Shown: positions 1-64,000 of the stretch, one piece after another | Numbering within the stretch: position 1 is the first letter of the stretch | Layout: each line of letters opens with the position of its first letter | Assembly (NCBI RefSeq): GCF_964213995.1 | Contig: NW_027590427.1 | Span: forward strand, 186,001-250,000 | From: Mustelus asterias | Lineage: Eukaryota | Length of the DNA: 64,000 bases | Reading direction: 5' to 3' | Notes under the pieces: generated by a model | Databases searched by the model: none | What the model was told of the DNA's origin: nothing | The model's input: only the letters and a program-made list of their open reading frames with translations | Position numbers and translations under genes: made by a program

Positions 1-440
1 ATGTACAACTCTAGCCGTGTGAACCATATACAACTTGTATAGCAGCAACATAATCCTTTGGTAGCAACTTCCAAACACATGGCAAGGGCAGCAGATGCAG
101 GAGAATACAATTGCCTGAAAATGCTCATGAAACCTCCACACCGTCTTGACTGGGATCTATATCACTATTTTTTCAGTGTCAGTGGATGAAAATCTTGCAA
201 CTCCCTTCCCATCAGCACTGTATGTGTACTTGCTCATAGAGAATGCAATGATTTAAGAAGAGGGCTCACTGGCACATTCTCAAAGGAAAAATTAGAAGGG
301 GCAACAAATCCTACGTTACCAGTGACAGCAAAACCTCATTAAATGATTTTGAACAGGTCATATATCTTATTACGTTCAACTAGCCCCCACGTCTGTTTGT
401 ATTGCAACAGGCCATGTCCCAGCCACATTACAGCATGTCC

Positions 441-1625
441 TAGAACATAGAAGATAGAAAAACAACAGCACAGACAGGCCCTTCGGCCCACAAGTTGTGC
501 CGAACACGTCCCTACCTTCTAGACCTACCTATGACCCTCCATCCTATTAAGCTCCATGTACTCATCCAGGAGTCTCTTAAAAGACCCTATTGAGTTCGCC
601 TCCACCACCACTGACGGCAGCCGTTTTCACTCGCCCACCACCCTCTGTGTGAAAAACTTACCCCTAACATCTCCCCTGTACCTATCCCCCAGCACCTTAA
701 ACCTGTGTCCTCTCGTAGCAGACATTTCCACCCTGGGAAAAAGCCTCTGAGAGTCCACCCGATCTATGCCTCTCAACATCTTATACACCTCTATTCGGTC
801 TGCTCTCATCCTTCGTCTCTCCAAGGAGAAAAGACCGAGCTCCCTCAGCCTATCCTCATAAGGCATGCCACTCAATCCAGGCAACATCCTTGTAAATCTC
901 CTCTGCACCCTTTCAATCTTTTCCACATCCTTCCTATAGTGAGGCGACCAGAACTGAGCACAGTATTCCAAGTGGGGTCTGATGAGGGTCTTATATAGCT
1001 GCATCATTATCCCCGGACTCCTAAACTCAATTCCTTGATTGATAAAGGCCAGCACACCATACGCCTTCTTAACCACCTCCTCCACCAGCGGGGCCGATTT
1101 TAGAGTCCTATGGACCCGGACCCCAAGGTCCTTCTGATCCTCTGCCGTACTAAGAGTCTTTCCCTTTATAATGTACTCCTTCATCCCATTTGACCTATCA
1201 AAATGGACCACGACGCATTTATCTGGGTTGAAGTCCATCTGCCACTTGTCCGCCCAGTCTTGCATCCTATCTATGTCCCTCTGTAACTTCTGGCATCCCT
1301 CCAGACTATCCACATCCCCACCAACCTTTGCGTCGTCGGCAAACTGACCAACCCATCCCTCCGCTTCCTCATCTGTGTCATTTCTGAAAATTACAAACAG
1401 CAAGGGTCCCAGAACAGATCCCTGGGGCACACCACTGGTGACCAACCTCCAATTAGAAAAAGACCCATCTATGCACACTATCTGCCTCCTTTGGGCAAGC
1501 CAGTTCTGGATCCACCGGGCAGCAGCCCCTTGGATCCCATGCCATCTCCCTTTTTCTAGAAGCCTTGCATGGGGGACCTTATCGAATGCCTTGCTAAAAT
1601 CCATATAAACCATATAATCCATATG
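441..1625 (-). mobile_element. 5'-truncated CR1/HER1-type LINE, RT C-terminal half plus 3' tail
   Basis: ORF 627..1622 has YMDFSKAFDKVPH, GVPQGSVLGPLLF, FADD and RPHLEYCAQFWSP; the reverse-complement (TTCTATG)-type tail is at ~441-460. Confidence 0.93.
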
Positions 1626-1743
1626 TCCTGTCTCTGTTAGTTCTCTACTCGGCTCATTATCAGTTGTTCATAAGTGAAGTCAAAGCCTGTTTACACGATG
1701 GTTTCTGAATTATGACTGTGCTGAAATATGTTTCAGTTAATCT

Positions 1744-2030
1744 GGGCGGCACGGTGGCACAGTGCCAGGGACCCGGGTTCAATTCCCAACATGGGTGACT
1801 GTCTGTGTGGAGTCGGCACGTTTTCCTTATGTCTGCGTGAGTTTTCTCCGGGTGCTCCGGTTTCCACTCACCGTCCGAAAGAGGTGCTGGTTTGGTGCAT
1901 TTTGGCCATGCTAAATTCTCCCTCGGTGTACTCAAACAGGCACGGGAGTGTGACCACTCGGAGTTCTTCACAGTAACTTCATTGCAGTGTGAATGAAAGC
2001 CGACTTATGACACTAATAAATAAGCTTTAA
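1744..2030 (+). mobile_element. tRNA-derived SINE (HE1-like head, TAATAAA-type tail)
   Basis: Head GGGCGGCACGGTGGCACAGTG...GGGTTCAATTCC; tail CAGTAACTTCATTGCAGTG...TAATAAATAA shared with copies at ~5955, 7000, 11007 and 44728. Confidence 0.85.
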
Positions 2031-2279
2031 ATCTTTAATCTGGGAAGAGACTGTGTCTCAATTCCTACTGCAACAGAACCTTTATCTGTGACTCCCATAC
2101 TGGAGCAACATCCTTCTTGCGTTACACAAGTTTCGGTCACTGTCATTACTCTAATGGTTCATTAGATCTAATAAAGTCGACACTGTTTTAGTTAATGCTG
2201 CACAAGTGCATGTATTTGTTTATTCAACACTGTGCCCTGCCTCTGTTATTATTGCATCATGTGATCCCTCTAATTTGCT

Positions 2280-2960
2280 GCATTGTCCATATCTCAGTGT
2301 ATGCCAGTCTAGATCACATATTAGTAATTATTCCCAATGCGCTAGACTCTTTCTGAGTTTATATCAGTCTAAATATCGTATCTCTAGTCATTAATAACAC
2401 ACTAAATCCTGTCTCAGTTTTTATCAGTCTAGGTCCTGCATCAGTAATGACCACTAACACACTGGACTCTGTCTCAGTTTATGTCAGTCCAGATTCTGTA
2501 TCAGTAATTACTGCTAATGCGCTAAGCTCTGCCTCAGTTAATATCGGTTTAGGCCTGTATCAGTAATTGACACGATATGTCTCAGTTTATATCGCGCAAG
2601 TAACTGCATTCAGTTAAATTGCACTCGACACCATCTCAGTTTTTCTTGTATTCGTTGATGTCATTCATATTTTTAAAATATTTATTTCATGGGATGTGGG
2701 TGTCTCTGGTAAGGCCAGTATTTCGCATTTAACTTCCCACAAGGCACTCGGCACGACCTCGTTTCTATTTCACTGCATCAGGCCACTGTTTATATTAAAA
2801 TAGATCCTGTCTCTGTTAATACTCCGCTTGACCAGAGCTTAGTTTATGATGCACTAGACCCAATCCCTGTTTATATGACATTTGATCCTGACTCTGTCTA
2901 TAATTCATGAGACCAGGTCACTGTTATTACTGCACTATAGTATTCCTCTGTCTGAACATT
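2280..2960 (+). repeat. Degenerate ~27-bp minisatellite with a 60-bp higher-order unit at 2281-2570
   Basis: Lines 2341, 2401, 2461 and 2521 begin in register (gctagactct/actaaatcct/actggactct/gctaagctct); base motif approximately CACTAGACCCTGTCTCTGTTTATATTA. Confidence 0.7.
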
Positions 2961-5954
2961 ACTCAACGGTTCTGTGAGGTAGAGAGATAATATAATGCAT
3001 AAATATGCTGGGCTATAAACATCTGTATTCAGCAGGATCTTGAAACGGAAAATATTGGATCGACAGTGTATGCTGCGCAGGGTTTGATATCTATTTTCAA
3101 TGCATCAGTAGAATGAGCTTTCAAATATCACTTCTTCTTTTCCAGTTCCCAACACTTGTCTCCATCCGTCAGAGTTGTATCTGTAGGAGGATGCAGAGAA
3201 TCGTGTTCCCATAGCCACTTTTCACATTATTGCACATTGTCTAGTGCAGTAATAACTGAGTCCGTGCCCAATATAAAATGAACATGGACATGGTCAAGTG
3301 CATCCAGTTTAGTACAGAGACAGGTCTACATTAATAAAAGCAGAGTCATTGTCGATCTCAATATGAACAGAGACATGGTGATGTGTAATATAAACAGAGA
3401 CAGCATCTAGTTTATTATAAACAGAAAGTACGTCCAGTGTAATGTGAACAGAGACAAAATCTTCTTTAATATAAACCGAAACAGGGATTAGTTAATTTAA
3501 CATCAGCAGAGACAGGTCACAGATGAGTGCAATATAGAGACAGGGCCTAGTGTCCCATCAAACATTCCAAGGGCAGGTGTAGCATGTGTTTAGGCACCGA
3601 ATGTAAAGCTCCCTCCACAGTGCAACATTAAACACTCCCAAGCAGGTGTAGCACGGGATAGATAAAAAGTGAAACTCCATCCACACTATCTCAATCAAGC
3701 ATTTCCAGCAAATGAAGACTGTTTAGAAACAGTAAAAACCTCTCTACACTGTCCATTGAAACAATTGGACGCTGGGACAGAAAGGGTTAGATACAGGGAA
3801 TGATCAGGAGAAAAGCTCCCTCTGTAGATTGAATTAAATCCATTTAGTTAGAGGCCTGAAAATAGGCCTGAGAGAATACATTAGCTGGAGTTTGACTTGA
3901 AGTTGTTGAGTAAAAACAATGACCCATCATGGAGAGACAAAACAAGACACAGAATCAGAGAGGAGAAAGACAAAGAGAGATAAAGCACAATAAATCGCCG
4001 CAAATATATTTGCCGTGTCCTTATATTTTGTGATTAGAGGGAATCTTTCCTAATTTTGAACATTGATAATCATAACTTGTTTTGCGCATATAACTGATGA
4101 AAACATATGTCCAAAAACAATCACGACTGAAATCCAATGATTGATTTGCATGTTTGTCTCTATTTCTGTGCTGTGTTGATGGGGAAATATTTGTTGTGTT
4201 TTTGTCAATCAATAAATCTAATCTGGGATTTCTATTTCTGTGTTTATTTACATAAACACCTCACTGGTTACAATGAGATGTTCATGGCAGCAAAACCAGA
4301 TAAACCGTCATTTATTCATTAGTTTCAATTCAAAATAGCGGTTTCTTTTAAGTATATTGGCAGCAGGTTCAAAATCAATAGAAGCTTCGTGAATACCCAT
4401 TAGACCAGACGCTATTTAATTCAAATAAAAAAATACCCGCTAATCAAGATTTTGTTCTGTAAGTTCTGATGTCAGAATAAATAAAACATGTTTGAAAATG
4501 CTGGTATTCCACTGAATGTCAATTTGATTGATGATTTAGTCTCCTAAAACTAGATATGTTAAAACATCAGGCGGAGGAGTGACGATAATCGCATTAATCG
4601 CAGAGCTTTTAACATATCAATTCTTGCATTTTATAATAACATTTGGAAAGGCCTTGCATTTTTATAACGCTTTACCTGACCTTAGGTCGTCCCAAACCAT
4701 TTAAAACTCACTGATATATTTTGCTGAAGTTATTCACTGCTGTAATATTGGACAGACAGCAAGTATTTGGTGCACAGCAAGCTCCCACAAAGCGAGATGT
4801 GATAAACGAACAGTCATTTTGTGATTTTAGTTGAGGAATGAGTGGCCAGGTTACTGGGCAGAACAGTCCTGTTATATCGAATTTCATCAATGAGATTTTA
4901 CATTCTGTCATCGGCCTGAAATGAGAATCTGTTTCACCCACTGCTAATGCCCGCTGACCTGCCTTTTTTGTTGTTTTACTTTTAGATTTCCGGAAGTCGC
5001 AGTAGTTTGCACTGTTCTATTCATTCTCTGGATATGGGCATCACTGACAAAGTCAGCATTAATTGCCCATACTGAGAAGGCGGTTGCGAACTACCTTTTT
5101 GAAATTATTGCCCTCTGTTTGGTTTTATTTGTGTTTGACTTTCTGCAGCAGCTTTGAAACACCTGAATGGCTGTTTTGTCAATTTCAGAGGCACGTAAGG
5201 GTCAGCTTCATCACTGTGGAACTGGAGTCACATGTAGGACAGACAGGCTAAACATAGCTTTTATTTATTGATTCGTGGGACTTGCACATTACTGGTTGGC
5301 CAGCATTTGTTGCCCATCTCTAGTTGCCCTTAGAGGGCAGTTGAGAGTCAACCACATTTCTGTGACTCTGGAGTCACATGTAGGTCAAACAAGGTAAGAA
5401 CGGCAGATTTCATTCCCTAAAGAGACATGAGTAAACTCGATGGGTTTTTACAACTATCAACAATGGTCTCATAGTCATCAATAGATTCTTAATTCCAGAT
5501 AGTTTTTATTGATTTCAAGTTCCACCATCTGCCGTGGCGGGATTTGAACTCAGGTCCTCAGAACATTGACTGAACATTAGGTGCATAGAAATTAGGAGCC
5601 GGAGGAGGCCAGTCGAGCCTGATCCACCAGTCTTCATGATTATGGGTTATTTCCGATCTCAAGGCCACATTATTGGATTCTGCCCACACCCCCTGATACC
5701 ATTAAGATCTAATCACAGATCGATTTATTTCTTGAATCTATTCAGTGGCATGACATCCAAAGCCGTCAGTGCTAGAGGACTCCGTATGTTCACTCGCCTC
5801 TGAAGTGAAGAAATGTTTCCTCATTTCTGTCCTAAATTGGCTACCCTATGTCTTGAGACTGCATCCCTGGTTTGAGACTACCTAACCAGCGAAAACGTCC
5901 TTCCTTCATCTCGCCTGCTCAGCCCTGTTAGAATTCGTTTAATTATTCATAACT

Positions 5955-6272
5955 TCATTTCTTATTAATGCACAAATAGACATATACTGCAATGAAGTTA
6001 CTGTGAAAGGGCCCATGGCCACACTCCAGCGCCTGTTCAGGTACGCTGAGGGAAAATTTAGCATGGCCAATGCACCTAATCAGCACGTCTTTCTGACTGT
6101 GGGAGGAAAATGGAGCACCCGAAGGAAACCCACGCAGATAGGGGGAGAATGTGCAGTCTCTGCACAGACAGTGACCCAAGGTGGGAATCGAACCCAGGTC
6201 CCTGGCAATGAGAGGCAGCCGTGCTACGCATTGAGAGGCAGCCGTGCTCGTCACTGTGCCACTGTACCGCCC
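5955..6272 (-). mobile_element. tRNA-derived SINE (HE1-like head, TAATAAA-type tail)
   Basis: Reverse complement of the 1744 family; short internal duplication of TGAGAGGCAGCCGTGCT at the 5' end. Confidence 0.85.
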
Positions 6273-6359
6273 TCATTTGTTATGTTTTGAATGTTTCAAT
6301 CACAATTTTATGTATTTCAATCAGATCTCTTCTCATCCGGCTAAACTCGAGTGAATACA

Positions 6360-6488
6360 TGAGGTGGAGATGCCAGCGTTGCACTCGGGTGGGTACAGTA
6401 AGAAGTCTCGCAACGCCAGGTTAAAGTCCAACATGTTTATTTGGACTCACGAGCTTTCCGAGTGCTGCTCCTTCATCAGGTCAGTCAA
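6360..6488. mobile_element. Penelope-like terminal fragment with a minimal hammerhead-ribozyme motif, flanked by a 10-bp TSD
   Basis: Minus strand reads CTGATGA-AGGAGCAGCACTCG-GAAAGCTC; AGTGAATACA is duplicated at 6350-6359 and 6489-6498. Confidence 0.65.
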
Positions 6489-6999
6489 GTGAATACAGGC
6501 CCGGTCGAATCAATTTCGCCTTATAGGACAGTCCCACCAATCCGGGTATCAGCTGCACTCGCCAGAGTCCCTTTCTTAGGGAGGGAGATCAAATCTACAC
6601 GCATTACACCAGATGTGGTCTTATGAAGACCCGGCATTACTGCAGTAAGACTTCCCTAATTCCGAACTCAAATCTTCTTACAACTAAGGCCTTCCTAATT
6701 GCTTGCTGTACATACCTCTCCGATTTCATTGGTTGGTGTACAAGGATAGCCAGATCCATTTGTACATCACACTTCCAAATATATATTGTTTTGTGCTTCA
6801 CACACGTATATAACTGTACATTGAACCACGTTGTACTGCAGCTGCCACATGTTCACCCATTCACACAACTTGTCCAGATCACATTGAAGCCCCCCTGCAT
6901 CCTCCTCACAGCTCACAAGTCACTGCACCCTCCTCATAGCTCACAGTTATATATCGCCAGCCGCTTAGGACATGTTACATTTGATTTCCTTATCCAGAT

Positions 7000-7280
7000 C
7001 CCACGGTGGCACAGCGTCGGGGACCGGGTTCGGTTCCCGGCTTGGGTCATTTTCTGTACGGAGTCTGCACGTTCTCCCCGTGCTAACGTGGATTTCTTCT
7101 GGGTGCTCCCGTTTCCTCCAACAAATCCGAAGGACGTGCAGCTTAGGGACATTGGCCATGCTAAACTCTCCCTCAGTGCACCCGAACAGGCGCTGGAGTG
7201 TGGTGACTCGGGGTTTTTCACAGTAACTTCATTGCAGTGTTAACGTAAGCCGACATGTGACGAATAAATAAATAAAATAA
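7000..7280 (+). mobile_element. tRNA-derived SINE inserted in an old minus-strand CR1
   Basis: Same head and tail as the 1744 copy; (AATA)n end. Confidence 0.8.
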
Positions 7281-8584
7281 GTCGGGATCCTGAAGTACCC
7301 CATCACTCGCTGACTACCACTCGGAAAAAGACCCATGTATTTCCATTCTCTGTTTCTTATCTGTCACCGAATTCTACACCAATGTCAATACATTATTCCC
7401 GATCCCACGTGCTTTAATTTGACCTACTAATATTGTACGAGGAACCGTCTCAAACGTCTTCTGAAAGTACAAATGCACCACATAGCCTGGTTCCCTTCCC
7501 CCTCCCTATTCTATTATTTACAGCCTCAGAAAACGCAAGTATGTTTGTTACGAATTACATATCTTCCTTAAGCCCATTTTGGCTTCATCAAATTCCGTTA
7601 ATGCTTTCCAAATATTTTGCTATCATGTCTTTGATAACAGCCTCCAACATCTTCACTGATGCTAAAGTCAGGCTGTAATTCAACATTTTTACTCTCCCTT
7701 CCTTTGTACATGTTGGGATTTCATTTGTCACCCTCCAATCTATAGGAACTGATCCAGAGTGTATAGAATTTTAGAGGATGACACCAATGCACCCAATATT
7801 TTCAGGGCCATTTCCATTCATACTCTGGGATGTAGATTCTCAGGCCTTTGTGATTTATCAGCATTTCACCTCATTAATTTCCCCAGCATGATTTGCTACT
7901 AAAGCTGGTGTTCTTCAATGCCAACCAGCTCTTGGTTCCCTAACATTTCTGGGAGGATATTTGTGTCCCCTTTTGTGAAGATGGAGTCAAACATTGTGTT
8001 CTATTCATCCAACATTTCTTTGTTCCCTATTATAATTTCCCTGGATTCTGACTGGAAGCTACCTAATTTGTCTGAACTAATCTTTGTCTCTTCAGATATT
8101 CAGAGAAGCTTGTACAATTAGTTTCTCTGCTCCCTGCCATTTTACTTTCATACTCTATTTCCCCCCTCGCACATTGTGTCTTCTTTTGTTGAATTATAAA
8201 ACGTTCCAAACCCTCAGGCTTGTTGCTTCTTCTGGCAATTTTATATGCCTTAGAAATAAAAAGTAAAATTTCCTCTCCTAAAATACATCAGAGAAGACAA
8301 TGAGCTTTGCCGAAATATGATTGTTATTAATTAGACAACGATGTTTGATTCAGCTTAATCAATTAATTGAAATGAAATTCCCCAGCTGCTGGGGTGGAAT
8401 TTGAACTCTTGCCCGCAGAGCATTACTTCAAGCTTCTGGAATACATTCTTAATAATAATATTGCTATGCTACACCTTGGACTGAAATATCATCACATCCA
8501 ATAATGGAACAACTGAACATTCAGCACTTGGTCACAGGTTGTACCATGAGCTCAGGTATCTGTTGTGGGAATTGAGCACATTAC

Positions 8585-8894
8585 CAGTTGACTCAAAAAT
8601 GACGTTGATTCCACTGGGATAAGACTGTTAACCGATCACAGTTTGTGTTTTGACATGACATTGAGCTCAGTGTGTCTAAACTCTGAGATCTGTGTCCAAT
8701 ATTTCACTGATGCATTTAATTGTCAGAAGCAAGTCTTTTCTTGGCCTTGAATCTTATTCTGACACGATGCCATTGATTACTGAGAATCCATGTGAAAGTT
8801 CCATCAATTCCTAAAATGACATCGGGAAACATGCGAGGCAGAAGGTGGTGTGGAGCTTGACGTTCATCATGCATGAGCTGCACTATCAGAACAG
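8585..8894 (-). pseudogene. Possible decayed Ig constant-type exon
   Basis: 310-bp CAG...G|GTAATG segment; across frameshifts it reads TFCLA...GTFTWIL...QCHVKTQ...GINVIFEST, giving an Ig-like Cys/Trp/Cys pattern; several stops. Confidence 0.3.
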
Positions 8895-9370
8895 CTGCAC
8901 GCTGCGTTTCTTTCCTTTAGAACTGAGCAGTTTATGGGAGATTTAGTACAGAAGTTCAAAGTTATGAATGAGAATGTTTTGCTCATTAGGAAGAAAACGC
9001 TATCCATTGGCTATAGGGCCAGTATATAGAAGACCCTGCTTTATTAGTTATTAATTAACTGAATCAATCCTCTGATTACATTACACTGGTCCATGCTTCT
9101 ATTTATGTTGTACCAGACCCAGTCTTTAATGATACGGCAGTGGACCCTGTCTCTCTTTATACTACATTCGGTCGTTTTTCTCGTTATGCTACACTCGGCC
9201 ATTTCTCTATTTATCCTACATTAGGTCCTCTCAATTAGTCCTACAGTGGACCACAGATCTGATTATATTACGTCGGATCCCAACTCTTTTTATATTACAC
9301 AGGATTTGTCTCTTTATATTACATCAGAGCCTGTCTCTGTTAATCCAACATGCGACCATGAATATGTTGC

Positions 9371-9825
9371 CTGTCGAGATATTATCAATCACGATATATG
9401 TGGGTGTGCCTGTCCGATACCAATCATTCTTGTTTGAAACAGTAGGTTTATTTTTTGCTAATATTTATAAGTAGCTGTGAGAAACGTCTAATCACTCTGC
9501 TATTGTGTGGGTAATATTTAGCGTGAACGTTATAACAATTTATCAGTGATAAACTGGCATTGAGGGACAGGTTAATATGAACAATAGTGCAGTACTCTTT
9601 GCAACATATTTAGGAATCTCTGTTATGATGCATTTTATTCGTTGTAGATTGTGTTGCACTATGTCAATTTGCTGCAGATTTTAGCGATAAAGATTGTTTC
9701 GCCTGTCGTATTTTATTAATAGCATTCAACTGATACACTGGCGGTATGAGACAGAATTTTGTACTCGCAATATCGCCAGATGGGCTCCCACAGGCCAATT
9801 TTCTAACCAATGGTTAATTGTTCAT
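9371..9825 (-). pseudogene. Possible decayed Ig V-type exon (non-rearranging)
   Basis: Strong acceptor TTTTATTTCTCTCTGAAACAG; reads EPIWRYCEYKI...SVSVE(C)Y**..GETIFIAKI...KSTALLFI/NLSLNAS/YH*...WYRTGTPTYIVID with many stops and frameshifts; no RSS. Confidence 0.35.
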
Positions 9826-11006
9826 CTGTTTCAGAGAGAAATAAAACGAAATGGCCGCAGAACAAGTTATGTTTGAATAGAATTTAAATATATATATTTT
9901 CTGCAATTTCCATTCTTATCTTCAAAATTATTTTTCAGTTTGGGATGTGTTAATCTGCCCAGGCCCTAAGCTCTGTTATTCCCTCCCTAAATCTCCTTAT
10001 CTCACTTTCCTCGTCTAAATCAATGCATAAAACTGTCCCTGTATTGATCGTCCTTTTAGTAATCTGTTCAAATATCTCCTTGCTCAAAAACAAGATACTG
10101 CGGATGCATGGGATCTGAAAAATGAACTGCCAGAAACACTCTGCAGATCATTCATCATAAATGGAGTGATATTAGTGCACTTGTCCATCTCTCTCTCTCT
10201 CTCTCTCCTCCCTCAGTCAACACTGCAGTTCATCCTCTCGGATTCATAGCATTCGATCACATATCGTTATTACTGAATTAGGCTATGATTCCGAGGAACA
10301 TATTAATGGCCATTTTTGTATTATTGCTTACTATGGTACGACGATGTATATGCTTAAATTTCACTATATATTGAGTTTAGTTTTATTACACTGCCCCTCC
10401 TTCTGTTATTACTGCATTTAACCACGTAATTTTTTTTATTGCACAGGAGTTGTCTCAGTCATGTCTGTACGACACCATATCTCGTTTTATCTTTCTTTCT
10501 GCACTATATAACGCAACCTGAAGTTTAATTTATTAACGGACTGGGCCTTGATCTATAAGGGCTACAATTAACCCTGTCTCAGTTAGTACTGTACTTGACG
10601 ATGTTCGCTGCAATAGCCCATTTGGTGCAGTCTTATACAGTAATGCACTAGGCCATGCCTCTTTATGTACTGCATTTGATTCATTTGAATCATTATTGCA
10701 ATATACCTTGTATCTGTTTACATTACATTACGTGCCGCTTCCTTTATATTACATGAAGGCATGCCGTGATATATGCTACAATTAATCATTTCTGAGCTGT
10801 TGTTGCTCAGTCAATAGTCCACATATGTTACATTAGGTTCCATCTCAGATATTATTTTTGGTAGGTTGTATGTCATGCACTACTGAGCACACCCGTACCT
10901 CACGTTGCATTACATTGGGTCCGAATAAAAAAGCAGGCACTGCCTCAGTTACTAATTTCTATAAAATGCGTCTGATGGATGGAAAAAGAGGAAGACCAAG
11001 CTAGCT

Positions 11007-11295
11007 GGATGGCGCAGTGGTTAGCAGTGGTTAGCACTGCTGCCTCACAGTGCTGGGGACTCGAGTTCGATTCCTGGCTTGGTCACTATATATGTGGAGT
11101 TTGTACTTTCTCCCTGTGTCTGTGTCGGTTTCCTTCCACATTCCAAAGATGTGCTAGTTAGGTGCATTGGGAATGTCAAATTCCCCCTCAGTGTACCCGA
11201 ACAGCTGCCAGAGTGTGGCGACAGGGGGATTCTCATAGCCGCTTCATTGCAGTGCTAATGCCATCCGACATGTGACTAATAAATTAACTTTGAAT
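11007..11295 (+). mobile_element. tRNA-derived SINE (HE1-like head, TAATAAA-type tail)
   Basis: GGCGCAGTGGTTAGCAGTGGTTAGCACTGCTGCCTCACAG head and the shared tail. Confidence 0.85.
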
Positions 11296-13375
11296 AAACA
11301 GATACTAACTTAAGAAATGAAACGTATTCGTGTGGATGAAAGGGGTTGGAAGTGTGCATTTCATCTTGTTAATAAATATTCGGTGTTGCACATCATATCT
11401 AGTTGCTCACGTATTGTGTGCAATAATTTGTTGAAAGCTTGGGATGAATCTTGTAACATCCTCTTGTTCAAAAGAAATTGAGGAATACAATAAACGTATG
11501 CCACGTTGGACTGCAAATGGATACTCAGGGACAATTCAGCATGACCACTCCTCCTAACCTGCACATCTTTGGACTGCAGGAGGAAAGCGGTAAACTTGGC
11601 GGAAACCCACGCACACAATTTGCAAAAACCAGACAGACAGTTACACAAGGCCGAAGTGGACCCTCTGCCCATAACAATGTGAGGTACCAGTCATAACTCC
11701 TATGTAAATAATTGCAATTAGTTTTAAGCATTTTATGGTAATTTGTTCAGTATTTACTTGCACATTCTTTGCCTCAGTCAATGCCGAAAGTTAATGAACT
11801 GCTCTGGACGTTCTTGATTGTGATATACAGCTGGCCATTCCACTGCCAAGGCATTGCATCTTTCAAATGACTCACTGAACTTCTCTCCTCTCTTTCTCTG
11901 TCTCAGACAAGACCTAAATCGGAAAACCTCTCTTCTCTCTCTCAACCTCCTTTAGCTCACTTACAGAGGTACCCATGAGCCGGATCTGGCTACTCGTTCA
12001 AAAATGTTTAACTTTCATGCTTAAGGCAACTTGTGACTGAAAAGATGAAACACAACAATCTCAACAGAGGAAAATTCAGTGCCGGAAACAGACCAGTTCA
12101 CTCTTTTATACGCTCTCCTCCATTTCACTCACACAACACCTAACACACTTAAACTTTCTATTTTAGAACACCTGTGCGGGGAAAAATGTAGCTTTAATTT
12201 TCACTCTTTTCTCTCAGCGATAATCTTCAATCCATCTTCCTTTCAATTAACCTACCTAAACCCCAAATATGATCATTTTCTTGATTCATTAAAATGGCAA
12301 TCGAAGTGAATGTAATGCTGCGACCGGCAGCAATTCTGTAACTGTTCTTGACGCTTTCAGAATGAGTTCACCCTCGCAGGCAGGAAGACTGTTCACGGTG
12401 ATAACATTAAACTGGCCCCGTTTGTTTCATTCTCAGGTAATATAACTTCCTGATTCTTGTTGCCAGTTCCAAACCACACATCTCACTTCTGAGCAGAAAA
12501 TAAATCCAGGGGCCACAATCTGACGAGAACATCTGTCAGTGCGGCCTATATCTGTCCACAGAGCCAGGGCAGAGTTATAAAGATCACATTGTGGTGACAT
12601 TTACAAATGAGTCTGTTGTGATCTGTTCAGAGTTTCCATTCCAGGACATAACTGGATGGTCAGTGGATCAGTCACTGAGCTCTCCCAGGTTTCGTGAAGA
12701 AAGGAAATGATAGCTGTTATCTTGCATTGTTCGATCATTTTCTCTCCATCTGCTATTTATTTTTTGTTCTTCAGCTTTTATCTGTCAGCACCCCGTTTTT
12801 CTTTCTCCTAACTCTCCCGGTGTCTCTCTCTCTCTCTATCTCCTTGCCAGTGTATTGAACACTTTTATTCGTGTTCAAAATCATGACGTTTTGAGTGGGG
12901 TAATTAAAGAGAGGATATTTCAACTGGGAGGACGGTGAGCAACCAGTGGGCACAGATTTATTTTCTTGAGCAGAGAGACAGAAATGTGATTGTTTACTTT
13001 TACACAAGAGTTGTTGTGGACTGGAATGAACAGCTTCAGAGGGTGATCGAATCAGATTTCACAGTAACTTTGAAAATAAATGAGATGTATCCTTCATGGA
13101 GTAAAATGTGAAGGATTTTCGAGAACAGGTCCATTTTAATGGTTCTTATGCGTCATTGTCCTAGCATCGTTTTTGAGTCTCCCCCTGTCCTTCATTGAGA
13201 CTGAATAAGATGCAATATTTATACAGCTGTCGTCTTGTGCTCATCTTATCTTTTGGCAGCACGTGTGTGTGTGTGTGTGTGTGCGCGCGCGCGGTGGGGG
13301 GTGGGAGGGGGGGGGGATGGGAGGGTTGGTGGTGGACATTTGCCAGGGACGATTCCGAAATTCAATCATTCAATT

Positions 13376-13857
13376 CTATTTACAAGCCATCACTTTGAAC
13401 AAATTAGCATTGGATCGAACTTGTTTCGGAAAAGTGCAATAATCCTTAACAGTTATTGCACTATTCGTTTTGCCTCCGATGATATTTTCATACTTCGTCT
13501 TTTCAGTCTTCACATGTCCCAATTCTGACTGTAAATGTGGAACTGTTTGTAAGAATGAGAAGGAGCATGTTATTTTCTTTTCCTCTGACAGATTCACCAT
13601 TGTTACCTCAGATAACAGAATTTTTTGGAGTCCACCATGATTGATCCCCCCTCCCTCCCCCCCCCCCCCCCCCCCCCGGGAATAACAGCTCTTTGTCCGG
13701 TGGAGTCAGTCATTCTTGCGGCTGTCATCGGTTTCCAATCCGTGTTTGCCACACACATCCCTGCATCACTCGTCATGACAAGGAAACCTGCGCAAGGCCC
13801 TCGAAAAGATATGCTTCCTTATATCAGTTCCCAGTCTGACTCCGGGCCTAGCTGTCT
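13376..13857 (-). pseudogene. Two terminal cytoplasmic-tail exons of an inhibitory-type immune receptor (ITIM plus ITSM), with an in-frame stop at the ITIM tyrosine position
   Basis: Exon 13857-13788 (CAG|...G|GT) reads RQLGPESDWELI*GSISFRGPCA and splices in phase 1 to the exon starting ~13543, VPHLQSELGHVKTEKTKYENIIGGKTNSAITVKDYCTF...*. Confidence 0.5.
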
Positions 13858-14544
13858 CTGTTAGTGAAACACCGGGGCCGGCCATTCAAATTATAATATT
13901 CTAATTCTCTATGATTATTTTTGGAAACCGTTACCCAATCAGTTGTGAATTGGAACCTATATCTGGTTTTGCTACGTTTGACGCCTGCCAGTTATTATTG
14001 GACAATTTACTTTTTTCTAGAATGATCACACGGAACAAAATGTTTATTTAAATGTTATATCATGTTCTGTCTCTCTTATTCTATATATCTAATACATTAA
14101 CTTACATGACTCTCCCGGCCAGTTTATGTTATCATTGCGCCAGCATATCTGTCTATATTAGATTAGATTCTGTCTCTGTTGTTACTGCATAAGTTTTAAT
14201 CATTTATGGGATGTGGGCATCACTGGCATCTGTTGCCCTTCCCTAATTGCCCCTGACAAAGTGATGATGAGCTGCCATCTTGAACAGCTACTGTCCATGT
14301 TCACCAGGCAATATCACTGTTTGTATCACACAAGGTCTGACCACCCTCATAATATACCTGATCCTGATTCGTCATGTTACCGAGATTGTACAACCTATAC
14401 ACAGTAGAAAATATTTAGGATGGTTACTATGGAATTGGCGAATGTAACGGTTAAACAGAAATATTGCTCCATCTCTGGAGAACAGCAGATGTTTCAATCC
14501 TTTGCATTAATAGGAATAAGAAGTCTGAGAATTACAGGTGTAAT

Positions 14545-14832
14545 TATCTCCTGTCGGCTATATATCCACGGTCACTTCCGCCATCATTTTCACAAATCAG
14601 CACATAATTGAGTCGAAAATCTGGAACTTTAGTGAGACACGAAGAAAATCAATTTCCAGTAATCTCCTCGTCATCGAGATGTGATTTATCCATTTTCCAA
14701 CAGATTTTTAAAGACAGATAAGCCAACGCTGGGAGCAAAATAATCAGATTGAAATCGTTTTGTGTGCAAGAGCACACAGCAGAATGGTTGTCAATAAATA
14801 GTTACATATTAAATGTTCTTCAGTTGAAATAC
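14545..14832 (-). pseudogene. Possible transmembrane exon and first cytoplasmic exon of the same receptor
   Basis: Hydrophobic NYLLTTILLCAL/FNLIILLPALAYLSLKICWKM (frameshifted), then CAG|(D)FRLNYVLICEND with an ITIM-like LNYVLI; donor sites are non-canonical. Confidence 0.3.
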
Positions 14833-15332
14833 CTGAACTGCCTGGTGTTTTCATACACTCATGGAAGGCAGAGATGGACTGAAGGTTATCACTTGGAAAA
14901 CTGAAGGGAAATTGCTAAAAGAAATCATTTCTCCAAAGGGGGTAATTGGAAAAAAGAATATTTAAAAGAAATAAGCACTCAAATGTCTAAGCAAGGTATG
15001 ATATGATAATTCTTAGACATAGAACCATAGAATCCCTAGAGTTCAGAAAAAGACCATCTGGCTCACCGAGTTTGCATCCCACACAGGCCCTCCCCTCTGC
15101 CCTATCCCCGTTAGCCCCAAACATTTACCATGGCGAATCCACATACCCTATGGACAATAACGGGCAATTTTGCACAGCCAATCCATCTAATACAATCTGT
15201 TGTATTATGAACGAAGGACGGGTTTTGTGCAGTAATACAGAGACAGAGTCGAGTGCACCAATTATTGATACAGCACGTGTACTAATATGAATGCAGACTG
15301 GGTCCAGTTCAGTGCTTACTGAGAGCGGGTAT

Positions 15333-16131
15333 AGAACAAAGAAAAATTACAGCACAGGAACAGGCACTTCGGCCCTCCAAGCCTGCACCGACCATGCTGC
15401 CCGACTTAACTAAAACCCCCTACGATTCCGAAGACCATATCCCTCTATTCCCATCTCATTCATGTACTTTCCTTGACGCCCCTTAAAAGTCACTACCGTG
15501 CCGGCTTCCACTACCTCCCCCGGCAACGAGTTCCAGGCACCCACCACTCTCTCTGCAAAACATTTGCCTCGTACATCTCTTTTAAAACTTGCCCCTCGCA
15601 CCTTAAACCTGTGCCCCCGCGTAATTGACTCTTCCACCCTGGGAAAAAGCTTCTGACTATCCACTCTGTCCATGCCTCTTATAATCTTGTAGAATTCTAT
15701 CAGGTCATCCCTCAACCTTCGTCGCTCCAGTGAGAACAAACCAAGTTTCTCCAACCTCTCCTCATAGCTAATGCCCTCCATACCAGGCAACATCCTGGTA
15801 AATCTTTTCTGTACCCTCTCCAGAGCCTCCACATCCTTCTGGCAGTGTGGCGACCAGAATTGACCGTACATTCCAAGTGCGGCCTCACTAAGATTCTATA
15901 AAGCGTCAACATGACTTGCCAATTTTTAAACTCAATACACCGGCCGATGAAGGCAAGCATGCCGTATGCCTTCTTGACTACCTTCTCCACCTGCATTGCC
16001 ACTTTCAGTGACCTGTGTACCTGTATAACCAGATCCATTTTGCCTATCAATACTCCTAAGGGTTCTGCCATTTACTGTAAATTTCCTATCTGTATTAGAC
16101 CTTCCAAAATGCATTACCTCACATTTGTCCG
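15333..16131 (-). mobile_element. 5'-truncated CR1/HER1-type LINE, frameshifted
   Basis: Overlapping ORFs 15410..15871 and 15712..16071 with QFWSPH...LERVQKRFTRMLPG; (TTCTTTG) tail at ~15333. Confidence 0.92.
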
Positions 16132-17399
16132 GAATTTGCATCGCTAGTACTAACCAGCGTGATGTTTTCTCACATAGACAGAAACATGAATTACGCAGCT
16201 GTAACAAAGTCAAGGTTTATTCCAATGTCAGCAGAGACAATGTGCACTATAATTTAAACTGCGACAGGTTCTAGTGTAATGTAATCTCACATGGACGCTA
16301 TTAGAATAAAGGGATATAATCTAGTGTGATATAAACAGAGATGTGACCCAGTGGAATAAAAAGTGAGGCAATGCAGTGTAAAGCAATAACTGAGAGAGGA
16401 TAATTTGTAAAATGAACAGTGGTATGGTTTGGCGCATTAATAAAGGACACAGCAGCTAGCGCAATAAAACTCCACCTGTTCAATCGGTTCAAATACTGTT
16501 GAATCTGATTCTGGGCATTGTATGATATAAACTGAGACAAAGCTGATGCAATAATTTCAAACTAAGGCTTCAGATTGTTAAAAGATTTGACAGGGACATT
16601 AGAGCAATAAGCGAGTCATGAAATAGAACAATAATTAGAGACAGGATATTATTCGGTATAAACAGGGAGGTGGACTGGTGCAGCAGTGATTGAGGTATAG
16701 TCAAGGTTTCTTTCGACGTTGCAGGTTCCAGCAATGTAATATCAAATGGGACTTGGTACGGTATAGTGACAACTGGTATTTTGCTGAGTATAGAATCAAT
16801 TGAGAATTATTGTCATGTAATCAGAATTATGATTTTGTGTCATATAAACTAGGTCTAGTTTCGGATGGATAAAGACTGCATCTATTGCAGCAATGACTGA
16901 GACGATCTGTTTCGCGTCGTGCCAAAGAGCACGGTTTCACTGCCATCTCCTGGACGTCCTTTGATATAGCAGATGTTATGAAATGCTGATTTTCGTTGCT
17001 GTTTCTTATTCTTTCATGGGGTGTACACACAGCTGGCAAGGCCAGCATAATTTGGCAATCGCCAGTACTCTGAATTCATTGGTTTCCTAGATCATCACAG
17101 AAGTCATGTAAACGCCAAACACGTGTGGGCCTTGAGTCAGCTATGGGCCAAACTGGGAAATGATGGATGGTTTCCTTTTCTGCTGGGCATTAGAGGATCT
17201 GCTATATTACTTGTATTGGCCGCAATTACGGAACGAGGTTTAAATTCAAAATTGCAATTGCATTTTAAAACCCACGTTCTTTTGCAGTTAGATTTGAACA
17301 TATATCTTGAGAAAATTGCCTCCCCTCAGAAATCCTCTCCCAGTGATATTACCACTTTGCCACTGACTTCATTTTCCATACTGATAGACTATTTACAGG

Positions 17400-18530
17400 A
17401 GAGAAGAAGGCCATTTTGAAGCATCATGTATGTGCTGGTCCTCTTAAGGAGCAATTCATCCAATAAGACTCTATACCCGACAGTCCAGCATTTTGTTCAA
17501 TTCCAGACAATAATCCAATCCCATTTTGAAACCATCAATTGGCGCTCCCTGAACCGTACTCTGAAACAGCAGATTGCAGGTCTGAATCAGTCACTGTCCG
17601 AAAATGTTTTTCGTTATGACTCCATGCTTCTTTCACCAATTAACTTCAACCCACGCCCTCTGTTACAAAATCCATCTGCTATTGAACAATTACTGTCTAT
17701 CTACTCTGTCAAGACCCCTCAGGATTTTGAACGCCTCATTGGGATCACATCAGCAACTTCCTGTCAAGGAAATCAGTCCGAACCTCGCCAATATATTTTC
17801 GGAATTGAAGTTTCTGATCTCTGGAACTAATCTCGTATTTTCCCCCTGCATCCAGCCTATTGGCTTTACATTTCTCCTTACGTTTGGTGCCCAGAATTTG
17901 ACGCAATTTTTCAGTTGACTATTTTCCAGTGAATTTTACAAATTTAGCATAACTTCCTTGCTTCTGTATTCTTTTCCCCAACAAAGACTGTTAACTATTT
18001 TCTTTTCCGCTCTTTCAAACTATCTTCCACCATGAATGATCTATGCACATATTCACTCAGGTCCCTCGGCGTCTTACCGCCACATTCATAGCGTTTTCAT
18101 CATTTCCCTTTGTCTCTTCACATTCTGCTTAACAAAACTAATCATGTAACTTTACATGCAATCAATTAAATCTCCCAATTGCACGACAATTCCACAAATT
18201 AGTTTTTTTTTCGTTCTGAAGTTCTGCTCGGTCTTCTGATGGTTGGCAATGTTTCCATGTTTTGCATCATACACAGATTTTGAAAGTCTGACCTCCATAC
18301 CAAGCTCTCGGCCATTACTATGCCGGGAAGATCAAGAGTCATATAACCTACTCCTGGCACCTTCACAACAAACTTTATTCCAGTCCGAAAAACAGCTCTG
18401 AGTTTTTTTCCTGGCACTCTGCCAATTTCCTATCCGTGTTGCTCCTATCCATTTTATTCTCTGATCTCCACATTTACTCACAAGCTGTGATGCAGCACCA
18501 TATCACATGACCTTTGGACGCCCATTAAGA
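17400..18530 (-). mobile_element. Old, highly diverged CR1 relic
   Basis: Residual similarity to the RT and 3' region of the younger copies, e.g. GGTGCCCAGAATTTGACGCA at ~17886. Confidence 0.5.
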
Positions 18531-19919
18531 GAAATACCCTCACAAACCATCTCTGTTGTTCAGCATTAAACTCAAGCAAGTTGACGAAAAACGATTTGAT
18601 CTGAACAAATACATTCTGGCTGAATTTGTCAAAAAGCATTAAAGTGGGATGATTTCTGCAGTGATGAAGGCAGTGAAGATATGGATGTTATATCTGCTGG
18701 CGACACAAGGATAGATCGTAAAATTGGGCATTGGCGAGGGCATTGGATATATATCAAATATTGTGCACACTACTTGTCTCCTTATCTTAAGAAATATGTT
18801 AATGCATGAGAAAAAGTTCAGAGGAGTTTTACGAAACCATCACCAGCTCTGAGCGGGTGATCTGATGAGGAAAGGATGTTGACGTCAGGTTTGTATCCAC
18901 GGGAGTTCAGAAGAGTAAGAGGCAAATTGACTGAAAGCTTTAAAACGCGAAGGGGTGCCAACAGTGTGGATGTTGAGCGGATGATTCCTCTTGTCCAATG
19001 TTGTAGCTGTACTGGATATGTCTCTGAGTGTACATTTGTGGGCTCTTGGTATTCCGTCTGTTTCCAATGCTGTTGTACTGTCCACGGAGGGCGCTCTCTG
19101 ATCGCTTACCGAAAATCATGGCATCTTTTTGCAGAAAGTGAATATTTGCCGATATGCAAATGGGCGGAGAAAATAAATCCCATCCCATCACATTGTATCT
19201 TCCCGGTTCTTTTGATTCAACCTTTAACTTCAATACATTTATTTAACACAAATGTCCTCATTCTGAATTGAATATCTCTGAAATAGACAACATTGAATTG
19301 CAAGCATGGCTAATCAACAAAAGAGCGCGAGTCACTGGGAAATACACATCCCATGGTACTTTTTGAAATTGACCACAGTCAGCTTTCAAACAAAAGCAAA
19401 TATCTTTCAAGGGAAGAGATTTAAGAATGATCTGTTAGTTATACGTGATCCTTCTTTATTCGGTGTGTGAAACATTCTGGCACTTAAATCTCTTTCATCG
19501 ACAGGAGGCCCAGCAGTTCCGCACTGATCCTCGATTTCCTCATCTGTCTGAGTGGTTTTTCCTATTTCTTTATTCGGAAGAACAATTTTAAAAACAAGCT
19601 TCGAAGCAATGTGTGTCATTTCCTCTAGCTCAGTTACAGTTTTACTTGTGTCTGTCTTTATGAGCCCGCATTACTGGTCGACATGTTTCAGATGGTGATT
19701 AAATATGTTTGTCTGCACCGGTAAACGCATTAAATTTTGTTGCGGACTGAACGAGTTGCGAATATATGTACAAACAATACAAACATTTATTTCCTGCCAT
19801 TGCATCCTAAATAACAGCATTTCTGATTTTCCGAAAGGCAATTGAATTAATGTAAGGTCCGATTTTCCGAAAAGCATTTGAGTTGATGTAACATCGAGAT
19901 TCACATAATGGTGAGCAAT

Positions 19920-20232
19920 GATGGTGGCACAGTGGGACGGCACAGTGGCACATTGGTTAGCACTGCGGCCTCACAGACACCTGGGTTCGACTCAAGGCTT
20001 GGGTCACTGTCTGTGTTGAGTTTGCACGTTCTACCCGTGTTCCCCGGGTCCTGGTTTCCTCCCACAGTCCAAAGATGTGCAGGCGAGGTGGATAGGCCAT
20101 GCTAAATTTCCCCTTAGTGCCAGGGGGCGAGGTAGGTAAACACATGGGGTCATGGGGATAGGGCCTGGGTGGGATTGTGTTCGATGCAGTCTCGATGGGC
20201 CGAATGGCCTCCCTCTTCACTGCATGATTCTA
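19920..20232 (+). mobile_element. HE1-type SINE inside array unit 1
   Basis: Conserved core CCTCCCACAGTCCAAAGATGTGC and CR1-like 3' end GGGCCGAATGGCCTCC. Confidence 0.85.
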
Positions 20233-20284
20233 GGAAGGTAAACCATGCAGGCTTCGCACTCCCTTAATAAGGAAGGTCCGAAAG

Positions 20285-20357
20285 TGCTTCTGCCGGGTTT
20301 TGATCCGGGGATCTTTCACGTGTGAGGCGAACGTGATAACCATGACATTACATGAAC
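20285..20357 (-). pseudogene. tRNA-Val(CAC) pseudogene
   Basis: 73 nt, GTTCATGTAATGTCATGGTTATCACGTTCGCCTCACACGTGAAAG...; broken acceptor stem and T-loop. Confidence 0.85.
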
Positions 20358-21440
20358 AGCTGACAGCATATTTTAGCTAATCGGCCTGTCTGCAATGTCC
20401 AACTGCGCTGCGTTGCTCCAGGTTCCAATGGATAGACTGAGAGCCCATGCCACTGAATTCAAGAAGAAAACCGGTACTTTTAACCTGATTTCAGAATTTA
20501 TCTTGAACATCAAAATTTAAAAGCTTTCGTTTGGCAAATATCTAAGTGAGCATTGATTTCTGCCCATTCATTAATGCATCATTTTCATCTTCCTTCGAAT
20601 GATCTCAACAAATTGTAATCAGTAATAAAAGTAAATTACTGCGGATGCTGGAATCGGAAACCAAAAGAGAAAATGCTCGAAAATCTCGCAATGTCTGACA
20701 GCTCCTGTTAGGAGAGAAAAGGGCTGACCTTTCGAGTCCAGATGACATTTTGTGAAAGCTCATTGAGCAATTGTACTCAGTATTTGTTTTATTATTCAAT
20801 ATTTAGTATCAATACATTATTTAACACATATGTCTTCATTATGAATTGAATATCTCTGGAATTGAATATCACTGAATTGCAAACATAACTGACCAACAGA
20901 ACGAATCGAATCACCGGGTAATACAGATCGCAATTTTGAGATTGATCATAACCAGCTTTTAAACAAAGTCAACTACGTTTTAAATGGAAGTGATTCAAGA
21001 ATTAACTGTTCGTGACAATTGAGCCTTTTTTTATTATGGGCGTGAAATATTCAGGCGCATAAATTCCGGCCATTTATAGGAAGGTCCAGAAGATCTGCAC
21101 TGAGTCCCGATTCTCTCATCTGTTTGAGTGTTTTTTTTTTCTATTTCTTTGTTGTGAAGAACGATTTTTTAAAAGAATCGTCTGGGAAATGAACGCCATT
21201 TCTGATAGATCACTTACAATATAACTTGTGTCAGTCTTCTGGAGCAGACGCTACTATTAGAAACGTTTCATTCTTGTCAGTGCATCAAAAAAAAGTCAGC
21301 ATTTCTTATTTTACAGAAAACATTGGAGGCCGATGTCAGAGCAACAATAATATGCCTGTAATATTGAGGTTCAGATAATGTTGAGAAACGAACTGAAATC
21401 ATGCAATTTTCCTTCACGCGACATGAGAAAGCTTAATGAA

Positions 21441-21513
21441 TGTTTCTGCTCCGTTTCGAACCAGGACCTTTCCGCGTGTCAGACGAACATAATAACCACT
21501 ACACTGGAGAAAC
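21441..21513 (-). pseudogene. tRNA-Val pseudogene (anticodon reads GAC)
   Basis: GTTTCTCCAGTGTAGTGGTTATTATGTTCGTCTGACACGCGGAAAGGTCCTGGTTCGAAAC...; stem mismatches. Confidence 0.8.
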
Positions 21514-21734
21514 AGCTGGACGCAAACTGCAGCAAATCGGACTGTCCGCAATGTTCAACAGCTGCAGGTTCCAATGGTCAGACTGAGAGCCCATGCTTCT
21601 TAATTCAGGAAGATAACCGTTGCTTTCAATCTGATTGCTCAACTTATTTTGAACATCAAAATTTAAAAGCGTTCTTCTGGCAAATATCTAAGGGAACAAT
21701 GATTTCTAGCCTTTCATTAATGCATCATTCTATA

Positions 21735-22463
21735 GCTATACGATAAATGGCAGAACCATAAAGGGTGTAGATACGCAGAGGGACCTGGGTGTGCAAGTCC
21801 ACAGATCCTTGAAGGTGACGTCACAGGTGGAGAAGGTAGTGAATAAGGCATATGGCATGCTTGCCTTTATAGGGCGGGGCATAGAGTATAAGGTTGGAGT
21901 CTGATGTTGCAGATGTACAGAACGTTGGTTCGGCCGCATTTGGAATACTGCGTCCAGTTCTGGTCGCCACACTACCAGAAGGACGTGGAGGCTTTGGAGA
22001 GAGTGCAGAGGAGGTTGACCTGGATGTTGTCTGGTATGGAGGGGCTTAGTTATGAGGAGAGATTGGGTAAACTGGGGTTGTTCTCACTGGAAAAACGGAG
22101 GATGAGGGGAGACTTAATAGAGATGTATAAAGTTATGAAAGGCATAGATAGGATGAACGGTGGGAAGCTTTTCCCCAGGTCGGTGGTGACGTTCACGAGG
22201 GGTCATGGGTTCAAGGTGAACGGGGGGAGGTTTAACACAGATATCAGAAGGACATATTTTACACAGAGGGTGGTGGGGGCCTGGAATGCGCTGCCAGGCA
22301 AGGTGGTGGAGGCGGACACACTGGGAACGTTTAAGACTTATCTAGATAGCCACATGAACGGAGTGGGAATGGAGGGATACAAAAGAATGGTCTAGTTTGG
22401 ACCAGGGAGCAGCACGGGCTTGGGCTAGTTCCTGTGCTGTATTGTTCTTTGTTCTTTGTTCTT
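21735..22463 (+). mobile_element. 5'-truncated CR1 inserted in array unit 2, TSD ATTCT
   Basis: ORF 21904..22395 is the CR1 C-terminus; (TTCTTTG)n tail; the empty site is visible in sister units (TGCATCATTTTCATCTTCC). Confidence 0.92.
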
Positions 22464-23362
22464 TATTCTCATCTTCCTTCGAATAATCTCAACCAATTGT
22501 TCTCAGCAATAAAAGCAAATTACTGCGGATACTGGAATCGGAAACCAAACGAAAAAATGCTGGAAAATCTCACAACGTCTGACAGCACCTGTAAGAAGAG
22601 AAAGGAGCTGACGTTTCGAGTCCAGATGACACTTCAACAACGTTCATTGTACAATTGTACTCAGTATTTGTTTCAATATTTAGTCTCAATGCATTATTTA
22701 ACACAGATGTCTTCATTATGAATTGAATATCTCTGAAATTGAATATCATAGAATTGTAAATATAACTGACCAACAGGAATCGAGTCACCGGGGAATACAG
22801 ATCACAATTATGAGATTGACCATAGCGAACTACATTTAAGCAAAGTGAACTACATTTAAATAGACGAGATTGAAGAATTATTGACACTTGAGTCTTTTCT
22901 TTTTTGAGTGTGAAACATTCAGGCGCATAAATTCCGGCCATTTAAATGAAAGTTCAGTAGATCCGCACTGAGTCTCGATTTCCTCATTTGTCTGAGTGTT
23001 TTTTTTCCCATTTCTTTGTTTTGAAGAACGATTTAAAAAAAGATTCTTCTGGGAAATGTGCGCCATTTCCTACACTTCGCTTACCGTATCACTCGTGTCA
23101 GTCCCCTGGAGCACATACTACTATTCGAAAAGTTCCAGATGGTGATTAGCTACGTTAATCTGCACCTATAAACTCTTTAAATTCTGTTGTAGACTGAACG
23201 TGATGCGAATATGCGCACAGTGTCAAAATCGAAAGGTTTCTTTCCTGTCAGTTCGTCAAAAAGCTATCAACATTCTTATTTTACAGAAATCATTTGAGGC
23301 CGAGGTCAGAGCAAAGATCATATGGCTGCAACATCAAGATGCGGATAATGTTCAGCAACGAA

Positions 23363-23946
23363 GATCTAATACAAATAGGAAATATACAGTAAATGGCAGA
23401 ACCCTTAAGAATATTGATAGGCAAAGGGATCTGGGTGTACAGGTATACAGGTCACTGAAAGTGGCAATGCAGGTGGAGAAGGTAGTCAAGAAGGCATACC
23501 CATGCTTGCCTTCATCGGCCGGGGCATTGAGTTTAAAAATTGGCAAGTCATGTTGCAACTTTATAGAACCTTAGTTAGGCCGCACTTGGAATATAATATT
23601 TAAATTTGGTCGCCACACTACCAGAAGGATGTGGAGGCTTTGGAGAGGGTAAAGAAAAGATTTACCAGGATGTTGCCCTCTTTTTAGGTCAAACCAAACC
23701 AAGTCAACAAACTCAGATTAAATCAGGACAAAGTAAAAGGGGCAGCTCCCCAAAAAGGAGGGGAACAGCCCGAACAGAAATCAAAGTACAAAGGAAACTT
23801 AAAAACATCAAATTAAAATGTGATTATTGGGGTCAATAATGCACCCCAACCACTGCGGTGCCCAGCGGGCACGGAAAGCGTCAACCTAGCATGGTCGGTG
23901 CATGCGTGGAGGGCTGGTTGCTATGCTGTAATTTTCTTTGTTCTTT
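23363..23946 (+). mobile_element. 5'-truncated CR1 in array unit 3, with an internal part replaced by an antisense Tx1-like fragment
   Basis: CR1 sequence runs to ...GGATGTTGCC (23677), foreign sequence occupies 23678-23887, and the CR1 3' UTR resumes at AGCATGGTCGGTGC (23888). Confidence 0.85.
23678..23887 (-). mobile_element. 3' end of a Tx1-type (L1 clade) non-LTR retrotransposon
   Basis: Minus strand reads VDAFRARWAPQWLGCIIDPNNHILI*, then a T-rich 3' UTR ending AAAAAGAG; resembles Tx1 ORF2 C-termini (F...RWA...C). Confidence 0.6.
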
Positions 23947-23996
23947 ATATTGAAATCATACAGATTTCCTCACCCTAAATTAGAAAGCTTAATGAA

Positions 23997-24069
23997 CGTT
24001 TCTGCCCGGTTTTGAACTGGGAACCTTTCGCGTGTGAGGTGAATGTGATAACCACTACACTACAGAAAC
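23997..24069 (-). pseudogene. tRNA-Val(CAC), best-preserved array copy, probably a pseudogene
   Basis: GTTTCTGTAGTGTAGTGGTTATCACATTCACCTCACACGCGAAAGGTTCCCAGTTCAAAACCGGGCAGAAACG; mismatches in the anticodon and T stems. Confidence 0.85.
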
Positions 24070-25251
24070 AGGTGACAGCAATGATAGCAAATCCGCCTCT
24101 CTGCAATGTTCAACTGTGCTGTGTTGCTGCAGTTTCAAATGGTTCGACTGAGAGCCCATGTCCCTTGTTTCAGGAAGATAACCGTTACTGTCAATATGAT
24201 TGTTCAACTTATCTTGAACTTCAAAATTTTAAAGCGATCGCCTGTCAAATATCTAAGGCAACAATGAATTCCACTCATTCATTAATGCATTATTTTCATC
24301 TTCCTTCGAATAATCTCAACCAATTGTGCTCATTAATGAAAGCAAATTACTGCAGATGATGGAATCTGAAACCAAAGGAGAAAATGCTGGAAAATCTCAC
24401 AAGGTCTGGCAGCATCTGTAAGGAGAGAAAAGAGCTGACGTTTCGAGTCCAGATGACATTTTGTCAAAGCTCATTTTACAATTGTACTCAGTATTTGTTT
24501 CAATATTTAATATCAATACATTGTTTAACACATATGACTTCATTATGAATTGAATATCTCGGAAATTGAATATCACTGAATTGCAAACATAACTGGCCAA
24601 CGAAAAGAGTCGAGTCACCGGGTAATACAGATCCCATGGTTGTTTGTTTGAGATTGGCCATCATCAGCTTTTAAACAAAGTCAACTATAATTAAATGGAA
24701 GAGATTGAAGAATTATCGGTGAGGTATACTTGAGCCTTTTTTATTATAAGTGTGAAACATTCAGGCGTATAAATTCCGGCCACCTATAGGAAAGTCTAGT
24801 TGATCCGCACTGAGTCTCCATTTCTTCATCTGTCTGTGTGTTTTTTCCGATTTCCATGTTATGAAGAACAATTTTTAAAAAAAGATTCTTCTGGGAAATG
24901 TGTGCCATTTCCTCTAGTTCACTTCGAGTATCACTTGTGTCTGTCTTGTTGAGCACACACTCCTATTAGACATGTTTCAGATGGTGATTCGCTATTTTAG
25001 TTTGCACCTATGAACCCATTAAATTCTGTTGTCCACTGAACAAGATGATACTATGTGCACGTTCTCAAAATAGAGACGTTTCTTTCCTGTCAGTGCGTCG
25101 AAAAAATCAGCATTTCTTATTCGCAGAAACCATTTGAGTTTGAGGTCAGAGCAAAGATAATATTGTTGTAATGTCGAGATTCGGATAATGTTCAGCAACG
25201 AACTGAAATCATACAGGATTTCCCTCATCTTCCATGAGAAAGCTTAACGAA

Positions 25252-25324
25252 TGCTGCTTCCCTGTTTCGGACCAGGAACTTTTTGTGTTTTAGGCGAACG
25301 GGATAACCACTCCACTGCAGAAAC
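25252..25324 (-). pseudogene. tRNA-Val pseudogene
   Basis: GTTTCTGCAGTGGAGTGGTTATCCCGTTCGCCTAAAACAC...; degenerate 3' half. Confidence 0.8.
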
Positions 25325-36242: not shown

Positions 36243-37722
36243 ATGTTGGGTATCATTTTGTATTCGTTTCTCACTGTTTCAGCTCTTTTGCCTGGTAAGT
36301 CTACAAGGGACATAAACTTCTTCTTGCAAGCGATGTCGACAGTAATTTAGGTCCGCTTTGCTGTAGATGATAATGTGATCCGTGTTCTGATGTTATGAGT
36401 TACAATAGAATGATAATAACACCTTAACTTTCAATATTTCTAAATTTCTGCCGGTGTCACTACTGGAGACTCAATATCAAAGGAGCCGGTTACAGCGATG
36501 AAGTTTGAATGGGACTCAAAGAACAAAGAACAAAGAAAGTTACAGGCTCTTAGGCCCTCCAAGCCTGCACCGATCATGTTGCCCGACTGAACTAAAACCC
36601 GCTATCCTTCCGGGGACCATATCCCTCTATTCCCACCTTACTCATATATTTGTCCGGACGCACCTTAAATGTCACTATCGTATCTGTTTCCACTACCTCC
36701 CCCGGCAGCGTGTTCCAGGCACCCATCACACTCGGTGTAAAACACTTACCTCATTAATCTCCTTTAAACCTTGCCCCTCGCACCTTAAACCTATGCCCCT
36801 TAGTAATTGACTCTTCCACCCTGGGAAAAACCTTCTGACTATCCACTCTAGCCATGCCCCTCAGAATCTTGTAGACTTGTATCAGGTCGTCCCTCAACCT
36901 CCGTCGTTCAAGTGACAACAAACCAAGTTTCTCCAACCTCTCTTCTTAGCTAATGGGCGGCATGGTAGCACAGTGGTTAGCAGTGCTTCTTCACAGCTCC
37001 AGGGACCTGGGTTTGATTCCCGGCTTTGGTCACGGTCTGTGGCGTAAGCACATTCTCCTCGTGTCAGCGTGGGTTTCCTCCAGGTGCTCGGATTTCCTCC
37101 CACAGTCCAAAAATGTGCGGGTTAGGTTTATTAGTCATGCTAAAATTGCCCCTTAGAGTTCTGAGATGCGTAGGTTTGAGGGATTAACGTGTACATGTGG
37201 GGGTAGGGTCTGGGTGGGATTGTGGTCAGTGCAGACTCGATGGGCCGAATGGCCTCCTTCTGTACTGCAGGGTTTCTATGATTCTGATGCTCTCCATGCC
37301 AGGCAACATCCTGGTAAATCTTTTCTGCACCCTCTCCAAAGCCTCAACATCGTTCTGGTAGTGTGGCGACCAAAATTGAAAATTATATTCCAAGTACGGC
37401 CTAACTAACGTGCTATAAAGCTGCAATATGACTCGCCATTTTTTAAACTCAATGCCCCGGTGACCAATAAGTTAACTGCATAGCAGCTGGTGCATATTAC
37501 ATTCAATTGTATCGCCAGGACCGGGAGAAGGTTCCCAGCAAAAAGAACGGAGAAAGCCCCCATCTTCTTGATCTATATCTCTTATTATGGAGATATTTCC
37601 AGTGCAAAGGGCGTGGGAACACTATTTTCTGCATATATCGAGAGGTCGAAAAGCGAGGGGAACTTCAGCATGTGTGAGCTGTGGCTGTCGGACAGCGCGG
37701 TGTATTACTGTGGACTGAGAGA
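36243..37722 (+). pseudogene. TCR alpha/delta-type V pseudogene (V2), split by a CR1 plus SINE insertion
   Basis: Leader 36243-36294 MLGIILYSFLTVSALLP|GTAAGT; acceptor AG is CG at 36452-3; V part 1 36454-36518 GVTTGDSISKEPVTAMKFEWDS; part 2 37460-37722 IQLYRQD/IFLIYISYYG...LSDSAVYYCGLR. Confidence 0.9.
36519..37459 (-). mobile_element. 5'-truncated CR1 inside the V2 exon, carrying a nested plus-strand HE1 SINE (~36956-37286)
   Basis: (AAGAACA)n tail at 36519; ORFs 36754..36936 and 37226..37426 are the two halves of the CR1 C-terminus. Confidence 0.92.
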
Positions 37723-37761
37723 CGCAATGACAGAAACCAGAGGGAGCCTGGTATGAAAAAA
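37723..37761 (+). promoter_or_regulatory. Degenerate 23-bp-spacer RSS
   Basis: CGCAATG + 23 nt + ATGAAAAAA after YYCGLR; the critical CAC is altered. Confidence 0.75.
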
Positions 37762-37884
37762 AAAACATTGCCCCAGAGTGACAAGATGAACGGACCAGAG
37801 AATGGTAATAATATTGGGCTATAAATAGAGCATGATTCACTCTGTGGTGCCTCTATACATTTTCGGTATTGCTGATACTCACAA

Positions 37885-38190
37885 CAGGAGAGGCGATGGC
37901 CGAGGGGGTATTATCCTGAGACTATTAATCCAGAAACTCAGTGAATGTTGCGCGGACCCGATTCAATGAAAACAATATCGACAACTAAGAATCTACTGAC
38001 GACCATGAAGCCATTGTCGATTGTCGGAAAAACCCACTTTGTTCACTCATGTACTTTGGGGAATGAAATCTGCCGTCCTTACCTGGTCTGGCCTACACGT
38101 GACTCCAAAGCCAAAACAATGTGGTTGATCTCAACTACCGATGGACAACTAGTGGTATCCATGTCCCACACACAGAAAAAATTCACTGGA
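37885..38190 (+). mobile_element. SINE of a third family
   Basis: GGAGAGGCGATGGCC...ATTATC...ACTATTAATCCAGA head; body related to minus-strand copies at ~5270-5570 and 45535-45790. Confidence 0.6.
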
Positions 38191-38554
38191 ATCACTGTTA
38201 AAACTGTCCTGATAATAAGGCTAATGGACGTATTGAGAAAAAAAAAACCAGGACAGAACTATTTAGCCTCCATTAGCTTCCGGGTCACAGTAAGAAAATA
38301 AGGGTTTTTTGTGGAATGTCAATTATTGAGCATGTTCAAAAAAATCAACAGCTTTTGGAAGCCGAATGGCATTAAGCGCTATGCAGATAGCGCGGGAAAG
38401 TGGCGTTCAGGCTGGTCAGCCCTGATCTAACTGAATGACGAAGCAGAATCGAAGGACAGAATGGCCTACTGCTGTTCCCATGTTCCTGTACCCCATTTTT
38501 CTACATTCTTCCCCAAGTCAATCGCTAAATGTGTAAGTTCTCTCTGTAATAGTT

Positions 38555-40308
38555 ATAGATGGCAGAGGGAAGTTATGTGTGGAACCGGAGGAGATTGGTG
38601 AAGCATTGAACCAATATTTCTCTTCGGTGTTCACGCAAGGGGACATGAATATAGCTGAGGAGGACACTGGGTTGCAAGGGAGTAGAATAGACAGTATTAC
38701 AGTTGATAAGGAGGATGTGCAGGATATTCTGGAGGGTCTGAAAATAGATAAATCCCCTGGTCCGGATGGGATTTATCCAAGGATTCTCTGGGAGGCAAGA
38801 GAAGTGATTGCAGAGCCTCTGGCTCTGATCTTCAGGTCGTCGTTGGCCTCTGGTATAGTACCAGAAGATTGGAGGTTAGCGAATGTTGTCCCATTGTTTA
38901 AGAAGGGGAACAGAGACTTCCCCGGGAATTATAGACCGGTGAGTCTCACTTCTGTTGTCGGCAAGATGTTGGAAAAAATTATAAGGGATAGGATTTATAG
39001 TTATTTGGAGAGTAATGAATTGATAGGTGATAGTCAGCATGGTTTTGTGGCAGGTAGGTCGTGCCTTACTAACCTTATTGAGTTTTTTGAGAAAGTGACC
39101 AAGGAGGTGGATGGGGGCAAGGCAGTGGACGTGGTATATATGGATTTTAGTAAGGCGTTTGATAAGGTTCACCATGGTAGGCTTCTGCAGAAAATGCAGA
39201 TGTATGGGATTGGGGGTGATCTAGGAAATTGGATCAGGAATTGGCTAGCGGATAGGAAACAGAGGGTGGTGGTTGATAGTAAATATTCATCATGGAGTGC
39301 GGTTACAAGTGGTGTACCTCAGGGATCTGTTTTGGGGCCACTGCTGTTTGTAATATTTATTAATGATCTGGATGAGGGTATAGTTGGGTGGATTAGCAAA
39401 TTTGCTGATGACACCAAAGTCGGTGGTGTGGTAGACAGTGAGGAAGGGTGTCGTAGTTTGCAGGAAGACTTAGACAGGTTGCAAAGTTGGGCCGAGAGGT
39501 GGCGGATGGAGTTTAATGCGGAGAAGTGTGAGGTAATTCACTTTGGTAGGAATAACAGATGTGTTGAGTATAGGGCTAACGGGAGGACTTTGAATAGTGT
39601 GGAGGAGCAGAGGGATCTAGGTGTATGTGTGCATAGATCCCTGAAAGTTGGGAATCAAGTAGATAAGGTTGTTAAGAAGGCATATGGTGTCTTGGCGTTT
39701 ATTGGTAGGGGGATTGAATTTAGGAGTCGTAGCGTTATGTTGCAACTGTACACAACTCTGGTGCGGCCGCACTTGGAGTACTGTGTGCAGTTCTGGTCCC
39801 CACATTACAGGAAGGATGTGGAGGCTTTGGAGAGGGTGCAGAGGAGGTTTACCAGGATGTTGCCTGGTATGGAGGGGAGATCCTATGAGGAGAGGCTGAG
39901 GGATTTGGGATTGTTTTCGCTGGAAAGGCGGCGGCTAAGAGGGGATCTTATTGAAACATATAAGATGATTAGAGGTTTAGATAGGGTGGATAGTGATAGC
40001 CTTTTTCCTCTGATGGAGAAATCCAGCACGAGGGGGCATGGCTTTAAATTGAGGGGGGGTAGTTATAGAACCGATGTCAGGGGTAGGTTCTTTACCCAGA
40101 GGGTGGTGAGGGATTGGAATGCCCTGCTAGCATCAGTAGTAAATGCGCCTAGTTTGGGGGCGTTTAAGAGATCCGTAGATAGGTTCATGGACGAAAAGAA
40201 ATTGGTTTAGGTTGGAGGGTCACAGTTTTTTTTTTTAACTGGTCGGTGCAACATCGTGGGCCGAAGGGCCTGTTCTGCGCTGTAATGTTCTATGTTCTAT
40301 GTTCTATG
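38555..40308 (+). mobile_element. Young 5'-truncated CR1/HER1 LINE with an uninterrupted 543-aa RT-containing ORF
   Basis: KSPGPDGI, NYRPVSLTS, QHGF, DFSKAFD, GVPQGSVLGP and FADD motifs; (TTCTATG)3 tail; no endonuclease domain. Confidence 0.96.
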
Positions 40309-40939
40309 TAAGGATGATTATGTTAATCCAGCTCACGGTGCGTCTGGTTACTGTCTGTTATCTCACCACCTGGGTGTCACACAGCACCACTGGAGACAGA
40401 AGGGAGGGAGCTGAGAACATACGAAAAAGGAAGCTGATTATTGAAGGCTGGGATTAGACCGGATAAAATCAAACACGCAGCTCCCCTTTTACAGAGCGAC
40501 AGCGGCAATGCAGCTGCTGTGGGGATCATTCCTGACAGGTAATTACGTGCAAAAAACATTGCACTGTTTCACACGTTTCCCAAGCTTGGTTCCAGACCAC
40601 AAATTAATCATACGCCCTTCTGACCATTTTCTGTGTTGTTATTTCCATATTTGAGACATGGAGATTCTGTCACCCAGCCGCTCACATCAGATGTTAAGAG
40701 AGAAGGCGAGATCGTGTTTTTAACGTGTAGCAATGAAACCAAGCACGCTGAATGTCTTCTTCACCACTCTGTCCACCTGTGACTCCACTTTCAAGGAGCA
40801 GAGAGCGACTATAGGCTGTACTGGTACCGACAACATCCAGACACACAGCCCGTGTTTATAGTGCGGAAAGATACTGATAGTTATGAAAATAAAGCATATG
40901 TTTTTAAAAGTCGCTTCTATGTAGCTAATGTCGCTCTGT

Positions 40940-41765
40940 AGGAGGTAGCTAAAAATGGATACAAAATTGGCTTGATGACAGAAGCCACAGGGCGGTTGTA
41001 GAGGGTTGTTTTTTAAACTGGAGGCCTGTGACCAGCGTTGTGCCTCAGGGATCAGTGCTGGGTCCACTGTTATTTGTCATTTATATTAATTATTTAGGTG
41101 AGAAAAAAGGAGGCATGTTTAGGAAGTTTGCAGATGACACGAAGATTGGTGGCACAGTGGACAGTGAAGAAGGTTATCTCGGATTGCAACGGGATCTTGA
41201 TAAATTGGGCCAGTGGGCTCACGAATGGCAGATGGAGTTTACTTTAGATAAATGCGAGGTTATGCATTTTGGGAGATTGAACCAGGGCAGGACTTACTCA
41301 GTTAATGGTAGGTCATTGAGAAGAGTTACAGAGCAAAGGGATCTAGAGGTACAGGTTCATAGCTCCTTGAAAGTGGAGCCACAGGTGGACAGCGTGGTGA
41401 AGAAGACATTCAGCGTGCGTGGTTTCATTGCTCAGAACATTGAATACAGGGGTTGGAACGTCTTGTTGAAGTTGTACAAGACATTGGTAAGGCTACACTT
41501 GGAATACTGTGTACAGTTCTGTTCACCCTATTATAGAAATATATTATTAAACTAGAAAGAGTGCAGGAAAGATTTACTAGGATGCTACCGAGACTTGATG
41601 GTTTGAGCTATAAGGAGAGGCTGGATAGACTGGGACATTTTTCTCTGGAACGTAGAAGGCTGAGGGGTGATCTTATAGAGGTCTATAAAATAATGAGGGG
41701 CATGGTTCATCGAGATAGTCAATATTTTTTCCCAAAGGTAGGGGAGTCTAAAACTAGAGGGCACA
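40940..41765 (+). mobile_element. CR1 fragment truncated at both ends
   Basis: ORFs 41028..41555 and 41561..41785 carry RT motifs, with a frameshift between them. Confidence 0.9.
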
Positions 41766-42329
41766 GGGATTCAAGGAATATATGAAGTCAACAATATAAA
41801 GTACAATCTGATATGGGAAAGGTTTATCCTGAAACATCTACTCGATTGAACTGCGATTGTAGAGCATCAGGCCACTGGTTCATTTAAATAAGTTTAAATT
41901 TGGGGCACAGGTCAGGGCACAGTTGGTTATGCAGAGAGTGGTCATCATTTACAATGCAATTTGATCAATGTAACAGAGTCCAAAACAAACATAGTGGTCT
42001 CCTAACAAGTAAGGCAAATTATAAGGATGTTTGCAGATTTCTGAATTGGTGACTTATGATGAGAATAATGAAAGTACCCATTCCCCAGTGCCATGCGACT
42101 TCTTGATTGATTAGCTGCAGTGGTCATGAATACGTGATGCTCTGTTGGTGCTGAGTGGTAAATGGCTTTCTTTCTGGAGATTCAATGTATTCATTATATG
42201 TTCAAAATATGTTTCTGCCAAATCTTTCCTGATTTGTATTATTGTTACTGTGATGCAACCTGTAGATTTTAGGACTCCTGTGAAATTGAATGCGAGTTGT
42301 TTTCTACATAGATAGCTTTGAAATTTGCT

Positions 42330-42550
42330 GTTGAGTGCAATGACCTCGGCCTCAAATGCTTTCCCCAAAATCAGAAATGCTGAATTTTATGACGCAATGT
42401 CAGGAAAGAAACGTTCCCACTTTGACACCGTGCACATATTAGCATCTGCTGCAGTTTACAACAGAATTTAGTTGGTTTAATAGGTGCAGACTAACATAGT
42501 TAATCACCATCTGAAACATGTCTAATAGTGGTGCGTGCTCAAAAATACAC
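42330..42550 (+). repeat. Inverted copy of the tRNA-Val array flank
   Basis: Reverse complement of ~24950-25150 (CACCATCTGAAACATGTCTAATAG, TGACCTCGGCCTCAAATG). Confidence 0.75.
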
Positions 42551-42627
42551 AATGCCCTGTATGAACGCAAAGAAACATTAAACTAAATAAAAATACTATC
42601 TGTTTCGCGTCGTAAATAAAAGGACTT

Positions 42628-43011
42628 CATTGTGTCCCTATACCATCACCCCCGCCCCCCCCCCCCCCACGCCCCCTCCACTGACTATAACAGTACACAT
42701 AAGGATTAGAATGGCTAGTTTCCAAGGTGCAGGTTAGTGTCACGTTACTTTCCTCCTTAACAGATATTTCAGGACCCAGTTGTTCCACTTTGTCTTGGTG
42801 GCTCCATTCTAACAGAAATAACAACAATAATGAGAATCAGAGTCAGCCTCATGTTGAGCGATACAATTATCATCTCCACCATCACTGTTGCTTTAGCAAC
42901 AATAACATCTGGGTTGCAGCAGTCAGGAGGAGCATGTAGTTTTACTGGGAAGGAAAAAAACTTTCTGAGGACTGAAATAATGATGAGGATCTGAGCGAGA
43001 CAGTTTTCCAT
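42628..43011 (-). pseudogene. TCR alpha/delta-type V pseudogene (V3), internally deleted, opposite orientation
   Basis: Leader MENCLAQILIIISVLR from 43011; V exon from 42808 WSHQDKVEQLGPEISVKEESNVTLTCTLETSHSNPYVY(C)Y(S)Q, then a G-run and heptamer-like CACAATG at 42634-42628. Confidence 0.75.
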
Positions 43012-43318
43012 GATGCTCCTCAGTCTGTAACTCAGCAGTGAGAGGAATCCTCCGTCAGAGACAGAAACACAGATCCCCGTCCCATTGCACTGCTCATCCA
43101 ACCTCAATGAGAGGAATGGCGCAACTTCAGCAATCTGTCCAATCACACAATCGGGTCAGAGTGAGAGCAGCAAACGGAAGCTGTGGGCGGGGTACCGCAG
43201 ATTCAATATTGAGTGAAGCGTGCGGTGACTCTCAGCGGCACTCGGAACTGTTGGGCGGAAATAGAACCAGTTGAAACTACAGAAGTCTCTTATCATCCTG
43301 CGCCTACTCACTTTTCAG

Positions 43319-43933
43319 GGTGTCTAACAATAAATAAAGCGACTGCGACATGAAGCAAGGAGAACCATAGAATCTTTGAAAGGCAAATTGGTCATCCGGC
43401 GTATCTATGTTTCCTTGGAGGAGTTCTCCAAATCATCCAATTCTCCCCGCAGCTCCGTGAAATCTCTGCTTAACTAACTTTGCTCTCAAGAGTACAAGCC
43501 CGGTCTCTATAACCTCACCACAAAACTGAATTTCCTCATCCCTGGAAAGGCGGAGGATTGAGCGGAGATTTTGGAAAATATTGTCAGTTGGCAGATGGGG
43601 AAAATGGAGCAGGAAGCAAACCAGAAAACACTGCCCCAGCTTTGCGAATCTTTAGAAACTGTTTGGGAACTGGAATCAGAGGAGATTGAAGGGTTGACTG
43701 ACTGAGCAGAGACAATCAAGGCAACCTTCCATTCTTTAAGAGGCTGGAACGTTGACTCTGATGTTTTCAGTAAAATTAACTGATCAGAGACATTGAAAGG
43801 ATTCTCGTTACTGCACATCAGCAATTCAAACCGAATATCAATTTCGGAACAGTCAGAATATTTGGTTTCAGACAAGACACCGAAAGGCTTGAATGGAGAC
43901 GGCGCCGGTTGTTGGAGAGCCGGTTCCCGATGA
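43319..43933 (+). pseudogene. Decayed coding segment of unknown family
   Basis: After CTTTTCAG, one frame of ~205 codons reads as helical protein (IKRLRHEARRTIESLKGKL...YKPGLYNLTTKLNFLIPG...KATFHSLRGW) with 6 stops; open antisense ORF 43507..43950. Confidence 0.4.
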
Positions 43934-44275
43934 CATGGATGTGTCTGCAATGGGGGGTCTCTGACTATTGGACTTAACTTGTATCTGCAGCTAACCCATT
44001 AGAAATCCGTTCAATTATTCCATTCTCACCAACCCATAAATTATTCTCTCTTACTCAGTTACACAGTTAATGAGACAGGGAAAAGCTGCAATATTTCAGT
44101 CTCCCCCACTCTCCAAACACCCCCTGCCGGCAAAAAGCACTGGCGATTTAGCTGCATAAGTTTTCTAAGAAATGGTGAAGACCAATGTTTGTCAATATTT
44201 TGATTGATCCCCTTTTCAGTTCACATTTAACCATAAACTGGAATTCGGAAACTTCAGAGCAGTGAGTTTTGATAA

Positions 44276-44547
44276 CGTTTCTGCCCCGTTTATTGCCTGG
44301 GACCTGCGCAAATATGTGCAAAGATGTGCGGGTTAGGTTGATTGGCCAGGTTAAAAATTGTCCCTTAGAGTCCTGGGATGCGTAGGTTAGAGGGGGGATT
44401 AGCGGGTAAAATATGTGGGGGTAGGGCCTGGGTGGGATTGTGGTCGGTGCAGACTCGATGGGCCGAATGGCCTCCTTCTGCACTGTAGGGTTTCTATGTT
44501 TCTATGTTTCTATGAATAGAAAGTGATAACACCTTCAATACAGAAAA
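44276..44547 (-). pseudogene. tRNA-Val pseudogene split at the anticodon arm by a 5'-truncated HE1 SINE (~44317-44514, +)
   Basis: CGTTTCTGCCCCGTTT...GGGACC on the left and GTGATAAC...TACAGAAA on the right of the SINE. Confidence 0.65.
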
Positions 44548-44727
44548 TCCGCTGAGGACAAAAGCGGCTGGTCTAGAAGGTCAAACCGTGCAGTCTGATT
44601 TAACTTCACAACCTGATTTGTGGAAGTACAATTCGGCTCAATACCCTTTCTTGATGCGGCAGAGAAATTCATCTCACATTAGAATCATAAAATGACATTT
44701 GCGCCTTTTTTCTCTTTTGCCATGTCT

Positions 44728-44990
44728 CGGGCGGCACGGTGGTACAGTGGTCAGCACTGCTATCTCACAGCGCTAAAGACCCAGGTTCAATTCCCAGCTT
44801 TAGTTATTGTCTGTGTGGCGCTTGTACGTTCGCCCCGTGTCTGCGTGGGTTTCTTCTCACAGCCTGAAAGACGTGCTGGTTCTGTGCATTGACCCCAACA
44901 GGCGCCGGAGGCTCGCGACTAAGGAATTTCACAGTGTCTTCATTGCAGTGTAAGCCTTACTTGTAGCTAATAAATAAACTTTACTTTAAC
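44728..44990 (+). mobile_element. tRNA-derived SINE (TAATAAA-type tail)
   Basis: Same family as the 1744 copy. Confidence 0.8.
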
Positions 44991-45131
44991 TGAGCATTTT
45001 GCAGAATATTATTTAACACTTGGAAATGCAACTGCAGTTAGGCTGAGAGATAATGTTTTCTGTCAATATTTAATAACAAACGGAAATTAGGTAACTTTTC
45101 CTCACACTGAGAGATGAGGAAATTTGAACAC

Positions 45132-45204
45132 TGTTGTTGTCCTATTTCACACAGGGAACCATTAACGTGTTAGGTGAATTTATTAAACACCACACTTCAG
45201 AAAC
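45132..45204 (-). pseudogene. tRNA-Val(AAC) pseudogene, highly degenerate
   Basis: GTTTCTGAAGTGTGGTG...TTCACCTAACACGTT... Confidence 0.6.
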
Positions 45205-45271
45205 AGAGAATACATGACTCTGAAGTACAGTCAGACAGCGCGGTTCGAATTCCAGTCAGTTGTCGAGCATC

Positions 45272-45344
45272 GTTTTTGTAGTGTAGTGATTATCACATTC
45301 ATCTGAAACATGAAAGGTTCCCAGTTCCAAAACGGGTGGAAACA
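45272..45344 (+). pseudogene. tRNA-Val pseudogene
   Basis: GTTTTTGTAGTGTAGTGATTATCACATTCATCTGAAACATGAAAGGTTCCCAGTTCCAAAACGGGTGGAAACA. Confidence 0.75.
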
Positions 45345-45796
45345 TTTATACTTATTTCTAACCTGAGTGAGAGGAAATTGCTGAATACAGTATCTTACAC
45401 AGAGTTGCATTTTCCCTTCCCCATTTCTGTACACACTCAAACCCGACAGAATATCTCGAACTGGTTACCGTTTCCACCTCTGACAGTTCAGAAAGTTTCT
45501 CTCAAACTTGCACATTCGGGCTTTTTCATTTGTTCATTCCTGAAACATTGCCGTCGCTGGCCATCATTCACTGCCCAACCCGAGTTGAGATGCAACCATA
45601 TTGCTGTGGCTCTGTAGTCACATGCAGGCTAGGCCAGGTCAGAAGGGCAGATTTCCTTCCAAAAATACATTGGTGAATCATATGGGTTCCTTCAACAATC
45701 GAAAATGCTTTCATGGTCATCAATGGTTCTCAATTCCAGATTTTTCGTATTGTATTCAAATCCCACCAGCTGTCCTGGCTGGTCCCCATAATAAAA

Positions 45797-46140
45797 GGGG
45801 CGGCACGGTAGCACAGTGGTTAGCACTGCTGCTTCACAGCTCCAGGGTCCCGGGTTCGATTCCCGGCTCGGGTCACTGTCTGTGTGGAGTTTGCACATTC
45901 TCCTCGTGTCTGCGTGGGTTTCCTCCGGGTGCTCCGGTTTCCTCCCACAGTCCAAAGATGTGCGGGTTAGGTTGATTGGCCAGGTTAAAAAAATTGCCCC
46001 TTAGAGTCCTGGGATGCGTAGGTTAGAGGAATTAGCGGGTAAAATATGTGGGGGTAGGGCCTGGGTGGGATTGTGGTCGGTGCAGACTCGATGGGCCGAA
46101 TGGCCTCCTTCTGCACTGTAGGGTTTCTATGCTTCTATGA
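45797..46140 (+). mobile_element. Full-length young HE1 SINE
   Basis: Intact A and B boxes (GGTAGCACAGTGG, GGTTCGATTCC), conserved core, CR1-derived tail TTCTATG. Confidence 0.92.
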
Positions 46141-46181
46141 TCAGCTGGTCGAGCGATAACTCGCCCGACCTAAAGCATCTG

Positions 46182-46276
46182 CGCGTCAGGTGAGGCTCGA
46201 ATTTAAAACCTGGGCATAGCCCGCAGGACGCACTGCTGTATAAACACCATGCGCTAACCGATTGCGCCACTGGGGC
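46182..46276 (-). pseudogene. Intron-containing tRNA-Ile(TAT) pseudogene
   Basis: GCCCCAGTGGCGCAATCGGTTAGCGC...TTATA-cagcagtgcgtcctgcgggct-ATGCC...TTCGAGCCTCACCTG; 21-nt intron; broken T and acceptor stems. Confidence 0.85.
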
Positions 46277-46363
46277 ACTGCGCCCTACGCATTTGTGTCA
46301 GAATATTAAAGGCTACCACAGCGTCACCTCCATTAATAACAGTCATTTGACGCCACATTTCAG

Positions 46364-46814
46364 AGAGGGGAACAAACCCATCAAAGATTCTCTCTTCCAC
46401 AATGAGTAAGACAGGGACAGGCAGCAGGATCTTACCCCGCACTCTCCAATCGCCCACAGACAGCAGAAAGTGGTAAGTGGCAACTGCAGCTTCAATCAGG
46501 GAGTTACTGCCCATGCCAGGGACACAGAATACTCTAACCCAGGTAAAACGTCACAATATACCGATCAGAGACTCATCAAATCGCAGATAGATTATCGCCC
46601 ACTCACTGAGCATTCGAGTAGCATTTACACAATACCCGAGCGAGTCACAAACAACATTTACAGCAACTTTCCAAAACTTTTCAGTGATAAATTCCTTCAT
46701 TTGGCTGAAAATCTGACTGTTGTGAATCTGAAAATGGGCACCCTGGGATTTGTGTTACCCAGAGACCTGTCTCCCACTGTTCGTCCGTCAGGTTGTGTTT
46801 GTGTTGTACATTGA
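46364..46814 (+). pseudogene. Tyrosine-motif-rich coding segment of an unknown gene
   Basis: ORF 46470..46814 extends upstream through one stop to a TTTCAG acceptor; contains TEYSNP, SQYTDQ, IDYRPL, SIYTIP and NIYSNF. Confidence 0.35.
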
Positions 46815-47220
46815 AGCGCCTGTCATTTCAAAATGAGGAGAGAACAAAGAAAATATTAAATTGTGGAACAAATCCTGAGGGAAACGGATCATAATATTGG
46901 AAGGAGATGCAGTTGTGAATGGTGTTATTGATGATTGTATCGAAAGTATTGGATCCTTGGGCTTCTGGTGGTCAGTTCCCTTCCCTCCCGTTGAATTCCT
47001 CCCTCTGACAAGAGACATGGATTCATTTTAGCTGCACGTTCATAGGAGAAAGGGTATAACCGCTACACCACAGCAATACTACGGATTCGAAATGAACAAA
47101 GAGACTTGTGTAGACTTGTAAATGGTGCGGTGATGCTGTAGTTCTGGAACAGGTTTCGCAGAAATAGAATTGTGATCATTGACACCGTGGATTAGAATAT
47201 CGTTAACAGCTGCTGTATCA

Positions 47221-47294
47221 GTCTCTGTGGTGCAATTGGTCAGCGCGCTCGGCTGTTAACCGAAAGGTTGGTGGGTCCAGACCACCCAGGGACG
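47221..47294 (+). pseudogene. tRNA-Asn(GTT), probably a pseudogene
   Basis: GTCTCTGTGGTGCAATTGGTCAGCGCGCTCGGCTGTTAACCGAAAGGTTGGTGGGTCCAGACCACCCAGGGACG; B box and T-loop mutated. Confidence 0.88.
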
Positions 47295-47493
47295 GAGCTT
47301 GTACTGTTTCCTTCCCATGATCCTTCAAAAGCAAACAGTTGCGGGTTGGCAATGGGTCCGTGGGCGTCAGTAAAAATAGCTCTCAAGTTTTACCGGCTCT
47401 ACTGTCTTCTGGTGTCAGTTTGAGTGTTGACGCTGCCGGAGAAATGGAGAGCTGGATTTCACCCAGAAAAGCAGCAAAGTTTAAAAACAGTGG

Positions 47494-47522
47494 CGCCCAA
47501 CTTGGGGTTGGAACCCATGTCC
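47494..47522 (-). pseudogene. 3' fragment of tRNA-Lys(CTT)
   Basis: Minus strand GGACATGGGTTCCAACCCCAAGTTGGGCG followed by CCACTGTTTTT. Confidence 0.55.
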
Positions 47523-47621
47523 ATTAACAGTGATAAGTTAATGTTGTTCAGCAGAATTACCACAAGACGGTTTATCACAGGTTGATACTAACACTGCAGT
47601 AAAATTAAATGCAGTAGAAAA

Positions 47622-47925
47622 GGACGGCATGATGGCACAGTGGTTAGTAATGATGCGTCACACCGCCATTGGCTCAGGTTAAATTCCTCAGGTCACTGCC
47701 TGTGCGGAGTTTGCACCTTGTCTGCGTGGGTTTCCTCCATGTGCTCCGGTTTCCTTTCCAAACATGTGTGAGTTCGGTTGCTTGGCCATGCTAAATTGAC
47801 CCGCCTGTCAGCGGGATTATCAGGGTAAATATGTGGGTTTCCGGGCATAGGGCGTGGGTGGGATTGTTGTCAGTGCGGACCCGATGGGCCGAACGGTCTC
47901 CTTCTGTACTGTAGGGATTCTACAA
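47622..47925 (+). mobile_element. Older HE1-type SINE
   Basis: Diverged head and core; the empty site is visible in the paralogous block at ~53510-53570. Confidence 0.8.
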
Positions 47926-48128
47926 GAATGTTTCATTGTTCATTTTGACTGTAGGAACCAAAAGAGGCAATGCAAGTATAAATTGCTGTGGGTAATTGAC
48001 GAGCTTGTGGAATGGGGCGGATTTTTCTCTCTGCTGTTGGAACTGGCAGCAATATCACTCATGCATTCGATCAAGAAGTAACTGCAACTCCACCTGCATC
48101 ATGTCCTGCAAGAAAACAATAAATCTTC

Positions 48129-48191
48129 ATTTTCTGACCGGGAATCGAACAGTGGTGAAAACAACAAATCCTAACCATTGACCACCAGGGA
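48129..48191 (-). pseudogene. tRNA-Glu(TTC) pseudogene with a deletion
   Basis: TCCCTGGTGGTCAATGGTTAGGATTTGTTGTTTTCACCACT-GTTCGATTCCCGGTCAG. Confidence 0.75.
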
Positions 48192-48309
48192 AACTGCCTG
48201 CAATGGTTTTAATCTCGCCTATCTATGGTAACTTGGCGCATTTTTTTCAATTTCAGCGGGGTTTTTTTGTATTCCAGGGACATGTCCGTCTGACAAGAGC
48301 CTCTTGATA

Positions 48310-48925
48310 TAAACAAATTTCCTGCGGATGCTGGAATCTGAAACAAGGTCAAAAAATGCCAGAAAATCTCAACAGGTCTGAAAGCCTCTTTGAAGAGAGA
48401 ATAGAGCTAACGTTCAAAGTCAGGGTGACCTTCGTCGGAGCTGAAGACAAAGAAACGTGGACGAAATTTATACTGTAATGGTGAGGGATATGGGTGAGGG
48501 GTGGGTGGCAAATGTGTCACATATCAATCAAAAAAACATAAAGGCAAATTAAATGGTGGTGATCATGGCTGAGAAGGGTGCTGCAGGCTGCGCATTTAGA
48601 GATCAGAATGTGTTAATGGCAGAACAAAGGAAATGTAGGATTTGGCCCGAGTGGGATGGAGGGAGAGGGGGCAACAAGATGAAAAGTGAGATTTAAATAA
48701 ACAGTGCAAAACATGGAACTCAAAAAATAAATATCGATATAAAAGAAAAAATATTAATTAATAAAAATAATTAGAATAAAATTAAATAAAACAAAATAAA
48801 TGGAAATGGGGTGAAGATGGAGGAAAGGAGATGCTCTGACGTTGTTGAACTCAGTGTTAAGTCTGGAATGCAGTAAGATCCGAATCGTGACATCGGGGGA
48901 TGTTCCTCCAGTTTGCATTGGAATG
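48310..48925. mobile_element. Penelope-like element fragment
   Basis: Starts with the GCGGATGCTGGAATCTGAAAC terminus shared with 20625, 22510, 24340 and 49746; degenerate hammerhead-like core at ~48405-48440 (-). Confidence 0.55.
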
Positions 48926-49745
48926 CCTCTTGATACCATTGTTTATTGCCCCTTCCGTCACATTACTGATGATCAAGAGTAGATTGGTAGTAATGTGGAG
49001 CATTGGATTTGACCTGATTTTTGTAAACCGGGCAATCGTGTGCAAGTTGTAGCATTGGCGATTGATGCCAGTGTTGTAGTTTAGGAACAGCTTAGCTGAA
49101 GCTGCGGCAAATTCTGAAGCGCAATTCTTCAGCACCATTGCCAGAATAATTTTCAGGGCCGTAGCATTTGCTCTTTCCAATGCCTTCAAGTTTTTTTTTC
49201 TTGAAACGGTATGGAACAGTGAAGTGTATCTGTTCTGTTCAGTGTCTACCCCATTCTTGCTCTTTTTCTTTTCTCTCTGTAGATCTGCCTCAGTCCTTCC
49301 CTCTCTCAGTCTAACTATCCATTCCCCTTTTTTGTTTTTGTTCCTTCTCTTCTCTCCCTGCCTGTGTGGAACCAAATTTAACTGAATTGATTCCTGAAAT
49401 GAGGCAGTTGTTGAGCTCGGATTTGATTGAAAGTGGGGGAGGAGACTCAATGGGACATGTGATCTCATCCAATTCCATTCATTTGGTTCATTGCCAATAC
49501 CAGCTCTGACAGCAATGACTTCTGCTGGTGTCCTTGATGGGAAATCTGAGACACTAAATTTAGGATATGATATTTATGAAGGAGGGGGATCACATTCTCC
49601 CACTGTTCGATTTTCACTTACATTACTATAAACGTTATGAACAGCTTTGGTCAAACATGTGATTACTAAAATTTAATGCAGTCGAATGAATCATCATTCA
49701 TTTTGATTCGAGGAACCAGCAGAGAGAATGTAAAGTGAGCAACTG

Positions 49746-49898
49746 GATAAAAGCAAATTACTGTGGATGCTGGAGTCTGAAAGCAAATGTGTCACAGAAA
49801 ACTTTGACAAAGGGTCATCCGGACCGAAACGTCAACTCTTTTCTCTTCTACAGATGCTGCCAGACATAATGTGATTTTCCAGAGTTTTCTCTTTTGGT
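49746..49898. mobile_element. Penelope-like short insertion with an internal inversion and a 15-bp TSD
   Basis: TAAAGTGAGCAACTG at 49731-49745 and 49899-49913. Confidence 0.7.
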
Positions 49899-49983
49899 TA
49901 AAGTGAGCAACTGACGGGCTTGCCGGACGAGTTTAGTTGCTCTACCAGTAAATCGGAGCTGCATCAAGTACGTACGTTGGTAT

Positions 49984-50056
49984 GTTCCTGCAGTGTATTG
50001 GTTATCACGCTCGCCTTGCATCGAGAAAGTCCACGGTTCGAAGCCAGGCAGAAACA
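49984..50056 (+). pseudogene. tRNA-Val-derived pseudogene
   Basis: GTTCCTGCAGTGTATTGGTTATCACGCTCGCCTTGCATCGAGAAAGTCCACGGTTCGAAGCCAGGCAGAAACA. Confidence 0.8.
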
Positions 50057-52504
50057 TTTCCAAATATTGATTGGAACCTTTGTAGGTCAAATAGTTTGGA
50101 TGGGGCACTTTTTGTGCAGTGTGTGCAGGAGGGTTTCCTGACACAATATGTGGATAGGCCGACAAGGGGTGAGGCCACATTGGATTTGGTACTGGGAAAT
50201 GAATCGGGCCAAGTGTTAGATTTGGTTGTGGGAGAGAACTTTGGAGATAGTGACCACAATTCGGTGTCTTTTGTTATTGCAATGGAGAGGGATAGGGCCG
50301 GACGGCAGGGCAAGGCTTACAATTGGGGGAGAGGTAATTATGATGCGATTAGGCAAGAATTAGGGGGCATAAGATGGGAACAGAAACTGTCAGGGAAAGG
50401 CACTGATGAAAAGTGGAACTTTTTCAAGGAACAAATACTGGGTGTCCTTGATAGGTATGTCCCTGTCAGGCAGGGAGGAAATGGCCGAGTGAGGGAACCG
50501 TGGTTCACAAAAGAGGTGGAATGTCTTGTGAAAAGGAAGAGGGAAGCTTATGTAGGGATGAGGAAACAAGGTTCAGATGGCTCGATTGAGGGTTACAAGT
50601 TAGCAAGGAATGAGCTGAAAAAGGGGCTGAGGAGAGCTAGGAGGGGACATGAGAAGTCCTTGGCGGGTCGGATCAAGGAAAACCCCAAGGCTTTTTACTC
50701 TTATGTGAGGAATAAAAGAATGACCAGGGTGAGGTTAGGGCCGGTCAAGGACAGTGGTGGGAACTTGTGTATGGAATCAGTAGAGATAGGCGAGGTGATG
50801 AATGAATACTTTTCTTCAGTGTTCACCAAGGAGAGGGGCCATGTTTTTTCAGGAAGAGAAGGTGTTACAGGCTAATAGGCTGGAGGAAATAGATGTTCGG
50901 AGGGAGGATGTATTGGCAGTTTTGAATAAACTGAAGGTCGATAAGTCCCCTGGGCCTGATGAAATGTATCCTAGGATTCTTTGGGAGGCGAGGGATGAGA
51001 TTGCAGAGCCTTTGGCTTTGATCTTTGGGTCCTCGCTGTCCACGGGGATGGTGCCAGAGGACTGGAGAGTGGCAAATGTTGTTCTTCTGTTTAAGAAAGG
51101 GAATAGAAATGACCCTGGTAATTATAGACCGGTTAGTCTGACTTCGGTGGTTGGTAAATTGATGGAAAAGGTCCTTAGGGATGGGATTTACGACCATTTA
51201 GAAAGATGCGGATTAATCCGGGATAGTCAGCACGGATTTGTGAAGGGCAAATCGTGCCTCATAAATTTGATAGAATTTTTTGAGGAGGTAACTAGGTGTG
51301 TTGATGAAGGTAGGGCGGTTGATGTCATATACATGGATTTTAGTAAGGCGTTTGATAAGGTCCCCCATGGTCGGCTTATGATGAAAGTAAGGAGGTGTGG
51401 GATAGAGGGAACGTTGGCCGATTGGATAGGTAACTGGCTATCTGATCGAAGACAGAGGGTGGTGGTGGATGGAAAATTTTCGGACTGGAGGCAGGTTGCT
51501 AGCGGAGTGCCGCAGGGATCGGTGCTTGGTCCTCTGCTCTTTGTGATTTTTATTAATGACTTAGAGGAGGGGGCTGAAGGGTGGATCAGTAAATTTGCTG
51601 ATGACACCAAGATTGGTGGAGTAGTGGATGAGGTGGAGGGCTGTTGTAGGCTGCAAAGAGACATAGATAGGATGCAAAGCTGGGCTGAAAAATGGCAAAT
51701 GGAGTTTAACCCTGATAAATGTGAGGTGATTCATTTTGGTAGCACTAATTTAAATGTGGATTACAGGGTCAAAGGTAGGGTTCTGAAGACTGTGGAGGAA
51801 CAGAGAGATCTTGGGGTCCATATCCACAGATCTCTAAAGGTTGCCACTCAAGTGGATAGAGCTGTGAAGAAGGCATATAGTGTGTTAGCTTTTATTAACA
51901 GGGGGTTGGAGTTTAAGAGCCGTGGGGTTATGCTGCAACTGTACAGGACCTTGGTGAGACCGCATTTGGAATATTGCGTGCAGTTCTGGTCACCTCACTA
52001 TAAGAAGGATGTGGAAGCGCTGGAAAGAGTGCAGAGGAGATTTACCAGGATGCTGCCTGGTTTCGAGTGTCGGTCTTATGAGGAAAGGTTGAGGGAGCTG
52101 GGGCTGTTCTCTCTGGAGCGGAGGAGATTGAGGGGAGACTTAATAGAGGTTTATAAAATGATGAAGGGGATAGATCGAGTGAACGTTCAAAGACTATTTC
52201 CTCGGGTGGATGGAGCTATTACCAGGGGGCATAACTATAGGGTTCATGGTGGGAGATATAGGAAGGATATCAGAGGTAGGTTCTTCACGCAGAGAGTGGT
52301 TGGGGTGTGGAATGGATTGCCTGCAGTGATAGTGGAGTCAGACACTTTAGGAACATTTAAGCGGTTATTGGATAGGCACATGGAGCACACCAGGATGGTA
52401 GGGAGTGGGATAGCTTGATCTTGGTTTCAGATGAAGGTCGGCACAACATCGTGGGCCGAAGGGCCTGTTCTGTGCTGTAATGTTCTATGTTCTATGTTCT
52501 ATGG
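50057..52504 (+). mobile_element. Young CR1/HER1 LINE: C-terminal half of the APE endonuclease plus RT, one frameshift near 50845
   Basis: FPNIDW...PTRGEATLDLVL...SDH (endonuclease) in 49982..50875 and the full RT motif set in 50802..52418; (TTCTATG)3 tail. Confidence 0.96.
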
Positions 52505-53202
52505 CTTTGTTTCAAAATGGTTCAGATTACAGAGTTATTCTCGTTTATCACGAAACATTAGTTGAACTATTGAGCTTTCTACGGCATTTCAGGCGGAAAT
52601 AACTCAGTAAAGAATATAAAAGGGAAGGTCTGTGACAGTGAGCAAGACAGGATGGATTAACTGACACAAGGAATAACGGTCAAGGGCAACATTGGTTGGT
52701 TCCGGTTATTTTTAAACTTTGCTGCTTTTCTCAGTGTACTCCAGCTCTCCATTCCTCCCGCAGTGTCACCGCTCAAACTGAGCCTTTCTCCATCCCGCTT
52801 TGTAAATTTCACAATTACTGCTTTCTGAATGAAAACTGCTTGCAATCAGTCGAAGTCAAATAGTTTAGTATTTCATTTATGGAGAGGTTTTCTTGTAATT
52901 TAGCCCGAGAATGTTATCCAGAAATGAGTGCTATTTCTGTCAATACAAACGGTTAAATCTGACCCATTACCACCCAGATTTTACCTTGTATCACCATCTC
53001 TATAGGCAGCGTTTTGCATCATATCACTGTTTTTCACTATTTGTGTTTGTTCTTGACCTATTGCACGTGTGACATTTCCAACTCGGAAGCAAAAATGCAA
53101 ATCTCACTCCACCGATTCTGGCAGAGCTGCTTTGGACCAGGAAGTATTGCTGTTTTGTTTATAAAAATAATTAAGTCTTAATATATCGAACGCAGCCTGC
53201 GA

Positions 53203-53241
53203 CCCTGAAAGCGCCAAATCCTAACCACGAGACCACCAGGA
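53203..53241 (-). pseudogene. 5' half of tRNA-Glu(TTC)
   Basis: TCCTGGTGGTCTCGTGGTTAGGATTTGGCGCTTTCA. Confidence 0.7.
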
Positions 53242-53398
53242 TCCCATCTGCCTGATTTTCCGAGAGACTGATTACAGGAATATGCACAGCGCCAATTGTC
53301 CACAAGTCACACACTCCTTTCTGTCTGTTAAGATTTGAAATTCTTCATATTTTCACATTGGCTTCCAGTGTGATGAAAGCAGAGCTCTGATCAGCTGA

Positions 53399-53477
53399 TG
53401 TTGTTCAGTCAAGTTACCACAGTAAGGTTGATATCTGCTGTTGTTCAGTCAAGTTACCACAGTAAGGTTGATATCTG
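53399..53477 (+). repeat. Perfect tandem duplication with a 40-bp period
   Basis: TGTTGTTCAGTCAAGTTACCACAGTAAGGTTGATATCTG occurs twice. Confidence 0.95.
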
Positions 53478-53697
53478 TTCGATGCTAACATTGCTCTTTG
53501 AATGTGATCAGCTGCAGTAAAATTTAATGCAGTTGAAGGTAGCGTACTCATTTTTACAGGAGCAACCAGCAAGGGCAATGTAAATATGAATTGGTGTGGG
53601 TAATTGACGGGATTGTGCAACGGGACTGATATTTCTCCCTGCTGTTCAAATTGGCACAAGTATTGAGCGACGATTTTCAGATGGTTGCCGTGAGTTG

Positions 53698-53770
53698 GGT
53701 TTCGTGGTGTAATGGTGAGCACTCTGGACTTTGAATCCAGCAATCCGAGTTCAAATCTCGGCTGGAGCCT
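53698..53770 (+). tRNA. tRNA-Gln-TTG: tRNA-Gln(TTG), variant or recent pseudogene
   Basis: GGTTTCGTGGTGTAATGGTGAGCACTCTGGACTTTGAATCCAGCAATCCGAGTTCAAATCTCGGCTGGAGCCT; one extra C, three G-U pairs in the acceptor stem. Confidence 0.8.
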
Positions 53771-54026
53771 TGCTTTAATTTGCAAAGGCAGATGATTGAT
53801 TTGCTGAAGGGCGCTTCGTTTCAATTTCTCACAAAGCAAGAACAGAGAGGACAATTTGTCAGCCAGTTCAACTGCTATTACAATGCACATTGCTGAGCCT
53901 CAGGCGCCAGATCCCTGCAACGTTAGTGTTTTTCATCTTTTCGCTGTTCTTTAACTCCTCTGTTGAAAAAAAGCAGTTGGTGTCACACAATAACAATTCG
54001 ACTGGAGTCTGGCAATTATTGAGCAA

Positions 54027-54071
54027 GTGTGTGAGCGCGTGTGTGTGTGTGTGAGCGAGAGAGAGAGTGTG

Positions 54072-54101
<30 letters not shown>
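54027..54101. repeat. Compound (GT)n/(GA)n microsatellite
   Basis: Direct reading. Confidence 0.95.
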
Positions 54102-54105
<4 letters not shown>

Positions 54106-54446
54106 GGGATAAAAGTCGACTGTCTTCCGTCAGAGTGCTGTTGATTCCACGGGTAACGTGTCGCACTCTGGCCTCTCACCGCCTAACTTTTGTTTAAATT
54201 GAGACAGATAACAGAGTGAATTACACCGCTAGGTGGACACAGTGCCCACTGTAGCTTCCCTGCCTCTCAGCGCTTTGTATTCTTGAGCAATCGTTCTCTG
54301 GGGCTGATGCAATGACGCCAAGAGAGTCATTCGCTGCAACATCTGCAATGTGATTGCGGTGTAATTTGCTGAAATTTCCACTTTCTGAGAATTTAAAATT
54401 AAATTCCCTTCAGCAAACCCATTATCTCCTTCAGCAAAAAAAAGCA

Positions 54447-54519
54447 ATCTTTTACCATGCTCTGAACTCCGATTACTGCATTCGGAGTCCAGGGTGCTCA
54501 CCATCACAGCACAGAAACA
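54447..54519 (-). pseudogene. tRNA-Gln pseudogene, inverted copy
   Basis: GTGATGGTGAGCACCCTGGACTCCGAATGCAGTAATCGGAGTTCAG; 3' flank resembles that of the 53698 copy. Confidence 0.7.
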
Positions 54520-54639
54520 GGAACAGAGCCACCTGATGCAAATGGTCACTCAAAGCATGTGACCTTTTTCATTCAATGTGGCAGCAACAGCAAGTGAATC
54601 AAATGCTTTGAGTGATTTGCAGCCGGCTGCTATGTTGTA

Positions 54640-54705
54640 GGTTCTCTGGTCTAATGGTGAACACTCTGATCCCAACAAACCGCGTCTAAATTTAGGTGGA
54701 TCCTT
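54640..54705 (+). pseudogene. tRNA-Gln pseudogene, highly degenerate
   Basis: GGTTCTCTGGTCTAATGGTGAACACTCTG...GGTGGATCCT, with a 3' flank matching 53771-53930. Confidence 0.6.
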
Positions 54706-56418
54706 GCTCTTATTTGCCATTGCTGAGGATTGATTTGTCGAAGGAACTTTTGTTTAAATTCCTTACAACGCATTAATTGCGGTGGGGGGGGGGGGGGAGG
54801 GGTGGGGGGGGGAGTGGAATTTGTCAGCCAGTTCAACTTCTATTACATTGCACTTTTCTGAGTCTCTGGCGAGAGATGCCTGCATCAGCAATGTTTTTTA
54901 TTTATTTCATCTTTCTCTGCTCTTTAAATCCCCGCTTGTTTTCCATATCCTTTTAATTAGTTTTTTAAGTTGGAAATATATCTATCTTCTTATTGAAATC
55001 ATCCAGCGATTCAGACTCCACCGTGCTATGGGGCAGCGAGTTCCACCAATTCACCACACTCTGCGAGAAGTACTTCCTTCTCATCTCACTTTTAAATCCA
55101 CCGCCTCTCAATCTATACCTGTGACCTCTTGTTCGGGATGGTTTACGTTTAATCGATCGATCCCTTTTAGAATTATATTGCCTCGGTCAGATCCCCTCTC
55201 ATCCTTCTAAACTTCAGCATCTTGTGGGACTATTTCACCTTACTGTCAATTTCATGATGCAGCGAACTCAACCCGTGTTGTCATTGGCTGAAGGAGGCAC
55301 TTATGTACCATCCAAACAGGAGATTTTGAAGGAGCAACTTGTCGATGGTAAAACCAATCTGAGATGAAAATAATGAGCAAAGGAATATGAGGTCAATCGG
55401 TTTGAGAAACTAAGTTCACTAGTTGCCCTGGAGTCCACTGGTTTGTGTTCCGCACTCTGCTAGTGAGGTTTGGGTTCAATTCTCTCTCAGGAAAATAATT
55501 ACTGCTCTGGCAAAACTGTTAGAAATAATCCGATTTACTCTCTGATCGGAAGCGGAGCTATTAAATTCAGTCGAGTGATATTTTCAAGTTTACTTCATTG
55601 GAAAGATCACAAGTGCAAACGTTCATGGAAAGACACTGAAAGAGAAGGACAGCAATGGGCTGCAAAAGGCTGCCAATAGAGCTGGTGATATAAGGAAAAA
55701 TCTGGATGGCAATGGGTCAGATCTTCCCATGTACACTGGCACTGAATTATGAAACTTATCCCTCACTCTTCAATGAAAAACATTTCGAAATATTTCAGTG
55801 CGGTTTGAACCGTCGGAAGCGAAAGTGACAACAGTCGAGAGTATTTGCGGCATGTTGTCATTGGCTGGACACATCATTGGGAGTGAATCAGAACGTGCCA
55901 TTTTGCAGGAGAATATTGTTTGTGGTGAAAGTGGTCTGGAGTAAAAATTACAATAACAAAAGGAGCGTGGATGAAGCAAATTGTAAAACACGCTGTAACT
56001 TGGTGGTCAGAGTTGGATACTGCTCTTTTGATTGCAGATCAGAAAATGAAGATTTGCTGCTCTCGCCCAAACCGTGAAACCAAATAAGTTATTTCCTGGA
56101 AATGCATAGAAATCTCAGTCTCGCCTTGTGCCCTGTCCTTTCTGAAGTAAAGACCCTGAGCAAATTCAGCAGAAAGTTTTATTGTAATTTCTGGCAGGAG
56201 ATTGGGAAGCAGACGAGTTTGTGGACAGTTTAAATGGTGCCAACTCTTAAATGCAGCTCATTGTTTTTCTGACTGGAGATGATTTCTGTTTGTTACGCAT
56301 TTCAGGATGACAAAATTCAATAAAAAATCAGGTTGGAGATTTCTGCTGGCCCTTCCCATCTCTATTCCTTCTAAATTATTTCACTAACTATATCAATAAA
56401 TTACATGATTACAACGTG

Positions 56419-56488
56419 TGTACGCGAGGCCGAGCGGTCTAAAGCTCCAATCTCAGCGGAGACATGGGTTTAAATCCCACCGCTGCCA
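56419..56488 (+). pseudogene. tRNA-Leu (AAG/TAG type) pseudogene lacking most of the anticodon arm
   Basis: GGCCGAGCGGTCTAAAGCTCCAATCTC...GGGTTTAAATCCCACCGCTGCCA. Confidence 0.75.
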
Positions 56489-57944
56489 GAATTAACGTGG
56501 GTTTTGGTCCTTCCATTTAAAGTCTGATAGCTCATCTTGAATGAAAGAGTGTGAGCGGTGTCGTTTCTGGCAGGAACAACGAGGCGAGACAGTCCCAGCC
56601 GTTAGGGGAAAGGAACGTGTGCGGAAGGAATGGATTTTTCCTTTAAAGAGCGCACAAAGGAACATAGGCTGAATGACTGTCTGCCAGTATAAACAAAAGA
56701 TTGAAAACCGACCCACCGATGATTTGGGGTTTTCCAACTGAAGTTCAAATCATTTCCTGTCCGCTTCCCATCAATCCTCTATCTAACCAGATAGGTACAT
56801 AATTATCCTGGCGTAACCGTGAAACCATTCCCTTTTAATTTCATTTACTTATGTTCTCATCAGATGTGACTTGACATGTTTAATTAGAACACAAATGATT
56901 TTTCAACCAATAATAATAGCTATTGCTGTTATTTGTAACATGAAATCGATAGTGAGGCGAAATAGCCCCACAAGCTGTTCATGTGTATTCCAATTTTCAG
57001 AAGCCACCAATCTCACCTCTGTTGATCCTGTGAAATTCACAAGGTAACACGCAACAGATATTTATCGCTGAAAGTAACTGGCACACATCAAATTCTGCCG
57101 CTTTCATCTGTAATTTGTTTCTGAAGTGTGGCAGTTATTGCATTCACCTTTTCGAAAAGTGCAAGACGTTATTATTAAAAATCAGTCAACTCTCAGTGTG
57201 AGGAAAAGTTGTCTCATTCCCGCTTGTTGTTAACTATTAAGGGATTACATTATCTCACAGCCATATGATATTTGCACTTCTTCAAATTTTGAATCAGACT
57301 TTACAAAATGCCTGCTCACGTATCAGCCATTTAAGATAGAGACAAGGAGATACTTTTTCCATCAAAGGTGTGTGAATCTTTGACATTCTCCAGCCCAGCG
57401 ATCTGTGAATCCTCAATGATTAGGATATTGAAGGCTGAGATAGAGTGTATTTTGGAATCGAAGGGAATTAAGGGCTTTCGAGATAGGGTGGGTAATTTAT
57501 GTTGAGTCTGGGGATCTGCCAACATTTTACTAAGTGGTGGAGGATGCTCAGTTTGACATTTGACTAAACGCTGCTCCATTTATTCTGTTCACTGGCAATG
57601 CCAGAGATGGCAGCCACCTTTTGCACTGTCAGCGATCATGAGAAATTTAAACTATTGAATTGAGGGAAACGGTATCTGTGGAGGAATGGGATCGAATCCC
57701 ACCTCTGTCAGTTATCCTGCTGACTTTAAAGGTAACTAAAAAGCTTTGCCCGAACATGTGATCACAAAAATTTAATGCATTGGAATGCATAATGTGACAC
57801 AATGCACAATGCATAATGCATTGTGACAGAAGGAACCAGCAGAAGCAATGCAAATGTAAATTAATGTGAGGAGTTCAAGGGCTTGCAAAACCAGTTTAGT
57901 TGCTCCTCCAGAAAGCCAGATCTGCTTCCATTTCGAATATCGTC

Positions 57945-58017
57945 ATTTTTCTGTAGTGTGGTGGTTATCACATTCTCCTCATACGTGAAAGTTTTCAGCG
58001 TCGAAACCGGGCTGGGG
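57945..58017 (+). pseudogene. tRNA-Val pseudogene, paralog of the 49984 copy
   Basis: TTTCTGTAGTGTGGTGGTTATCACATTCTCCTCATACGTGAAAG...TCGAAACCGGGC; both flanks match those around 49984 and 52504. Confidence 0.75.
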
Positions 58018-58889
58018 CTTTTCAGAATGCTTTTAATTTCAGAATTATTCTCGTTTGTCACTAGACATTAACTAATCTGCTGAGTATTTCCAACATTTTA
58101 AAATCATAGTGTCAGGAACCACGCCGTAAAAAAAAAAGAACACAAGGCGGGTCCAGGATAAATAGCAAGAAAGGATGGATTAACTGACACAAGGAATGAT
58201 AGACAGGGCAAAATTGAGCGGGTGATAGTGGAGCCCGGGTGGTTCAGTGTTTGAGAGTCAATGCTTTCAACGCCAGGGCCCGGGACTGATGACAAACGGT
58301 TAACTGAACAGCACAATTTGAAGATGGAAATTGCTCAGACCCAGGAAGTGAAATAATGTGAACACAAGTGGAAATAACGCATTTTGATGCAATTGTTTAT
58401 AAGATGTAAAAATGTCAGTGTAACAATGTTTTCATGAATGTTATTTGACTTGAAGTATTACGTACACTGGTGATGATCATCTAATTTCCAATGTCTCACA
58501 TCAGCTTCCTTGGGGGTATAGAGGTATGGCTTCAGTGACATGTAGCAGATTTGATTCTCAGCCATGGAGTGAATAACTTTTTGTTGATTTCTTCATTAAA
58601 TGAAAACAGACCTCACAGTGTCTGTGAAGGGTGTAACACGATTAATCTTTTAGCTGGATGAACTTGTACCAGAGCTGGAAATTTCAGAGTTGAGCTCTAA
58701 AGAAGGATACCATGGCATTCATTCTTCAGTTAAAGTAACGGACACACTCTGCCTCTATCAAGTTGCATCTTTTAACTCTGCTCCCCATCTCACATTTCCA
58801 CATCTTTCAAACATCACCCACCTGAAAATCCAGCCTGTTCCTCACTTCACCGACAATGAGGCACTCACTCTGCGCTCTTAATGGCAATT

Positions 58890-58957
58890 GGTTCCATAGC
58901 TCAGTGATTAGATGGTTGGTTTTGTAAGCCTGGGCTCGTGAGTTCTCGCTGGAGCTT
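58890..58957 (+). pseudogene. tRNA-Thr(TGT) pseudogene
   Basis: GGTTCCATAGCTCAGTGATTAGA...TGGTTTTGTAAGCCTGGGCTCGTGAGTTCTCGCTGGAGCT; T-loop deleted. Confidence 0.75.
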
Positions 58958-60164
58958 CAGCTTAAAACACATCTGATCTCTAGGGATAAGGCAGCGAGAC
59001 TGGCCATACGGCAAGTTTTAATGCACAGGCAAGGGCGGGTTCAATTTTGGAAAGTGAATAGGCATTCACCTTTTCGTAAAAATAGAAAGAGCAGAACATT
59101 TTTGAAAAGGTGGGAACGTTGGTGCTGACATTCAAAGAATCCGAGGTGTATTTGTAGATGGAATGCATAAAGCTGGCGTTGAGTTGCAGCAAACATTTAG
59201 GAAAGGGGAATTACAGTTTTGCCTTTGTTGCCGGTAGACTGGAGAACAAGAATAACGAATTGTTGCTGCAGTTGTACAAGGTTTTGCGGGGAACACATGT
59301 GGAACATTCTGCGCAGTTTTAATACCCAATAATTACAAACTATGGGACAAAATGGATGAACAGTAACTGACATAAGTTGAATGTATGATTACATATGTAG
59401 AACTGGAAACCAGCATCACACCGAGTGAATCAGCTTTCTGCTTAAATGTTGCTCAGTGAAAGTTTCAACAATCCTCCACTGTGTAACATACGGGCACAGA
59501 GTCAATAAGCAATATCCACTCGAAAGTAAAAGAGAACGTGATAATCTGTCTCCCAACTGTCAAACATCTTGTGATTTTCTGTACCATTTACCATGAAGAT
59601 TCATCAAATAAGTGAATGCAGATGGTAACAATGTGTTCACCCTTTCGGGAAACTGAATCATATTGATGGACAAAGAGGGACACACGCAGACACCGAGAGT
59701 GACAAAGGCCCGAGGAATCGCAAACACCCATAAATCAAGGATGTCACCAAATTGGATTCAGTTTTCATCCATTTCCGGCTGGGGTTTTGGTAAATTCTCG
59801 TTGATGAATAGAAATTAAGGAATGCGGATTTGAAGCAGGAAAAATGGGCCTGAATATTTGGAAGGTTTTGATTTTATTGAACGAATTCTGGAGTACCGAA
59901 GAGAATGGAAGCTGAGCATTCCAGTGGGTGCTGTTCAAATCTTCCTCGGAAAACAACAATGGATATCAGATCCATTACCAAAATCACTTGGACAGCACGT
60001 CAACGAGTTAATGAGTTAGTGTCACTCATACGAAATCATAGAATAGTTACAGCAACAAAGAGGAACATTCGGCCTGACGAGTTCACCCTAAAATCAGCAC
60101 GCACCATCGGTTTTTGTTCTTACCACAATACCAATCACTGAACAGCCAAAGGAGAAGAAACTTG

Positions 60165-60247
60165 GGGCAGTGGTGGGATGTGAACACACGCTTGCTTTCG
60201 AAACTATAGCTTAAATCTAGTGCACTAGACTTCTCAGCCACGCTACG
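60165..60247 (-). pseudogene. tRNA-Leu pseudogene
   Basis: GTAGCGTGGCTGAGAAGTCTAG...GCGTGTGTTCACATCCCACCACTGCC. Confidence 0.7.
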
Positions 60248-60491
60248 ACTAGAACACACAGCGGGTTAGGAATAGAACTTCTAGCCCATCGACTCTCTCA
60301 TAATATCTTCGCAACACAGACAAGGACTTATTTCCCATCTGTTTTATATCTGACTTTTCCAGCTCTGATGAAGCATCATCCAGCTGGAAGATTCACTCTG
60401 TTTCCCATTCCTTGGATGCTACCAGATCTAGTTTAACTGAATGAGGAATTCAGTTTAAATTTGTCAGTTCACCCAGCAACGCAAAATAGTT

Positions 60492-60563
60492 GCCCTCTGG
60501 CCGGGGCTTGAACCCAATCCACAGTGATGAAAGTTCCGAATCCTAACCAATTGATCAACAGCA
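60492..60563 (-). pseudogene. tRNA-Glu(TTC) pseudogene; fainter Glu relics at ~55425-55493 (+), 58233-58290 (+) and 60690-60749 (-)
   Basis: TTGGTTAGGATTCGGAACTTTCATCACTG...GGGTTCAAGCCCCGGCCAGAGGG. Confidence 0.6.
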
Positions 60564-63362
60564 AAGCAGACAATGACTTCGCCAATCAACTTACCATCAT
60601 GACTTTAGCTATTGCCTTTCTTCTGGTCCGTCACACACAGACAGATTTCTCATTAAAAATGTCCTGTTTAGTTCCCTATTTGTGATCGACCATCAAGCCC
60701 ATGCCATGGTCCTGAAAACATTGACTCTGAAACACTAAACCACCCGGGATGTGCCATCGCCAGCTCAAAGTTTCTTTATTCGCCATTCCTTGTGTGAGTT
60801 AATCATGCCTTGCTCTCAATCACAGACCTTCCCCTTTCGTTCTTTAAAATGAATTGGTCGCTTTGCGTCGCAGGACATCTGTAGCGTCGTGGGCACCAAC
60901 AGAGGGTTCAAAACTTAGCAGAAACATTATCAAAACTCGTCCACTATAGTGTGGCAGGCTATGCCATCAAGGAACAATTCAATAGCCCGAATGTGTTTTC
61001 TCTGGGGAATGGGGGCTGACATGATCTGATTGTGGCCTTTCAGATGGGTGACAGGATAAATAAGAAAGAAATATTTTCACTTATGAATGGGGGAGGATCT
61101 TTATCTCCACAGGCATTACCAGATCTTCTGAGCATTTGCAGTGTTTTCTGTTGTTGTTATTTCAGATGTTCAAGATCTGCAGTATTTCATTTATTTAACT
61201 GGAGAATGTTAAGAATATGGAACCCACCTCGACAGGGATTGAGATCAGCAGGAAATTCAGCGACAAAAACAAATTCTGGGAAAATAATGCTCACCAGCTG
61301 AAAGTGGAAAATGCTTCACTCAGTCATCCTGTTTACATACACAACAGCGCAGTTCCCCAGTGCAACAGGATTCATGTAGTCACCCCACCTGTTAAAACTC
61401 CTGTTTTAAAAGTTCAGATGACATGATTTGCAGTCAATACATTCTTATTGTCAAGACAGGGTTTCAATATACCGTCTCAGGAGAAAGCATAATCACTTGT
61501 GCATGAAAACTAACCGACTGCAAAACTCTCCCCTGTCAAGCTCTACCCTCCTGCAAATATCCACCCACTGCAAATCTCTCCTATTCCCAGATTGAACGTC
61601 ACTGCCCCAATTTATCAGCCCCTATCCCGGACTGAACAATGATGTCACACTTCGCAGATTACACGGTGATATTCATTGACAGTGTCCTTCCCTGTCTCAC
61701 ACTGAATCACACGGTAACTCCTCACCAGGCCTTGCACTAGTCCAAGTTTCACCAGCGGAACTCCACTTACCCTGCCCCAAAATACACCGCACTGTCAGAA
61801 TTCACCGGTCAATGCCAAACTGTCCCAATTCATTGGTCAATGCTCTAGAATCAATCACATTACTCCAACTGTCTGTTCCACTTCACAATGTGAAATACCC
61901 CATGGGAAGCTGGCCCGGTTTTATAAACATTGTCCCGTCTCATCAGTCCCTTTCCCAATCTGATCCATAATGTTTCACCTGATATGTCGCTGTCCCCGAT
62001 TTAACCAGCCTGTCTCACAATACGACACATTTTTCTAGACAGAACCACACTGTCCCATCTCACCAATCCCATCCTGACACCGAACCCTACTATCCAACCT
62101 CACATATTGTTGTCAATTATAGACCCACATTTTGCCACCTCGTCGCTCCCCGAACTAGATTATAACACACAGCCCCTTGAATTGCCTCGGCCCTTGACTC
62201 AATTAGACTTGCTCACATCATCGGTCCCTCGCCCTGAATGCACCACACTGAATCACCTTAGTAGCCCCTGTTCCGAGATAAAGTAAGCATTCCAATTTCA
62301 ACAGTCCTGTCCCAGGCCAATAAATACTGACCCAAACCAAATGTCCCTTCCCCAGGCAAAATTGCAATACCGCATCTAACACTTCTTTATCCCATGGTTA
62401 ACCACAGGGCTCCATTCCATAGTTCTCTGTCCGAAACCTAGTTGCAGTAACCCACCTAACCACCCTCTATATAGGACTGACCCACAATGAGCCCTAATTA
62501 GACCTTTCCTCCGAGTGTAACTGACTGTCACACTTCACTCTGCCCAATCCTTCAAAGCCGAAAGTTGCATTTAGCAGCTTGAGCCACAATTCTTCCAGTA
62601 TTTCCTTCAGTTCTTGACTGAAACCTAGTTCTGCAGATCTGCTGTCCCTGAATGAAAAATGCTGTGGTATCTCAATGATGTCCGGTCCAATCTGAACAGC
62701 CACAATTCAGCATTTCCTTCCTTAGGATGAACATCATCAAGGTCACCCGAAACAAAATATTACAAACGCTGCCGAATTCACCCATGCTTTCAGGAGGCTC
62801 ATCCACAGTTAAGCGTGGGATGAGGCTGTGAATGCAGAATGAGTGAAATGGCTTTTGCGGACAGAAGGATGAATGAAGTAAATGCATGTTGTGGAGACCG
62901 TGTCTGGATATCGGGACGGAGAATTGGTCACTGCAGAGATAGAATAGAACCAGAGGCCATAAAGGGAGAGCGAGGCTGTGATGAAGATGTGGACGTGTTG
63001 GTCAATGTCGTCATGTCCGTCCCCAAAGAATATTATCCACAATTTGGATTATTTTTTGACAGCTGAACCTTCACAACCAACGCACTTTGGATGAGAACAT
63101 TGAAAGTGCAATATAAATATTTTCTTAACAAATTGATTAAGACTTCAAACAGTGATCATATGATAAATAAATCTCAGATGGCTCAGGAAGTTTTCAATAA
63201 TTGTGTTAACACTTATGGAGCAGTGTTATTCTTCAATCTCCGCCCTGCTTGTAAGAACTGAACAGATCAAAAATTTATAGAGGGATTATATGACAGGAAT
63301 TATCTAAAGACTTCAATGTTCATAATCCTAAATTTCCACCTATCTGGGGGAGTTGGCTCGTC

Positions 63363-63655
63363 TATAAGACCATAAGATATACGAACAGAATTAGGCCACT
63401 CGGCCCATCGAGTCTGCTCCGCCATTCAATCGTGGCTGATTTTTTTCTCATCTGCATTCTCCTGCCTTTTGCCCATAACCCCTGATCCCCTTATTAATCA
63501 AAAATCTATCTATCTCTGTCTTAAAGATACTCAATCACCTGGCCTCCACAGCCTTCTGCGGCAAAGAGTTCCACAGATTCGCCACTCTCTGGCTGCAGAA
63601 ATTCCTCCTCATCTCTGTTTTAAAGGATCGTCCTTTTAGCCTGAGGCTGTCCCCA
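63363..63655 (-). mobile_element. CR1 3'-end fragment of another subfamily
   Basis: Tail ATAAGACCATAAGAT and AGAGTTCCACAGATTC...CTCTCTGGCTG, as in the older copies at ~5580-5930 and 32630-32940. Confidence 0.8.
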
Positions 63656-64000
63656 CTGGGATCTGGAGAACTGTCACTGAACAAAATAATTATTCAGTCA
63701 TTGTTCCAACTATCCGCCCATTCCAGCCACGAGTCTTTGCAGTTCTGAAGTTCTGTGTTGGTTCTCCTCATATTTTACAGTGCTTCCTTGACTGGTGTTA
63801 CTTGTAAGCATTGATTCGTTTTTATTTATACGAGATAGATTGATTGAATTGATAAAATGACATTATGTTATTGTGGAATTTTAAACCTAGGGACATAGCG
63901 TATTAGGAGAAATGATAGGTTACTCGGCCCTTCGAGCCTGCTCCACCATTCAATAAGGCCGCAGCTGATTTGATAATATCTTGGATGCCACATCCCTCCC

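What the first reader, a model, noticed from the sequence alone, without database searches (positions are those of the whole stretch)
19215..47294. TCR alpha/delta V segments interleaved with a tRNA gene cluster
Seen: the order is tRNA-Val array, V1, tRNA-Pro x2, tRNA-Arg x2, V2, Val-flank, V3, tRNA-Val/Ile/Asn. The intact tRNA-Pro lies ~570 bp past the V1 RSS, and the intact tRNA-Arg ~1.4 kb upstream of the V2 leader. Known: tRNA genes bound by TFIIIC can act as chromatin barriers and open-chromatin sites. As I recall, human 14q11.2 has a tRNA cluster (Pro, Leu, Thr, Tyr) about a megabase from TRA/TRD, and Pro, Leu and Thr-TGT also occur here. Inference: this may be an ancient tRNA-TCR linkage, in which Pol III genes insulate or open V segments and repeated tRNA units drive V birth-and-death by unequal crossover. 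V(D)J rearrangement would also delete or invert tRNA genes in T cells.
Basis: partly seen in the sequence, partly recalled or inferred. Interest (0 to 1): 0.7.

Follow-up and report, generated by a model that had tools for sequence, protein, structure and literature searches.

The report
Dead TCR-V/tRNA island riding IgM duplications
In this shark genome, four broken T-cell-receptor gene pieces mixed with mostly decayed tRNA genes form an island that recurs dozens of times, often back-to-back with antibody (IgM) genes, so it was likely copied along as a passenger when those antibody genes multiplied, rather than acting as an insulator for working receptor genes.

Summary
The order and distances are right, but there are four V segments and all are broken. 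Only tRNA-Pro(AGG, 18-nt intron) has intact promoter and terminator. A V1 marker occurs 55 times in the assembly and an IgM Cmu4 marker 80 times. 30 of 55 V1 copies have Cmu4 55-88 kb upstream on the opposite strand, and one unit is colinear with the window's scaffold over about 92 kb. Eight copies lie on C71, which also carries the real TRA J cluster. All examined copies share one frameshift, so V1 died before it was amplified. Only 4 of 46 intact V segments have a tRNA-like sequence within 2 kb, which argues against an insulator role. tRNA-Pro exons are under purifying selection. V1 and Cmu trees are not congruent, so units were reshuffled. TCR V exons between IgH clusters are published (PMC12227049); the tRNA content and fixed geometry were not found in nine searches. 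The scan earlier noted intron-bearing tRNA-Pro in other shark-type genomes and this receptor complex elsewhere in this genome. Synteny with human 14q11.2 is unresolved.

The parts
19215..27000 (-). Array of five decayed tRNA-Val units (bodies 20285-20357, 21441-21513, 23997-24069, 25252-25324, 26853-26925); none has a canonical B box
29330..29845 (+). V1: TCR alpha/delta V pseudogene; leader 29330-29375, V exon 29503-29806 (7-nt deletion, stops), 23-bp-spacer RSS 29807-29845; about 77-80% identical to intact relatives on C1506/C420; marker found 55 times in the assembly
30416..30505 (+). tRNA-Pro(AGG) with an 18-nt intron (30452-30469) one base after the anticodon; intact B box and T5 terminator; exons under purifying selection across copies
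32513..32593 (+). Decayed tRNA-Pro(TGG)-like relic
   Evidence: sequence read directly; missed by Rfam, ARAGORN and the BLAST scan
33347..33419 (-). Decayed tRNA, Arg(CCT)-like (isotype recalled), 44.7 bits
34739..34811 (+). tRNA-Arg(ACG), near-intact body (59.8 bits), no T4 terminator within 40 nt; not conserved across copies
36243..37760 (+). V2: TCR alpha/delta V pseudogene; leader 36243-36294, exon split by LINE/SINE insertion (~36520-37460), decayed RSS
38552..40207 (+). LINE fragment with a 552-aa open reverse-transcriptase frame; absent from the homologous C118 unit
40645..40917 (+). V3: TCR alpha/delta V pseudogene, 5' half, cut by a LINE at ~40920; 3' half survives in the C118 unit
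42341..42549 (+). Flank of a tRNA-Val unit; the same flank occurs three times (80-84%) in the intact V array of C232
42678..43339 (-). V4: truncated TCR alpha/delta V relic (leader and FR1), 79% identical to intact V loci on C1506 and C232
45151..47294 (.). Decayed tRNA-Val (45151-45205 -, 45272-45343 +), intron-bearing Ile(TAT)-like relic (46181-46275 -, isotype recalled) and tRNA-Asn(GTT) with broken B box (47221-47294 +, 50.4 bits)
47295..60570 (.).
1..19214 (.). Gene-poor spacer of the module. It continues outside the window to an intact-looking IgM minilocus (VH-D-D-JH-Cmu1-4, - strand, G000:C395:132.5-148.8 kb), 37-54 kb before window base 1

Best explanation
The stretch is a decayed piece of a shark TCR alpha/delta V array mixed with tRNA genes that lies head-to-head upstream of an IgM minilocus and was likely amplified as a passenger of a roughly 90-110-kb IgM module. 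Shown: the Vs are broken; V1 recurs 55 times; 30 of these have an IgM Cmu4 exon 55-88 kb upstream on the opposite strand; the unit is colinear end to end in the one case read through; the inactivating deletion is shared by all copies examined. Inferred: an ancestral IgM cluster bordered a V-array segment that already held tRNA genes. V1 died there, then segmental duplication, often inverted (giving IgM-island-IgM palindromes), spread the module along the antigen-receptor chromosome. Recombination or conversion between units later shuffled their parts. Most tRNA copies decay with the Vs. tRNA-Pro(AGG) is kept intact, most simply because it makes tRNA.
For: Geometry: 30 of 31 V1-Cmu4 pairs within 100 kb are upstream/opposite (binomial p 2e-17; pairs are related, so not independent), and 7 of 8 C71 copies are paired (permutation p 1e-5). 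Colinearity: C118:488-576 kb matches C395:220-127 kb, mostly at 92-97% identity, from tRNA relics and V1 to beyond Cmu4. IgM identity: VH-D-D-JH with RSS and four C exons, Cmu4 best matching IgM mu chains. Death before amplification: all 30 distinct V1 rows carry the short form at the deletion, none of the 20 more diverged copies translated has an intact V, and the 12 closest copies align to V1 without gaps. V1 and Cmu regions are similarly diverged among units (mean 5.7% and 4.2%). tRNA-Pro travels with V1 in 29 of 32 loci. Val-unit flanks and Pro 5' flanks are shared with intact V arrays. tRNA-Pro: 11 changes on 72 exon sites against 127 on 351 flank sites (p 0.0017) and 23 on 18 intron sites.
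Against: V1 and Cmu trees are not congruent across 19 units (Mantel r -0.03, p 0.56), so simple block duplication without reshuffling is rejected. 25 of 55 V1 copies have no Cmu4 marker within 100 kb; for at least 11 of them the scaffold extends over 100 kb upstream, and 50 of 80 Cmu4 markers have no V1 (exact markers miss diverged copies). The second copy on C395 has a 69-bp satellite, not IgM, upstream, so the island also duplicates alone. Some copies may be haplotigs: 30 distinct V1 rows collapse to 18 groups at 1% and 11 at 2%. Only one further scaffold (C118, two units) was read through. Expression and splicing were not observed.
Confidence: 0.72

Rival explanations
1. The retained tRNA-Pro gene (TFIIIC/Pol III-bound) works as a chromatin boundary between neighbouring IgM miniloci and helps each rearrange on its own; the island is kept for that reason.
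For: Exons are conserved against flanks, the gene is present in 29 of 32 V1 loci, and it sits at a fixed position between head-to-head IgM pairs. Shark miniloci rearrange independently and lie at least 120 kb apart (PMC2435157 passages). TFIIIC barrier activity is in the literature (search listing only).
Against: The whole exon is conserved, not only the A/B boxes, as expected for selection on the tRNA product. 50 of 80 Cmu4 markers lack the V1 island. The gene is 65-70 kb from VH. The family has 649 candidates genome-wide, including a copy on C24. No chromatin data.
Confidence: 0.1
2. One reading: Pol III genes insulate or open functional TCR V segments, and tRNA repeats drive V turnover by unequal crossover.
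For: tRNA hits occur among intact Vs (4 in 150 kb); two intact Vs on C420 lie 149 and 277 bp from Gln-like tRNA bodies. V4 is truncated 130 bp from a Val-unit flank, and the second C395 copy begins inside a Val unit.
Against: 42 of 46 intact Vs have no tRNA-like sequence within 2 kb (library limited to isotypes seen here, and locus edges limit the view). The C420 neighbours score only 44-48 bits. Intact relatives of V1 have no tRNA-Pro downstream. Val-array expansion does not multiply Vs.
Confidence: 0.08
3. The island amplifies on its own as a tRNA-cluster macro-repeat within a repeat-rich chromosome; IgM is an incidental neighbour and part of the count is assembly redundancy.
For: 25 of 55 copies are unpaired, the trees are incongruent, a 31.4-kb copy at 99.8% identity lies on the same scaffold next to a satellite, and tandem tRNA arrays exist elsewhere, e.g. 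C16.
Against: Fixed orientation and a narrow distance range to Cmu4 in 30 cases, continuous homology across the spacer, and 8 diverged copies on the single scaffold C71.
Confidence: 0.1

Closest known systems
Elasmobranch antigen-receptor complex (AgRC), Flajnik et al. 2025, PMC12227049 (read: parts 1-2 of 8 of the main text, term search of the whole main text, all of Table S1; supplementary PDF not read)
   Same: IgM clusters and TCR alpha/delta on one chromosome. The paper states that some TCR alpha/delta-type V exons lie between IgH clusters. Table S1 lists IgM(minus)...TCR V...IgM(plus) runs in the great white shark.
   Different: The word tRNA occurs 0 times in the main text. In the parts read there is no account of one dead V being amplified dozens of times in fixed geometry with IgM.
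Shark IgM miniloci (VH-D1-D2-JH-Cmu), Malecek et al. 2008, PMC2435157 (passages)
   Same: Same minilocus anatomy, 15-200 loci, spaced at least 120 kb.
   Different: The passages seen say the linkage relations were unknown; tRNA has 0 occurrences. Here the spacer content and the extent of the duplicated unit are defined.
Human tRNA-gene VNTR at 1q23.3, Darrow and Chadwick 2014, PMC4041453 (abstract)
   Same: tRNA genes carried in a copy-number-variable repeat, with a proposed boundary role.
   Different: A 7.3-kb homogeneous tandem unit with a CTCF site; here ~90-110-kb mosaic, often inverted units with mostly decayed tRNAs and antigen-receptor genes.
Human chr14 tRNA cluster at 20.61-20.68 Mb plus Arg-ACG at 22.93 Mb (PMC10791582, supplementary rows)
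   Same: Pro-AGG, Pro-TGG, Thr-TGT, Leu and Arg-ACG near TRA/TRD (TRA position of about 21.6-22.6 Mb is recalled).
   Different: The human genes flank the locus and are Pol III-bound. No Tyr was seen in the shark island, which has many further isotypes.

Membership tests
TCR alpha/delta V segment | Split leader, V-set exon, 23-bp-spacer RSS | tested here: met
   V1 leader, intron, exon and RSS; intact relative is V-set
TCR alpha/delta V segment | Closest to TCR alpha/delta V among single domains | tested here: met
   V3's top eight PDB hits are TCR alpha. For V1's intact relative the best single-stretch hits are TCR alpha; multi-domain antibody constructs rank higher on summed score. No tree against named shark TCR Vs was built.
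Functional TRAV/TRDV gene | Open frame with Cys, Trp, Cys and usable RSS | tested here: not met
   All four window Vs are broken. 10 of 20 diverged V1 copies have a reopened frame but lack the WYRQ motif.
Elasmobranch AgRC | IgM miniloci and TRA J/C on one chromosome | tested here: met
   C71 holds 13 Cmu4 markers, 8 V1 copies, 34 J segments and a C1 exon. The window's own scaffold C395 is unplaced, so its membership is inferred from homology.
Elasmobranch AgRC | PSMB5, UrIg2, IgW and IgNAR in the linkage group | not tested
   Not searched
Orphon V (outside the receptor locus) | On a chromosome without J/C of its class | tested here: not met
   Copies on C71 lie 5-13 Mb from the J cluster
Intron-containing eukaryotic tRNA gene | Intron one base 3' of the anticodon, conserved exons, free intron, purine at the third-last intron base | tested here: met
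   ARAGORN intron calls; parsimony counts and G/A at intron -3 in 27 of 27 rows
Intron-containing eukaryotic tRNA gene | Transcript is made and spliced | not tested
   No reads were examined
tDNA insulator | TFIIIC/Pol III occupancy with barrier or enhancer-blocking activity | not testable with these tools
   Needs ChIP, Hi-C or reporter assays
tDNA insulator | Intact tRNA genes beside the genes said to be protected | tested here: not met
   4 of 46 intact Vs with a tRNA-like sequence within 2 kb, 2 of 46 by ARAGORN
Orthologue of the human 14q11.2 tRNA cluster | Shared isotypes beyond chance and conserved flanking genes | tested here: inconclusive
   Post-hoc overlap p 0.15 at amino-acid level and 0.008-0.06 at anticodon level depending on which relics are counted. 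Ser- and Cys-like relics near the J cluster widen the shark set. No intermediate species available.

The most novel reading that the evidence does not exclude
The duplicating unit of the shark IgM family is a ~100-kb module that includes a selected, intron-bearing tRNA-Pro gene acting as a Pol III boundary between autonomously rearranging miniloci, and these tRNA genes descend from a cluster that has stayed beside TCR alpha/delta since the gnathostome ancestor and survives at human 14q11.2.
Probability: 0.1. Interest if true: 0.8.

Novelty: new variant of a known kind. Interest (0 to 1): 0.45.

Why it matters
How shark IgM miniloci multiplied and what lies between them has been unclear. Here one dead TCR V and a tRNA-Pro gene act as tags showing a ~90-kb module, inverted pairing and later reshuffling. 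This explains why TCR V exons turn up between IgH clusters in shark assemblies and warns that automated V counts there include dozens of copies of a single pseudogene. It also names a specific candidate element (the conserved tRNA-Pro gene) for testing boundary models of IgH exclusion in sharks, and gives a concrete test for ancient tRNA-TCR linkage. The parts themselves are ordinary.

Tried and rejected
Protein homologue searches with V1-derived queries found nothing. The TCR-alpha constant family PF09291 found nothing in the genome; the J cluster was located by an RSS pattern and the C exon by repeat-masked ORF listing. The representative-protein search never ran, and no sequencing reads were seen, so expression, splicing and true copy number are open. 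One review sought by DOI was not held. Co-phylogeny of V1 and Cmu, expected under block duplication, was not found. ARAGORN at lowered thresholds gave noise (126-186 calls). ARAGORN's 'tRNA-Stop' at 10994, its Lys/Ala labels for the Pro gene, and its call inside the J cluster (L062) were rejected as SINE-derived or misplaced-intron calls. Selection on tRNA-Arg(ACG) was not seen (gene 0.123 against flanks 0.142 and 0.181, 11 rows). The orphon reading was rejected. Look-alike windows in other genomes: none indexed. The Rfam genome search scored only 63 of 897,371 candidates, so it shows that tRNA arrays exist elsewhere but not a genome-wide density.
Full report
Observation. Rfam finds 5 tRNA hits in the 64-kb window and none in 150 kb taken from 15 arbitrary places on other scaffolds. 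A BLAST scan with tRNAs from these loci lists 21 tRNA-like sites in the window; several of these are relics I seeded by eye, so they are self-matches. Of 14 loci tested, 3 keep a canonical B box and only tRNA-Pro at 30416 also has a T4 terminator within 40 nt. There are four V relics. V1 has a 7-nt deletion and stops relative to an intact relative. V2 is split by a retroelement. V3 is cut by a LINE. V4 (- strand) is truncated. V3's best PDB matches are TCR alpha chains.

Genomic context. The window is G000:C395:186001-250000. A DNA search with V1 returned 40 scored copies at 92-100% identity out of 244 candidates. Upstream on C395, on the opposite strand, lies an intact-looking IgM minilocus with VH, two D, JH and four C exons; Cmu4 matches IgM mu chains best. 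Exact markers gave 55 V1 sites and 80 Cmu4-tail sites. Using all of both lists, 30 of 55 V1 copies have Cmu4 55-88 kb upstream on the opposite strand, and 30 of the 31 pairs within 100 kb have this geometry; on C71, 7 of 8 are paired (permutation p 1e-5). 25 V1 copies and 50 Cmu4 markers are unpaired; some of these lie on short scaffolds, but at least 11 unpaired V1 copies have over 100 kb upstream. Reading 200 kb of C118 showed IgM(-), island, island, IgM(+). One half is colinear with C395 over about 92 kb, mostly at 92-97% identity; the other half matches in pieces.

History. All 30 distinct V1 rows from 32 loci carry the short form at the deletion, so V1 died before it spread. In 10 of 20 diverged copies a second deletion reopens the frame but removes the WYRQ motif. 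Among 19 of the 30 paired units, V1 and Cmu regions are similarly diverged (mean 5.7% and 4.2%), but their distances are uncorrelated (Mantel r -0.03, p 0.56). This goes against duplication as frozen blocks and implies recombination or conversion between units (inference). Copy number may be inflated by haplotigs: the 30 rows form 18 groups at 1% and 11 at 2%, and the second C395 copy is 99.8% identical over 31.4 kb.

The true TCR locus. An RSS pattern led to C71:18.37-18.42 Mb, with 34 J-like segments on one strand and a C1-set exon 5 kb after the last J. I take this as TRA from its anatomy; the PDB search on the exon gave only generic Ig C matches. So the V relics are not orphons. Intact V arrays lie on several unplaced scaffolds. 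Rfam finds 4 tRNA hits in 150 kb of them, 1 in the 30 kb around two intact Vs on C71 and none in a further 80 kb. It finds none in 150 kb over the J region, 2 in 100 kb sampled upstream of it and 11 in 150 kb of the C118 spacer. Of 46 intact Vs in 260 kb, 4 have a tRNA-like sequence within 2 kb. Val-unit flanks and the tRNA-Pro 5' flank are shared between the island and intact arrays, so the mixing of tRNA genes and Vs predates the module (inference). The V1-Pro junction itself is absent beside intact V1 relatives.

tRNA-Pro. The gene has an 18-nt intron at the canonical position and is present in 29 of 32 V1 loci. On a tree of 27 distinct rows there are 11 changes on 72 exon sites, 127 on 351 flank sites (p 0.0017) and 23 on 18 intron sites; the third-last intron base is always G or A. 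This indicates a selected gene that is likely spliced; gene conversion from other Pro genes could contribute, and splicing was not observed. The family is large (649 candidates) and occurs off the complex on C24. Earlier notes of this scan report the same intron-bearing family in other shark-type genomes. tRNA-Arg(ACG) shows no such conservation.

Mechanism. Best reading (0.72): a V-array fragment containing tRNA genes bordered an ancestral IgM cluster, V1 died, and segmental, often inverted duplication spread a ~90-110-kb module along the receptor chromosome, with later reshuffling and decay of most passengers. Geometry, homology, shared lesion and selection on tRNA-Pro are shown; the order of events is inferred.

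Literature. Flajnik et al. 2025 (PMC12227049; parts 1-2 of 8, term search, Table S1; supplementary PDF not read) report IgH-TCR alpha/delta linkage and TCR V exons between IgH clusters, with no use of the word tRNA in the main text. Malecek et al. 2008 (PMC2435157; passages) describe the miniloci and their spacing. Venkatesh et al. 2014 (PMC3964593; passages) note Ig-TCR linkage in a chimaera. PMC4090602 (passages) gave nothing on vertebrate tRNA-Pro introns. PMC10791582 (passages and supplementary rows) confirms the human chr14 tRNA cluster and an Arg-ACG gene at 22.93 Mb. PMC4041453 (abstract) describes a human tRNA VNTR. Nine searches showed no paper on tRNA genes in the shark receptor complex or on this module; most subscription journals are not covered. 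The isotype overlap with human chr14 is a post-hoc test with p between 0.008 and 0.15 depending on counting, and relic isotypes for Arg-CCT, Ile, Leu, Ser and Cys rest on recalled tRNA bodies.

Verdict. A real feature and a new variant of a known arrangement. The insulator model for functional Vs is not supported. The useful result is the IgM-linked module marked by a dead V and a selected tRNA-Pro gene. Interest 0.45.

Noticed in passing
window 30416-30505; G000:C24:20987163-20987251 (L196): Intron-bearing tRNA-Pro(AGG) family, 649 candidates in the genome; the C24 copy has a 16-nt intron. Pro is outside the four intron-bearing isotypes recalled for mammals.
   Followed up: yes
L035:6789-7094 (-) and nine similar loci: A sub-clade of V1 copies has a second deletion that reopens the frame over the whole exon while replacing the WYRQ region with a frameshifted peptide; leader and RSS remain.
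   Followed up: partly
G000:C395:295365-318259 (L017-L019): 23-kb array of a 69-bp satellite (about 331 copies) directly upstream of the 99.8% identical second copy of the island.
   Followed up: no
G000:C395:86000-123000 (L029-L032): Cluster of 84-bp-period repeats, read as C2H2 zinc-finger arrays (recalled pattern), just downstream of the IgM constant region.
   Followed up: no
G000:C395:~158800 (-) (L025): Broken lone IgH V-like segment about 10 kb upstream of the intact-looking VH, inside the module.
   Followed up: no
G000:C71:15164857 and 12 other places: An intact TCR V with a 161-aa open frame has equal scores at 13 places on different scaffolds, suggesting a second amplified module that carries a live V; a Val-like tRNA lies 6.8 kb from the C71 copy.
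   Followed up: partly
G000:C420:60000-110000 (L084-L088): An IgM Cmu4 exon lies only 12 kb from a dense array of intact TCR V genes; two Gln-like tRNA bodies sit between two convergent intact Vs.
   Followed up: partly
window 38552-40207; C395:92780-94528; C118:526878-528631: A LINE fragment with an open 552-aa RT frame is 99.7% identical at several places, indicating recent activity; it is absent from the homologous site of the C118 unit.
   Followed up: partly
G000:C16:97.2-98.7 Mb (L093-L122): Long tandem array of a ~1.78-kb unit with tRNA-Lys(TTT) and tRNA-Thr, including Thr bodies with shifted anticodons.
   Followed up: no
G000:C546:140421: Exact second copy of the first perfect J-type RSS of the C71 J cluster; possibly a haplotig of the TRA region.
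   Followed up: no
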